Shown: one piece after another, positions 1 to 64,000 of the stretch
Layout: each line of letters starts with the position of its first letter
Position numbering within the stretch: the stretch's first letter is position 1
From: an uncultured bacterium
Lineage (GTDB): Bacteria; Oederibacteriota; JAAXVQ01; JAUVAV01
Length of the DNA stretch: 64,000 bases
Assembly: GCA_963710755.1 (NCBI GenBank)
Contig: CAVQBK010000013.1
Coordinates: forward strand, 320,001-384,000
Direction of reading: 5' to 3'
Program-made: the position numbers and the translations under genes
The notes under the pieces: model-generated
What the model was told of the DNA's origin: nothing
Databases searched by the model: none
The model's input: the letters and a program-made list of their open reading frames with translations, nothing else

Positions 1-959
1 GCATAGCGCACGGCATCACTGGCCACTTCCGGGATGGAACCAATTCGGGTAGTAATGACCGGCACCCCCAGGCTGAAGGCTTGTAAAAGAGGAAACCCAA
101 ATCCTTCTGACTTGGAAGGATAAGCAAAGGCAGCGGCCGCCTGCATAACGGCACTTACGGTCTCTTCCGGCAGATAACCCAGGATATGGACCCGATCGTT
201 GAGATTGAGCTGGTTGATCAAGTTGGGAATGATCGTTTCCTCAACCCGTTCAAAACCCAGCAGTACCAGCGATTCCGCAGCCGCCCGGGGCAGGCGGGCA
301 AAAGCCCTCAATAAATTATCAATATTTTTACGGGCATCAAGCGCACCAAATGCCGCCACATAGGGTTTGGCTAATTTCAAGTCTTCCAGAATCCGTTTCA
401 AGACCGATTCCGGCTGAGGATTGCTGATCACGGGCGGACCATTGGGGATCACGGTTATTTTACCCCTGGAAAGATTCAGCTTTTTATGCAGATCCACGGC
501 TGACGCTTGGGAAACGGTAATGATTTGCCTGGCCTGTTTGGCAATTTTAGGAATGGTCCATTTATAATACCAGTGTCCTAAGAGCGGCCGGATTTTAAAA
601 GCCGTAATGGCTTCCCTGAAAGGACGCATAAAGATGGCATCATGGATGGTCACAACCAAAGGTATCTTGCACTGCCGGGGAGCACTGTTGGCCACACAGT
701 GCAATAAATCAGCGTGGGCCTGCAGGGCTAATTTCGGCAAAACTTTTTGTTCCCAAGTCGAGATATTGCCCGCTTCTCCCCAGACCCGTTGCAAACGGGC
801 CAGATCCTTCCAGGGATCTTCACCAAACCGCTGGTCCAGGGCCACGATCAGTTCAAACGGCGCGGAGGCTGCCAGTAAAGCTTGCACTATTTTTTTAACA
901 TAAATGCCCATACCCCGCGGCCGGTACTGCGCGGGGCGCCCGTCGATTAGAATACGCAT
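1..959 (-). CDS. Glycosyltransferase family 4 (GT-B), 3' end runs off the window
   Basis: Not in the ORF track because it is truncated. Reads from ATG at 959 as MRILIDGRPAQYRPRGMGIYV..., then VVTIHDAI, RKNIDNLL and FAYPSKSEGFGFPLLQAFSLGVPVITT, a typical GT4 signature. Confidence 0.85.
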   Translation of the reverse strand, partial: MRILIDGRPAQYRPRGMGIYVKKIVQALLAASAPFELIVALDQRFGEDPWKDLARLQRVWGEAGNISTWEQKVLPKLALQAHADLLHCVANSAPRQCKIPLVVTIHDAIFMRPFREAITAFKIRPLLGHWYYKWTIPKIAKQARQIITVSQASAVDLHKKLNLSRGKITVIPNGPPVISNPQPESVLKRILEDLKLAKPYVAAFGALDARKNIDNLLRAFARLPRAAAESLVLLGFERVEETIIPNLINQLNLNDRVHILGYLPEETVSAVMQAAAAFAYPSKSEGFGFPLLQAFSLGVPVITTRIGSIPEVASDAVRY

Positions 960-1005
960 GGACCTGGTTTCCTCCTGAAGTCATTACCCGTTTCAGTCGA
1001 TCAAT

Positions 1006-2160
1006 TTACCACAGTTTTTTAAAAATTCTAATATGTTGTTTGGCAATCGTTTCCCATACGAATTGCCCGGCCAGAGCTTTGGCGCCCTGAGACAATTTTT
1101 GACCTAAGGGCCGGTCATGGATCAGACGCTCAATGGCGCTATTCAGAACCTGCCGGTCATGGGGCGGCACGAGAAGCATGTTAACTTCATGGCGAAACCA
1201 GGACTGCCGCTGCTCCTCCTCCCATGGTTCCGTCGTGATCACAGGCAGCCCTTGTTGTAGACAGGCCATCAGGGAGCTTCGCTTCAAAGAGACGCCGTCT
1301 TCAAAAGGCAGCACGGCCATGTCGGCGCTGGCCAACAAACCGGCAACTTCCCGGGCCGGCCGGTTGCTCACGATGATGGTTCGTTCAACCAGGCGTGTCT
1401 GCTCAAGCCGATTCAAAACTTTTTTCTGATAGGGCTGTTCCGGTTTCAGCTCGGTTACCAGCAACAGTTTAAACGGCAGATAAGTCAACCCGGCCAGGCT
1501 ATCCACCAAAGCGAGGAGACCTTTGGGGGCATTGGCCATACCGAAAAAAACAATGACTTTTTCCTGTGGGGCCAGGCCCCATTGCCTGCGGTAACGGCTG
1601 CGATCCCTGGCAGGCGCCACCGGGATGCTGGACCCAATGGGAATGGTGGCCATAGGCAACGTCCAGGTCAATGGATCGGGAACATAGGCCCGGTCCTGGG
1701 GATCAACCAAAATCAATTGGGATGCAGCCTGGTAAAGCCAATGAAGTCTGAGCCTGGTCCAGGGTTTAAAATAACGCAACTCATGTAAGGTGGCCACTAA
1801 CGGCAGTTCGGGAAAATTGTTTTTGATCGCCCGGGGCAAATAGTTGATCGCCAGGGACCGGCCATAAGCCGCCGTAGGCCATTGCATTAATACAATATCG
1901 GGAGACAAGATACGAAGTTGATCGATAATTAATTTAATACTTCCCCAACGCCACTGCGGCACCATGGGGAGCACTTCCACCGGCCCGGGTAGGGCTTGAG
2001 CCGCGGTGGACGTAAGGACGCTTACTGTTACCGCCTGCCCTGCCAGATGCTGGCTGAGCATGGCCGTATAATCGCCCACCCCGCAGCGCATGGGCGGAAA
2101 AGTACCGGAAATGATGGCCACTTTTTTCTGGTTGGCCTTGGTGCCCGTGGTGCGTGTCAT
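1006..2160 (-). CDS. Glycosyltransferase family 4
   Basis: GTFPPMRCGVGDYT, ATLHE, FFGMANAPKG, ADMAVLPFEDG...GLPVITT motifs. Start could also be 2175. Confidence 0.85.
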   Translation of the reverse strand: MTRTTGTKANQKKVAIISGTFPPMRCGVGDYTAMLSQHLAGQAVTVSVLTSTAAQALPGPVEVLPMVPQWRWGSIKLIIDQLRILSPDIVLMQWPTAAYGRSLAINYLPRAIKNNFPELPLVATLHELRYFKPWTRLRLHWLYQAASQLILVDPQDRAYVPDPLTWTLPMATIPIGSSIPVAPARDRSRYRRQWGLAPQEKVIVFFGMANAPKGLLALVDSLAGLTYLPFKLLLVTELKPEQPYQKKVLNRLEQTRLVERTIIVSNRPAREVAGLLASADMAVLPFEDGVSLKRSSLMACLQQGLPVITTEPWEEEQRQSWFRHEVNMLLVPPHDRQVLNSAIERLIHDRPLGQKLSQGAKALAGQFVWETIAKQHIRIFKKLW

Positions 2161-2234
2161 AATCGTCGTAAGCACTCCTTATATATTGCCTGAAATAAAA
2201 AGGCCATCGCTATCATTTTATTATCGGCAAGCGC

Positions 2235-3365
2235 TCAGAATTTACCCAGCACTTGCCGGTAAATACCCAAATGTTCCTGCGCTAAAACACCCCAGTGGTG
2301 GCGCTCTACCCATTGGCCCACAGCATCCTGCAATTGCAGCCGCCGCTCCGGTCGGCTCAGTAATTCCTGCATAGCCTGGTGCAAGGCCTGGGCATGACCG
2401 CTTTTAAAAACCGCCAAACAAGGTAACTCGCGGTTAATAGCGGTAAAGTTATCCAGGTTGGAGGTTACACAAGCTTTACGATGACTCATGGCCAAAGACA
2501 AGGCATAAGAAGAAGTGCCGGCTGTATAGGGAAATAAACAAAGTTCCGCCTGGGCAATGAGCGCATGCAGCTGGTCCGCCTGCAGGTATCCCATAAGCAC
2601 GCAACGGTTGCCTAAGGCTTTGGCGCGCTGTGCCACTTGCCGGGCATACGCCAATTCGGAAGGATGATTTCCCGCGGCGCCGGCGATAACCAAGACCACA
2701 TTTTCCGGCAAGCCCGCCATGGCCTCGATGGCCAACAGATGCCCTTTGGAAGGCATTAAAAATCCATACTGTACCACCAGGCGTTTATTGGCCCACCCCG
2801 GGCCGGTTAATAAAGCGGATTCTTTTTGTACCGGAGGAGCCAGCTCCACGCCTTGAGGATAGTAGTGCACCTGTTTTTCATTTAACCCATGAGTTTGTAA
2901 ATAAGTTTTAAATCCAGGATGGTGAACAATCACCGCCCCGGCTGTTCTGAATTGTCCCCATTTTAAATAAGCCGCCCAACCCAAAACAGCCCAAATTTGG
3001 TCTTTGATCGCCCGTGCCTTTTTTTTCCACCAAGGCCCGCCCCTAAAAGGCTGCCACCAGGTATGGGCGGTAATGACCAGAGGTTTCTGCAAGCGCGAAC
3101 GAAAAGTCCACCACTGGGACTGGCCTAAACTCAGGCCGCCAAAAAAAGCATATTCATGCTGCACGTGCACCACGTCAGCTTCATTGGCCGCTTCGGCCAG
3201 GGCTTTATAATAGGCCCTCTGCGGTGTATTTCTTTTCAAGGCCACAATCTTGATGTCCACTTGTTTTTCCAGTTCATGCACCAAGGCATGAGCATAGTCA
3301 GCAATGCCACCAGGTTCATCCCAAGTGGTTACCATAGCTACCGTGAAGGTTGAAGAGGTGCTCAT
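2235..3365 (-). CDS. Glycosyltransferase family 4
   Basis: TTWDEPGGIADY, DVVHVQHEY, YGFLMPSKG, LFPY motifs. Confidence 0.85.
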   Translation of the reverse strand: MSTSSTFTVAMVTTWDEPGGIADYAHALVHELEKQVDIKIVALKRNTPQRAYYKALAEAANEADVVHVQHEYAFFGGLSLGQSQWWTFRSRLQKPLVITAHTWWQPFRGGPWWKKKARAIKDQIWAVLGWAAYLKWGQFRTAGAVIVHHPGFKTYLQTHGLNEKQVHYYPQGVELAPPVQKESALLTGPGWANKRLVVQYGFLMPSKGHLLAIEAMAGLPENVVLVIAGAAGNHPSELAYARQVAQRAKALGNRCVLMGYLQADQLHALIAQAELCLFPYTAGTSSYALSLAMSHRKACVTSNLDNFTAINRELPCLAVFKSGHAQALHQAMQELLSRPERRLQLQDAVGQWVERHHWGVLAQEHLGIYRQVLGKF

Positions 3366-4297
3366 GGCCGGCTCCGTTTACCCCAAGAGCTAAGCGCCAG
3401 GGTAAGCATAAAGCCATAGTGCCCAAAACCCCTGCGCGGTTTAAAGATTATCAAGCAAATAAGTAAGCCGATCATCCCGGCCAACGCCATAAAAAGACGA
3501 TAGCATCCTTGCTGCCACCAGGAAAAATGCTTCCGGCAATAGAGGCTTTGACTGGTAAAAAAGATCTGGTCGCTGGCGGTTTTTATTTGAGCCATGCTAT
3601 GCCCCCATTGATGCACGACTTTGGCGTCAGGCCAATAAAGCACACGCCCGCCCTTTTGAGCCAGCCGTTGAAACCAATCGGTTTCCTCAAAATAGAGAAA
3701 AAAGCGCTCATCCAACACCCCATTCTGCTGAAAGGCTGCGGCGCGGGCCAGAAAACAAGCTCCTGACACTTCGGCCACCACAGCACTTCGAGTAAAATCA
3801 GTGCGGCCAAAAATCCGTTTTATCATCCAGCTTGAGTTTTTCCATGCCCTCGGCAGACCATGCTCAGCCACCATACCGGCCAAACTGGGTAACCGCCGGC
3901 CCGAAGGTTGAAGGGTGCCATTGTCATGAAGCAGTTGCGGGCCCACCACATCAATATCAGCGTGCCTATCCAAAGCCTTCGCCATTTCCTGAAGGGCATT
4001 CTCCTGAAGCCAGGCATCGGGATTGAGCAGCAGGATATAATCACCTTCACTTTGGGCGAGCCCTTGATTGACCGCAGCAGCGAAACCCCGGTTTCGGCTG
4101 TTTTTAATCAGCGTCAACGGCAAAGGTTGAGCTTCGATTTTTTTGATTGTGTTATCAGAAGAATGGTTATCCACCACAATGATTTTTCTAACCAGGCCTT
4201 TTTGAGTCAGCCCGATGCTTTCCAGACAGGATCCGACAGTCTGCTCATTGTTCCACGTAACAATGATGATGGTCATACTCTTTTGGTTATCGTTCAT
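3362..4297 (-). CDS. Glycosyltransferase family 2 (WbbL-like)
   Basis: IIIVTWN, VVDNHSSD, NRGFAAAVNQG, LLLNPD, VSGACFL, LDERFFLYFEETDW. The ATG at 4297 overlaps the TGA of the upstream gene (ATGA). Confidence 0.85.
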   Translation of the reverse strand: MNDNQKSMTIIIVTWNNEQTVGSCLESIGLTQKGLVRKIIVVDNHSSDNTIKKIEAQPLPLTLIKNSRNRGFAAAVNQGLAQSEGDYILLLNPDAWLQENALQEMAKALDRHADIDVVGPQLLHDNGTLQPSGRRLPSLAGMVAEHGLPRAWKNSSWMIKRIFGRTDFTRSAVVAEVSGACFLARAAAFQQNGVLDERFFLYFEETDWFQRLAQKGGRVLYWPDAKVVHQWGHSMAQIKTASDQIFFTSQSLYCRKHFSWWQQGCYRLFMALAGMIGLLICLIIFKPRRGFGHYGFMLTLALSSWGKRSRP

Positions 4298-5320
4298 CGT
4301 TTGGAATGAAACTCCCATGTTCTTAGTCCGGTCAGCCAACACCAGGCCAGCGCCAGGTGGTTAAGCCAGCGTCCGGCCCAACCTGAATAATTGGTGATCC
4401 TGCCGGACATCCAGCGGATTATTTCTTCGTCAGGTACTTTTCGCCAAGCTTGCACTGCGGCCCGCTTTTTGCCGAATCAACTCCCGATGACCGTGAGCCA
4501 GGATCGGGCTTGCCGAGTCGGTGCCGGGGAGCGATGCTTCAGCCGGTCCGTCCATGCTTCCGCCCCAGCCGTGAGCAGCAGCAATGGCACAGTTTGCGCC
4601 GGTAGGAAGAGAATAAAAAGTAAGTCGGTTTAATCGCCGGTTGCGCTCCATAAAATAGCGATTCCGCTCTCCTCTGGTTTTGAGCGTGGCTTCCCCCAGA
4701 TGCAACACCGTCACTTCCGGCACCCGTTGTACACCAAGCCCCATCAATCTGGCCTTCCACGACAGAAATACATCTTCATGGAAAAACTGGTAATCCGCGT
4801 CAAAGGGCAAGCCCAGACGGCTGCGGTCAAAAAGCACGGCACAGCCGCTGATGCCAAAAGCCAGGGTAGGATCACGGAAGACGTTCTGGATCATGGCCCC
4901 TGTCAAACTCATGGTGCCGTTTCGCGGATAGCGGTCCATATCCATGTTAAGATTTTTAATAGCCGGTCCCAGCACAGCGATGTCGGGATTTTCCAATGCT
5001 TTCCTGATCAGGACCGTCACTGTGGATGGCGGCAATTGAATATCATTATTCAGTAATAAAATCCAGTCATACTGTGCTTTGGCCACAGCGGCATTGTTGG
5101 CACCGGCATAGCCTTTGTTTTCCGGCAAGACGATCAGTTTAATTTGCGGGTAGTGTTGCGTGATCTTTTCTGCCGACTCATCGGTGGAAGCGTCATCAAC
5201 CACCATAATCTCCAGGGGGGTATAGGTCTGATGCACCACCGTGGGCAGCGCCTGCTCTAACAGGGCCCAGCCATTGTAATTGGAAAGGATCACCGATACC
5301 CCCGGTGCGCTTGTGGTCAT
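4294..5320 (-). CDS. Glycosyltransferase family 2, C-terminal part frameshifted
   Basis: VSVILSNYNG, VVDDASTD, NKGYAGANN, LLNND, EDV. After about 4600 the sensible text continues in other frames (TVPLLLLTAGAEAW...; VQAWRKVPDEEIIRWMSG...WEFHSKR*), ending at 4294 with an ATGA overlap. Confidence 0.75.
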
Positions 5321-5339
5321 GAATCCCCCGGCCTCCCGC

Positions 5340-6804
5340 TTATTCCGTCACTTTCATTTTGCCCTGGGAATTGGGTTTGATGATACGGCCAAACAATTCC
5401 CGGTCAATCTCGTCAAACCCGCCCAGGAGTAAAGGCCCACACTGTACACCAGGGCTCCCAAAACAATTTGAAATCCTAAATCCCAGGTCTTTATAAAATA
5501 CAGCACAGTGACCATCACCAATCCCGCCAAGGCAGGCTTCACGAAATAACGAAGTAGTTTTAAATTCAAGGCCAATGGTTTGGCCAACACCACAACATAC
5601 AAGATAATGTTGATGATCTCAGACGCCAATGTAACCCAGGCGGCGCCCAAAGCACCGTAAGTGGGTATGAAAATGGCATTAAGCCCAAGGTTGAACAGCA
5701 TCATCACCAAAGTAAAGACCGTCACCACCCTTTGCTTTTCCATGACAATCAAATAAGGGACGCTCACGGCATTGAGCGCAATGATCAAGAGAGACCACAT
5801 CAGCACGGATAAGAGTTGCACACTTTGAACATAAGCCAGTCCATAAAGCACGCGGATTAATTTCGGCCCCAGCATGGTTACCCCCAGAGCCATGGGCAAA
5901 GCCATAATCCACATATACTTGAGGGACCGTCGGTAGATAAGCAAAAACCGCTGGGTATTGGCTTTAAAGCTGGAAGCAATGACCGGAAAAATAGCCCCGC
6001 CGTAATAAGCCGGAAAGATAAGCGTGAATTCCAGTAAACGATAAGCAGCGTTGTAAATGCCGACCGAGGTCTGGTTTTTCATCATGCCCAACATGACCGT
6101 ATCCACCCGGAAATAAACCACCGAGAAAAGATTGGCCAAGGCAAGGGGATAGGCTTTTTTTAACAATGATTTGGAAAAAGCCCAATCCAAAGAAAAAGAC
6201 GGACGGATAAATTGGCGCAGGGTAAAAAAGATAATTACAAATTGCAGCGCCGAAATAGCCGAATGGATCCAAATCAAAATATCCACGCCCGCGCCACCAG
6301 CCAAAGCACCCAAAGACGTGGTAATGCGCAGCGTGGTGGCAATAACCGCGATGGTTGCAGGAATCTCCATGCGTTGGTGGGCGTTGAAGAGTGCGCTGCA
6401 GCTGTCCAATTGCTGTTGAAAAACAGGGACAAGGCCACAATGGCCGAGAGCTGCAGGATAAGCGGAGGCTGCCTCAGCGCCCAGACGGCACGGATAAGTC
6501 CTATAGCTGCGATGAGGAAAGACAAAAAACGCAAAATTAAGGTGTGCCCCAGATAAACCGACTCCCGGCTGCTGTCCTGGGCCACGTCCCGGGTGGTAAT
6601 GGTACCCAACCCAAAGTCAGTAACAATAAAAAAATAGCGTATAAGGAGAGTACGTAGGAATAAGTACCGAACCCATCGGGCCCAATTGCCGGGCCGCATA
6701 AATCACCAGCAATACGCCCAGCAGTTTGTTGATGATCCCGCGATTAGTTGGACCAGGGAATTTTTGGCGATTTTAGCCGTTGGATTAAGTTCTGCCATGA
6801 TCAT
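5340..6804 (-). CDS. Wzx/RfbX-type polysaccharide flippase, several frameshifts
   Basis: Pieces in different frames: MIMAELNPTAKIAKNSLVQL; DFGLGTITTRDVAQD; KKAYPLALANLFSVVYFRVDTVML...VGIYNAAYRL; and C-terminus LLGGFDEIDRELFGRII...VTE* ending at 5340. Confidence 0.8.
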
Positions 6805-6898
6805 GGCCTCTTTCTCAACTGTGTCCAAAATAGCATTAACAAGCCTCTGCAATGGAGATCACTTTACTCGAAATCATACATTGGCGCAAGCAAGAGCG

Positions 6899-8924
6899 CT
6901 ATGGTTTTAAAAATTCATTACCCCGTTTTCCGCTAAACCCCTTCGACCGGTCTTGGCCATGGTTATGGCCGTAAAGGCTGTTGAAGACCAGTCCGCCCCT
7001 ATAAGGGGCTTTCCGGTCATTAGCAAAGTGAAGCCGAAACACTTTGACCGGTCCGTCGGCAAACACGGCTTGCCCATACTTGGCCAACATCTTTTTCATC
7101 AGGGTTTTTACCGGCGCACTATAATAACTCTCCTGGTACAAGTCCTCCCGGTACAGGACCCAGGTGATGCCCTGCTTTTCCAGTGCTTGAGCCAGGCCCA
7201 TGGGGGACTTCAGCCTTCTATAATCAATGACCTGCTGGAGCATGGGGTCTCCCCACCTATAGGCAGGGGTTAGATAAAATCCGCGGTTTTCCCCAAAGAG
7301 CAGCACCATTTCACCGTGCGTCACGACCCGATTTAGAACCAGGCAGGCACGGTAATGTTTCAAATTGGCGGCACAGTACTGTTGGGGCGGCTCCAGGCCC
7401 AGCAGGACCTTCATTTGCTCCCCCGTATTGTGATGAAAAGGCGGATGGATGGTCACCAGCAGCAGCGCCACGGCCACGGCGGACAACCGGTAATTTTATT
7501 TTTAGTCGCCCAAAGATGTTTTAATCCCAAGGTCATGCCCACAGCCCAGAGTGGCAGCAGCGGAAGTAAAAACCTGAATTGAGGTGACGTAAAATGCCAA
7601 AACACGACATAACCTAAAGCTAACAGAATCATGGCTCCACCCAGTTTGAGATTGCAGGGCGCTGTTCTCCTGTTTTTGTTATCTTGTGGAAAATAAGCAG
7701 GCCCAGCAGCACTACACTGGCTGACAGAGGCCATTTAAATTCTTTGGCCCCCACACTAAAAGCCTCGCCATGAGCCCACATATCATAAGGCAGGCGCCAT
7801 AATCCGCTCCAGCCATGCTTCCAGCCTGCGTAGGTATTGTGCAGGTAGACCAGTTGTTTGGCCAGGCCTGCATCCCAGTTTAAGCCGCCGAACCAATGAT
7901 AAGCCAGAGGCCAGACCGGGTTACCGGCCATGGTCAGATTACGCACCATATAAGGCACAACCGGCAGGAGCCCAACCACACCCATCAGCATGGGCCGCCA
8001 CCAGTCCTGCCGCCATTTAAAAGACGGCCGGTAAAGAACCAGGGTAAACACTATGGCCAGCCAGCCCAGGGCCAGGATAACCGCCCCATGCCATTTAATG
8101 GCTGCCGTGATCCCAAAAAACATTATGGCCAAAAGAGGCCAGAGATTTTCCTGAGGTTGTTGTTTAACCTTCATCAAGGTCAGCATGCCCAAGAGCGCAA
8201 AAAAAGTATATCCCAGCTCGATAAAACTGGTCCCTGATTCCATATGGACAATGTATTGCATGTAAAACAAGAGCATGCCCACCATGGCCCACCGGGCGTG
8301 TGCGGATATTTTTCTTATTAATACAAATACTGCCAAGGCCGAGACTACCCCGAATTCAAAGTGAATTATTTTAGCGGCCTGTCCAAAAGGCGTGAGCAAA
8401 CCAAAGCTATAAAGCATCTCCATGAATTGAGGAAATAAGTTGTGGAAAATATCAGGCCGGAACACAAAACCATGATGTTGCATATAGAGCTTGGGAAGAG
8501 CCAAATGATAAGCCAGACCATCCCAATCCACGGAAGGCATTAAAGCCGGCAATAAATTAAACGCCATCATTATTAGGAACAACCACACGCCCCACCAAAT
8601 CTGTGGCCATAGCAAATCCAAACGGTTCCCCCAGCAGCTCAACTCGCGACGGTGACGCCATAGCAACCAAGCACCCGCCATCAAGGCCAACCCGCCTATC
8701 ACCATCAGGCTCGCCTGCGTAAACTGCCGGGCTGCCATCACCCCAAAGATCAGGTAAGACATCAGGCTTGAGCCAATACCCAACCCCAGCAACCATGTTT
8801 CCAGAGTCAACGGGCAGTCCCGCCGAAAAGCTCTCAGCAGTCTCCACCCGATCAAGCCACAAGCCATCATTATGCTTTCCACGGCTGCAATCGTCACCAT
8901 GGCATGTACTAAATAGTTGAACAA
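6899..8924 (-). CDS. Polytopic membrane protein, GT-C fold-like (DUF1420/ArnT-like), split by 2 frameshifts
   Basis: DWDGLAYHLALPKLY loop after the TM helices, RNLTMAGNPVWP, then SPQFRFLLP (ORF 7453-7734) and a periplasmic tail (ORF 6899-7486). TTG start 7 nt after AGGAGA. Confidence 0.65.
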
Positions 8925-9004
8925 GGGTCATTCTCCTATGGCGGTTAAATCCATGGTACTTTTATGGACCGGTAGCAGTAACCCCTCGGGCCGACTACAC
9001 GAAC

Positions 9005-10803
9005 CTAACGCTCATCTGCTTTAAGAGCAGCTAACATGCCTGTCGTGATAACCGTCAACATCGCCAAACTCCAAACCAACTCCCCGCTGGTCATACCGTC
9101 AGCCAAACTCGGAAATACACTGGGACTAAAGCCAAACAGATGATACAGTTTTATTTTGGGTGACAAGTACCGTAGCTCCGGCCAGGCATTGCACAACCAT
9201 ACCTGCATCATGGTCCAGGCCGTCAAGGTCAGCGCCAGAGCTTGTTTCCAGCCCCCTGCCCGCCACCACCCAAACACCCCCACAGCGGCTGGAATAAGCA
9301 GCATCAGCGCAGCCGGTAAAAAATGCCTGGAGCTTACAGCCGCGCTACCGGTGAAATCATCAAAAAGACTGTACAATACAAACTCGATCACCCCCACGGC
9401 CAGGATAATCCAAAAAGCCGATGGTCTGAAAACCTTTAGCCGCTTAAGCCCCACCCCGGCCAGCACCATCATGGGCGCCGAAGAGAACAGGCCAAAATCA
9501 CGATCCACCAGCAGGCCCAGGCATTGCCCAGACCGCGCCAGGAAAACAAGGATGAAAAGAGCCATATGGATTTTGACTCACCGTCAGGCCGTAGAAGTGC
9601 TGGTAAAAAATCAGTGTAGGCCGCGGCCGTAAGCACGGTCGGCGCCATCATGATGACCAATTGCCAAGGGTGCTTTCTCAGGCTCACCACCAGCAAGATC
9701 CCCAGTACCAAAGACAAAGGGATGTACTTGGGATAAAACCACGGCAGCAGACAAGCTGCGGCCAGCAGCAGCCAGGACCACCTCCCCCGGCCTTTATAAA
9801 AAGCCAGCAAGCCGGTTAAAAAAACCGCCATGGCCGGCAGCTCCGTAAAAACCAGGTCAAAATAAATGCCTAGGGGCACGGTCACCAGGGCCAGCAGCCA
9901 GACCCAATCCCCTGCCACTTGGTCTTTGAGCCACATGATGGTCAGGGCACGCAACAGCAGGGCGATCAAGGAAGCGCTGGCCATGATCATCAGCACTGCC
10001 CCAAAACGGCCGAACAGCGCAACTAAGGGTGCTGCCAGAAAGGATAAAAGCGGAAAATGCTTGGAGATTAATTGACCGTTGGGGGTGGGCGTGTGATGAA
10101 AGTCCAGCTGCCGAACCGGATAAAATTGGCGGTAACTGTGCTGGGCCATTTGATTGCGTAAATCGAGATCATGGTCAGACCACAGACTCTGGCTGATCAT
10201 TAAGTAATGCGGCTCATCCCCGGTAGGCGGATAAACCGTGGTGGTCCACAAGCCCATCGCTAAATAAACCAGCAAGCCTGCTGCGAAAAACCATAACGCC
10301 TTGTGGGAACGCGACCGGCTGGTACCGACTAAACGGCTGCTCATGACCAACCCAAACCCAAGCAGTACCAGTCCGATCCAACTGGGACCAATCCAAAGCA
10401 ACGCTGAATAGACGGCCGAAGACAAATGAATCATGGTAAAGGTTAAGGGAATGGAAAGGTAACCCAGCACCTGCAGCGATAAGTTCTGCCCAAAAGTCAG
10501 TATCTTGGGCATGAGCACTATCCCCAAGGCAGGCCACAGCATCAGCCCATAAATCAATCCCAAGAGCGTCTTTTGGACTGTGGAAGATAAGGGCAACCGA
10601 TGCAGGGAATCCCGGACCAAAGCAAGATAGACCGCCATAAGTAGGGCAAGAAAAACCGCCGATACGATGGCCCAAAAGGTGATCAAGCTAAAATTCAGTG
10701 TGCGGTTGGCCTGCATCAGCCATGAGGCGAAAAACCCTGCCCAAACACAGCCTCCCAGGAGAGCAACCCACTGCTGCTTTAAATAGATAATTATTTTCAT
10801 CAT
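9005..10803 (-). CDS. GT-C-like (PMT/ArnT-like) membrane glycosyltransferase, frameshifted near 9550-9620
   Basis: TGDEPHYLMISQSLWSDHDLDLRN motif, LLPWFYPKY, continuing as GLLVDRDFGLFSSAP and SSRHFLP in ORF 9005-9565. Confidence 0.7.
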
Positions 10804-10836
10804 GGTTGCGAGGCGGAAAAGAACACGGCCATGCGA

Positions 10837-12702
10837 TCAGACATTGACAGCCGGGGTGAGACGCTGCTTGTCCTGCTTGCGCAGTCGTTCCACTGTCAGA
10901 TAAATGCCAAAAATTGCGATCAAGAAAAATATCAAACCCGTCAGCCATTGGATAACGCTCAGGTGACCTCCAAAGTCAGGCAGCAGATTATAGAGAACAT
11001 TAAGATGCCAAACCGCGGCTAATTTGGCGCGTACTGCTTCACGGGCTAAGGGTGGCAAGATGGTGAAGAGTACGGCCACGGCCACACTCCATCCACCCAC
11101 GGCTTTAAGCAGTTTGGCCAGCCATTGATCTTGCTGAACATGAGTGATAATTTCCGCCAAACCAATAGCTGTCAGAGGCAACACTGATCCCAGAAGACGG
11201 TTAAAACTCGATCCCTGCCCCCGCGGATCCGGCATAATCAATCCAAAGATCATCAAAGCACTCACTAAAGCCAGTACCATAACCGCAGGGAGCCGTTTTC
11301 CCCTCTCCGTGGTAAGCACGATGGTACCGGCCAGTCCCAACAGCCATACTGGTCCGTACCACAACACGCCTGCTCCCCTGTCTGCCACCATGGCTATGAG
11401 ATTAGTCCAGAAGCCCGCCATCCAGGGCCAGTTGAAGTGATAGACCGGATGAAAAACAAAAATGCTGTAAACAGAAGTGAAAAATTTAACCGCAAAAAAA
11501 GCCGGGATAAACATGGTCACAGCGGTCACCACCAGTTCCCCCAGCCGTTTGGCGCGCCATAGGTTATAGGCCAACAGACCCAACAGGATCAGCGAAGGCA
11601 CGATAAAGCGCACCCCTCCCAGCCAGATCAACCCGCTGATAAAGCCCAAACCTGCAGCCGCTGCAGTACTTTCCGAGCGGTTGCTGTCCCGTACTTTCAG
11701 GGCCAGCCGCAACCCCCAGGTTAAAAAGAACACCGAGGCCGTGACCTCCATGATTTGATAGCCGTAAAGCAAGAGCGGAGCGGTGATCAAACTAAACAAC
11801 CAGGCCCAGAAAGCAGTTTTGGCCTCATACCCCAGGTCGCGGCACAACCCAAACAATTGCGCCGCCGCACCGGCCGCAAACATCATGACCAGCACAGAGG
11901 TCAACCAGCGGCCGCCAATCAAAAAGAAGGTTATAAAAAGCAACGGCATACCTGGTGCCACCGGCAAAAACAAACGCGACAAACCGTCATTATAACCATT
12001 GAACTCAATATTCTGACTGGGATAAAAACTGTAATAGTCGGCCCTGCCCAAAACACCATCCGTATGGAAAGCCGTATCAAAGGACAAACTCTGCGTCACC
12101 AGCAATTGCTCAATTTCTCCTTGATTGGGCAAGGCGGTGATCGCCGGCCAGGAGAGCAAGCCCACCAGTATTAAGCTGCCCACGACAAATAATTTAGTCG
12201 AGGTCAAAGATTTAACATTATGGTCATAGAGCGCCTTTAAAATCACCGCTGTTTTCAGGATAAAGGTGCTTAAGATCAACAGTCCGCCCAGCATCAGCGC
12301 CGTATACGCCTGAGATCCCAAGAGCCTGCTTTTGGGCCACCACGGCAGCCACAGATAAGAGATCAGTTTCATGGGAAATACTGCTGTCCCATGGGCTACC
12401 CAGGGCGTCAGCAGCGGTAACAAGGCCAGGCCAATCAAAGGCAGGCCGGCCAGAGTATCTTGCTTGGCCAGGGTTTCTGAATCCCATTGGCCGTAGCGTT
12501 TTCCTCCCAGGACCAGGGCATATTGCCAGAGACCCAATAACGCGCCCAGAAAGACCAGCTTAAGGAAAAAGTCCAACCAAGTCCCTTGGTTAAAAACCGT
12601 TCGATCAAACCAGTTCCACCAAAAAGACAGTCCCACAGCTTGTGCCAGCAGCAACACCGGGATATAGCCTTTATGAAAACGCTTCAGCATGCAGTTCACC
12701 AT
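10837..12702 (-). CDS. GT-C-like membrane protein, paralog of the neighbouring gene with a degenerate acidic motif
   Basis: Colinear with 9005-10803: NQGEIEQLLVTQSLSFD vs TGDEPHYLMISQSLWSD, YYSFYP vs YRQFYP, VADRGAGVLWYGP vs LVDRDFGLFSSAP. Confidence 0.65.
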   Translation of the reverse strand: MVNCMLKRFHKGYIPVLLLAQAVGLSFWWNWFDRTVFNQGTWLDFFLKLVFLGALLGLWQYALVLGGKRYGQWDSETLAKQDTLAGLPLIGLALLPLLTPWVAHGTAVFPMKLISYLWLPWWPKSRLLGSQAYTALMLGGLLILSTFILKTAVILKALYDHNVKSLTSTKLFVVGSLILVGLLSWPAITALPNQGEIEQLLVTQSLSFDTAFHTDGVLGRADYYSFYPSQNIEFNGYNDGLSRLFLPVAPGMPLLFITFFLIGGRWLTSVLVMMFAAGAAAQLFGLCRDLGYEAKTAFWAWLFSLITAPLLLYGYQIMEVTASVFFLTWGLRLALKVRDSNRSESTAAAAGLGFISGLIWLGGVRFIVPSLILLGLLAYNLWRAKRLGELVVTAVTMFIPAFFAVKFFTSVYSIFVFHPVYHFNWPWMAGFWTNLIAMVADRGAGVLWYGPVWLLGLAGTIVLTTERGKRLPAVMVLALVSALMIFGLIMPDPRGQGSSFNRLLGSVLPLTAIGLAEIITHVQQDQWLAKLLKAVGGWSVAVAVLFTILPPLAREAVRAKLAAVWHLNVLYNLLPDFGGHLSVIQWLTGLIFFLIAIFGIYLTVERLRKQDKQRLTPAVNV

Positions 12703-14840
12703 CCTCGCGGATTTAAATAATTATAGATCACCACTGACTGATTTCTGTAAATTTCCTTTAGCGGTACGCCTGCTGGATCATAGGGCAACGTTTGGTTGGA
12801 ATAAAGAATAACATATTTGATACCCTGCTGCTCAAGAAATTGGCGGGCCTCCACCACGTTGGCTTGAGTGTAAAAATCGCGAACCTGCTTAGCCCTTTCC
12901 ACCACAGGATAGCCCATGATGGCCCCTCGCCTTAAATCCTCCAAATAGGTGTTATGCCCTGTCAAAGCCGCCACGATAGCCGTATCAATCTGATCCAAGG
13001 TGGTGGCGGTTTCCTGCAATAATCCCTGGGCTGTGGCCGTGGTGCCCTGTTGATCAACCACAGCTTGCTGCGCATCCTGGTGAAGAGCCTGCAGCGACGT
13101 AAGCTGCCCTCTTTCCAAGCCATGCAACCACAAGTTAAAGCCTGCTTGGGAACGTATGTTTTCCGGCAGCGGTCTGAGGATCACGGCAGGTTTCTGCTGG
13201 ATTTTTTCCTTAAGCCAATCCATGGCCTGCACCACCTCCGGCGACACGGTGGTTTTCCAAGTGATGGCACGGAAGTCCTGAATGGTCCCGGGCAGACCGA
13301 GGGCAAAGAACAGACCGATGATCCACCAGCGCTGGCGGGGTGATCGTCCTTCCAGCCAGACCGACAATTGGACGGCACTGATGATAGTGAGTAGGACCAT
13401 AGGGTAATAAAAGAACTGGATCGTGTTCCAACGCAAGCCGGTTTGTACAAACCCCACGGCCGCCACCAACCCTCCCAAGCTGATCACCGTGGCCAACAGT
13501 AAAAAGGGGTCACTCTGTTTCAGCCGCACCAAGGTTCTAAACAGGGAGGGCAAGGCGATGACCCTCAAACCCAAGTTGCCCACAACAAACACCAGCAGCA
13601 ACAATATCCTCAGCAAAACCACCACCAGAGGATCGCTGAGGTAAAGGGCTTTAAGGCTTTGCGCACTCATCAGATTAAGCCGGTCAGGAGCCACCAACAT
13701 GGTGCCCAGGTTATAGCCCGGTAAAAAATGAATCAGATGAGCTGAGGACTTCAGCCCGGGCAACAGGATCAACGCTTGCAGCGGCAGCACGGCCAGACCG
13801 GCGTTTAAAAGCAGCATGCGTCGCCGCACCACCAAATCGATGGTGCCTGCGGTTAGAAGTCCGGCGGCAATCAGCAGGCCCGGATAAACTTTAAAGCCCG
13901 GCAGACAGCCCCATAACAAACCCAAGGTCACCAGATAACCAACTTTTTTATTCTCCATCCATTTGAGAAAGCTCCAAAGCCCGGCCAGAAAAAAAAGATA
14001 GGAACTGGAAGTGGCCGGATTGATCAGATGGGTTAAGGGCGGCTGGACCCAAAACAAATTTTCCCACAGGAAGTAATGCTTATCCGGGAACAAGATCGGC
14101 AGGATATAGCCAAAATTGGACAACACCACCATCATGGCCGCCGCCAAATAGGCTGCGGTTTTGTCTTTCTTCCAGGTCAAGGTCACCAAAAAGGTCAGCC
14201 CGGCCAGCAAGACCGAATAAAAGAAGGGGGCAATTCGAAAATAAAGATGCCAGGGATTGAGCGGTCCTAAATGGGCCAGGCCTCCCAGCAGAAGATCGGC
14301 AAAAACGTGGTAATTTTTCAAAGGCAGACGGGCAAACCCCGGCATGTCCAAGCCGTGATTTTTAGCAAATTGAATTATATTATAAATATGCCAGGGTGCG
14401 TCCACCCCATGCCAGGCCAAAAACGACATTCCTTGCTGACTCGGCCAGCCTGATCCATAGATAAACCACCCTTGCAGCGAGGCGGCCGCCAAAGCCACCA
14501 CGCCCAGTAGCCAATAGCGTTGCAATGGTTCCACCGGTTCAGTGGTGGGATCAGGTGCCTGGCAGGCTTTTTTTTGGCAGGCCTTGGCGTGCAACCATAA
14601 TTCCAAGGCCGCCATCGTCAGCAGCAATGGCCAAAGCCACCAGCCATGGGCAGCGCCAAAATACTGGCGATAGATAAGGGTAAACAAGGCCGTGCCCGAT
14701 ACCAAAGCGATCAACAGATGCTCCAGCGGGCTCACTTGGAGTTTGGTTAAGCGAAGCCACAAGCGGCCTGGTAAATACAGCGCCACTGCCCCGATTACCA
14801 CACTCAACAGGACTGTCAGTAAAAAAACTGCCATGGTCAA
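12696..14840 (-). CDS. Polytopic membrane protein, GT-C fold-like with periplasmic C-terminal domain
   Basis: Many TM segments, HGVDAPWH and NYHVFADLL loop motifs, FKVY, and a C-terminal FLEQQGIKYV...IYRNQSVVIY tail seen in such proteins. Confidence 0.6.
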   Translation of the reverse strand: MTMAVFLLTVLLSVVIGAVALYLPGRLWLRLTKLQVSPLEHLLIALVSGTALFTLIYRQYFGAAHGWWLWPLLLTMAALELWLHAKACQKKACQAPDPTTEPVEPLQRYWLLGVVALAAASLQGWFIYGSGWPSQQGMSFLAWHGVDAPWHIYNIIQFAKNHGLDMPGFARLPLKNYHVFADLLLGGLAHLGPLNPWHLYFRIAPFFYSVLLAGLTFLVTLTWKKDKTAAYLAAAMMVVLSNFGYILPILFPDKHYFLWENLFWVQPPLTHLINPATSSSYLFFLAGLWSFLKWMENKKVGYLVTLGLLWGCLPGFKVYPGLLIAAGLLTAGTIDLVVRRRMLLLNAGLAVLPLQALILLPGLKSSAHLIHFLPGYNLGTMLVAPDRLNLMSAQSLKALYLSDPLVVVLLRILLLLVFVVGNLGLRVIALPSLFRTLVRLKQSDPFLLLATVISLGGLVAAVGFVQTGLRWNTIQFFYYPMVLLTIISAVQLSVWLEGRSPRQRWWIIGLFFALGLPGTIQDFRAITWKTTVSPEVVQAMDWLKEKIQQKPAVILRPLPENIRSQAGFNLWLHGLERGQLTSLQALHQDAQQAVVDQQGTTATAQGLLQETATTLDQIDTAIVAALTGHNTYLEDLRRGAIMGYPVVERAKQVRDFYTQANVVEARQFLEQQGIKYVILYSNQTLPYDPAGVPLKEIYRNQSVVIYNYLNPRGW

Positions 14841-14911
14841 CCGCCACGTCTCCTTTCCAGAAATTGCCCCCTAGTGCTTAGGCACGGTCAGTGGGACCAA
14901 ACTATTGACCC

Positions 14912-15874
14912 TCAGTGCCTGCGTCTTTGCGCCGCTTTTGAAGACTGGGCTGTTTCCCGAAACCAGGCAATGGTTTTAATCAGACCTTGCCGTAAAGGAA
15001 TCTGGGGTGTCCACTTCAGTTTGTTTTTGGCTTTTTGGATATTGGGTTTGCGCCGTTTAGGATCATCAGAGGGAAGCGGTTTAAACACACGGCGCACTTT
15101 CGTGCCCAACACCTCTTCAATCAAATCAGCGGCTTCCAACATGGTAAATTCATGGGGATTGCCCAGGTTAAACACTTCCCCTTTGGTTTTAGGGGTGAAG
15201 GCAGCTTTGATAATGCCTTCCACCAAGTCCTCCACATAACAAAAGCTGCGGGTTTGCCGACCGTCACCAAATATGGTCAAGGGCCGATGGTTCAGTGCCT
15301 GGTTGATGAAATTAGAGATCACGCGGCCATCGTCTTTTTGCAGTCTTGGCCCGTAGGTGTTGAAGATGCGAATAATACGGGCGTTCACCCCGTGTTTGCG
15401 GATGTATTCCATCGTCAGAGCTTCCGAGAACCGCTTGGCTTCGTCGTAGCAGGACCGCAAACCGATGGGGTTGACATTGCCCCAATCGGTCTCCACCTGG
15501 GGATGATGCAGAGGATCACCGTACACCTCGGAGGTGCTGGCCAGCAAATAATGGGCTTTATATTTTTTAGCAGCTTCCAAGAGCAAATGACTGCCGTAAG
15601 CATTGGTCATCAGGGTATCGATAGACCAGGTCTGATAATAGGGTGGCGAAGCGTAGGAGGCCAGGTTAAAGATGTAGTCCACTTTGCGTGACCACGGCTG
15701 CCGGACATCTCCTTTGATAAAGGTAAACCGGTTTGATCGTTTGGCCGCTTTAAGGTTTTTGAGGGAGCCGGTTTTCAAGTTATCCAGCACCATGACGTCA
15801 TGGCCCATGGCCAGCAACCGTTCACTTAAATGAGATCCAATAAACCCGGCACCACCGGCCACTAATATTTTCAT
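14912..15874 (-). CDS. UDP-glucuronate decarboxylase / UDP-xylose synthase (extended SDR)
   Basis: GGAGFIGSHL, ASPPYY, ASTSEVYGDP, WGNVNPIGLRSCYDEAKR, RIFNTYGPR, DDGRVISNFI, DDPKRRKP. Confidence 0.9.
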   Translation of the reverse strand: MKILVAGGAGFIGSHLSERLLAMGHDVMVLDNLKTGSLKNLKAAKRSNRFTFIKGDVRQPWSRKVDYIFNLASYASPPYYQTWSIDTLMTNAYGSHLLLEAAKKYKAHYLLASTSEVYGDPLHHPQVETDWGNVNPIGLRSCYDEAKRFSEALTMEYIRKHGVNARIIRIFNTYGPRLQKDDGRVISNFINQALNHRPLTIFGDGRQTRSFCYVEDLVEGIIKAAFTPKTKGEVFNLGNPHEFTMLEAADLIEEVLGTKVRRVFKPLPSDDPKRRKPNIQKAKNKLKWTPQIPLRQGLIKTIAWFRETAQSSKAAQRRRH

Positions 15875-16208
15875 ACCTGCTGTCTCCTCATTAAAAATAT
15901 ATTTTCAAAAAAGCAACCCGGTTAAGCCGGAAATCAAACATCGCCATGATATCAGCGGCTTGAAATCGATGGCTGGCGCCGTTATTCTCAAAATTGGTTA
16001 CATTTTTCTTTACGGTTTTACCTAGCCGGCTTATGGATGTTTATTAAATCCATTGGTCACGCGAAGGACGCTGGCCGCCAAACCTCTTGCCTGGAACAAG
16101 CGACCAAGTCAATTAAACGGTGCCATTGTACATCAGTTGCGATGATTCACAAATTATTTTCCTGATTTTGCTTTCAGGGCCGATTCAGTTTAACACCCGG
16201 TTTTTTTT

Positions 16209-19200
16209 TTAACGCTTGGCTCCCATGGAAAGCCTTTCCAGCCCATCCCTGGCCATGCTGTTTTGTGGCTCCAAGACCAATGCTGCTTGGTATTCTTTCT
16301 TGGCCTCCTGGAAACGTCCCTGGCGTTCCAACAAGGCGGCCAGATTGTAATACACCACAGCCCAGTCCATGGAAAAAAATTCCAATGCCAGCTTACCTTG
16401 CAGCTTGTCCCTATACCGCAGGGCCCCCAATGCTTGCCGGTAGGCCTGCTCGGCCTGCTGGTCTTGGTGGAGCAGTTCGCAGGCTACACCCAGATTGCTG
16501 GCCGCTGCGGCGTAATAGGGCTGAAGGGCCAGGGCCTTTAGCCAAGCGGCTTTAGCTTGCTGCAGGTGCCCGGCATCGCGCCATAAATTACCCCATTCAA
16601 AAAAGAGGACCGCATTATGCGGATCAAGCCCAGCCGCCCGGCTATAGGCAGCCAGGCCGGCCTCGAACCATTGCTCCTCCCCATCCTGCCCGCCGCGCTG
16701 CCAATAAAGCCGCCCCAGGTGCCGGTAAGTGGCCGCCCGGCCGGGATTAAAAGCCAGAGCTTTGGAAAAAGCCCATTGGGCGGGATAAAATAGTTTTTCA
16801 TCCCGCCTAATGGCATAAAGATCATGACGCACCAAGCCCAACTTATCATAAGCCAGGGCAGACAGTGGGGTAAGACTGAGGGCTTGTTCCAGATAAAACC
16901 CGGCGGTCTTCAAATGTTTTTTATAATAATGAGCGTCCCCCAAGTGGGTGAAATAAGCCCCCAAGGCCGGACGTACGGCCGCCCCAATAGTCATAGCCAG
17001 TATCAGCACCCCCAGCAATCCTGCGGCTGAAGGTTTTATAGCCACGGCCGGAAAAACAGTCTCTTCCCTTTGGGTCCACACCATACCAGCCAGCATCATA
17101 TAAATAAAGAATAATAAGGGCAGATGCCAGTTGAAATCCATTTGTGCCTGAATCAGCGCGCCGCCCAACACCGCCCAGACCAGCATCAGCTGCAACTGTT
17201 CGCCATCACTTTTGTCTTGCTGCCATTGATTAAAAAAACGCCGGACAAACATGACTAAAAGAAACATAATAATAATCAACCCCGGCAGACCCAACACCGC
17301 TGCAACTTGCAGCAGCTCTTGATGGCTGAAATTAGCCTGCCGGCCGTATCGGACCTGTCCCTGCGGATTAGGAAAACTATAGCGGTCAAAGGTCTGGTTG
17401 AACTGGGCCGGACCGATCCCCAGCCAGGGATGGGCTTTAATCATCTTCCCTGTCGCCTGCATGAGACCCAACCGTTCTTGCAGTTGTACTCGGTAATGAG
17501 GCAGGCCCAGTATTCTTTTGCCTGTCCCCAAAGGGATCACCAACATTAAGGCCATGGCCACCAGCAGCGCGGCTACGATCGTCTTGTTATGGATCACCTT
17601 TTGTTTGGCCGCCCATGCTCCGATCACGATCATGCCCGTTAAAAAATTGAGCCAGCCGGCCATGGAACCCGTTGCGATTAGGCCGCTAAAAAGTATTAGG
17701 GTAGAGAGCCAGCTTTTTGCAAAGCGCCAGGTCTTCTTGGAGGCCGTTAAGGCCAGAGACAGATTAATGATCAAGCCGGCAGCCAGGAATGCCGCCGTCA
17801 AATTGGGATTGGGCCATCCCCCGTCAGCCCGCAATAGGGGATGGATCAAGAGCTGAATTATACAGAAGGCTGCCAGGACTACCGGCGCCAAGGTTAAAAA
17901 ACGCATCACCAGGACGCCCAACACCTTGAACTGGATGGTCAATCCCATGGTCAGCAGCCCGCCCAGCACTACCCACAAGGTTGTGGCCGCCTGCCACTTA
18001 TCCTGGGCATGAGCAACGGAAAATAAGGTCCACAGCAGCAGCAGGCCCCAGCCTGTTTTGAGAGGCATCTTGTGCCATAGCTGAAGCGCGACTTCCCGAT
18101 GCTGCCGGTAAAGGCCTAACAACAGGGCCGCTAGCCCAAGACTGAGCATGATGACCCCTGCTTCCACCCACAGGCTTTTACCGCCTTTCCAAAGCAATAA
18201 GCTCAGCATGGTCATCATCATCACGCCTATCAGTAACCGCGGAGGTAAGGTGAATTTTAAACCTGCTTCAAATCCATCCGGCTGTCTGGCCAGTTGTTCT
18301 GCTTGACTTAGAAGGACACCTCCAAAAAACCATAGCATCAAACTAGTTTTTAAATAGTCCGCATCCAGATCAATGCTGGCATGCACCAATCCGGCCGCCA
18401 GACCGGCGCCCACAGCAGCCACCACGATAGCAGCCGGTCCTTCACTCAATTTTAATCTTAGGTTTACCAAATAAGTGCCTGCAGCCCCCAAAATCCAGAG
18501 GATGGCCCCCAAGCCCAGCACGCCTTTTTCCGCCAACTGTTGCAGAAGAAATTGATGGGCAAACCTCAGTGGTTGCACCTTATCACCGGCTGCTTGGGCA
18601 AAGGCTTGGCTAAAATTGCCCGGCCCCACGCCGAGCAGCCAATGACCCTTAACCATGGCCAAGGTCATGCGCCAGTATGCCACTCTGCCCTGCCAGGAAG
18701 TGATAAGATCATGGAAAGGCCGCTGCCCTAGCAGCCAAATCAGTCCTGCTAAACCCACCGCCGTCATCAGCAGCGCCAAGAAGAACTTTAACCGCCGCTT
18801 GAGTGGCAGCCAAACCAACAACAACCCCACCCCCAGAAATGCCGCCGCCCAGGCGCCAAAAGAACCACTGGCCAGCAGCCCCAGCACTATGAAGACCAAG
18901 GTCAACATCCAGGGCCATTTTTTATTAACCAGGCCGGGATAAAACAAGGCCAGGTTGAGCGGCAGCAGCACTGCCAGAAATCCGCCGAATAAATTGGGGT
19001 AGGCAAACAACGAAAAAGCCCGGCGCGTCAACGCCAGGCTTTTTATCATCTCCGTCATGGGCTGCTGGTTAAAAGGCGGATGGTTTAAATCCTGGGCTGT
19101 CCACGGCAAGCCCACCAGACTCTGGAAAAGACCATAAGCCGCCAAAAGTCCTGCTGCAATGATTAATAGTTTTAGACCGGTTAGCACAATCCGCGAATCG

Positions 19201-19550
19201 CGGGCCCATTGATAGGCCAGTATCAGCAGCACCATCAGTCCCGTTTCTTTACTGATCCAGTTGACGCCTGCGGCAGTGTTGGCAGCTGCTGCCGTGGCCA
19301 ACAGGCCGGCCGTTACAAAGGCCAAGAAGGGCCAAAAAAGTGGAAAAGCCGGCTGCACTATTTCACCGCCGGACTTACTTAAAAGAGCCCACAGGCCCAG
19401 CGCCCAGATAAAAAAAAGAAAGACCGCCTGCAGCAGGCCTTCAAAAGAAGGGGATAAAAAAAGCAAGAGGCTTAGCAGGAACGCCAGCAGAACAAAGCGA
19501 TACGGCATAAGCGTGTCCTGTAAAAACTGTTCAAGCCTTTGACCGGTCAT
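16209..19550 (-). CDS. O-antigen ligase / O-oligosaccharyltransferase-like protein with two Wzy_C-type modules and C-terminal TPRs
   Basis: Two copies of the motif set R..(S/G).(F/W).(Y/N)PN, LG(V/I)GP..F and (A/S)HQ.LLQ, then TPR repeats (e.g. YYNLAALLERQGRFQEAKKEYQAALVLEP). ATG at 19550 lies just after the aroQ stop. Confidence 0.8.
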   Translation of the reverse strand: MTGQRLEQFLQDTLMPYRFVLLAFLLSLLLFLSPSFEGLLQAVFLFFIWALGLWALLSKSGGEIVQPAFPLFWPFLAFVTAGLLATAAAANTAAGVNWISKETGLMVLLILAYQWARDSRIVLTGLKLLIIAAGLLAAYGLFQSLVGLPWTAQDLNHPPFNQQPMTEMIKSLALTRRAFSLFAYPNLFGGFLAVLLPLNLALFYPGLVNKKWPWMLTLVFIVLGLLASGSFGAWAAAFLGVGLLLVWLPLKRRLKFFLALLMTAVGLAGLIWLLGQRPFHDLITSWQGRVAYWRMTLAMVKGHWLLGVGPGNFSQAFAQAAGDKVQPLRFAHQFLLQQLAEKGVLGLGAILWILGAAGTYLVNLRLKLSEGPAAIVVAAVGAGLAAGLVHASIDLDADYLKTSLMLWFFGGVLLSQAEQLARQPDGFEAGLKFTLPPRLLIGVMMMTMLSLLLWKGGKSLWVEAGVIMLSLGLAALLLGLYRQHREVALQLWHKMPLKTGWGLLLLWTLFSVAHAQDKWQAATTLWVVLGGLLTMGLTIQFKVLGVLVMRFLTLAPVVLAAFCIIQLLIHPLLRADGGWPNPNLTAAFLAAGLIINLSLALTASKKTWRFAKSWLSTLILFSGLIATGSMAGWLNFLTGMIVIGAWAAKQKVIHNKTIVAALLVAMALMLVIPLGTGKRILGLPHYRVQLQERLGLMQATGKMIKAHPWLGIGPAQFNQTFDRYSFPNPQGQVRYGRQANFSHQELLQVAAVLGLPGLIIIMFLLVMFVRRFFNQWQQDKSDGEQLQLMLVWAVLGGALIQAQMDFNWHLPLLFFIYMMLAGMVWTQREETVFPAVAIKPSAAGLLGVLILAMTIGAAVRPALGAYFTHLGDAHYYKKHLKTAGFYLEQALSLTPLSALAYDKLGLVRHDLYAIRRDEKLFYPAQWAFSKALAFNPGRAATYRHLGRLYWQRGGQDGEEQWFEAGLAAYSRAAGLDPHNAVLFFEWGNLWRDAGHLQQAKAAWLKALALQPYYAAAASNLGVACELLHQDQQAEQAYRQALGALRYRDKLQGKLALEFFSMDWAVVYYNLAALLERQGRFQEAKKEYQAALVLEPQNSMARDGLERLSMGAKR

Positions 19551-19554
19551 GAAT

Positions 19555-19992
19555 TTACTTGGCAAGGAGTGTTTGGGCGGCTCGCAGGGCCAAAGTGTAG
19601 GAGGCAAGTCCGAATCCCATGATTCGGCCAACTACTGCGCCGGCAATGGTGGAATGATGCCGGAAAGCCTCGCGGCTGTAGACATTGGAAAGATGAACTT
19701 CAATGGTGGGCAACCCCACGGCTTTAATAGCGTCAAGAATAGCCACTGAGGTATGGGTGTAGGCCGCGGGATTAATGATCAGCACATCAGCCCAGGGCCG
19801 GGCTTGTTGAATGGCATCCACCATGGCGCCTTCATGGTTGGTCTGCATGATTTTAACTTCCAAGTGGAGCTCCGCAGCCAGGGTATTGATGGCTTGGTCA
19901 ATCTCCTGCAGGCTGAGCTGACCGTAAATAGCCGGTTCCCGTTGGCCCAAGAGATTTAAGTTTGGCCCATGAATGATAAGAATATTACCCAA
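19555..19992 (-). CDS. aroQ: Type II 3-dehydroquinate dehydratase
   Basis: HGPNLNLLGQREP, INPAAYTHTS, EVHLSNVYSREAFRHHS. Confidence 0.95.
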   Translation of the reverse strand: MGNILIIHGPNLNLLGQREPAIYGQLSLQEIDQAINTLAAELHLEVKIMQTNHEGAMVDAIQQARPWADVLIINPAAYTHTSVAILDAIKAVGLPTIEVHLSNVYSREAFRHHSTIAGAVVGRIMGFGLASYTLALRAAQTLLAK

Positions 19993-20059
19993 GTGTCGCC
20001 TCCGCTGAACAGGCAGGAAAGAATGAATGAATTCTCAGACCGGCAATGTCGTCAAAGCC

Positions 20060-21148
20060 TCACCATAAATATTTCATGGGGTTAACGACCCGGCCTTTCT
20101 TGTAGATAGTAAAATGCAAATGCGGACCGGTCACCCGGCCGGTGGCGCCAGAGCGGCCGATAAGCTGACCTTTCCGGACATGCTGGCCTCGTTTCACATA
20201 GATTTTATTAAGATGGCCATAAACCGATTGGTAGCCATTTTGATGATCAATTTTTATGTACTTGCCGACTGCACCGCCCCAACCGGCATAGATTACCACC
20301 CCGGAAGCAGACGCGCCCACCCAGGTATTAAGGGGACAGGCAATGTCAACACCGTTATGAAATTTGGAAAAACCGGTGACCGGATGAATCCGTTTGCCCA
20401 CAAAAGAAGTATAGCGACCTGCCAGGGGCGAACGAAAGAGTGCCCGCTGGCTGTATTGATCATGCATTTCTTCAGTAAGCTGTCGCGGTTTGGCGCCGGG
20501 CACAAACAGCCACATGCCGGGAATAATACCCCAGCGGGGATTAATAACATTGGCTTTTAAAATCACATCAGAGGTCACCCCATAATCAAGGGCAATGGTA
20601 TTAACTGTTTCATGTTCTTCGACCTGATGTAAGGAACCCCCCTGGGAAGGTAAAATGATTTTTTGATTAACATAACAAATGATTTTTTCCAGATGGGGAT
20701 TGGTACCTACAATGGAATCAATGGTGAACCCATGGGATTTGGCCATCTTCCAGAAATTGTCCCCTCTTTTAACCGTATAAATTTGGTATTGAACTTCATC
20801 ATGATTGACAAAACGGAAATATTCCTGAGCCAACTCCTGAATAGGCAGGGACTCGGAGGCATCGGCGGTGGGAACAGTGGCTTCCAGGCGATCCAGGAAA
20901 TGCATCAGATCAGGAATCAGGTTAAAGCCGTTCCCTGAGAAAGCCTGCAATCGTTCAGGCGCAAAGTAAGTGGAGTTAACATTTATCGCTTGCGCAGGTG
21001 CCGGCGGCTTCACCAAAACAGCGGGTAATCCCGGGGATTGGGCGACCACCAACACCACGGCGCCGATGGCAAATCCCACTGCCAAAACCAACCCTAAAAT
21101 ATGTTTGAACGACCATTGCCGGGGAGTAAGAAGAGTAGTAATTCGCAT
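20060..21148 (-). CDS. LysM + M23 family peptidoglycan metallopeptidase
   Basis: N-terminal TM, two LysM domains (YTVKRGDN, HQVEEHET), M23 motifs HNGVD and GPHLHF. Confidence 0.9.
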   Translation of the reverse strand: MRITTLLTPRQWSFKHILGLVLAVGFAIGAVVLVVAQSPGLPAVLVKPPAPAQAINVNSTYFAPERLQAFSGNGFNLIPDLMHFLDRLEATVPTADASESLPIQELAQEYFRFVNHDEVQYQIYTVKRGDNFWKMAKSHGFTIDSIVGTNPHLEKIICYVNQKIILPSQGGSLHQVEEHETVNTIALDYGVTSDVILKANVINPRWGIIPGMWLFVPGAKPRQLTEEMHDQYSQRALFRSPLAGRYTSFVGKRIHPVTGFSKFHNGVDIACPLNTWVGASASGVVIYAGWGGAVGKYIKIDHQNGYQSVYGHLNKIYVKRGQHVRKGQLIGRSGATGRVTGPHLHFTIYKKGRVVNPMKYLW

Positions 21149-21255
21149 AACCGCTTTTCGCGACGCTCCTTTTAACGAAATGAAGTTTCCTGCATACGGC
21201 TTGGGTAATTATCGACACTATACCAAACCTTCTATATAGATAAAAGGGAATTTTA

Positions 21256-22974
21256 CTATTTTAGGACGGCCAGTTTTCCGGTTTTAACTTCGTGCCCGGA
21301 TCTAAGCACATAAAGATAGATTCCCGATGCCACCTCTGCTCCCTGGTTATTGGTTAATGGCCAGGTGACCTGGGTTTGAGCTGTTCCTGTTCTCAGAGAA
21401 GTCACACGTTGCCCCGATAACGTGTATAGATCTATTGTTGTTGCCTGAGGCAGCTTGGAAAAGGTTAGGCTTTGGCGCTGACCGCTATCCATCCGCAGCG
21501 GATTGGGATAAACCACCACTGCGTCCAAAGCTTTGGGAGTACTGATGGTCATGGTGATGGTCGCTGTAGGCGAGATGGTGGGACTGACCGTGATGGTCGG
21601 TGACACGGTGGCCGTAGGGCTGATGGTAAAACTTGGTGTAATCGTCGCCGTGGGGGTGATGGTAGATGTAGGCGTCACCGTGGGTGTCACGGTGGAGGTA
21701 TAGACCGGACTATGGGTGAACGTAGGCGTAATACTAGCCGAAGGGGTCAGCGTGGCGGAAATGGTGGGCGTCAACGTCACGGTGGACGTACCCGACGGTG
21801 TTGCCGTAGGCGTGATGCTGGGCGTGCCGGTGACAGTGGCCGAGACCGTCACGGTCGGTGTGGCGGTTGGCGTGAATGTCATGGTGGCCGTCACGGTGGG
21901 CGTATCGTCTTTCCAAATAATTTCATAGACAGTGCTTCCCGATGAAGCCAGCAGCGATGGGTTGCTGGTTCTGAACTGGCCCAAGGTTAAAGCACCAACA
22001 GCAACCGCGTCCGGCTGCCCGATGGCTTGAGTTTGCCAGTCCGTGCCGGTCCAGCAATATTCCCAGATTTCACCATTATCAAAACCAGCATAAAGACGCA
22101 TGAGACCATCACTGCGGACCTGGCCCATGGTTAAGGCCAGGCAATAATTATTGGAGCCACCTGGGCCGCCGATGTCGCTCTGCTGCCACGAGCCTCCTTG
22201 CCGGCAAAATTCAAAAACCCGGCCTGTGTCTTCGCCGGCATACACATTATTTAAACTGTCCCCAGCCCTGCCCGGTCCCACCTCGACTACATTCAAATCA
22301 TCACTGGTGCTGGTGCCGATCTGGGCAGAAGACCATCCGCTGTTCCAGGTCATTTCATAGAGTCGGTTATTCAAATTGGCACCATATACTCTGGTGATGC
22401 CGTCATTACGGCCCTGGCCGATGGTCACATCGTAATAATCATTATTTTCACTATCAATGTCATGGGTATCATAGCCTGTGCCATTCCAACTGTATTCCAC
22501 GATGCGGTTGTTGCTGTTGGCGCCATAAATATAGGTTTGGCTATCGCCGTTGCGGCCCTGGCCCGCGGCGGCATGGTAAAATGTATTGCCCCCATCGGGC
22601 ATTTTGGTTTGTTCCCAAATGCCGCTGTTGTAAAAATATTCATAGAAAACACCGGTGCTATCGGCAGCATAAAGGTAGGTCTTACCATCATGGCGGCCCG
22701 ATCCAACCGCCACGGTTAGTAAAGGATTGGGCTCGGCCGTGCCTATGGAGCCGCCGGCCCAGCTGCTCCCAGTCCAATGAAATTCATAAAGATAACCATC
22801 GGTACAGGAAATATAAAGATAGACAGTGGAGCTGCCGTTGCGCCCGGCAGCCGTCAGTACATCGGTATAGGTGTTACTCCCTGAATCTACGGTAATGATT
22901 TGCCAGGCTGCGTGAAGTGGGCTGAAAGTTAACAAGACTAACAATAGGGTAACCCCTGCAGATCTCCACTGCAT
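21256..22974 (-). CDS. Secreted 7-repeat beta-propeller-like protein with Thr/Pro-rich linker and C-terminal FlgD/T9SS-type-A-like Ig domain
   Basis: Signal peptide, seven G.GR.DG...Y...YE..W repeats, about 120 aa of T-x-T-P, and a C-terminus VYPNP...IDLYTLSGQRV...VASGIYLY...KLAVLK. Confidence 0.8.
   Translation of the reverse strand: MQWRSAGVTLLLVLLTFSPLHAAWQIITVDSGSNTYTDVLTAAGRNGSSTVYLYISCTDGYLYEFHWTGSSWAGGSIGTAEPNPLLTVAVGSGRHDGKTYLYAADSTGVFYEYFYNSGIWEQTKMPDGGNTFYHAAAGQGRNGDSQTYIYGANSNNRIVEYSWNGTGYDTHDIDSENNDYYDVTIGQGRNDGITRVYGANLNNRLYEMTWNSGWSSAQIGTSTSDDLNVVEVGPGRAGDSLNNVYAGEDTGRVFEFCRQGGSWQQSDIGGPGGSNNYCLALTMGQVRSDGLMRLYAGFDNGEIWEYCWTGTDWQTQAIGQPDAVAVGALTLGQFRTSNPSLLASSGSTVYEIIWKDDTPTVTATMTFTPTATPTVTVSATVTGTPSITPTATPSGTSTVTLTPTISATLTPSASITPTFTHSPVYTSTVTPTVTPTSTITPTATITPSFTISPTATVSPTITVSPTISPTATITMTISTPKALDAVVVYPNPLRMDSGQRQSLTFSKLPQATTIDLYTLSGQRVTSLRTGTAQTQVTWPLTNNQGAEVASGIYLYVLRSGHEVKTGKLAVLK
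21536..21903 (-). repeat. Low-complexity Thr/Pro/Ser coding repeat (TPT(A/V/I)T units)
   Basis: Translation TPTVTATMTFTPTATPTVT...SPTATITMTISTP; the DNA copies are degenerate. Confidence 0.85.
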
Positions 22975-23175
22975 TAAATCCTCCCTTTACATTTCACTAC
23001 TATTTAAAGTATACCAAAAAACCTGACATAACCAAATTTTGTACGTTTTTTTATATTTTTGTTTTCAAACGAAAAGTTCAGGGACAGGGGTGCGGTTGAG
23101 ATGAAATGCTTATAAAATAGGATAAAAGTAAGATTGGGCAGAAGCGTGGGGGTACTTGCCTGAATAGTTACATAC

Positions 23176-23952
23176 TCACAGGGTGAATTTTTCGCCCAAA
23201 TAGATTTCCCTGGCTTTCTTGCTGTTGGCCAATTTGGCAGCTGTGCCGGCAAGCAAAATCTGGCCTTCATAGAGGATATAGGCCCGGTCGGTAATGGACA
23301 AAGTCTCGCGCACATTATGATCGGTAATCATAATACCAATGCCGCGGCTTTTTAATTGACGCATAATGTTTTGAATGTCGAGTACAGCAATGGGATCAAC
23401 CCCAACAAAGGGTTCGTCAAGCAAGATGAAAGCCGGATCGATTACCAAGGCCCGGGTAATTTCCAGCCGTCGCCGCTCCCCTCCGGACAAGGTATAGGCT
23501 TTCTGCTTCCTTAAGTGGCTGATGCTGAGCTCATCCAGCAACTGGGTCAAACGCTCAGCCTGTTCTTGTTTGGAAAGGGGCAAGGTTTCCAAAATAGCCA
23601 TCAGGTTTTCTTCCACCGTGAGCTTGCGAAACACCGAACTTTCCTGGGATAAATAGGCAATGCCCAGGCGCGCTCGTTTGTACATGGGCAGGCTGGTAAT
23701 GTCCGTTTTTTTACCCTCTGTATCGGCCAAATAAATATGGCCGCTGTCCGCCTTGATCAATCCCACTACCATGTAAAAAGTGGTGGTCTTACCGGCCCCG
23801 TTGGGGCCGAGCAACCCCACGATTTCACCACGCTTCACATCCACATTGACTTTGTTGACCACCCGTTTATTATGGTAAACCTTGATCAGGTCTTCACTGC
23901 CCAATTGAAAAGCGCCGGCCGTGACGGGCTTTAGCGTCTTTTGTGAATCCAT
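23176..23952 (-). CDS. lptB: LPS export ABC transporter ATPase
   Basis: [48 protein letters not shown]; follows lptC and lptA. Confidence 0.95.
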
Positions 23953-24747
23953 TTATTTAAGTCCTTTCTCCTTGTCCTCACGGTTGGGATTCACCAGGGC
24001 CTGAGCTTTGCCGGTTACAATATAGGTGTTGTCGTTCATGAGCAGGGTAATTTGTTGGCCCGAGATCCGGTCGCCTTCATTAATAACCAAGGGCTGCTCC
24101 AGAACCTTTTGGGGATCGGCTTTCAGTACGATTTTTTTCTCCTGGTCGGAAAAGGTCATGATCCCCGCCGTAGCGGTAACCGCTTTGTAATGCACCACCA
24201 CCTGGCCTTGCGCGCGGCCATTGCCGGAATTAGGCTGCCAGTCCAACTGGTCACTGCTGAGCTTCATCGCGTTACCGGCATCATCCTTGGTGGCCAGATG
24301 CACATCCTGTCTGGCGGTCACATGGGATAAATCATGCTGGTAATCCAGCTCACGGGCCTTGATCACGGCATCCTGGATGCGGTCTACCAGTTGCACACCA
24401 TCTTTAGCCAGCGCCTGTCCGCTGCTGGAGCTAACTTTGAGATAAGGGGCCTTTAATTCCAGTCCTTCCTGTTTCACATGAACGTGGCCTTGAAAAATCG
24501 TAATTTCTCCGTCATTAAGATAGGTCATTTTATCGGAAGTGATGGCCACCGGCTGATCTTCCCGCCATCCGGGTGTTAATTTAGGTCCCATGGCAATGGC
24601 TGTTTTGGCGGCTACAGTTTGTTTCTCGATCACCACTTCCGACGTTGGACCAAGGTGAATCGTACGGGCACCGCTGCAAGCACTCATCACCACGGCACCG
24701 GCCAATAACCAGCCCAACCACTTATAGTTATTTGTCCTGTTGCTCAT
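23953..24747 (-). CDS. lptA: LptA/OstA-like beta-jellyroll lipoprotein
   Basis: Lipobox-like MSAC, repeated ITSDKMTY / FQGHVHVKQ jellyroll strands, and position between lptC and lptB. Confidence 0.75.
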   Translation of the reverse strand: MSNRTNNYKWLGWLLAGAVVMSACSGARTIHLGPTSEVVIEKQTVAAKTAIAMGPKLTPGWREDQPVAITSDKMTYLNDGEITIFQGHVHVKQEGLELKAPYLKVSSSSGQALAKDGVQLVDRIQDAVIKARELDYQHDLSHVTARQDVHLATKDDAGNAMKLSSDQLDWQPNSGNGRAQGQVVVHYKAVTATAGIMTFSDQEKKIVLKADPQKVLEQPLVINEGDRISGQQITLLMNDNTYIVTGKAQALVNPNREDKEKGLK

Positions 24748-25327
24748 TCGGCTTTAATCCTTTGAGGGATTTCAATTTAATGTGCACCTTGGCGAGGATT
24801 TCCAGATGTTTTAACTCACTGTCTGCTTCCAGACCAATGCCCGTTAAAACACTGTCCTGACGTTCCACCCGTACCGGCTGATCCGTATAAATGCGGTCTT
24901 TGCTCTGATCCCAATCGAGTTTTTCGGTCGTCAACACCACCCCGTCACTGGACACCATCTTAACTTGGTCCACAGCCTGCATGTGGTTGGTCTTGGTATT
25001 GAGCAGTCCTTTTTTAGCTGTCAAGGTCGACTGAACCTTACCGGCCTTCAAATAAATCATTTCAATGTCTTGAGCTTTGGCCAGGTTGATTTTTTCATAT
25101 ATTTGCGCTGCCCGAGCCCTGAAAATCCAACGTTGCTGAGTGCCCTTGGACGAGACCATTTTAAAGCCTTCAAACAAAATAGTTGGATCTTCGTCACTGC
25201 CGGTAATGGGCGCCAATCTGACCGTCGGCGGTTCGGGGGTGCATCCTGGCAGAACGATCAGCAGCCAGACCGCCAGCAGCAACAGCCCCTTTTTTTTTGC
25301 ATCGGACAACCGTGCCATCATGAGCAT
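24728..25327 (-). CDS. lptC: LPS export periplasmic protein LptC
   Basis: LTAKKG, LTTEKLDW, IYTDQPV, LTGIGLEAD motifs and operon context. Confidence 0.85.
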   Translation of the reverse strand: MLMMARLSDAKKKGLLLLAVWLLIVLPGCTPEPPTVRLAPITGSDEDPTILFEGFKMVSSKGTQQRWIFRARAAQIYEKINLAKAQDIEMIYLKAGKVQSTLTAKKGLLNTKTNHMQAVDQVKMVSSDGVVLTTEKLDWDQSKDRIYTDQPVRVERQDSVLTGIGLEADSELKHLEILAKVHIKLKSLKGLKPNEQQDK

Positions 25328-25348
25328 ATCCGTTTCCGTTTCTCCGGT

Positions 25349-26248
25349 TCAGGGGCTTTTCGGTGGCTGGTGTTTCCAACGGTCATGAAACCACACCCAT
25401 TGATCAGGAAAGAGCTTAACATATTTTTCCACCACTTGGTTGCAAAGCTTGACCCCTTCTTCCAAATAGCGTGATTCCGTCCAAGCGGCGTCCAGCCTCA
25501 GGGCCGGTTCAATAATGATTTTATGCCTGCCTGAAGGTTGGCGCACAATAAAAATAGGTACCACGGCTGCGTCGCCTTTGCGGGCCAGCCGGAAAATGCC
25601 CACCGGCGTTTTGGCCGGCCGGTTAAAAAAAGGTGCCCACAACGAATCCACAGACGTGTCCTGATCATTGAGCATGCCCAGCAAATGGTTGCTGCGTAGG
25701 GTGCGGATAATATCCTTCGTGATCCCTTTGCGTTTAATGACTTTGACCCCATGGCTTTCCCGGAAGCGGTTGAGCAGGACATCCAGACGTTCATCATACA
25801 AGGCCTGCGCCACGGCTGCCGAAGGCCACCCCTGCGCGTTGGTATAAATCACGAGAATTTCCCAGTTATCCATGTGGGCGGTCAGACAACAGACACCCTT
25901 ATTCCTGGCCAGGGCGGCCTCCATATGCTCGCGGCCTTCCACGGTTTCCACCAGGTTGACGATCGACTTGGTTGAACGGGAGAAAAGACTGAAGAGTTCC
26001 AAGGCGCTGCGGCCAAAGGAGACAAAAACCCGGCGAGTCAGGGCGGCCCGTTCCCGGTCGTCCATATCTGGAAAAGCGATCTTTAAATTCTTTAAAGCCC
26101 GTTGCCGTTCCTTGGGTACCAGGTCATGGAACAAGCCGCCCAAGCCGGCCCCTATGCTCAGCGCCAGGCGGTGCGGACAAAGCCCGGCCAGGAATTTCAA
26201 GCCCAGAATAATCCAATAGAGCACTGTGTTTTTAATTTTTTTCTTCAT
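25349..26248 (-). CDS. Lipid A late acyltransferase (LpxL/HtrB family)
   Basis: TAHMDNWE, LNDQD, PFFNRPAKTP, PDQWVWFHDRWK. Confidence 0.9.
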   Translation of the reverse strand: MKKKIKNTVLYWIILGLKFLAGLCPHRLALSIGAGLGGLFHDLVPKERQRALKNLKIAFPDMDDRERAALTRRVFVSFGRSALELFSLFSRSTKSIVNLVETVEGREHMEAALARNKGVCCLTAHMDNWEILVIYTNAQGWPSAAVAQALYDERLDVLLNRFRESHGVKVIKRKGITKDIIRTLRSNHLLGMLNDQDTSVDSLWAPFFNRPAKTPVGIFRLARKGDAAVVPIFIVRQPSGRHKIIIEPALRLDAAWTESRYLEEGVKLCNQVVEKYVKLFPDQWVWFHDRWKHQPPKSP

Positions 26249-26786
26249 GCCGTGCCTGAAAAAAATAAACCGCCTCTGCCCAACGCTGCTGGGTTTTCAG
26301 GATCAATTCAATGACTTCCCTCACCGCGCCCTGCCCGCCGGCTTTGGCGGTGATATAATGAGCCGCCTGCCTGACTTCTTCCACGGCATTGGGCACGGCA
26401 ATAGCCAGACCCACCTGTTCCATCACCGGCAGATCCACCAGGTCATCACCAATGTATGCCACCTGATCCGGTGTTAACCGGGACTTTTTCAGGAGCAACG
26501 CCAAAGCGCCCAGCTTTTGCTTTTGGCCCTGGAGCACATAGGTCACTTTGCACTCTTGGGCCCGTTGCCGCAGCAAGGCGCTCTCCCTGGCTGTGACCCA
26601 GGCGGTCTTTAAGCCCACCCGCTGGGCCAGGCCGCAGCCGGCGCCGTCCAGCACGGAAAAGCGCTTGCCTTCCACACCATTGTCGAGCAGATAAACGCCG
26701 CCATCGGTGAGCACACCGTCCACATCATTGACCAGCATCGCAATTTTTTTCAATTTTTTATTCAAAGCCGGACGAGTTAAAAGCAT
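26232..26786 (-). CDS. kdsC: KDO 8-phosphate phosphatase (HAD)
   Basis: DVDGVLTDG, FSVLDG, AYIGDDLVD, GGQGAVRE. Confidence 0.92.
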   Translation of the reverse strand: MLLTRPALNKKLKKIAMLVNDVDGVLTDGGVYLLDNGVEGKRFSVLDGAGCGLAQRVGLKTAWVTARESALLRQRAQECKVTYVLQGQKQKLGALALLLKKSRLTPDQVAYIGDDLVDLPVMEQVGLAIAVPNAVEEVRQAAHYITAKAGGQGAVREVIELILKTQQRWAEAVYFFQARHEEKN

Positions 26787-27766
26787 TACACCACCCCGGC
26801 ATCAAAGAGGTCAAGAAAGTGAACAATCCCAATCAGCCGCTTCAACTGGTCGGTGACGAGCAGCACGAAAATACGGTTGTCCTGCATCACGCGCACCGCC
26901 TTAATGGCCAATTCATCTTCTTTTAAAACAATGGGGTCCTTGGTCATGACGTGACTAATGCTTAGGGTGGTAATGGTTTTTTCTTTTTCCAGAGTGCGCC
27001 GTAAATCACCGTCGGTAAAAATGCCCTTCAGATGACCTTTGGTATCCACCACCCCCACGCAGCCAAACCGCTTCCTGGTCATTTCATAGATGGCACTTTC
27101 CACGCTGGCTTGCTGGGCCACCTTGGGAATGGCCTGGCCTTGATGCATAATATCCTTGATTTTAACCAGCCGCTTGCCCAATTCCCCGCCGGGATGAAGC
27201 CGTGAAAAATCTTCCGGTTTAAATTGACGCACATTCATCAAGGTCACGGCCAGGGCATCACCCAGGGCCAGCATGGCCGTGGTACTGGCGGTCGGTGCGA
27301 GACCATGAGGGCAGGCTTCTTCTTTGACTTTTACATTCAGGACGGCGTCCGCATTTTGCGCCAAGGGACTCTGCCGATTGCCGGTCATGGCCACCAGTTT
27401 GGTGCCCAACCGTTTGAGCGAAGGGATGAGTTTGACAATTTCATCAGTATACCCGGAGTTGGAGATGGCCAGCACTATGTCCTGCGCCATGACCATGCCC
27501 AAATCGCCGTGGATGGCGTCAGCAGCATGCAAGAAAATAGAGGGTGTTCCGGTAGACGCCAAGGTAGCGGCCATTTTTTGACCGATCAGGCCCGATTTGC
27601 CCAGCCCGGTTATCACGACCCGGCCTTGGCATTGGATAATCATTTCCACCACAGCCTCAAAGGCTGAATCCAGTTGCCGGCCCAGGGTTTTAACAGCTTC
27701 GGCTTCGATTTTCAGAACACGCTGGGCATCTTGAATAATGGAGGATAAGGAAGATGGTCTAGCCAT
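26786..27766 (-). CDS. kdsD: Arabinose-5-phosphate isomerase (KpsF/GutQ family, SIS + 2 CBS)
   Basis: GLGKSG, ASTGTPS, HGDLGM, EACPHGLAPTAST, HPGG, FTDGDLRR. Confidence 0.93.
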   Translation of the reverse strand: MARPSSLSSIIQDAQRVLKIEAEAVKTLGRQLDSAFEAVVEMIIQCQGRVVITGLGKSGLIGQKMAATLASTGTPSIFLHAADAIHGDLGMVMAQDIVLAISNSGYTDEIVKLIPSLKRLGTKLVAMTGNRQSPLAQNADAVLNVKVKEEACPHGLAPTASTTAMLALGDALAVTLMNVRQFKPEDFSRLHPGGELGKRLVKIKDIMHQGQAIPKVAQQASVESAIYEMTRKRFGCVGVVDTKGHLKGIFTDGDLRRTLEKEKTITTLSISHVMTKDPIVLKEDELAIKAVRVMQDNRIFVLLVTDQLKRLIGIVHFLDLFDAGVV

Positions 27767-28497
27767 TACTCTTCAACGTAAAGGAATCGTGCGCAATTGC
27801 TGCAGGTGTGAAGTTCGCGGTATTTTTTAAGTTCGATAAACATCTGGGGGGGGATGGCCATACGGCAGCCCGTGCAGACATCATTTTCCACTTTGGCCAT
27901 GGCGTTACCGCCACGAGCTTCTTTTAATTTTACATAGCGTTCCAGAAGGTGGTGGTTAAGCTTGGCCGAAGCGGTTTCCCACTGCGATTGAAACTCCGAT
28001 TTTTTAGTTTCCAAGCCCTGGACTTCCTGGGCACTGACTTGCTGGGCCGCTGTGAGTGCCTGTTGCGCAGCTTTTAAATCAGCTTCCGCTTTTTTAAGGT
28101 CCACTTTTAATTCATCTTCCGCCATCATCATTTCAATGATGCGCTCTTCCAAAGCACTGTTTTCTTCATTTTTTTGGGCGATTTCCGATTGCAGAGCCCG
28201 GAGGGCCTCGTTGGTTTTCACGTCGAAAAGCTGGCCTTTTAATTTAGAGGCCTGCTCCTGCAATTGTTTAGAAGTGGTCTCTGCTTCCCGTTTATCCTTG
28301 AGCAGTTTATCCATTTCCAGTTTAACTTTATCCAGCGCTGCCTGCGCTTCATTGACATGTTCTTCTTCTGTATGCGTCTTATGGGCCAGCGCATCGATTT
28401 GCGCCTGCACACCATTGATGTCATTATCAATAGTCTGAAGAAAGATCATGGCTTTGATTTGTTCTCTCATGCCATTACTGCTTTGAGGTTGATCCAC
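27766..28497 (-). CDS. Coiled-coil protein with C4-type zinc ribbon (CT398/HP0958 family)
   Basis: LQTID start, long coiled coil, CTGC...CSNCARFLY. Confidence 0.9.
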   Translation of the reverse strand: MDQPQSSNGMREQIKAMIFLQTIDNDINGVQAQIDALAHKTHTEEEHVNEAQAALDKVKLEMDKLLKDKREAETTSKQLQEQASKLKGQLFDVKTNEALRALQSEIAQKNEENSALEERIIEMMMAEDELKVDLKKAEADLKAAQQALTAAQQVSAQEVQGLETKKSEFQSQWETASAKLNHHLLERYVKLKEARGGNAMAKVENDVCTGCRMAIPPQMFIELKKYRELHTCSNCARFLYVEE

Positions 28498-28649
28498 CTC
28501 TTTGCCTCCCTTACTGACCCAACGGTAATGCCATACCCTGATTTTCTTTTATTTCCAAGGAAATTTTCCCGTGTCAGTGTTTATATAGGTCCAGCTCACG
28601 CGGAGACAGTGGTCAGGGACCACCAAAAGCATCCGCTTTTTAGGGGGTG

Positions 28650-28679
28650 ATCATACAATAGGTCAAGGTTGACCGTCAA
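28650..28679 (-). promoter_or_regulatory. Putative sigma70 promoter for the zinc-ribbon/kds/lpt operon, with a palindrome in the spacer
   Basis: Minus strand TTGACG-18 nt-TATGAT; perfect inverted repeat GGTCAA-GG-TTGACC at 28661-28674. Confidence 0.5.
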
Positions 28680-28916
28680 GACCAAATATGCCGCCGTGCA
28701 ACAGCTACTGGTCAAAATCATAACTCCTGATTTAACAGCCCTGGATAATTTAAGGTTTGCTGCTAAGGTTCACCATATACCAAAGTTGGCCACCCATGGT
28801 ATTTCGGATTTTAAGGGACAGGACGGTGCCGGATCATTTTTTTAACGTTGCCATTGCTTGACTGTTTCCAAAAAGAAAACGTCATGATTACCGGCCAGAG
28901 CCGCAGGGACGCGACC

Positions 28917-29618
28917 TCAACTCAATTTATGACAGATATAAATGAAATGGGAACTTAAGGAGCGGGGAAAGAATTTGACCAACAGGGAGAAGCTCCATTG
29001 CTTGAAACGCACGATCCAGTCGGTATGGTCCGTCGAGACTATTTGTTGTTGGTGATTGAAGCGCACATCCCCCACCATCAGATGGGCATTGCGAAGCTTG
29101 GTTTTCCACTTTTCAAAGGAATAAAAAGCATCCAGTCCTTGGTCAGCCAGAATAATGCGTTCACTGCGAAAGGCGCCATAATCACCATTAGGCAGGACAA
29201 TGCAGGCCCGGCCGCCTGGTTTCAACACCCGGTATATTTCCTGCAGGCCTTGGTCAGGATCGAGGAAAAACTCCATCACCCCAAAACAGGTGACCAAATC
29301 AAAACAATTTTGGTCAAAGGGGATGGCTTGGGGACTTCCCAGGACAATAGTAGCCTCGGGAGCATTCTTTTGACTAACAGCCGCAGCTTCCGGTTTGGTT
29401 TCAATGCCCGTGGCCTGCAGGTTCAGCTGCCGGGCCAACATCAGCACCTGGCCGTCACCGCAGCCGATATCCAAGAGGCTCATATCCTGATGTGGGTGCA
29501 TTAATCTCAAAAGACGCTGATAATCACAATCATAAGCCAGCCACTGATTCAAGTTGGCTTCATAATCATGCCCGCTCCAGGAGGTAATTGGATTTCCTCG
29601 GCCATGTAATCGTGGCAT
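28917..29618 (-). CDS. Class I SAM-dependent methyltransferase
   Basis: LLDIGCGDG, PFDQNCFDLV, EIYRVLKPGG. Confidence 0.85.
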   Translation of the reverse strand: MPRLHGRGNPITSWSGHDYEANLNQWLAYDCDYQRLLRLMHPHQDMSLLDIGCGDGQVLMLARQLNLQATGIETKPEAAAVSQKNAPEATIVLGSPQAIPFDQNCFDLVTCFGVMEFFLDPDQGLQEIYRVLKPGGRACIVLPNGDYGAFRSERIILADQGLDAFYSFEKWKTKLRNAHLMVGDVRFNHQQQIVSTDHTDWIVRFKQWSFSLLVKFFPRSLSSHFIYICHKLS

Positions 29619-29701
29619 ACCCAGCCATCCTTTCGGTTTTTCCCATAACCCAAGGATCGGCTGAGAGCACTTGCCCGTAAAGGCCAAAAGCGTGCTTACA
29701 C

Positions 29702-29944
29702 TTACATGGAGACGGTTTTAATCTCCAGCTCAGGAATGGCGGCCAAGGCGGCGGTCATTTTCTCCACGGCACTGCGGTCGGGTTTAACCTGAAGAATTAT
29801 CAATCCATCATTAGAACAGGTACTCTCCGTAATCTCATGAATACCCAGACGCACGGCGATATTGCAACCGTATTCAGTTAAAACCTTCTGAACCTCAGGA
29901 GCGTGATTGGCGCGGGCTTTGACTTTTATCAATACCAATTCCAT
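29702..29944 (-). CDS. Small ACT-like protein (TM1266 / iron-only hydrogenase regulator-like)
   Basis: 80 aa with VQKVLTEYGCNIAVRLGIHE and GLIILQV; GGAGG RBS. Confidence 0.6.
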   Translation of the reverse strand: MELVLIKVKARANHAPEVQKVLTEYGCNIAVRLGIHEITESTCSNDGLIILQVKPDRSAVEKMTAALAAIPELEIKTVSM

Positions 29945-29993
29945 AATAGTACCTCCTTTAAATTGATCACAAGGGTCACGGTCCTAGTTTTTT

Positions 29994-30416
29994 TCAGGAG
30001 CGGTAATACAGATTGTACAGCCCATTGGCGACCAGTCCCCATACGGCATTCAATAGAATGATGACTACGAATACCCAGGCCCCATGCCCTGCTCCCCACC
30101 AACCCCAACCATGACGGGGATAATAAACCAGAAGCGTATAGGCACTGGGTATAAGACCCAGCAGGATGCCCTTGCCGATCCCTTTGGCCCTAAATAATGG
30201 GGATAGAACCACCAATAGCAGTCCCCATAAGGAACCACTAACCAGACGATGGGCCAGATAGGGCCAGTTCAAATGAATCGTACCCATGGCCGCGCCCAGC
30301 CAATGGAACAGTCCGGTGCGAAAACCCATCCAGGCGGCAAGAGCGTAAGCCAAGCCTCCCAAGGCTCCTGCAAAATAGGCGATGGCCATGCGGCGTAAGC
30401 TTTCTTTCATGATCAT
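29994..30416 (-). CDS. Hypothetical 4-TM membrane protein
   Basis: Four hydrophobic segments (FAGALGGL, RLVSGSLWGLL, NAVWGLV); GAGGA RBS. Confidence 0.7.
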   Translation of the reverse strand: MIMKESLRRMAIAYFAGALGGLAYALAAWMGFRTGLFHWLGAAMGTIHLNWPYLAHRLVSGSLWGLLLVVLSPLFRAKGIGKGILLGLIPSAYTLLVYYPRHGWGWWGAGHGAWVFVVIILLNAVWGLVANGLYNLYYRS

Positions 30417-30701
30417 TGGTCCTCAATAAAGGAGATGTGGTCTCCGGCAAACCCGGAAAACCCGATTGGATTAATACTGCTGAAAATTATATGCTGAACT
30501 TGATAAAAGAACAAGATGGGAAATGGTGGTGTATCGCATCAATCATGGTCCTGACAGGACTGATGCGTTACGAAGTTGTTGAACAACAAACATAGACGAC
30601 TACGTTCCGTTTTCGATTTTGGACTTCTGCTTCACCGCAAGCTTTTCAGGACCATGCGTGAAGGCTTTCGCAGACAGGTGGCTTTCCGGCCGTTAGTTAT
30701 T

Positions 30702-30740
30702 GCGAAGCCCTGTCCTTGTCTGGCAAAGACAGGGCTTCGC
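30702..30740 (-). terminator. GC-rich hairpin downstream of the tRNA
   Basis: GCGAAGCCCTGTC...GACAGGGCTTCGC 13-bp inverted repeat; no clear U-tract. Confidence 0.5.
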
Positions 30741-30755
30741 GGGTGGTCATTAGCC

Positions 30756-30831
<76 letters not shown>

Positions 30832-30926
30832 GAAATCTTGCTCCGCAAAATTTCAAAGCAATCGAGTGTTGGAGATTGCTGGAAAGAATATACTCGATTG
30901 CGGTCAATTTTCGATTCTCGAGATCT

Positions 30927-32888
30927 TTAATCCAAATAACCTTTCAATTTCCGGCTTCGGGAAGGATGGCGAAGCTTTCTCAACGCTTTGGCTTCAATTT
31001 GTCTCACCCGTTCCCGGGTGACATTAAAAATATTACCGACTTCTTCCAGGGTATGAGGATAACCGTCGCCAATGCCAAAGCGCAGACGAAGCACTTCCGC
31101 CTCCCGGTCTTTTAAGGTGTGCAAAATCTTGCCAATCTGCTCCTGCAACAGCAAAAAGGCCGCAGCATTGGCCGGCGAAACCACATCTTTGTCTTCCAAA
31201 AAATCACCCAAATGGGAATCCTTTTCTTCCCCAATGGGGGTTTCCAGGGAAATAGGTTGCTGGGCGATTTTTAAAATGCCTCTTACTTTTTCCACCGGCA
31301 TTTCCATGCGTTTGGCGATTTCCTCGGGCATGGGTTCGCGGCCCTGCATCTGAACCAAGTCACGCGATACTTTGATTAATTTGTTAATGGTTTCAATCAT
31401 ATGCACTGGAATACGAATGGTGCGGGCTTGATCGGCAATAGCCCGGGTAATAGCCTGTCTGATCCACCAAGTGGCATAGGTCGAAAATTTATAACCCCGT
31501 TGATATTCGAATCGTTCCACCGCCCGCATCAGTCCGATATTGCCTTCCTGAATCAGATCGAGAAATTGCAGGCCGCGGTTGGTATATTTCTTGGCAATTG
31601 ATACCACCAGCCTCAGATTAGCTTCCACCAGTTCCATGCGAGCTTTATAGGCCGCAGCTTCACCTTCTTCAATTTCTTTGGCCACGGCGATTAAATCACT
31701 GGTGTGCATTTCTGCCACCTGTTCCAGTTTATGCATTTGCTTTTGTTCTTCCAAATAGGCGTTAATCAGATGTTCCCAATCTTCGGCTTTGACTTTGGTA
31801 TCCCGTTCCAGTTTCTTCTTTTCCTTGGGGGAACTTTTCAGAATCTTCTGGATTTGTTTGACGTCGTCTTCATTAATACGCCGTCTATGCAACAGCCTGT
31901 CCATGTTCCGTTTGGTGGTTTTGACACGGTCTACAAACTCCTTGATTTTCCCGATCAAATCGGCCAATTCGTCCTGATTTAAGTTCACGTTTTTTAAAGC
32001 CCGAAAACGTTTGGCCTTGGCCTGAGCCAGTTGCTTTTCCATAGCCTCTTTGCCGGTGGCACTCTTCAGGCTTTTAATTTTACTCTCGATTTTTTTAGCT
32101 TTGACGGCCCATTCCAGAGCACTCTTGAGCTCCCGCTTGACCTTATTGTTCATATTTTTTTCAACCGAAGGCGGCACTTCACCTTCCAGGCTGTGTTTTA
32201 CGATCTGGATGGCCGAGGTCTTTTCGTGTACGATCTTATCATAAAGCAATTGAATTTCATTCATGGTGACCGGGGCTTCTAAAACCGCTTTTTCCACGCG
32301 CAGCTCTTGTTCCTCAATTTTTTTAGCCAGCCGCACTTCCTGTTCCCGGGTGAGCAGGGGTACTCGTCCCATTTCATGCAAATACATGCGTACCGGATCA
32401 TCGGAACGGGTTTCTTCAAAAGCTGGCTCCGGTGTCAGATCAAATTCGGCGTCCTCAAGTTCATTGACAATGGGGACTTCTTCTTCCAGCTCCGTGGCGG
32501 GCTTTTTGGATTTTTCCACATCCACCAATTCGATATCATGTTCCCCTAATTGGATGAGAATATCATCGATTTGGTCGGAGGATACTATTTCGGAAGGCAG
32601 AATATTATTGACGTCACTATAGGTTAAATAACCTTTTTTCTTGCCTTTTTCCAGCAGTTTTTCCACCTCGCTGGCGGCAATGGGCCCACCACTTCCCACC
32701 TTGCTCTTTTCATTGGATTCCAACACTTCCACTTGCGATGGTGCGCGTTTATCATCCTTCACGTTGCTTTTGGCCTTGGTTTTTGACGTTTTGGTTTTGG
32801 GTTTGTTTTTTGTGAGCCCTTTGCTGGCATTTTTATTTTTATTCTGAGGTGTGGAACTGATCTTGCTCTGGCTTTTGGATTTGGCCAT
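30927..32888 (-). CDS. rpoD: Primary RNA polymerase sigma factor
   Basis: Region 1.1, [71 protein letters not shown]. Confidence 0.98.
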
Positions 32889-32997
32889 AATTGCCCTTCC
32901 TTTAATTGGTGTGGCCTCGAAAGGCCATTATTCTATCCGATCTTGTCGATCAGTCAAGTCAATTATACAATCACTATAAAATGAGTCGAATCCGGGT

Positions 32998-34830
32998 TTA
33001 TCTCCAGGTCATGCCGATCTGTTTCATCTGCTTGGCCAGGTTAAATTTTTGTTCTTCCAGTTGCTTTAAGGTCTCCATATCTCCGGCGGTGGCAGCCTGC
33101 TGGATCTGTTCCTGAAGTCTGGCCTGTTCGGTTTTTAACTTGGCTGTCACCAGTCGCTTTAGACAATCGCTGATCACGGGCCATGGCTCTTCTTCGCCTT
33201 TATCCTCCTTGGCCAACTCGCGGGCATAGGCCCGCAGCGGTAGCGGTACGTGCTCATTTTCAAGAAAAGTCGGCAACCATTCCTCTTCCCCATCCGGGTC
33301 TGCGGCCGGCTCTTCAAACATGGCTTGCAGCAATCGCCGATGCTGATCCGCGCTGATCACGTCCAAATCCAGGGATTTTTTAACCAGTTCAATCTGTGCC
33401 GGAAAACGCAGTAAAATATTGAGCAATACCCGTTCTTCCCGGGGTATTTTCCCCTCAGGAAGAGAGGAACGCTCTTCCTGAACCACAGGCGGCGTGTCGG
33501 CCACCATCGGGGCAGCGGCCGGACGGCTGCTTTTGTGTTTACCGGCGGCTTTTTTAACTTCGTCCACGATGATTTCCGCTGGCTGACCCAACCGGGTAGC
33601 CAGACGTTTGCTATACTCGTGCTGTTCCAATTTATCTTCCAACTGCACGATGATGGCAATGACCTCATCCTTTATTCTGATTTTCCCCTCGATAGAACCG
33701 GGATTATATCGGCGGCAGGCTTGCTCCAGCATAAATTCCACAAAATGAACGGCCTGACCCAACGCGTTTTTCAGGGCTGCTGCTCCAAATTGACGAACCA
33801 CTTCATCAGGGTCCTTACCCTGAGTCAGAGCCAAGGCCTTGATCTTAAGATTTTCCTGATTGATCAGCTCAAATGCCCTCACCGCCGCCTTGAGTCCGGC
33901 TGCGTCTGTATCATATAGGATGATGATTTCCTGGGCATAGCGTTTAAGTAATTTGGCTTGGGCCGGCGTTAAGGCCGTGCCCAGGCAACCCACCGTTTCC
34001 GTTACTCCGGCTTTATGGCAGGCGATGACATCCAGATACCCTTCCACCAACACCAGCCGTTTTTCCTTGCGGGCCTGGCTCTTGGCCAGATGGAGACCAA
34101 ACAAATGATCACCCTTATGATAAATTTCCGTTTCCGGCGAATTTAAATACTTGGGTTCGCCTTGGCCAATAACCCGACCTCCAAAGGCAATGACCCTCCC
34201 CCGGACATCATGAATCGGAAACATTACTCGGTTCCGGAAACGATCATAAGGCTGAGCTTGGCCTTCACGCCGCAAAATTAACCCCGCAGCTTCCAGAAGC
34301 TCCGGCGAATAATGGTCGCGCTGGGCTGCCTTGAGGATATTTTCCCTTCCCGGCGGCGCATACCCCAGTTGGAAACGTGTAATCAAGGCTTCCTCAATAC
34401 CGCGATTTTCCAAATAAGCCCGCGCCGGATCGCCTATACCTTGGCGATGCAAGGCCGTTTGAAACCGTTCCGCTGCCCATTGGATAACCTCCAATAATTG
34501 CCGCCGTTGCTGATCGTTGTTGTTGTCTTGATGGGCGGTAGAGGTGGTTAACGTAATATGCGCTTGCTGGGCCAGAGTGGCCAAGGCTTCGGGAAAAGAA
34601 AGACCGTCTATCTTCATTAGAAATTCGAAGGCATCGCCATCCGCCTGACAGCCAAAACAATGATAGCGCTGCCGGTCGGGATCAACATAAAAACTTGGGG
34701 TTTTTTCGCGATGAAACGGGCATAGGCCTTTGTAATTTTTGCCGGAAGGTTTTAAGGCAACGACTTTGGAAACAATGTCCACAATATCGGAAGCTTCTCT
34801 GACCCGTTCTTTATCTTCCTGAAGGCCCAC
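32998..34830 (-). CDS. dnaG: DNA primase
   Basis: CPFHREKTPSF zinc finger, DRFRNRVMFPI, KYLNSPET, VEGYLDV, YDTDAAG, KDPDE. Confidence 0.97.
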   Translation of the reverse strand: MGLQEDKERVREASDIVDIVSKVVALKPSGKNYKGLCPFHREKTPSFYVDPDRQRYHCFGCQADGDAFEFLMKIDGLSFPEALATLAQQAHITLTTSTAHQDNNNDQQRRQLLEVIQWAAERFQTALHRQGIGDPARAYLENRGIEEALITRFQLGYAPPGRENILKAAQRDHYSPELLEAAGLILRREGQAQPYDRFRNRVMFPIHDVRGRVIAFGGRVIGQGEPKYLNSPETEIYHKGDHLFGLHLAKSQARKEKRLVLVEGYLDVIACHKAGVTETVGCLGTALTPAQAKLLKRYAQEIIILYDTDAAGLKAAVRAFELINQENLKIKALALTQGKDPDEVVRQFGAAALKNALGQAVHFVEFMLEQACRRYNPGSIEGKIRIKDEVIAIIVQLEDKLEQHEYSKRLATRLGQPAEIIVDEVKKAAGKHKSSRPAAAPMVADTPPVVQEERSSLPEGKIPREERVLLNILLRFPAQIELVKKSLDLDVISADQHRRLLQAMFEEPAADPDGEEEWLPTFLENEHVPLPLRAYARELAKEDKGEEEPWPVISDCLKRLVTAKLKTEQARLQEQIQQAATAGDMETLKQLEEQKFNLAKQMKQIGMTWR

Positions 34831-34986
34831 GCCATTGCCTCGACTTTAGGAGCCCCAACATGCCTTAAATCCAGGCTCCGGAGCATTTGAAATTGAGTTG
34901 AGCATGCTGATGAAAACACGCCTGCCAGGTACTGCTATTAATGAACTATAGATCCGCCCGCATTATACGCGGGCCTTGCTGTCATA

Positions 34987-35026
34987 AAACAGAAAAACAG
35001 CCCAGGCAATCAAGCCCGGGCTGTTT
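34987..35026 (-). terminator. Intrinsic terminator between rpsU and dnaG
   Basis: Minus strand AAACAGCCCGGG-CTTGATTG-CCTGGGCTGTTT followed by TTCTGTTTT. Confidence 0.75.
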
Positions 35027-35049
35027 GAAACCATGACAAAAAGAACTTA

Positions 35050-35235
35050 TTATGCACCGCGTTTGCGGGCTTTTTTCTTTGCTGCCAATATTTTTTGTTT
35101 TTTCTTAACGCTTGGTTTTTCGTAATGTTCGCGACGGCGCATTTCCGACAATACACCCGATTGCTGAACTTCTTTCTTGAACCGACGGAGGGCAGCTTCG
35201 AAATTTTCGCTGTCTTTTACACGAATTTCGATCAT
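35050..35235 (-). CDS. rpsU: 30S ribosomal protein S21
   Basis: [10 protein letters not shown]...[14 protein letters not shown]. Confidence 0.97.
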
Positions 35236-35302
35236 AGTCTCAATATCCCTCCCTTCTGTAATGATTTATTCTATTTATTTTTTGCTCCATTTAAAGCATG
35301 TT

Positions 35303-35331
35303 ATTTTATACTGCTGCCTTTCCCCTGTCAA
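35303..35331 (-). promoter_or_regulatory. Sigma70 promoter of rpsU-dnaG-rpoD
   Basis: Minus strand TTGACA-17 nt-TAAAAT. Confidence 0.75.
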
Positions 35332-35347
35332 CCGCTTTCATAAAAAA

Positions 35348-35704
35348 TCATCCCGGCGGCCAGCTCATCTTGCGTCCACCCAGAAGATGGACATGCAAGT
35401 GGTCCACCGCCTGGCCGGCGTCACTGAGACTGTTGATCACCACCCGGTAACCTCTGTGCAAATCGTGTTTTTTGGCCAAATCGGAGGCTGTGGTTAACAG
35501 CTGCCCCAATAACAGCCGGTCTGCTTCTTCCACCACATGCAAGGAGGCTATGTGCCGCTTGGGAATAATTAAAAGATGCACCGGTGCCTGGGGATTGATA
35601 TCTTCAAATGCCAATAGGTCGTTATTTTCATAGACTTTTTTGGCCGGTACTTCCCCCAAACCGATCTTACAAAACAAGCAATTGTGATCCACCATCTGCC
35701 TCAC
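35348..35704 (-). CDS. Histidine triad nucleotide-binding protein (HinT-like)
   Basis: CLFCKI, DINPQAPVH, HLHVHLLGGRKMSWPPG. Confidence 0.93.
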   Translation of the reverse strand: MRQMVDHNCLFCKIGLGEVPAKKVYENNDLLAFEDINPQAPVHLLIIPKRHIASLHVVEEADRLLLGQLLTTASDLAKKHDLHRGYRVVINSLSDAGQAVDHLHVHLLGGRKMSWPPG

Positions 35705-35751
35705 CTTCTCCCTGCTGTATTCTCGCTGCCCTGGTTGTGCTCGGGTCTTAC

Positions 35752-38112
35752 TTAGAAACCCACGCCATAGCGCAGATCCACAATCAGCTCGGTGTAATCG
35801 GATTGTCCGATCAAGGCATCCTGATAGCCAACACCGGTTAATGTCAATCGCAGGATCTGCTGATGGGGTAAATAATAAGTCCCCCCCAGATTGAAAGACG
35901 TCATGTCCGATTGCACGGTTGTTTTATCATCCTGCTGGTGAAACCAGTCCATGCCCGCCGTCAACGCCAATTGGCCGGGCAACAGGCTGTAATCCGCCCG
36001 CACGGTTAGGATCGTTTGATTCAATAGCCGCCGGTCCCAATTAAGTGGTGTTATTACGCCGTCATTGTCCTGTTGGCTGCGGGTCAAGCCCCAGCTGCCG
36101 GACAAGGTCAAGCCCGACACATTAAGGTATTGAAGACCAAGATTAATGGTCTGGGTCTGGCCATCGCCGGAAATTTTTACAACTGCCAGATTTTTCAGAT
36201 CCAAAAAGGAATAGGTCAAAGAGCTAACCAATTGATCAGAATTATTGAGCAGCCACAACCAGGTCGTACCCACGGATAAAGTCCTGATGAGGTTGTTCAC
36301 CTGCTGCAGCGCACCGGGCGCTTCGGTCATCTGATTATAAGAATAGCCCACGGAAAAATTCTGTAGCAGAGGCGGCAGGCGGTAATTGACCGAAGTGGTT
36401 AAAAGGGTCGTAGTCGTGGTTTGGTCTATGGCGGGATCAATATTTTTTTGTCCCTCCACATTGTCATGACCTGCTTTGAATTGCCCAAGTAAAGACAGAT
36501 TGTCTTGAAGAAAATTAAGCTGTCCGTCGCCCGTGACGCCCTGCCAATCACCGGACAAACCAGGATTACCCAGAGCTACATAGTTGGCGCCGAGCCGTTC
36601 CAGTTGGACCTGTATAAAGTTATTGTCCAGCCATTGCCACCGGTTGCCGGCCCGGTAAGCCTCACCCAGGGAAATATCGGTCACGCTTTGCCGTTCATCA
36701 TAATAGTCAACACCATATTCCCCATAGAGCGTGGTAGTAAAATCCGGTAGGAAAAATACCTTAAGGTTGCCTTCCCCGGTTAGGACGTGGTTTTGATGAG
36801 CCTCCGCCCCTGCCGGGACCTGGAGCGAATCGCGATTGTCCATAATGGAGGCATAATTAAGCGTCAGTCCCGTACCGGGCAGGAAATCATAAGCCCATTG
36901 CGATCCCACCAGCCATTGTTCATAAGTTCCCGGTTGGTCGTAAACTATATAACCGCCACTATACTCAAAGGCTCGTCCTTCGATGGGCACTTTGGTCAAG
37001 CCGCCCACCACCGTTAAGCGGCTATGCGCTCCTTGCGCTTGACCACTAAGCAGGCGCACGGCGCCTCCGCGAACAAAATAATTATACAGGGAATATTCGG
37101 AAAATAGCGGATATAGGTCCCCGGCTTGAATCATGACCTGGTGGTTAAAAGCTTCCAGAAAAAACCGGTCCGCTGGTTGCTGACCCGGGGTTTCCTCAGA
37201 ACTTAGGTTCATATGCCCGTTGATCCGCCAATCCGACCATTGCCCATAAAGATTTAAATCCAGTCGATTGAGGAATCCTTCCGGCTGGCGCAGAAAATTG
37301 GTTTGCGCCGGTTTGTCGGTCAATAAGGCCAATTGGGAGGAGGCTGTCATCTGGCCATGGACGCTTACCCCCGTGGGCTTGCTCCCCGGCGTTGGAGTTT
37401 CACCTTCCCGCTGGATGCGAAAAGTCCAAGTCGGCGACTTGCCTAAGCGGCCTTGTTCATCTTTAATTTCCACCCGCACGCCGTGTAGACCCGGGGCAAG
37501 AGATTCTGGGGCCACATAGGAAAGCATGGTTCTGGTTCGACGAACAGCATCCGTGACATCCTGCTCGTCAAAATAAAATTTTAAGGTGGCCATATCCAAC
37601 GGGCTGGCCTTGGCTTCCAGACCTACCACAATCACCGCTTCTTCCGGCGCAATCAGGGCGTCCGGTTCGGGTGATAACAATACCAATGCCGGTCCGCCGG
37701 TGCTGTCGGCCACGGTGACCTGGTAAGGATTGAGCGTGGCATTAAACATGGGAGCGGTGGTCACCAGGCCCGATTGGTCGCGCACTTCAAGATAATATTC
37801 CACCCCTGCCGGCAAAACCAACTTTCCCGGGATGGCTGCCGAGAACAACGAGCCTTGCCCCGACATAGGTACCTGCCAATAACCTAATGTGCCCTTGGTG
37901 CGAACGAACAGCAGGGCTTGCTGGATCCCCGTGCCCGTGGGATCGGTAATGGTGGCTGTAATCAATACCGGCTTTCCAGCCTCCGCCTGCACAGGCGGCT
38001 GATGAACAATTACCGGAGCCGCCCATGCCATATTCCATATCGCGGTGAACGCAACTAGCCAAAGACCGGTTTTTAGCACGCGCTGATCCTGTCCTTCCCT
38101 CTTTTTTATCAA
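35752..38112 (-). CDS. Secreted protein with N-terminal Ig-like domains and a probable outer-membrane beta-barrel
   Basis: Signal peptide (AWA), PVIVHQP...VEYYLEVRD Ig-like modules, amphipathic beta strands, C-terminal LRYGVGF (BAM-type terminal Phe). Confidence 0.7.
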   Translation of the reverse strand: MIKKREGQDQRVLKTGLWLVAFTAIWNMAWAAPVIVHQPPVQAEAGKPVLITATITDPTGTGIQQALLFVRTKGTLGYWQVPMSGQGSLFSAAIPGKLVLPAGVEYYLEVRDQSGLVTTAPMFNATLNPYQVTVADSTGGPALVLLSPEPDALIAPEEAVIVVGLEAKASPLDMATLKFYFDEQDVTDAVRRTRTMLSYVAPESLAPGLHGVRVEIKDEQGRLGKSPTWTFRIQREGETPTPGSKPTGVSVHGQMTASSQLALLTDKPAQTNFLRQPEGFLNRLDLNLYGQWSDWRINGHMNLSSEETPGQQPADRFFLEAFNHQVMIQAGDLYPLFSEYSLYNYFVRGGAVRLLSGQAQGAHSRLTVVGGLTKVPIEGRAFEYSGGYIVYDQPGTYEQWLVGSQWAYDFLPGTGLTLNYASIMDNRDSLQVPAGAEAHQNHVLTGEGNLKVFFLPDFTTTLYGEYGVDYYDERQSVTDISLGEAYRAGNRWQWLDNNFIQVQLERLGANYVALGNPGLSGDWQGVTGDGQLNFLQDNLSLLGQFKAGHDNVEGQKNIDPAIDQTTTTTLLTTSVNYRLPPLLQNFSVGYSYNQMTEAPGALQQVNNLIRTLSVGTTWLWLLNNSDQLVSSLTYSFLDLKNLAVVKISGDGQTQTINLGLQYLNVSGLTLSGSWGLTRSQQDNDGVITPLNWDRRLLNQTILTVRADYSLLPGQLALTAGMDWFHQQDDKTTVQSDMTSFNLGGTYYLPHQQILRLTLTGVGYQDALIGQSDYTELIVDLRYGVGF

Positions 38113-38225
38113 CTATCCTGCATGACGACCTTTTAGGAACTCGGTTGCAGAAAGAGATGTTTTGGTTTTCTTAAGTTACAAGACGCTTTTAGAGCCTGTC
38201 TGAACCATAGCCCATGGATTGCGGT

Positions 38226-38939
38226 TTATTGTTTATTGTAATTAATATTCAGTTGTTGTTCCCGGCCGTTCTTATCCATGATGTTTAATTTTAATTCTTT
38301 TTCCGTGGGTATTTCCACCACGCTTTCCCACCACTGGTCTTGCTGGCCCAGGTTAATTTTACGTGGTTTCTGTGGTTTTTGTCCCTTGAAGACCGTGCTG
38401 CTGTAAGAGGCACCTACTTCTACCTTGCCTTGCGGATTGTAAAAATCGACCAATCCTTCCCAAACCGTGAGCTGCACTTTTTCATCAGGATTAACCTTTA
38501 GCTCCAAAACCGTGCCTTTGATGGCGGCTACAGCCGATGGGGTATCGATTTCCAAAGGGTGCTTCTGTTTTTTGATGCTGGCCCATAACTGACCAAGCAG
38601 CAATTTTAACCGATTAACTTTTTGGTCCGCCTGATTATCAATCAAAACCAGGTTGGTCTTTTCATGTAGTTTGGTGATGCTGCCGTCATTCAAGACCAAG
38701 GCAGCCCGGGATAATTCCGAGGTTTTGATGAGATCGCCGCCATAAAGCAGCATGCCCTTTTGGGCATCGATCTCGTCCTTAGTGCCTTTTCGCAGCACTT
38801 TGACAATCCCGACTTTGACAATAATCGTAGCCTTGGCCTGAGCAGCTGCGGTATTCACGGCCTGTAGCCATGACGGCGCGGCCGCCAAGGTATAGGCCAC
38901 GGCCATCATTATGAAGAATAATGCCTTCCAGGATTTCAT
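38226..38939 (-). CDS. Periplasmic FecR-domain protein
   Basis: Signal peptide; LYGGDLIKT, LNDGSITKL, IDTPSAVAAIKGT, VWEGLV motifs. Confidence 0.85.
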   Translation of the reverse strand: MKSWKALFFIMMAVAYTLAAAPSWLQAVNTAAAQAKATIIVKVGIVKVLRKGTKDEIDAQKGMLLYGGDLIKTSELSRAALVLNDGSITKLHEKTNLVLIDNQADQKVNRLKLLLGQLWASIKKQKHPLEIDTPSAVAAIKGTVLELKVNPDEKVQLTVWEGLVDFYNPQGKVEVGASYSSTVFKGQKPQKPRKINLGQQDQWWESVVEIPTEKELKLNIMDKNGREQQLNINYNKQ

Positions 38940-39098
38940 CGTTGCCCTCCAATAGAACCGTTGTTAATTAAAATACCCTGCCCGCAGGCAATTGGTTACG
39001 AGTGGAATTTTATTTTATTTTATTTTTTCCCATTCATCCCGGGCAACCTGGAATTGGCCAGGCCAGAGCCCCGGGAATGAACGGGAACGTATTAATGC

Positions 39099-40112
39099 TC
39101 ATCGCGTTGAATCGAATTGCTGGCTTATAATTTTGGCCGAGCCGGTCTGTAATTGCTTTAACAGGTCTGCCAAATCTTCACTACTGCTGGAAACAGCCAC
39201 TGCCCGGTAAGGCTGCAGCCCTTTAAGCAAGGATGCATCGGTGATCACCTGTCTGACCACACGATCTGCTTCTTCCGGAGAAACGGCCGCGCCGCTTTGA
39301 TCCGGGGCCAGGAGTTTAAACCAGGAGATAGCGGATCGGCCCAAAGAGCCTCCAATGGGTTGACCAAAAACATCATAAGCGATCACTTCCCAAAAGTATT
39401 GCTTATCCTGCTCCAGAGCCCGGGCCTGGGCCTCATAGGTAATTTGGGTGGACGCCACCTTGGCGCTGCGCCAGTAGGTATTAATTTCCGGATCATGGTT
39501 GGGACTAACCACGACTTCATAGCTGTGCGCACTGGTGGCCGGCATCCAAGTGAAGGTCGGCAAAGCAGTATTGACCGCCACGTTCCGGGGAAAGATGGGT
39601 ACGGCCGGGCGGTTCAAGGCGGAGGAAGGCGTAAACAGAGCCAAGGCCACGGTGTAAGGCGGACCGCTCTGGGGCGGCAGTGGCGTAAGCACGATTTTAT
39701 AGTGTCCCATGGGTAAGACGCTACCCCCGCCGGACAGATTTAAATTTGGTTTATAAGCTTCATTGTATTGGGGCTGACTGTTACTCATGTCCATCTGGCT
39801 GGCATTGTAACGGTTTTGGCCGATCTTCAATTCCCCTACCCCAACATTAATCCGTGCCACCTCGGTGGCACCATCCTGGATGGCCAGAGAAAATTGCCAA
39901 TGATCGGCTTGTTCATCGGACAGGGCGCTGAGCATCACCACATTGGGGTTGACCACCAGCGGCTGGCTTTTGAGTACGGCATCGTAAATATCCAGCAGCA
40001 AACGGGGCGCCACGGATACGCCATTGATCTGAACCAAAGCCCGAGCAGACAACATTGCCGCCATGGACAGCAATAGCGCCAATCCAGCCATCGTCAGGGT
40101 ACGTTTAATCAT
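39099..40112 (-). CDS. Secreted hypothetical protein with Ig/Fn3-like domain
   Basis: Signal peptide; PTFTW...SYEVVV...LEQDKQYFWEVIAYD. Confidence 0.65.
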   Translation of the reverse strand: MIKRTLTMAGLALLLSMAAMLSARALVQINGVSVAPRLLLDIYDAVLKSQPLVVNPNVVMLSALSDEQADHWQFSLAIQDGATEVARINVGVGELKIGQNRYNASQMDMSNSQPQYNEAYKPNLNLSGGGSVLPMGHYKIVLTPLPPQSGPPYTVALALFTPSSALNRPAVPIFPRNVAVNTALPTFTWMPATSAHSYEVVVSPNHDPEINTYWRSAKVASTQITYEAQARALEQDKQYFWEVIAYDVFGQPIGGSLGRSAISWFKLLAPDQSGAAVSPEEADRVVRQVITDASLLKGLQPYRAVAVSSSSEDLADLLKQLQTGSAKIISQQFDSTR

Positions 40113-40148
40113 GGGAACAGTTCCCTCCTTATATTAGTCATGACCTTG

Positions 40149-40748
40149 TTAAAACAATTGAGCTATTTCCAAAGCAAAGCCTTGGGATCTCACTTTGGCC
40201 CTAAGCTTGGGTCCGCCGGTCCTGCCAAGGTTCTTGTTGTCTTCTTCCACCGCCAAGGGCGCACCGGTCAGGTCATAAAGCCAGGACGATAAAAATAGCG
40301 CAACGCCGCCCACAGCCAAACCAATGCCACGGGAAAGCCGGGTGGTATTGGAAAGATTATTAATAAGGGTTTCGTCACTGACGCCGCTGCCGGTGTTGTC
40401 TTGAACCACTGCATAAATATCGCGGCCGCCGTTGTACGCCATGGTCAAAGCTCCCAACTCCACCAGGAGCAATATGGAACCTGTTACCGGCCGGCCGGCA
40501 TAGAAGTGCCCTGACCCCTGGATCACGATTCCAGGAAAAGTGGCCAAAGCTATGGCTGTACCAGGATCTTTCATGGATGACGGGGACGCTGTTTGCGGCA
40601 GTGTCGAGGTTGTCGCAGCCGACCAAGTGGCGTCAGCCAGCAAGCTGCTGTTGGGAAGATCAGAGGAGGCGGCATGAAGGGACACCGTCAAGGTCAGGAG
40701 CATGGGGAAAAGCCACAACAAGGAAAAGCATGGTGCTTTTTTAGTCAT
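40149..40748 (-). CDS. Hypothetical envelope protein (TM2/DUF5683-like hairpin)
   Basis: Signal peptide, KDPGTAIALATFPG...GSGHFYAG, WLYDLTGAP, terminal Phe. Confidence 0.65.
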   Translation of the reverse strand: MTKKAPCFSLLWLFPMLLTLTVSLHAASSDLPNSSLLADATWSAATTSTLPQTASPSSMKDPGTAIALATFPGIVIQGSGHFYAGRPVTGSILLLVELGALTMAYNGGRDIYAVVQDNTGSGVSDETLINNLSNTTRLSRGIGLAVGGVALFLSSWLYDLTGAPLAVEEDNKNLGRTGGPKLRAKVRSQGFALEIAQLF

Positions 40749-40801
40749 GGTAACCTCAGGAAAAGTTGGTGTTGCCAGTTTAGTATAGGCCAGGAGCCTT
40801 G

Positions 40802-42718
40802 TCAATTATTTGCTGGGAGGTCAGTTTTTAACTGCTTGACCCCAAATACCGAAAGGGCTTGCGATTTACCCTTGACTGTCACCGCCTTAAATTCCACGGC
40901 CTCCACCCATGCTTTGACCGCGGCGTAAGTGGACGAAGAAATCAGGATCGTCTCTCCCAATTCCTTGGTTTTACTTTCCAGGCGCGAGGCCACGTTGACC
41001 GTATCTCCGATAACCGTATAGCCCATGGCCTGCTCCGATCCCATATTGCCTACAATGGCTTCCCCGGTGTTGATGCCAATACCGATCTTAATGGGCAGTT
41101 TGCCTTCGGCCTGCCAGCGGGCCTGCATTTTCTCCAGGGCCTTGGTCATATCCAAAGCACATTTGACCGCCCGGATAGGATCATCGCTGTGGGCCACGGG
41201 CGCGCCGAAAATGGCCATGACCGCATCGCCGATAAATTTGTCCACCATGCCGTCATACTTGAAGATCATGTCCGTCCAGACCTGGAAGTATTCATTGAGC
41301 CGCTCCACCACCGCTTCCGGAGGCAGCTGTTCCGACATGGTGGTAAAGCCCCGGATATCGGAAAAAAGCACGGTTACAATCTGTTTGTTGCCCCCCAGGC
41401 GAAGTTTTTCCAATGGATTATGCACCAGTTGTTCCACCACCTTGGGAGACACATAGCGGGAGAACATGGCTTTGATGCGCCGGTTTTGATATTCTTCGGT
41501 AATCAGTCTCACCACCATGACCAGCACATAAGCCGTGGCCATGGTCAGCAGAGGGATCAAGGCGGGAATGAGCACCTTGGTTTGCAGAAATATCATAGCC
41601 CCGACAATGATATAGGCGGCCATATACACAAAGAGTACCAGCAGTCCTTTCCAGGGTTTCAGCCGTATAGTGGTCATGGCCACCAACCAGGCCAATAGAA
41701 AGAGCAGCAGGTAGTTGAGTGCTTCCGGGGAGCGCGTAAGGTAATTATTGTTTAAAATGGTATCGAGGACGTTGGCGTGGATTTCCACTCCGGACATCAA
41801 GCCCGCAGCGCCTGACCCCTGCCCTGCCGGAGTCAGAGCCCGGTAATAAGGCGTCACATGTAAGTCCTGAGCTTCGGTAAAGGTGGGCCCGATTAAAACA
41901 ATCTTGCCTTTAAACAAGCCTGTCTCTTTAAGACCGGAAAAAATATCAGGATCTACAACATTAGCATAAGAAATGGTTTTAAAGTGGCCGGCCCCGCCCC
42001 GGTAATTAATGAGCATGCGGGCACCGGCCTCCACCGGAATGGTCAAATCACCATAAACCAGGCGATTGGGGGTCAAACGGAGAAAAGGTTCCTTAATTTT
42101 AAGGTAGCGGGCCACGATTCTTAACCCAAAGGACTGGTAAAGTTGATTTTGGAACTTTTTAAGCAGCGCCGCATGCCGAATAACCCCGTCATCATCGGCC
42201 CAATAGTTGACGTAGCCTACATGAGTCTTGCGTTCATCTATATCGGGGATAGCTTTCACGTAGCCGGTCTTGAGCTCATTGTGGGTGCGCTGCGTATAAA
42301 ATTTGCTGCCCAGCACGATCCAGGCTCGGGAGCGTTCAATAGCCTCTCCCAGCAAGCGATCCTGATGGCTTAATTCCGCCTTACTCTGTTCAGAGAAAAT
42401 CAAGTCAAAGGCAATGACGTGCGCACCGGCCTGGGAAAGATTATCAATGGCTTTGGCAAACATGGCCCGAGGCCAAGGCCAGCGCACGTTGAGGTCCTCC
42501 ATGGACTGATCGTCAATGGCTACAATAATGATTTTATCATCGGGATAGGGCCCGACGGGCGAGCGCAGAACAAACCGGGCGTCAATGAATTTACCCTCAA
42601 AGGATTGACTGAAATCAAAATGATACAAAACAGCAAACAAACCGCCCACCAGCACGGCAATTAAAAGGGAGATGCGGTTCTTGCCCCAGCTTTTAAGCCA
42701 TTCTCTTAAACGGTGCAT
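40802..42718 (-). CDS. CHASE2-domain class III adenylate cyclase
   Basis: CHASE2 motifs (IIIVAIDDQS, RWPWPR, FDLIF, DDDGVIR, GVEIHANVL), 3 TMs, cyclase motifs FSDIRGFT, DKFIGDA, YTVIGDTVNVASRLE. Confidence 0.93.
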   Translation of the reverse strand: MHRLREWLKSWGKNRISLLIAVLVGGLFAVLYHFDFSQSFEGKFIDARFVLRSPVGPYPDDKIIIVAIDDQSMEDLNVRWPWPRAMFAKAIDNLSQAGAHVIAFDLIFSEQSKAELSHQDRLLGEAIERSRAWIVLGSKFYTQRTHNELKTGYVKAIPDIDERKTHVGYVNYWADDDGVIRHAALLKKFQNQLYQSFGLRIVARYLKIKEPFLRLTPNRLVYGDLTIPVEAGARMLINYRGGAGHFKTISYANVVDPDIFSGLKETGLFKGKIVLIGPTFTEAQDLHVTPYYRALTPAGQGSGAAGLMSGVEIHANVLDTILNNNYLTRSPEALNYLLLFLLAWLVAMTTIRLKPWKGLLVLFVYMAAYIIVGAMIFLQTKVLIPALIPLLTMATAYVLVMVVRLITEEYQNRRIKAMFSRYVSPKVVEQLVHNPLEKLRLGGNKQIVTVLFSDIRGFTTMSEQLPPEAVVERLNEYFQVWTDMIFKYDGMVDKFIGDAVMAIFGAPVAHSDDPIRAVKCALDMTKALEKMQARWQAEGKLPIKIGIGINTGEAIVGNMGSEQAMGYTVIGDTVNVASRLESKTKELGETILISSSTYAAVKAWVEAVEFKAVTVKGKSQALSVFGVKQLKTDLPANN

Positions 42719-42797
42719 ATGCGCTCCTTTGAATTGACATAATAACATTCGCCCATATTTATCTTAAAGTTAGGTTCCTAGCCGCCCTGTTAATCAC

Positions 42798-44090
42798 CTA
42801 ACCCGAGGATCCCGCCAGCAGCCACTGGCCTTGGACTGCCTGAATTTTTGCTTTCACCAGTTGCCCGGCTCTACCTGCTGTTTTTATCAAAGCCCGGTCG
42901 TATTCTCCGGTGGTGCCGGCCCAAGTACCCTCAGCCGTGGATTGTTCCAGCAGCACGGTCACCTGTTGCCCCACCATGGCCGCACGATGGTGCGCGCCCA
43001 ACTGTTCGGACAGCTGCCGCAGTTTCCTGGCTCTTTCCGTGACAACCCGGGACTGCACTTGATGGGGCATGGTGGCCGCAGACGTCCCCGGCCGGGGGGA
43101 GAAAGGAAAAACATGAATTTTGGCGAGCTCCAAGGTCTGGGCCAGTCTTAGGGAATGACCAAATGCCTCCTCCGTCTCTCCTGGAAAACCTACGATCATG
43201 TCCGCTGTCAGTGTCAAATTGGGCCATTGCGCTTTCAAAGCCAGTAATTGGGCTTCCACCCTGGCGCTGGTATAAGGCCGGTTCATGGCGCGCAGTAGGC
43301 TATCAGCACCGCTCTGAATGGGCAGATGAAGATGAGGGCAACACCAGGCCTTATGCGCAAGCAGGCGTGCCTTTAAGCGTTCCGATAAAAACTGAGGTTC
43401 CAATGAGGACAACCGAATACGGAAATTCCCGCTGAGCCGGGCAATCCTTTCCAGCACCACGTCCAACCCCGGGTCATAAGCCGCCAGATTGACCCCGGTC
43501 AACACCAGTTCCTGATAGCCCTGGTCCAGCAACACTTGGATTTCATTGATAACCTCCCCCACCGGCCGCGAACTGGCGGGACCACGAGCCAGACGCACCC
43601 GGCAATAAGAACATGTCCCATTACAGCCATCCTGAATTTTTATCGCTGCCCGGGCCCGGCCCTGAAAAGAAACACCGGATAGACAGCCGAAAAAACTACT
43701 GGCCTGCGACTCATCACATGCTGTCGTATCCGGTGTTTGCCCCGCCAAGCGGGCCTGCACCAATTGCGCTGCGCGATAACGGTTTTGCTGGTCAATGACA
43801 GCCAGCACCTGCGGCACCTTGATCAGATTTTCCTTTTCCAAAACGGCGTAACAGCCACTCAACACCAGGTGCGCCCGGGGATAAAGACGCGTTACCTGGT
43901 CAATAAAACGGCGGCAATCCCTATCCGCCTTATGGGTCACCGTACAGGTATGCAAGAGCACTAAAGAAGCGGCTTGTTTGTCCTCCACATAATGAAAGCC
44001 TTCCTGTTCGAACTGAGCCTTAAGCATGGCCGCTTCCACCTGATTGACCTTGCATCCGACCACATCCATGGAAAAGGTTGGTAAAGACAT
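42798..44090 (-). CDS. mtaB: tRNA t6A37 methylthiotransferase (radical SAM)
   Basis: GCKVNQ, TCTVTHKAD, KIQDGCNGTCSYC, RIRLSSLEP, CPHLHLPIQSG, HVFPFSPRPGT. Confidence 0.9.
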   Translation of the reverse strand: MSLPTFSMDVVGCKVNQVEAAMLKAQFEQEGFHYVEDKQAASLVLLHTCTVTHKADRDCRRFIDQVTRLYPRAHLVLSGCYAVLEKENLIKVPQVLAVIDQQNRYRAAQLVQARLAGQTPDTTACDESQASSFFGCLSGVSFQGRARAAIKIQDGCNGTCSYCRVRLARGPASSRPVGEVINEIQVLLDQGYQELVLTGVNLAAYDPGLDVVLERIARLSGNFRIRLSSLEPQFLSERLKARLLAHKAWCCPHLHLPIQSGADSLLRAMNRPYTSARVEAQLLALKAQWPNLTLTADMIVGFPGETEEAFGHSLRLAQTLELAKIHVFPFSPRPGTSAATMPHQVQSRVVTERARKLRQLSEQLGAHHRAAMVGQQVTVLLEQSTAEGTWAGTTGEYDRALIKTAGRAGQLVKAKIQAVQGQWLLAGSSG

Positions 44091-44167
44091 GACGAAAACA
44101 TCCTTATACGATTAAATCCGCTTGGCCAAAGAAAAGCGATGTGGTTTGGAAACCTTTGGTATTGTTA

Positions 44168-44199
44168 TTGTAGGGAACAGGCAGGCCTGTTCTCTACAA
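44168..44199. repeat. GTAG-type REP-like palindrome
   Basis: TTGTAGGGAACAGGC-AG-GCCTGTTCTCTACAA. Confidence 0.55.
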
Positions 44200-44238
44200 C
44201 GGCACTTTCAAGCAAGTCCGCCCGCCGGGGCGCACAGT

Positions 44239-44274
44239 AAAAAAGCCCCTGTGGCTAAAAAAGGCAACAGGGGC
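44239..44274 (-). terminator. Terminator-like hairpin upstream of mtaB
   Basis: Minus strand GCCCCTGTTGC...GCCACAGGGGC followed by T6. Confidence 0.55.
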
Positions 44275-44313
44275 ATCATGCCATTTCATTTTCACTGCTG
44301 TCAACGGCCAAAT

Positions 44314-44343
44314 AAAAAACCCCGCATTTCTATGCGGGGTTTT
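44314..44343 (-). terminator. Intrinsic terminator after the V4R gene pair
   Basis: Minus strand AAAACCCCGCAT-AGAA-ATGCGGGGTTTTTT. Confidence 0.8.
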
Positions 44344-44421
44344 GGGAGACGAAAGGGAGAACAGCTTTTTGCATTCTGCTTCAGTGCCCCCAGTTTAATA
44401 CGAGGTCAAAGCAGGAAGGCC

Positions 44422-44643
44422 TTAAATAATGCTCATCAATTTTCTCTTGGCCTCTTCGCCTTTGACCGGATTGCTAAAAGAAGCAATGGATTTGCTGATG
44501 TAGTCGGCCAGTTGCGGCAGGTCGGCATAGGATATATCATCCACGGTGATCCCCAACCGTTTGACCTGGGTTTGTAAAATCGGACCGGGGAAATGGCTGT
44601 ACTCCCTGATGATATCGCTTATTTTCTGTGCTAAATCATTCAT
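44422..44643 (-). CDS. Small helical hypothetical protein (73 aa)
   Basis: MNDLAQKISDIIREY...; GGAG RBS; starts 16 nt after the V4R gene stop. Confidence 0.7.
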   Translation of the reverse strand: MNDLAQKISDIIREYSHFPGPILQTQVKRLGITVDDISYADLPQLADYISKSIASFSNPVKGEEAKRKLMSII

Positions 44644-44659
44644 CGCTACTCCGATTGTT

Positions 44660-45295
44660 TTATTGGGCAAGCTGTTTTTCATAATCATCCAACTTCTCAT
44701 AGGGAGCCATGATAAACTCGCAACGGTCATCACCCTTGGCCGTACATTTAATTTCCCGGGCATGGACCTCCAAGCCGTAGGCTTCGGAACACCACCCGGC
44801 CGAATAACCGGCGCTGAAGAAACAAATGGGTTTGGTGGGTTTTATGGTTTTACGCAAATAAATTTCCGATTCAAAGGTATTGGGATGCTGATAGTGGAGA
44901 AAATAATCCTGATTGGGAGCAGGTTTGGAGTCCGGATAAATATCCACCTTTGCCCAACCGGTATGGGCGAACATCACCGGACCGGTGGACAATTTTTCCG
45001 TAGGGTCCTGCAATTTCCTGGTTTCACTGAAGGCTTTGGAGTCCGCCTTGCCGATAATGCGAGCCATATTGTAAATAAATTCCTGAGCTTGCTCGTCCCC
45101 AAAGGATTGTTCCAATTGGTCAAAAAGTGCTACAAACATGCTTTCCGCCCGCACCAGGACATAACGTTGATCGCCGATGTAGAGCTGGCCTTTCTCCGGA
45201 TCGCGTTTAAACTCCGAAAACAAACCTTCCACGTACTTTTCAGCCACATCAAACAGCGGGCTGAATTGGGCTGGGACAGTGACGGTTTTAGGCAT
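44660..45295 (-). CDS. Stand-alone XylR_N/V4R ligand-binding domain protein
   Basis: GQLYIGDQRYVLVRA, GWAKV, PICFFSAGYSAGWCS, EIKCTAKGDDRCEF (V4R zinc ligands). Confidence 0.85.
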   Translation of the reverse strand: MPKTVTVPAQFSPLFDVAEKYVEGLFSEFKRDPEKGQLYIGDQRYVLVRAESMFVALFDQLEQSFGDEQAQEFIYNMARIIGKADSKAFSETRKLQDPTEKLSTGPVMFAHTGWAKVDIYPDSKPAPNQDYFLHYQHPNTFESEIYLRKTIKPTKPICFFSAGYSAGWCSEAYGLEVHAREIKCTAKGDDRCEFIMAPYEKLDDYEKQLAQ

Positions 45296-45620
45296 CAGCA
45301 AGGCTCCTTTTTCGTTTAAAATATGGTTATCATAATAAACGGCATTCTAATTTTTTTCTATAGTAAAAAAGTGGTGTTTCAAGCAATCTTTTTTTACTAA
45401 ACGGAACGCTTCACGATTACGCCTGGCAGGCGTATTGTTAATTCAGCCTGCAAGGATGAAAAATTGCGCGTTTACAAATTATCGCTGAAGCCCTCTATCC
45501 TATTCATTTTTCTTTGATTTTTATGGTACACTGACAAGGCTATTGTAATGAGTCAGCGGCCTCAAGAGCGTTGGAACGGCCGGTTGCCATACCACCTTGG
45601 GTTTGAACTGAGGATGAAAA

Positions 45621-46235
45621 TTGATGGTACCTATAAAAGCATTTTGGCAGGAAGTGCTTAATCTTAATAATTTTTTTCTAAACCCCGTTCGTTATTTCAG
45701 ACGTTTGGTCCAAAATCCCTCCTGGCTTCCGGGAAGCGCGGCTTTGCTAATGATAACCCTTTTGTTCGGCGCCACCACGGTGCTGGCGGAATTAAATCAC
45801 ATCCCATTTCAGGAAACCCCGCTGCTCAATTTTAAGCACTACCGATTGGTACAAGCTTTGTTCTTGGTGGTCATTTATTCTCTGGGATGGTGGCTATGCA
45901 GCATCTTTTATTATTATTTTTTAAAATTATATCGTGAAGAGAAATCGCTGACTTATGTAGCACAGGTCATCGGACCGTCTTTATTCCTGCCTATGGTGGC
46001 CATGGCGTGGCCTACGGAATTGGCTTTGTCCATGGGCCTGCTCAATTACACCATGAGTGGGTTTCCTGGTTTGTGGGTGCGCCACTTGGTTCCGGCTATG
46101 ACTTTTTTATACATGCTGTTTATGCTTTGGCTGCTGAGCATGGAGGCGTTCACCTTGCTGATGAAGGAAGCGTTTACCATCACCATGCTCTCACTTCTGC
46201 CGGTCTTGGTACTTTGGTCCTTTTTATTGCGTTAG
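45621..46235 (+). CDS. Yip1-like membrane protein
   Basis: FFLNPVRYFRRL N-terminal motif followed by 5 hydrophobic segments; the only clear plus-strand gene. Confidence 0.6.
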   Translation: MMVPIKAFWQEVLNLNNFFLNPVRYFRRLVQNPSWLPGSAALLMITLLFGATTVLAELNHIPFQETPLLNFKHYRLVQALFLVVIYSLGWWLCSIFYYYFLKLYREEKSLTYVAQVIGPSLFLPMVAMAWPTELALSMGLLNYTMSGFPGLWVRHLVPAMTFLYMLFMLWLLSMEAFTLLMKEAFTITMLSLLPVLVLWSFLLR

Positions 46236-46315
46236 CAGGTTTTATTTCAGATTTTTTTTTGAAAGATCACGGTCATAATCGTCCAGTCCTTGGGCCACAG
46301 AAAAAATACCATTTA

Positions 46316-46342
46316 TAGGGTACAGGCATGCCCGTACCCTAC
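46316..46342. repeat. GTAG-type REP-like palindrome downstream of the giant gene
   Basis: Minus strand GTAGGGTACGGGCATGCCTGTACCCTA. Confidence 0.55.
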
Positions 46343-46375
46343 GCAAACCGCAATCTGATTCAAATGCTCCTCGCC

Positions 46376-49300
46376 TTACGCCGATCCGCCGCTGGTCAAG
46401 GCTTGCCGTTTAAACAACTTGTCAACCAGTTCCCTGTTTTCTTCCCAAATCATGCCATCTTGAGGTGCACTCATGATACTCATAAATTGTCCCAATCGCC
46501 CCCGTGAGTAAGCCGGCAACACGGCGGGTATATCAAATTGCATCTTCAACCCCTGCGGCGCCGCGCCGGCATAGCGCTGGCCAATGGTCGTGGTTTTGGC
46601 ACCCAGTTGGCGGAAAAATTCATTATAAAATTCCAAAGCTTGCGTCAAGTCTTTATCAGCTTGGGTGGCCTGATGCGCCTGACCCTTGGCTTTAGCCAGT
46701 ACCAGGAGGTGATGACGCTCCTTCAGCATGTCCTGCAGGCCCAAGGCCAAATTCAATAAGGCCTGAGTACGCTGTTGTTCCTCCTTGGCCAATAAATAGT
46801 CCATGGTATAAAGTCCCAATCCTTGTGTATTTTGCACGGCTTCCATCTCGGCCATCGCCTGAGCTTGTTGTGGCAATTGTTGCAGCAGGATTTTAAGGGC
46901 GGCTTTGGGATAAGCCCGCTGAAGACGGCCGGCGACAAGATTGTTAACCACATTGGGATGATTCAGCAGATAGCCGTAAAATTTGGCCAGGCCTCGGGAA
47001 GGCCAGGCCCGGTTTAGGTCAACGGCTGAAGGCAGGTTTAGCTTTTGGCCGCGAAATAATTGAAAGGACACTTGATTAAACAGCTCAGGCGCCCGGCCCT
47101 GTAACACCGCCTGTACCTGCGTTTGCGGCCCCTGCACTTCATAGATATGGGGCAGGTAAAAATCAAGACCAGCCAAAAGCTGCTTCTCCCCCCGGGCATC
47201 CTGCATGACCGCCAGACTCTTATCCGAGGTGTCGTCACCGGTTTCCAGCAACTGATGAGTAGGATTCAGCCTGACCAGCACACCCCGGATGTCCTGAGAT
47301 AGGATCTGGCCGGCTTCAACATCTTGGCGGTCTTTTAAAACCACCGCCTGTTTTTCAGCGCTTACCGCATGTTGAGCCAGCACGCCCAGAGCCTGCAGTC
47401 GGGTTAGTAAAGGGTGTGCCTGGGGCAGGTCTTTCAAGGCCTGTCCCAGCAGCTGGATCTTGGCATCAATCATGCGCTGCAAGGCTGGAGAAACGGACAT
47501 CATCGACACTTGGGAAACAGATTCATCTCTTTCGACAGTCCTGGCCAGGGGCAGGTACGCTTGATCCTGAGCCGGTTGTGATTGCGCCTGCATTAATTCT
47601 TCCAAAACTCTGGTTTCAATCAACCGCTTTTGTTTTTTAACCATGGTTTGCGCATCGCGCAACAACTGGCCCAAAGGTGAAGTTTGGTTTGCCATCACGG
47701 CCAGCAAGGATTCGGGCTGGGCGCGCAGATGCTGCACCTGGGCATGCCGCAGCCACTGGTAAAGGTCAAAGCTGTTGTCTTGATGGAGCTGAGGCACCAG
47801 GCTCCGCGCTTCCTGTTGCAACAGATCCAGCAAACGCAGCAGGGTGACGGAATCCACGGCCGGCAGCTCGGTGCCAAAGCCTTGCAGGTAATCAGTTCTG
47901 GTGAGATGACCGGTCTTTTTTTCCTGAATGACAGCCACCGATTTTAAAACCTGATCATAGTAGCCCAAGCTGATCCGTAAGCGCTGCAATGTATTGCTGG
48001 CCTTGATCCGCCAATAGGTCAGGGCCCGCTGCTGCTCCACTTTAAGAGCCACAGAGCGCTTTACCCACCCGGCTAAAAGTGGTACACGGCCTTCATCCGC
48101 ATTGAGGGCGCTAATGAGCATAGCTTGCTGGGCCGGCGTTAGGGATAGTCGACCCAGTGCAACATTAAGTTGGTTGGGCATAAACTCAGGCGCTAAATCC
48201 TGCAACCGCGACAATTCATTGGGCAGAAAATGATGCTCTGCCACAAAAGCCGCCAACTTCTCCACATTACCCTGGGTCCAATCAGGCCTTTGCGGGCTGG
48301 CCCAGGCCCCTGTTGTAAACAGAACCAGACTAATCATCATCAGTTGCAGACCGCGGCCGATCACACGTATCAGGCGCAAGCTACCCGGGCTGATTTTAGA
48401 AATAGGCGTATTGATTTTAAAAGCAGCGGAACTAAGTGATTTGACCAGAGGCATGGCCTGAGCAGCTTCATGGCGCATGGTCACAATCCCCAAACCTGCC
48501 GCCATCATCAAAATTGAGGTCAGGCCATTGGAATCGGCAAAGAGCATCCATAAAAGGCCTGTGGCCAGCATGGCGGCCGTAAACACCACCGCTAAAGAAG
48601 TAAATTGCAGTATCACCTGTTTGCGGTCATTGGCCGTGGCCGGCCTTTCTTTTCCACTTATATCGTCATAGACCCGGTGCCAGTGCAACCAGGTAAAGAG
48701 TCCTGCCGTGGCTCCAATCCCAGCGGCCAGTAAGGCCAGCGGCCAAGCTAAGGCCGCAAGGGTCACGCTGCCTGCCATAAGGGTGCTGATTAAAGGTGCT
48801 GTCGCCAAAGCCATGACAGCGCTTAGCAGCACATCTTCTGTTTTTTGGGTAATGGTTTTTTCCGTACGGTCTTGGAAGATGCCGAAGGTGAGCAAATGGA
48901 TAGCCTCTTTAAGCACAGGGCTGGTATGGCGGGCCGAGGCCGGGGCCCAGTGATCCTTAAACTTATCAAGCTCGATTCGTCGTGCGTTATCACCGGGGGC
49001 GATACTTAACTTAGTGGCCCAATAGGCCAATTCGCCTATAGTTTTTGCCCTCTTTCCGCCTTCTTTAGAATAACGGTCATAAAGGCTCAGGATAAGGTGC
49101 ATGTCTTTTAAGAATCGGCTAATACCTGAAACAGGAGGGTGCTCTTTCCAATAGGACAAATCGCCTTCGGTAACCGTTAGATTTCCCCACGTTTGGCTGA
49201 GTAATGGGCTTCCCAATTCTTCCAATGATGACTGATCAACGTGCTCTGGCTGGGTTACTTTAAATACTCCTTTAAAATTCTCGAGCGTTTGATTGCCCTT

Positions 49301-52300
49301 CAGAATCTCGTCTGCCCACCAGCCTATATCGCCGGGCTTCTTACCCCGAATATCGGATTGAGCATACAGTTCAAGCAACTGCTGCATGATAACCAGGAAT
49401 TGCTTATAATTTGTTCGATGCTGCTTATCATTAGCCCAATACTTCAGATCGCCTGAATGGATTTGAATATCACCATAAGCGCGCTTTGTAAGATCCTGCT
49501 CCAAGGAAACAATGTCCGCTGACGGTACCTCGCCTGATAAAACAAGTGGTGTAGCTGTTTTAACGGAATTGGCTTTCATGTTCGCAATTTCAGCCAGGAT
49601 GTCTTTGGCCCTTTGCTCCAATTGTCTCGGATCCACGGCCACTGATTGCTCTACTTGTTGGATGGTGGTATCTCTCTTTAAATTTCCCAAGGTCCCCCTT
49701 CCGGACATTTCTAAAATAAAAAGCCCCAGGTCCCAACTGGTGGTGGTTGATGCCTTTTGGCCGTTGGCGACATTCAGGCTGTCAGCTATGTCCTTAGTAA
49801 AAAGACCAGCTTGATTCATAACCTCCAGACTGGTCATGGCCTGCTGGGGATAGAGTTGAAGAAAAGGCGCCACGGCATAAGGCTGAACCTGGTTCAGCTC
49901 CACTGACCCCAGTCCATGATACTTGCCGTCATCACCATAAGCTGGTGAGGTACCCCAAGCCTGATAGCCATGGGCTTTGGCATAGGCTTGAAACACGCCG
50001 CCCATTTCCTCCAGCATTTGCAAAGCCTTGCCGTCGCGGATGAATATATTGGGCAAGCTGTAGAAAAAGGCCGCCATATTTTCCGTGCCGCCGCCGCCAT
50101 AACGGGGGATGGTGAAGCCCATGATGGTTTCCTGCGGCACATGGGCATACCTGACCTGATTGTAAGCAGAAGGCTGCAGGGCACCGGCCATAATGGCCGC
50201 CAGATAAGCCGAGCTGTTGTCCGTAGGGCCTTCCAGGATCCAGCTTCTGTTCCAGGGATCGAGGTGACCTTTTCTGATGGCCTGCCAATCGTCAGTAGTC
50301 AGGCCTTCTTTAGTGCCGCCCAGCAGGCGCCCATTTTCAGTGACCACTTTATCCCATTGGTACCGTCCGGCAATGGTAGCGGCCAGTTCGGTGACCTCTT
50401 GGTTGATACCCGCATGCTTGAGCCATTGCAGCGCCAAGGCCAGATTGCCTTCATCAATAATGCTGTTCTTGATTTTAACTTTACCGTTTGCTTGTTCCGC
50501 CGATGGAATGCCTTGCCTATCCCTCACATTCAGCCAAGCCCAGGTAAAGGGGAACCCGTAAAGATTATATTTCTGCTGATAGCCATCGAGCATCTTCAAG
50601 GCCTTCATCAATTGGGCCAGCGATTCTTTACTTTTATTATGCTGATAATCCAAAGCCAGCACCATGAGGCCAATGCCGATGTTGCTGGTGCTGGTGTGGC
50701 CTGCCAGCGCGCCATTGCGGTTGTTACGATTATCTACCGGCCAGCCGGTGTTGGGATCGATGAGAGACTTGAAATCCCTGATCGCCTTGGCTTGCAATTG
50801 TTGGACAACCTTTTTTCCCTGAGCAGTTAATCTTTGGTAGGTATACGTTTGGGTCGTGGAAGTCCCTTTGGCAAAACTTTGATTGACCCCTCCGGTCCAG
50901 GGGCTGACCGTCAAGCTGAGGCTGAGGAGCAATACTCCAAAAAGTCCGAGCATGCGATGCCACCAGTGCTTTTTCGACTGGTCTTTACCCGGTGACAGCG
51001 CTGTGCCATTAGCCAAGGGAAGTTGATTTAAAATGGCGTTCCCCTCTTCCAAACGTTTAATGGTCAGCGATTGGGGTAAGCCCAATTGGTCGCTGAGCTT
51101 GTCTATTTGTTTGAGCATGGCCAGATAACGATATCCTCCGATTTCGCCCTGCATGGTATGGCCACCCACCCAAAAAACAGTTTGTCCTGTTAAATAATGA
51201 AGCAGCATCATCCATTGCACATCGCGAGAGGCAATAGCATCCAAAATCTTCTTTATCCGGCGTTGGGTGTACCGATCCTTGAAGTCCAATGGCTTTTCAG
51301 TATTTTTGGGATCCTTATTCTCCAGGATATTTTCCAAGTCATTAAGTGAGAGTTGATGGAGTTCTATTCCTAACCGCTTCTTTAAAAGATCATCCAAATG
51401 CAATTCCCTGGCCATGGCCATGATGCCCTCCACGGTGCCCGTGAAAGAAGCGCTTTGGCCTGGAAACGCTTGTTTGGACGTGGCTAGTCTATGGAGCCCT
51501 GAGCTGTTGAGGGTAAAGCCGCCGCTGTGGGCAAGGCTTGCTTGGAATTGGCCTTGTCGAAACAAACCGGCCCTCAAACGTTCCCCAAAGTTCACCACCA
51601 TGCCCGACACCTCCTCTTTTTTGGAGGTGGCAACAGATTCAACTTCAGGTGTTGGGGGGCGGTTGGTCCAACCAGACGTTACTGCCACCGGCCGGCCTTT
51701 TCCATTGTCACGCCGGAGTGCTTGTGCATGAGTTTTAAAATCAGCAGTGATCATGCGCGCCAGCAGCTTTTCCTGACGGCGGGTTTGTTTTGGTCCCAGT
51801 CCCAAAATGTCCACATTCAGGTTCCGTGTCCCATAGCCCATGGCCACGGAACGGGCAAAGAAAGGAATCAGATAATAGGAATACAGCGCTTTTTGGAGGT
51901 CCCGGTCCGCTACCACGTCAGGATGAGGCAATTCCGCCTCCGCTGATTTGCCCTCAGCTGTGGTGAGCCGCACGGTCATGCTTTTACCTGTAGCTTGTAC
52001 TACCTCCCGTACCGCCTGGGCAGCATCAGCAAAAAAGACGTCATTGTCTTTGCCTTGGCTGAAAATGGACAAGGCCTGCCCAATGGTTTTCCCAAAAATC
52101 GGCGACAGATTATTAAGGTCGGCACCCCTGGCATAAGCATGCCATATGGCTTGCTGATCCATCGCCTGCCACTCACCCTTTTCATTGGCGTATTCCATTT
52201 CAACGCTATAGGCCCCCGGACGGGAAGGTTTCCAGCTTATCTCCCAGACCGACAAGTCCTGAGGCAACCCATGCGCAAGCGAAGCCTCCGTGGCCTTGAT

Positions 52301-55300
52301 TGGTTTGGCCTTCAAGATGCCGGCGACTTGCTGACCCTGTTCCTCTTTAACCACATAGCGAACACCTTTACAGTCTTTGGGAAGAAAAACAGCGAGATGA
52401 AATTTTTGCCCTATTTGGGCCATCTGGCGCTGTCCCTGGTCCAAAGGCGGATCAAAGGCTGGTAAAAATAATCGGTGTTGCAACAGTTGCGCCAGACGCT
52501 TTTCCTGGTCACTTAAATCTTCGAGTTTTTCACCTCTGGCAATAGCCAAAGCACTCTTCTCTGCCACACCTTCAGCCGCAGCCCATAAGTCCAGAATGTC
52601 CTTGGTATACGTCTGAATATCCCCGCGTCCTGTTTGCTTTAACAAGCCCTGGATAAAGGTCAACTTTTGAAGTAATTCAATTTCTTCTCGTGTCCTGCTA
52701 TTTTCACCTCCCAGGAGCGCATTGAGCCGTTCCACGGTGATATGGTGAGGCAGACGAATGTCAAATTTTCCGGCATGGGCATTGGGGTCATTGATACGGA
52801 ATTGAGGCGGCAGGTTAAAAAGTCGGAAGCTGAAAGCAAAGCCAAGCCCGCCCGGCTGCTCAGCAGACGCCAGAGGTAAGCCCCATGCACCTGTTCCGCT
52901 ACTTCCGGACTATCCAGATCATGGAGCTCCCCGTCCAGTCCTTCGAAACCATCGGTCTTGAAATCATCGATAACCTTTTGCTTGCTTTCCCCGTTCATGG
53001 CAGCCCACATGGCGCTGAAGGTCACTGAATCATGGAGTGCGCCCGTAGCCAGCATACGGCTGGGCATGTGGTCAGGATAATAAGGATTTAGGCGGTCACC
53101 CCAGGGCTCGCCCGTAAGCGCGAAGATATAAGGCGCAAAGCCATAAGCCCCGCTGGTCTCCATTTCCGTTTGTGCTTGGTGGGGCACCACACCCAGGGTT
53201 TCATAAACCAGCGTCACACCGAGGGCCTTGGCATAGCGTTCCAGCTCAGCCAATAAGGTCGCCGAGTGGGGTGTGGGCTTAAAATAACCAAATTGTAACC
53301 GGTCCGATTCCTTGGGATCCATGTCAAAAAAATAAGTTTTCCAAAATCCTTGTGCTGATTGTTCATGCCCTTTTTTCCCTTTGATAGCATCAGCCGGAGT
53401 GGTTCGCAGGTAATCCTGCACCCGGGCATCATGTTTGATTTTCTGCTCCACGCTTTGGTATTCCCGGCGCCAGGGTGAATCTTCAGGTAAGGCTTTGTCG
53501 TAATCCTGGCGCGGTACGGTTCGGGCAATGTAAATGGCATTATCAGGACCGATGCGGCCATGTTCATTCATCAGCCAGTGCAAGGCATCAGCCGGTAATT
53601 GATTTTCCAAGTTGGCTGGCAATTGACGGCGCCACTGTTTTAATTTGTCCATATAGAGCGCTTGGGCTTTGTCGGCCGCGGCCTGGCGCAAGCGCTCCTG
53701 CTCTTCGTTGTCCGCTGCAGCCGATATGGCTGCCATGGCTTCTTGGCGTATGGCCATCATCTCCTTAAAAATCCCCAGGTCTTTCCAGGTCACATCACCT
53801 TCCGTGAAATAATAGCTGCGGAACAAGGCGAGTGCATGATCAATACGAATATACCGGCCGTATTTAGCCATGGCCTTGATCTGGGCTTTGAGGGCGTCCA
53901 TGGACTCGGATAAATACATCTGCCAGTATTGGGCATTGGGGTAAGCTTCTTCCGCAGGCACGCCGCGGCTGACGAGACGCAGAAAACCGAGCTTCTTTTT
54001 CAGCCCATACCAGGCCGGATGTTTCCAGGGATCGGCTTCACTGGGAGCAATACCCTTGTCCACCGCCAATTCAATGCCTTTGCTGCGGGCATAAGTTTTC
54101 AACTCATCATATTGCGCATCCGCGATAAATTGAACAAAGGCCTGAAAAAGAATCTGATCAGCCAGTCTTTTTTTGGCGTGACGCAAAGATGCCGGTTCCC
54201 TGGCCCATAAGCCTTCCTCGCCTGCTTCACATATATCACCTTTCCAGCGCTGCCAGGCCCAGTCGCGCAAGTCATCCAGTTCATATACTGTTTTCCCTTC
54301 CTGCTCCGCTTTTTCCTTAAGCTCATGGCGGCGCTGATTGTATAGGGCCTGAAAATCCGAATTTTCTTGACGGCGTTTTTCAGCCAGGACCAGTTGTCTT
54401 TCCCTGGTGGCAGGCATGGCCTTCCTATTATTCTTAGACCATGTTTGGAGGACCTCCAGTTGAAGAGTCTCACCATCCAGATATTGACCATCTTTTTCCC
54501 AGCGGGCCACTTCCTTGGCCATAAATTCTTGTTTGAGCAAATGGTAAAGAAGATCGTCTTCTTTATTCTTCTTTTCCTTTTTCCAATAAGTCTCAAAGGC
54601 TTGGCGCAGGTGCTGATTTTTTTCATTGTCCGGGTAAGCGGCCAAGGCTTGCCAGACCGATTGCAGCACCTCCAAGGTCAAGGCCCGTTTCTGATCATAT
54701 TGGGCCCGTTCAGCCTGACGCCACTTTTTGACGGCATCATAATTAAAAACTAATTTCCCTACTGCTCGCGGAGCATAGACGTGATTAAATACCCAGGGCA
54801 GATTGATAAATTTGGGATCCTTCATTTCCTCGCTTTCATAGGCATAGGGCGAGTTGCCGATAGGCGGCCAAAATAAACTTTCCATCATCATGGCTTTAAA
54901 GCCCATTAGTTTATGAAAATCCACCACCTTTTTCATGAGGATCAAATCCATGATCCCCATGTCCTCTTGTGAGCGCCAATGGAAGAGATAATCAATAGTG
55001 GCCACCACATTACGTAAGCCGGCCCGCGCCGGGGAAATAAATTTTTGGTAGGGGAAGAGTTTTCGATACAACGCATGGTGGGTGATGGCGCCGGCCAGAT
55101 AAACCGCGCTACCAGTCAGGCTGGTGGCAAGGATATGGTGCGGGGCCAACATCAGCACGGTTAGGCCGACCACAGCGGACAGCCCAAGGCTTACGGTAAT
55201 TTTAATGAAATTTAAACGGATTTGTTCTGTTTGATCCGAAGAGGCTGGAACTTCTTTATGCTCTGTTTCATCCCAAATGGTGGTATGCAGGAATGCAAAC

Positions 55301-58300
55301 AAGGGCTTGATGGCCAAATCATACACCCCGTAAGCCAATGCCAGCGATGCCGCCAACGCCGCCAGGAACCAGCCCGTCCCCACGCCGAGTACCACCGCTA
55401 TAATAGCCGGCGCCATGGTTGCTCCCAGCAGGGTAAAGAGCATCATATTCTCAATCTGCTCAGCTATGTCCAGCTCCACTTTATCCGACAAACGCCCAAA
55501 GGTAAATTTGTGCACCCAGGCTTTGATTTTGGGACTGGTCAGGCGGGGCGATTCTTTTTCCGGCTCAACAGCACCTGAGCTGAAAGCAGCCGCCAAGTCA
55601 GGATCTTGGCGCAAGGCCAACAAAACCTGTTCCGGTTCCAAGCGGGCATTAATCATTTCCAATATGAGTTGCCGCTGGATTTCATTAAAACGTTCATTGT
55701 GGGTTTCTTCGCCATGACCTTCGCGCAAATGGGCATTTTCATGCACCAACGTTTCCATAATATCGTACAGCTTGGCATAATCTTCCTGCGTGGTTGATTG
55801 GTGGTTCATAAACCGGTTCATCCAAGCGAGCCAATCGCCAATGCTATTTTGGTTAAAATTAATCCAGTCAGGACCATAGAAGGCTATGCGTTTCGTGGAA
55901 ACCGTCATGAACCCTACTTTATAAGGACCATAGCCATGGGTCTGCATCAAAGGCTGCATAAGATCCTGACAAAGTTTGGCCAAAGCATGATGCGCTGCGG
56001 TGAGCTCGCTTTCACGCAGAGGCGTGGGCCGGTCATCCTCAATCGTCACTTGTCCAAATCCTTGGTGTTGTGGCTTTTGTGCTTCTTTCAGCAACAGGGC
56101 AAAGGGTTCACTTAATTCTTTCAGGTCCACTGGGCTGTCACGGCGGTCGGCCTCAACCGCCATACAATGGAGATCGTAGAGGGAAAGTTTTTTACCCTCA
56201 CCAGGTTGTTGGACTTTTATTCTGGTGAGCAGTGTGGTGAGTTGATCCGAATTCTGAATAAACTGAACTTCCCGGTCAGTCAAATCTTCCCACCGTCCCT
56301 GATTAAGCTTACCGGCCAGAGTCTCAGTAGAAATGTAATGACGGACCAAATGATCATATTTGTACACCAAATCCAATGGCCGGTCATAATTCAACGTTGC
56401 TGCCGCGGTCTCCAGCACCGCGGCCAGGATTGCTTTTTGCAGTCGTGGCAAATATTTTTCCGTCTCCGCCAGCCCGCCCCGTTCCCGGTCGGTTACAATG
56501 GAATAAACATGTTGTTTGAGGCTGACCGGCAGGCTGAGGCTCAATCCTTGTGTTTTGAGCATGTCTTTTAGCGCTGCCGGCACCAAGGCCCACAATTCAG
56601 GGTATTGATTCAAGTCCATGACAAAATAGCCGGCCTGCAACACGCCTGTTTTCCCGGAAGCCCGTTTAACCACTTTGATCTTTTCCTGGTCCTGCCAGTC
56701 CACCTCAGCCAAGAGGGCCGCCTGTTCCGAAATATTACGGCCGTTGAAAGTAATGGTCAGCCTTCTTTTTTCATCAACCGACCCCAAGGTGCCCGCGTAG
56801 AGTTGCAAACTGTCGCCAATAATAGCTGTTTCCAAATCAATGCCGTCTTGATTCTGTTCATAATCCCCGGGGTACTCCTTGATCCAAGTATCGACGCGGG
56901 TACCTTCAAACTGGCCTTCAAACTCTGCGAAGCGCTCAACCTCCCAGGTAAAACCGCCTTGGCCATTGGGTATTTTTCGGACCTCCAAAATTTGAAAGCG
57001 GCCACTGCCTGATTTTCCGGAGATCACACGAACCCGGTCCGCGACCGTAAGATTTTTGTACCATCCCCGGCCGTAATATCCTTTGGAGGGATCAGCGCCT
57101 TCTTTCGCACCGGTCCTATCCAAGGGAAGCAGGAAGTTCAACATATCTTCCGTATCCATGCCAATGCCATAATCGCGGGTGCTTAGCACCAGTTGGGTTT
57201 TGCCTTTGGTTTGAACCGGCACGGCTGTGACTTCGATGCGTTGGGCTCCGCCCTTTTCCAAGCTGGCTTTATCCGCATTTTGAATGTTCTCTCTTATCCA
57301 TTCATAACCTTTTCCCATGCCGCCGCGCGCGATGTCTTCTTCCGTTTGAGCGTAAGCCTCATTGCCTTTAAGCGTTTGCTTTAAAGCCGCCACACTTTGA
57401 AAGATCCCCAAATTGCGGCGCACCCCGGCCAGCACTGAAAGTCTAATTTTTTTAATAACGTCCAAGCTACGGCCCCGCGGCAGGTTCAATTGGCGTGGGC
57501 TCAAATCTTCCATATCAACATCGCCGCGCAAATAGCGGATCAAAAAGGCGCCTTCAGCAATTTCATCCGGCCCGGTCTCTGGGGACAACCATTCCCAATG
57601 AGATTGCAAGCCTGTAATCATTTCAAAGCCTCTGTCCTCTCCTGCCTCCCCTGCAGCTATTACATGCAACCAACGATCCAAAACTTGATTAAAATACAGG
57701 TTATCGCTTACCACTTGCCCCAACCCATCAAGCAACTGGCCCACGGCCCTATGATGCTGCCGGAATAACCTACCGCAGATTTTGCTCAATGTTTCCTGGT
57801 TTTGTGGATTAAGACGTTTGATCTCTTGGCCGTCGGCAAAGGGCAGGAGCCAATCCAGTTTTTCCATATCCGCCGCACTCCAATTGTAGTGGAGCAGATT
57901 ATTTATAAACCGCGATTTCGCCTCCGGTGACAAGTGGTTATAAAATTCGTCACTCGGCTCAATAAAAGGACCGTCGGCAATATTCTTAAACCAATCCAAC
58001 GGTTGAATGGTGATGGTTTGGTTCTGCTTAAATATCACCAAGTCCGATTTGAGAAGATCAATAAACTCTCCCTCCAGTCCCGTAAAAATGGCGGTTGATC
58101 CCTCCAAACGGAACAACCTTTTTACCCCCCACTCCCCGATAATGGCATAATTGACGCCGCCAATGGAAAAAGGATTCCATGCATCGGGGATATTGCTCAT
58201 GTTCTCAACGTGGGTAAAATACCCATCACTTAAATGAAACAAACTCCAATGCCGTCTATGCTTGAGCCACATATAGATTTCACTGCCCACCTGCACGGGG

Positions 58301-61300
58301 TTGGTGGCTTTCTCCATCTCGCCCAATTCCTTAACCGGCTCAAACCGGTCATGAATTAACCGGTATAGCCTTGTTTCCCCATTTGTTAATGCGCCTAAAA
58401 TATAAATTTCTTGGCCCACGGCCACAGGTTTATCGTGATATGTAAAAGCAACCTCCGCCAGTTCTTGCACTTGAACAAAACGCCCCTGAACCAGCCGATA
58501 TAACCGGGCATCATTTGCTGGGCCGGCAATCTCATAGGTTTCCCCGCCCACTTCCACCGGCGTCCCATACCCATCCTTATCTTTCAATTCCACAATTTCC
58601 ACAAACCGTCCGTCAGTTAATCGATAAAAATGCTGCGAATCATCACTTAAACTGGTTAAGTTTACATAAATTTGCCCTCCGGCACTTACAGGGATACCAA
58701 TCTCACGTGCATCCGCCAATCCTTGGGTTAATTCGAACCGTCCATTAGCCAGCCTGAATAAGTAACTGTGATGGTCTGAAGAGCCAATGAAAAAAACTTC
58801 TTCCCCAATTTGAATAGGGCCCTCTTTAAGGTTTAATCTTCTTAATTCTTGTACCACTTCAAATCTACCGTGAGATCGTCTATAAATGATGTCTTCAGCA
58901 CCTTGCCTAACCGCTACATAAGTTTTTCCGCCTGCCTGACCAATCGGGTATATTATCTGCGCTGGTTTGAGATCAGGGACCACTTCGAAGCGACGGCCTG
59001 ACCATTGATATAAGCTCATGCTGCCCGGCTCGCCGGCGCCTACCAAGATATCTTCGCCCACTTTTTCAGGCATTTGGATAACATCCAAGCCGTGAAATTC
59101 AGTCAGTTCCGAAAATGCGGAACCAGTCCAGCGATAGAGATCATAAACAATGCCGCGCTGCATCCGTAAAAACAAATCACCATCAATTTCCGCCACGTCG
59201 TAGCTTTCACCGGCCAATTCGGTTTTGAAAGCATCGGCTATGGAAAAACCATGCACTGCGCAAAAGTCATCTATCTTCGACAAACGTTCCGCGGCCTTTG
59301 GAGCCAGTCCGGTCCGGCCCGACCGGAAATAATTGAACTGCAACAATTGCCGAATATTAACCGGATAATCATCAAACTTAAACGTCATGCCCGCCGGTGA
59401 TGCATCGGCTACGCCCCGGGGGACTGAGCCTCCGGCATGCAGAGTAGCTTCCGTTCCTGGTTTGGTGCCATAGCCGGTCCAAACCCCGAAGAGTAAATTC
59501 AAGAGCAGCGGGCCTTGCCCCGCTAAGGCTTTATCAACATAGGCATAATAAATAGCCTGGTTTAAAAGCAACAGCTTGCCTACCCGGGCAAAGGGGCGTG
59601 TCAAGTTGGCGATCCATACCGATTTGCCGCTGGACAACACAGGCTGGGCATCGATGCCTCTTGGATCGAATGGGAGCAGTCCCTCCTCAACCGTGAGGGG
59701 CTTTTTACCTGCATAGGCCTCGGGTGCGATGGCTTGCTGCTCCATGGCGGGTAAAAAAACATAGTCCATTTCTTTCAATCGGCTGGCAGCCTGATAAAAT
59801 CTTTGCCGCAGGTGACGCGCGATATTAAGTTCTTCACCCTTGGTCTTGGTCCGCTGTGATTGCTGTAAGCGTTCGGCGGCCAGATAAACAGCATTGACCA
59901 CGGGCATCATGCTTTCCGGATTATTGGAAAAATTTCGGAGCAGATTGTCGGCTACGGTCTGAAAAGCTCTGGCTGTCACCTCGTCCAGCAGGATTTGCTG
60001 GCGTCCCTCCCTTTGATCGCAGGCCGTGGGAAGATCAATCACCACTTCTTGAGCCAAGGCGGCACCTTCTATTTCCAAGGTCTCTACTTCCGTGCCACCG
60101 ACCAGTAAATAAACTTTGCTGGTCTTACCCACGTGCCTGGACCAGTAGTATTCTTCCCCATTGGCGGTCCAATCCTCCTGGAGTAATGCCGACTTCAATT
60201 GATCACCAGTTCGGTTGGTGGAAACTTCAGGCACCGGTAAGGCTTCCATGAGAGTTGACAATCCTCGGCCCTCATCAAAAGGGGCCACCCCCTTTCCTGA
60301 GTCACGCACATGTAATTCCCGTCCATCCTCGCTCAGCCAATAGCGCACGGCTTTCTCGCCCAACCGATAGGTTACCGGTTGGCCTGCCTGGTCAAAGGGT
60401 GACAAATCATTAACCAGGACTTGGCCGCTTTTCCCCTGGAAGATGAGACCGCGCCGCGAGGTACCCAGCTTTTTTCTGATGTAGTTTTCCAGACGCTTGC
60501 CATCCAAGGGCTGCTGGCGGTGCAGCACCACCTCGGTGCCCGGGCCCTGGGTGGCTAACAGGGATTCGTGATAAAAATTAACCCGGATGGTACCTCTTGT
60601 TTTTACGAATACTGCTTTGTAGCGCGTACGTCGTTCCTTATCAGGTATAGTGATAAACTCCAGGCGGTCGCCTTCGTTCTGCAAGAGCCCGATGGCTTGA
60701 TAGACACCGCGGCCAAAGCGGCCAATAGCGTCACCCATGGCGTCAAAGCCATTGTTGATCAATTCCACCAAAGCTTGATCAGCCGTGGTGGATTGGCGTT
60801 TCATGAGCGTATCCAAGCGTTCCGGCTCAAGAGGAAATCCTTCGGCCATGCATTCCCGGGCAAGGTCTACAAAAACAGGCCCAATGCCTTCCTTGGGCTG
60901 CGAAGTCTCAAGGGCTTTGATAAACCGTTCCCGATAGGCTCGCTGTTTTTCTGCTGGCAAATCACGCAAATGCTTGATGAGACTGACATATAGAGCAAGA
61001 TCATAGCCGTCTTTGGTGTAGAATTGTGATGGGGATTGCTTCTCGGAAAGTTTAGCTTTGGGCCGTCGCGGTAAAACCCATTTAACTAAAATTATCAGTG
61101 CCAATAAGATCGCCGCGGTCCAAGTTGCCTGGCTGGTCAGACCGCCTGCCAAAGGTGATTCCCAAAGCGGGATGTGAGGTAAAAAACCCGTGGTTCCGGC
61201 CATCAGCAATGAAGCCGGTGACAACGCCGGCAGAGGCCCTTGTAATTTTATTTTCATGGTTACCCAGGCTTGCTGCAAAACCCTGCTTAGGGATTCCAGA

Positions 61301-63030
61301 AATGCACTCGGTGCATGCAAGTTGATTTTTTCATAAGCCGATTGATCGGCAAACACCGCCGCATAATGCTGACCGGGCAGCGCTTTCAAAACGACTTCAG
61401 CACCGGGCTCAAGTCCATACGCTTGCAGCGGCCGGTTGGCCACCACGACTATTTTTTCTGCTTCACCAACCTTGGCTAGAAAAGCACGGACGCCTTTAAC
61501 CGGCGCCTTTAATTCCTGCCATTGCGTAATGTCAAAGCTCAGTGCCTGTTGAGCGCTGACTTTCATGGCCTCTGCACTGGCCGTGGAAAAAAGCAAGGTT
61601 CCCCAAGCCATGCGTTTAAGTTTATTGACGGCCAGGGCTTGCAATTGATCGGCCACAGCCAGAATGGTCTGGTTTTTAGCCAGCAATTGTTCCAGCGGGG
61701 TACGTCGATTCTGCAACAACTCAAAATAAGGATTAACCACGTCCAGACGGGAAACCTGGGGGCGCACCAACAAATAAGTAATATTTCGTTTTCGCAATTC
61801 CTCACTTACTTGCTCAGTATGAAACCCGCCATTAATCATCACGGCCAGCGATTGCTGCTGCGTCTGCATGGCGCTGAGTAGATTATCCACAAATTGCACG
61901 CTGCGCTCGTCCGCCAGGTGATAAAATTTCCAAACCTCATCCAGAGCTTGGTCAAGTGACAGAAGGTTTAATTCCAAGGGCAGCGGTGACATATTTTTTG
62001 GGCTCGTAGCATTAATAAAGTCAAGAAAAGACTGGGTGCGATAGTCGCCGCGATGGCCACGGAAATCAGCCAGTTCCTGCTGGGTGGCGGAAATATTGAG
62101 AAGCTTTTCCATGTTATCGAGGCGGCGGAGGTGCTCATCGAGCTGCTTCTCAAGGTCCGTCGTGTAAAGCCTGATGCGCAAGGCTTGATCAAGATGATCC
62201 AATTCCTGATAGAGTTTTTCCGGATTGGTCTGTGGTCCAAAATAGGTTTGATTCCATTTCAGAAACTGTCGCACTTGGGGATAGTTGTTGAGGTCCAACC
62301 GTTGGCGCCTGGCCTGCCCGTCAAGCTTGGCCGCATAGCCCAGAATATCCAGGTGGCCGTCCCGGTATTTTTCGCGAATCTGATCCAAGCGTTTAAGTTC
62401 CGGTGAATAGAGGGAAGCTTTCAAAGTGCCCAAAGCTTCCCGAAGGTCATAAATCAGACCTTGGGTTTCACTATTTAAAAATTGGCGAACCGTCTTTAAG
62501 CTTTCCTCATATAAGGCCTGGCTTTCAATGCCTTCCAACTTGACGGGAGCCTGACTGGTTACGGCCACATAATCAGCACCACTTAGCCGGCCTTCCTTAA
62601 CCAAATAATCGCTCACCACATTTCTAATTCTTTTCAAAGGAAAGTTGCGGAGCAAACTAGGATTGACAGGTCCGCTGGCGCCTTCGATGGCCACCAAATG
62701 CAACCCTTGGGTTTTGATCAGGTGTTTCAAGGTGGCGGCAATATTCTTTTGCACTTCATAATTGCAGTGCAGATCCTGGATGCAAATAACGGTTTTATTC
62801 CCGCCTTGAAAGGCGCTCTCAATATGAGCCCATTTCTCCGGCACTGTAACCGCCCGGCCCAGGTGATGAATCATCAGCGGCTGTTGGCCGGCGGTGTAGA
62901 GCCCTGGCTCAAAGGCCCAACTCATGATAGGAAATAAAAAACTGATGGTTATAATTAAGGTACAGGTTTTAATGGCCAACTGTCGGCCACCCTGGCGCCA
63001 AGCTAAGATGGACCATAGGAAATTTTTCAT
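46376..63030 (-). CDS. Giant multidomain membrane-anchored protein (about 5,550 aa when ORFs 52660-63030 and 46376-52735 are joined across one frameshift): 2 GHKL ATPases, beta-propeller-like repeats, HExxH peptidase, GH77, GH144/GH189-like domain, repeated TM modules
   Basis: ORFs of 3456 aa and 2119 aa overlap. Adding one base to the A5 run at 52817-52821 restores DFFNLPPQFRINDP (the GH77 C-terminal RIN.P motif) and fuses them. AGGAGA RBS precedes 63030. Confidence 0.8.
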
Positions 63031-63088
63031 GAAAGAGTCTCCTGATTAGGGTTAGTGGAAAATCCGGGTCATATATATGATTATATTA

Positions 63089-63117
63089 AGTATAGATTTT
63101 GGGGCGAAGGCCTGCAA
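63089..63117 (-). promoter_or_regulatory. Putative sigma70 promoter of the giant gene
   Basis: Minus strand TTGCAG-17 nt-TATACT with AT-rich upstream sequence. Confidence 0.55.
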
Positions 63118-63208
63118 TAGAGGGTTCGATTTTATTTGATTTTAATAAATATTATGCTTGCGATGTTTCGAGTTGAAACAGAAGAAGGGTAATATTCAAC
63201 TGTGCTTT

Positions 63209-63239
63209 TTGTAGGGGCCAAAGGTCTAAACCCCTACAA
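63209..63239. repeat. GTAG-type REP-like palindrome upstream of the giant gene
   Basis: TTGTAGGGG-13 nt-CCCCTACAA. Confidence 0.5.
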
Positions 63240-63460
63240 CTAAAGAAGACCACAAAAAACAAACCATTTTATATCCTTAACTTTCGGTCCTTTGCAGCTG
63301 CTTGGGCCCGATACGGGTATGTGTAGGAAAAAGGATTTAAAACAGGTTTAACCCCAAGACACCAAGGCACAAAGGGAAACAACATAAACCGAAGCTATTC
63401 CATGAAGTTAACCTTAGTCTCTCCCCTCCGGCACAGAAAGCTAAACGCTAAACACCGATA

Positions 63461-63835
63461 TTATTTTTTAATAGGCTTTAACACCAATCTTCCATAGGCA
63501 ATAAACGCGCTTAGGGCAGCTACGACCAACCAATAAATCATAGGACCCACCTGGGCCGCGTAACCGGATAAAAGATGCAACCCGCAATAGAACAGCATTT
63601 CGGCGGCAATGAAGGAGGCTGCAATGGGAGCCAGAATAGCCAGACGCTTATTAAAGGCTGGAAGAATCAGGCCCAGACTGCAAAGCAGCTCAACAACACC
63701 CATGGCCAGCCAAAGGCCATGGGGAATGGCTTGCAAGGAAGGTACAGTTTGCGCGGGATTGGAAAACTTCCACGCTGCGCCCATAAGGGTATGCAGGGCG
63801 AGAAGGATTTGAAGAATCCATAGCAGAATGTTCAT
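63461..63835 (-). CDS. DoxX-like family membrane protein
   Basis: MNILLWILQILLA...GAAWK...GVVELLCSLGLILP...FIAYGR; AGGAGG RBS. Confidence 0.85.
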   Translation of the reverse strand: MNILLWILQILLALHTLMGAAWKFSNPAQTVPSLQAIPHGLWLAMGVVELLCSLGLILPAFNKRLAILAPIAASFIAAEMLFYCGLHLLSGYAAQVGPMIYWLVVAALSAFIAYGRLVLKPIKK

Positions 63836-64000
63836 GATGTGCCTCCTGGAAAGTGTTGATGCCACGTACGGGTTTTCTCAAAAACCTCGTGATCCCGTTT
63901 AGAATCATAATGAGATGACAACCAAGATAGTCACCTTCTTGGCAAACACAACCCTATGTACTTTTTTTTACATGTTTTCATCAGGCGTTAGCAAACTATT

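Follow-up and report, generated by a model that had tools for sequence, protein, structure and literature searches.

The region analysed here is a real gene, which encodes a predicted inner-membrane protein of about 5,551 residues and is interrupted in the assembly by a 1-nt deletion or a base-calling error. We give roughly even chances to the fuller reading that this single gene product belongs to a family built from a constant head and variable cargo and serves its own cell as a poly-enzyme on both sides of the inner membrane. The head and a beta-1,2-glucanase module would then reside in the periplasm, and the cytoplasm would hold two GHKL-type ATPase modules, a nine-blade repeat, a HExxH module, a divergent GH77 domain and a decayed ROK-like remnant. 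Some 12 transmembrane (TM) helices, among them those of a duplicated 4-TM module, would thread the parts of the chain through the membrane, such that alpha-glucans may be transferred inside, and beta-1,2-glucans cleaved outside next to a TIKI-type hydrolase. The protein would thus be a membrane-tethered poly-enzyme and not a secreted digestive device. The coordinates of the features are collected in Table 1 and refer to the window, i.e. the whole 64,000-nt stretch of DNA that was analysed.

Table 1. Features of the giant gene, in window coordinates.
Feature	Coordinates	Strand	Remark
Whole gene	46376..63030	-	5,551 codons after bridging a 1-nt break; two ORFs in the assembly
Hydrophobic leader, aa 18-40	62911..62979	-	signal-peptide-like; paralogs keep P...WAF(E/D) end
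Family-defining head, aa 20-480	61591..62973	-	TIKI/erythromycin-esterase/ChaN-like fold with helical insert; probably periplasmic
TM helix after head, aa 631-653	61072..61140	-	followed by K/R-rich stretch, putatively cytoplasmic
GHKL-1 region, aa 660-1180	59491..61053	-	candidate; motif-level support and Atlas lead only
Nine repeats, 42-45 aa, LYRLxxGRFxxVxEL...	57841..59163	-	propeller-blade-like
GHKL-2, aa ~1889-2060	56851..57366	-	resembles Hsp90 N-domain; sub-threshold
HExxH (HENAH) motif region	55651..55794	-	metallopeptidase-like; WLM-like match, sub-threshold
4-TM module, copy a	54961..55473	-	homologous to copy b
Divergent GH77 4-alpha-glucanotransferase	52712..54975	-	large insertions; spans frameshift
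T5 run (frame break)	52817..52821	-	inside GH77 domain; TTGTTT (coding strand) in two other assemblies
Decayed ROK/ASKHA-like module, P0002 aa 197-572	51020..52147	-	lacks two blocks that four homologs have
Internal signal-like TM helix, joined aa 4027-4045	50897..50953	-	K/R before
Beta-1,2-glucanase-type (alpha/alpha)6 module	49586..50833	-	related to PF10091 and SGL enzymes; probably periplasmic
Tandem ~90-aa repeats	48836..49558	-	common to 9,474-aa giant, G000:C3:1247244-1275665
4-TM module, copy b	48425..48937	-	34% identical to copy a
Last hydrophobic helix, joined aa 4887-4905	48317..48373	-	signal-like
C-terminal tail, ~640 aa	46379..48298	-	no family found

A conserved head with variable cargo

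The original prediction had placed a domain of about 400 residues with a GGFH motif behind a hydrophobic leader. Both are present, the domain as a head of about 440 residues, the DLHC, EG and GGFH motifs of which are kept throughout 29 paralogs. The invariant positions comprise H, C, Q, E-G, R and GG-H; in the 29 heads H69, E97 and H385 never vary and D67 is found in at least 90%. Mean column identity is 43%, and the catalytic-type residues are invariant. None of the 29 heads matched a Pfam family above any cut-off (one touched PF04187 at E 0.083), and a sequence comparison with the PDB yielded no match. The AF2 model of the head (pLDDT 83.9) had its best fold matches in EreC, 3b55/2rad (Bcr135) and ChaN, none of which reached E<=1e-3 (top E 9.9e-3, TMq 0.22). 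According to passages of PMC6254334, these three are members of the TIKI superfamily, and E3900, H3902, E3930 and H4030 are essential in RRSP. The head has a D-x-H, a Glu 28 residues past the His and then another His, which matches RRSP in order and in His-to-Glu spacing (a likeness not derived by superposition). The head resembles TIKI, TraB-PrgY, erythromycin esterase and ChaN proteins in the D-x-H/E/H order and putatively in its fold, but it differs from that superfamily in having no Pfam or PDB match by sequence, a helical insert of about 200 residues, an invariant Cys adjoining the first His, and a fusion to thousands of residues of cargo.

The genome carries 31 copies of the head, each within about 130 codons of the start of an ORF; these ORFs range from 635 to 9,474 aa and together make up 7.0% of the genome. 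Within the phylum the head was found in 15 of 99 genomes, which are all 15 genomes of the window's order. Public data contain 9,692 cluster representatives of the head, and in all 150 representatives listed it is N-terminal. Close relatives carry the labels FCPU426, Firestonebacteria or Goldiibacteriota, and the distant ones come from MAGs labelled Omnitrophica and Elusimicrobiota (hhalign probability 99.8-99.9), so that the connection to Omnitrophota and Elusimicrobiota made in the original prediction holds for the distant relatives. The precomputed Pfam cargo of the relatives is very diverse and mostly of a cytoplasmic type, with PPDK_N in 10 of the 120 matches listed, together with kinases and methyltransferases. 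Moreover, other giants reuse modules of this protein in different combinations. Besides, there are canonical MalQ and PPDK-type genes that stand alone, and the modules in the giants are therefore extra copies. The predicted scaffold, in which a conserved head at the N-terminus is combined with exchangeable enzyme cargo, is supported by these data, and the proposed search for paralogs with different middles returned the 31 copies with their differing cargo.

The head thus defines a very large and apparently undescribed family, in which a signal-like leader, a TIKI/erythromycin-esterase-like head and a TM helix precede variable cargo; the shared head itself appears new to the literature. More tentatively, and with doubt prevailing, we propose that it marks a widespread, unrecognised class of bacterial type-I membrane giants, in which one conserved periplasmic hydrolase is wired to swappable arrays of cytoplasmic enzymes. 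The evidence offered for such a class is the number of clusters (at least 9,692 at 50% identity), the share of this genome devoted to the 31 genes, and the spread over MAGs with the five labels given above. The 'unannotated N-terminal region' of the Omnitrophota giants may be the same head. If the proposal is true, the whole field of giant proteins gains one common, testable handle.

Most paralogs have the order signal, ectodomain, single TM helix and cytoplasmic modules, and the signal, ectodomain and TM order of the head resembles that of metazoan Tiki and PrgY. An alternative is that the family consists of type-I 'receptor-enzymes', in which a single type of input would be coupled to many outputs. 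The periplasmic TIKI-like head would bind a peptide or ester signal from outside the cytoplasm, or cleave it, and control the cytoplasmic enzymes via the TM helix. In line with this, the first cytoplasmic module is GHKL-like, and the family cargo includes PF00069, PF00990, PF01739 and PF02518, which we take to be the signalling-type families Pkinase, GGDEF, CheR and HATPase_c. The title of a reference listed in PMC6254334 also deals with TIKI, TraB and PrgY proteins as signalling proteases. Sensors usually keep their output and vary the input domain, whereas here the head, i.e. the input, is the conserved part. In addition, Pfam revealed neither HAMP nor PAS domains nor a linker of the dimerisation type, and plain metabolic enzymes form much of the cargo. 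On balance we regard control by a received signal as unlikely.

Modules and their placement at the membrane

For the ATPase and peptidase modules of the original prediction, no profile match rose above its threshold. GHKL-1 contains ELINNGFDA and DSGKG, which we take to be GHKL motifs, and its Atlas look-alikes carry HATPase_c_3 (score 0.93, 184/256 features), but it has no Pfam match. GHKL-2 resembles the N-domains of Hsp90 (PDB entries at ~6e-4, the genome's own HtpG at 1.6e-4) but stays below the Pfam cut-offs (HATPase_c 18.8 vs 26.4 bits, HATPase_c_3 16.6 vs 25). Likewise, the HENAH motif proposed as a peptidase is present, but the WLM profile remains under its cut-off (22.1 vs 26 bits, E 1.8e-4). 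The nine predicted repeats of about 45 residues between the two GHKL regions were all recovered.

The assignment of an amylomaltase is firmer, as the domain matches PF02446 at E 1.3e-31 (110.5 bits vs a cut-off of 25, aa 2885-3406). The RIDH motif, which presumably holds the GH77 catalytic nucleophile, lies in YIRIDHALALFR, aligned to LFRIDHFVGLFR of the genome's stand-alone MalQ. YETLG and ALHD, candidate sites of the acid/base Glu and the third Asp, are present too, and the MalQ alignment stops short of both because of an insertion of about 190 residues between the motifs. Thus, the domain has the above-threshold PF02446 match and the aligned RIDH in common with MalQ, but it carries these inserted residues, is internal to a giant and is far more divergent (61 + 33.5 bits in a genome-wide search, as compared to 380 bits for the stand-alone copy).

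The degenerate ROK-like segment was recognised through four homologs that carry DVGG, GNDMTGW, GSGIG...GANEGGH and FGGGT; the copy in the window has lost the two blocks that hold DVGG and GSGIG...GANEGGH. Pfam ROK had no match in the window copy and was sub-threshold in three of the four homologs. For the module predicted to be GH144/GH189-like, the fold search on the model confirmed a beta-1,2-glucanase type with putative activity on beta-1,2-glucan: Foldseek ranks 1-20 were all beta-1,2-glucanases, 'putative glucoamylases' or cyclic beta-1,2-glucan synthase (E 5.2e-11 to 6e-6, TMq 0.50-0.62, for a model with a pLDDT of only 67.1). A profile of the module also matched the genome's PF10091 + CBM9 protein at 4.2e-33 (positions 10-369 of 397). 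The segment at 49436-50878 had no match to PF10091 at E<=1, and three orthologous modules reached 11.7-21.7 bits vs a cut-off of 27. The (alpha/alpha)6 fold is shared with the SGL enzymes of Chitinophaga (5gzh), Xanthomonas (8xul) and a fungus (6imu) and with the cyclization domain of cyclic beta-1,2-glucan synthase (8wy1), from which the module differs by having 12-15% identity, no direct Pfam match above cut-off and a location between the TM segments of a giant. The tandem repeats of about 90 residues that had been predicted to follow are present.

The topology was derived from only a Kyte-Doolittle scan and the positive-inside rule, and comprises about 12 hydrophobic helices at scattered places in the chain. 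The single TM helix predicted after the head has no K/R before it and 5-6 after it, and the internal signal-like helix, also as predicted, has 4 before and 1 after. Both 4-TM modules were found and are homologous to each other (E 1.5e-11); for copy b, a strict count of four is at odds with the K/R distribution around the last helix. In this layout the cytoplasmic side would hold GHKL, HExxH and GH77. As to the helical tail, its presence and approximate length agree with the prediction, but its conservation does not: no paralog was found in this genome, and the search across the order gave two weak matches only.

The hydropathy-based topology together with the ATP-dependent modules would leave the bulk of the protein in the cytoplasm of the producing cell, and this layout suggests work inside or at the cell's own membrane rather than a weapon against prey. 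The original prediction had arrived at the opposite view, i.e. a surface device for the contact-dependent digestion of the proteins, glycogen and periplasmic beta-1,2-glucans of a prey or host. Indeed, one chain combines a peptidase-like motif with an enzyme for alpha-glucans and with the fold of beta-1,2-glucanases, and the MAGs with distant relatives of the head carry the Omnitrophica and Elusimicrobiota labels. However, the helices and their charge pattern argue that the protein stays in the membrane of the cell that makes it, with GH77, HExxH and GHKL inside; GHKL ATPases need ATP, and ATP-dependent modules cannot function outside cells. GH77 enzymes are, in the known cases, transferases of the cell's own maltodextrin metabolism, and cytoplasmic enzyme types dominate the family cargo. 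The ten neighbouring ORFs that were scanned match no secretion-system family, no recurrent partner gene was found beside the 31 giants, and with 3.44 Mb at 98% completeness the genome is not reduced. Prey digestion thus finds no support and we consider it very unlikely, although the periplasmic parts may have a role against other cells. The activities and any coupling between the modules of the proposed two-sided poly-enzyme are, like its topology, predicted.

Comparison with known giant proteins

Membrane-anchored multi-enzyme giants with a signal peptide and TM helices have already been described for Omnitrophota (Nielsen & Lui 2026 preprint, 10.64898/2026.06.07.730766). In the 'multi-enzyme metabolic cluster' giants of that text, as in the present protein, unrelated enzyme domains tile one chain, among them sugar-metabolism enzymes, HATPase_c and ROK, and a signal peptide is combined with scattered TM helices at about one per few hundred residues. 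Those giants have at least 10,000 aa and belong to the class Gorgyraeia, as compared to 5,551 aa and relatives in FCPU426 and Firestonebacteria here. A shared N-terminal head is not described in sections 8 and 9 of that paper, nor did a term search of it return one.

The Archaeovorin/Dockerin-type giants, as presented in West-Roberts et al. (2023 preprint, 10.1101/2023.11.21.568195), have giant size, many TM helices, glycoside hydrolases with peptidases, and an N-terminal region devoid of Pfam matches in common with our protein. They exceed 30,000 aa and mostly have SecA_DEAD domains as well as peptidases of the C39 or S8 type close to the N-terminus; Pfam found none of these in the 5,551-aa chain, the size of which, like the lack of a SecA family among the Pfam matches, does not fit the Archaeovorin type. 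The MARTX toxins provide an analogy only: conserved terminal regions flank swappable internal enzyme modules, and one effector, RRSP, has the TIKI fold (PMC6254334). In the giant, by contrast, the TIKI-like part is the conserved head and not cargo, TM segments occur along the whole chain, and Pfam revealed no RTX repeats or cysteine protease domain.

For Omnitrophota giants, West-Roberts et al. name as one possibility that peptidase domains at the N-terminus cleave the chain. The present protein could also be a polyprotein: once inserted in the membrane, it would be split into its individual enzymes, with the TIKI-like head, the internal HExxH module or proteases of the host as the cutting agents. 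The two protease-type modules in a single chain and the TM segments between discrete modules would fit such a precursor. Nevertheless, the Pfam search identified no conserved cleavage motif or autoprocessing domain, and the head, being probably periplasmic, could not reach cytoplasmic junctions. We therefore attach little credence to processing, and favour the intact two-sided poly-enzyme.

The reading frame

The predicted coordinates of the gene proved exact: an ATG at 63030, preceded 9 nt upstream by AGGAG, opens the frame, and the stop codon lies at 46376-46378. Its status as one protein of about 5,550 residues needs more care, as translation of this assembly with table 11 gives two minus-strand ORFs, 52660-63030 (3,456 aa) and 46376-52735 (2,119 aa). 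The frame of the latter is already open from 52909. Contigs from runs X1 and X2, which stem from two studies, span the break, and both have one extra base behind 52819, which restores a single frame of 5,551 codons. These contigs are about 98.5% identical to the window across the bridging pieces, and 2-3 further base differences indicate that they do not represent the same strain. A search in 14 related genomes found no full-length ortholog.

The copy in this genome may be truly frameshifted, either as a recent pseudogene or as two separately translated halves, with the complete architecture belonging to an ancestor or to sister strains. The T5 run as opposed to the TTGTTT of the two other assemblies, the different strain of the bridging contigs, and the continuation of further head-bearing giants in another frame would be in line with this. 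Yet the 2,119 downstream codons are stop-free, the downstream half lacks both head and leader, and losing one base from a near-homopolymer is the kind of error that assemblies typically contain. A broken gene is thus improbable in our view, and the single 5,551-codon frame is preferred. As to the frame changes in other head-bearing giants of this genome, an example is the ORF at C3:409593-412829, which continues in the one at 412738-423663.

The head domain and its family

The giant gene of the window (Table) starts with a hydrophobic leader (aa 18-40 in a Kyte-Doolittle hydropathy scan) and a domain of ~440 aa (aa ~20-460), here called the head, which defines a family of large proteins. In an alignment with 28 paralogs (A1) the head has a mean column identity of 43% and invariant residues H69, C70, Q75, E97, G98, R357, G382, G383 and H385 (alignment numbering; add 19 for the numbering of P0001, the upstream half of the giant). 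The end of the leader is itself strikingly conserved in the paralogs, with an invariant Pro followed by a W-A-F-(E/D)-like motif, a possible signal-peptidase site or dedicated sorting signal.

None of the 29 heads scored above any Pfam cut-off, one of them touching PF04187 ('Tiki superfamily, ChaN', E 0.083), and the head profile met PDB sequences at chance level only (PilO, E 0.24). The 29-sequence alignment gave a confident AlphaFold2 model (pLDDT 83.9, pTM 0.76). A fold search of the PDB with this model returned nothing at E<=1e-3; the best match was the erythromycin esterase EreC 6xcs (E 9.9e-3, probability 0.97, TMq 0.22), and further matches were 6xcq, the Ere-like structures 3b55 and 2rad, and ChaN 2g5g at rank 7. 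Bcr135 (3B55) and ChaN (2G5G) have been assigned to the TIKI superfamily, the active members of which share the His-Glu mechanism of Ere (PMC6254334). The essential residues of RRSP are E3900, H3902, E3930 and H4030 (PMC6254334); the head has D67-x-H69, E97 at the same distance of +28 from the His, and H385 past a helical insert. On the basis of the fold matches, whose numbers are weak, and of this likeness, which is one of residue order and spacing only, the head is probably a divergent TIKI/Ere-type hydrolase, predicted to be active.

The genome of the window (3.44 Mb, 13 contigs, 98% complete) holds 31 full copies of the head by tblastn, of which one may be redundant. Without exception they sit in the first ~130 codons of stop-to-stop ORFs of 635-9,474 aa, and together these ORFs total 80,801 codons, or 7.04% of the genome. 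Most of the giants have the leader at ~15-23 and the next helix at ~580-870. The heads on contigs C4 and C11 (the latter a small contig) have the same tblastn statistics, and by their upstream flanks they group with the head on C12; they probably represent duplicated or nearly duplicated pieces of contig that were left unresolved.

Within the phylum the head was found in 15 of 99 species genomes (E<=1e-10), comprising 11/11 of the window's family (its own genome included) and 4/4 of the sister family, and was absent from all 84 genomes of the remaining 21 families; the ORFs that it heads reach 13,678 aa. Named records label the head-bearing MAGs as candidate division FCPU426, Firestonebacteria or Goldiibacteriota. 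An exhaustive search of 1.84 billion representatives with the head profile yielded 9,692 proteins at E<=1e-3, of which 6,168 also reach E<=1e-30. Among the matches listed, the head starts within ~115 residues in 150/150 and within 51 in 149/150. The heads of two distant members, an Omnitrophica-labelled protein (P0113, 3,830 aa) and an Elusimicrobiota-labelled one (P0111, 4,084 aa), match with hhalign probabilities of 99.8-99.9 and retain the His, E-G, Arg and GGFH positions.

Coordinates of the features discussed, in the window unless a contig of its genome (such as C1) is named
Feature	Location	Strand	Remarks
ORF 1 (P0001)	52660-63030	minus	3,456 aa, ATG start
ORF 2 (P0002, downstream half)	46376-52735	minus	2,119 aa; frame open upstream to 52909
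Conserved leader end	62911-62979 and paralogs		A1 columns ~30-40
T5 run	52817-52821		both frames overlap
Contig of public run X1, record 2	52799-52996		bridges the break
Contig of public run X2, record 8	52718-52867		bridges the break
CHASE2 + adenylate/guanylate cyclase gene	40802-42748	minus	
FecR-domain gene	38226-38939	minus	
Ig_Rha78A_N-like ORF	39099-40112	minus	
ORF of 1,140 aa	16209-19631		
Heads on C4, C11 and C12	C4:146702-148000; C11:5949-7247; C12:5790-7094		
Giant of 4,126 aa	C1:145408-157785		two PPDK_N modules
Stand-alone PPDK_N ORF	C2:128626-129645		1,010 aa
Giant of 9,474 aa	C3:1247244-1275665		
Glucanase-profile match in the same giant	C3:1267752-1268081		weak
Two adjacent stand-alone PF10091-type ORFs	C3:1283136-1286051		beta-1,2-glucanase-like; CBM9 in one
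Frame-changing giant	C3:409593-412829 with 412738-423663		
Frame-changing giant	C1:312083-321624		three ORFs
Frame-changing giant	C3:93067-98188		

Modules behind the head

The two GHKL modules and the HENAH peptidase of the original prediction are plausible, but they score below threshold or lack a Pfam match. GHKL-1 (aa 660-1180) has no match in Pfam, and its ESM-Atlas look-alikes bear HATPase_c_3 (0.93, 184/256 features). GHKL-2 matches Hsp90 N-domains in the PDB at ~6e-4 and the HtpG of the same genome at 1.6e-4, and reaches 18.8 bits with Pfam HATPase_c (cut-off 26.4); the HENAH region reaches 22.1 bits with WLM (cut-off 26). Nine repeats of 42-45 aa with the pattern LYRLxxGRFxxVxEL are plain in the sequence, and Pfam gave EPTP and Kelch hints at chance level only. 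The two 4-TM modules are homologous (E 1.5e-11, 34% identity). We rejected this module as a building block of the family, since it occurs in 0/14 other genomes of the order, which points to an internal duplication.

The GH77 domain is identified by PF02446 (E 1.3e-31, aa 2885-3406, profile positions 105-437 of 465), and NCBIfam gave GH77 models and weak noise only on both halves of the giant. It is far more divergent than the stand-alone MalQ of the genome (61 + 33.5 vs 380 bits); its RIDH motif aligns with that of MalQ, and ~190 residues are inserted ahead of YETLG. For the following segment the description as degenerate ROK-like was fair: four homologous modules in other giants have DVGG, GNDMTGW, GSGIG...GANEGGH and FGGGT, and the window copy is without the two blocks that hold DVGG and GSGIG...GANEGGH. 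Pfam ROK stays below threshold in 3/4 of these homologs.

The next module is of the beta-1,2-glucanase type by fold. It matches by phmmer, weakly, a 682-aa ORF of the genome that bears PF10091 ('putative glucoamylase'), DUF3131 and CBM9, and a profile of four copies of the module matches this ORF at 4.2e-33. Against PDB sequences the profile found only 8xul (E 0.021), a match explained by the later fold search. In that search the AlphaFold2 model (pLDDT 67.1, pTM 0.72, 8 sequences) matched beta-1,2-glucanases at ranks 1-20 (E 5.2e-11 to 6e-6, TMq 0.50-0.62), namely 8xuj, 3eu8, 4gl3, 4qt9, 5gzk/5gzh, 5z06, 8xul, 8wy1, 6imu/6imw, 8xuk and 8rf9/8rf0/8rfe, where 8wy1 is the cyclization domain of a cyclic beta-1,2-glucan synthase. 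A phmmer search of P0002 against the PDB gave nothing relevant. The 9,474-aa giant on C3 has the ~90-aa tandem repeat in common with the window giant, and the pair of PF10091-type ORFs lies ~8 kb downstream of it.

Besides weak matches to HtpG and the 682-aa ORF and matches to the ~90-aa repeat, the segments of the window giant other than the head have no paralogs in its genome. The tail has neither an ESM-Atlas look-alike nor a Pfam match, and within the order it matched two sequences weakly, at 24-29% identity; the conserved C-terminal end that had been proposed was not borne out.

The scaffold of a conserved head with interchangeable cargo, in contrast, was borne out. Among the matches listed, 67 of 120 relatives (1,900-6,048 aa, by our count) carry at least one precomputed Pfam domain, and the content is very diverse: PF01326 (PPDK_N) occurs in 10 of the 120 listed and PF02446 in one, next to PF00069, PF00113/PF03952, PF00121, PF00162, PF00343, PF00483, PF00534, PF00293, PF02224, PF00990 and PF02518. 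Several methyltransferase families occur as well. The modules of the window giant also recur in other giants in other contexts, the glucanase in a 6,616-aa ORF of G027, a genome of the same order, and the ROK-like module a short way past the head in G027 and another such genome, G020. A full-length ortholog was not found in the order with P0002, and the search for longer relatives spanned 3,710-5,000 aa only, shorter than the full-length 5,551 codons. Canonical MalQ, PPDK-type and enolase genes are present in the genome as stand-alone copies; therefore, the modules of the giants are extra, divergent copies. The genome has five PPDK_N modules in four giants and one in a stand-alone ORF.

Predicted membrane layout and possible role

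The topology was derived from the hydropathy scan and the positive-inside rule; the helix at aa 631-653, for instance, has no K/R in the preceding 15 residues and 5-6 after it. The leader would be followed by the head outside, and the helix at 631-653 would place GHKL-1, the nine repeats, GHKL-2 and HExxH inside. After the first 4-TM module, GH77 and the ROK remnant would be inside; a helix at 4027-4045 would lead to the glucanase module and the 90-aa repeats outside, and the second 4-TM module and one more helix would precede the tail. GHKL ATPases need ATP, GH77 and ROK proteins in known systems have cytoplasmic maltodextrin and glucose as substrates, and beta-1,2-glucanases are usually exported. 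The predicted topology fits these needs.

The explanation that we prefer, at about an even chance, is a membrane-tethered, two-sided poly-enzyme that acts in and at the envelope of the producer itself. A receptor-like coupling of the head to the cargo would be rather unlikely. The device for digesting prey or host material of the original prediction is improbable and was not borne out. Membrane-tethered cargo made up of additional, divergent versions of cytoplasmic enzymes is a poor fit to such a role. That the giant is the precursor of a polyprotein has a slim chance.

[quoted passage not shown] The 'multi-enzyme metabolic cluster' giants, which measure at least 10,000 aa, contain enzymes of sugar metabolism as well as HATPase_c and ROK; TM helices or a signal peptide occur in 94% of them (Nielsen & Lui, 10.64898/2026.06.07.730766). 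Elusimicrobiota are enriched in uncharacterised proteins of >5,000 aa (PMC11573180), and very little is known of FCPU426 (PMC10434106). The published article text searched makes no mention of a shared TIKI/Ere-like head. Thus, giant membrane multi-enzymes are known, and the family defined by the head, its fold and its scale appear new.

Giant bacterial proteins are a recognised knowledge gap, for which sizes and Pfam content have been published and we found no testable shared element. Here, one conserved domain, confidently modelled and with a plausible set of catalytic residues, heads thousands of them; it could be produced by itself, tested for esterase or protease activity, localised by fractionation and turned into a profile of the family. 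The likely biology shifts away from the prevailing idea of prey digestion, and a barely studied candidate phylum spends 7% of a 3.4-Mb genome on this family alone.

Reading frame, assembly and neighbourhood

The ATG at 63030 is preceded by an AGGAG at a distance of 9 nt. The two frames overlap at the T5 run (coding strand gacTTTTTaacc), downstream of which the second frame reads ...FNLPPQFRINDPNAHAGKF...; the GH77 domain lies in the first frame, upstream of the run. We compared public contigs over the 2-kb stretch 51800-53800, where cover is patchy and contigs measure 151-271 nt. Contigs of X1 and X2, from two different studies, bridge the break, and those of X3 and X5 do not extend over it. 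Both bridging contigs have an extra base behind 52819, a coding-strand G giving GAC TTG TTT AAC, which restores a single frame of 5,551 codons. At 2-3 further positions their bases are not those of the window, and hence they stem from close relatives, not the same strain. The single giant gene that had been predicted is therefore confirmed in related strains, but the assembly itself has a 1-nt break that makes two ORFs of it.

The copy of the window's genome may have a real frameshift or be mis-assembled; the 2,119 stop-free codons past the break indicate that the break is very recent or an artefact, and we attach little probability to a copy simply broken in this strain. Programmed -1 frameshifting at the T5 run was rejected, since the site does not have the form X XXY YYZ and the sequence of the related strains is plainly in-frame. 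The junction flanks had no match in three other genomes, G023-G025. The GC content is even along the gene (0.49-0.52), long internal DNA repeats are absent from it, and no joints were found in the public contigs over 51800-53800, two loose X3 ends being part of a 33-nt partial match. The gene has no sign of a chimeric join, the contigs compared being too short to exclude one.

Other giants of the genome also change frame (Table), with open-frame overlaps of 92-239 nt, some of them containing A5 or T5 runs; this suggests either recurrent 1-nt assembly errors or real frameshifts.

No recurrent gene flanks the giants; the neighbours in the window are DoxX-like, Yip1, a radical-SAM enzyme, a CHASE2 cyclase and FecR. 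The cyclase gene forms a same-strand row with the FecR-domain gene and the Ig_Rha78A_N-like ORF (38226-42748), and this row could form a signalling cassette that has nothing to do with the giant. An ORF of 1,140 aa lies within positions 1-35000 of the window.
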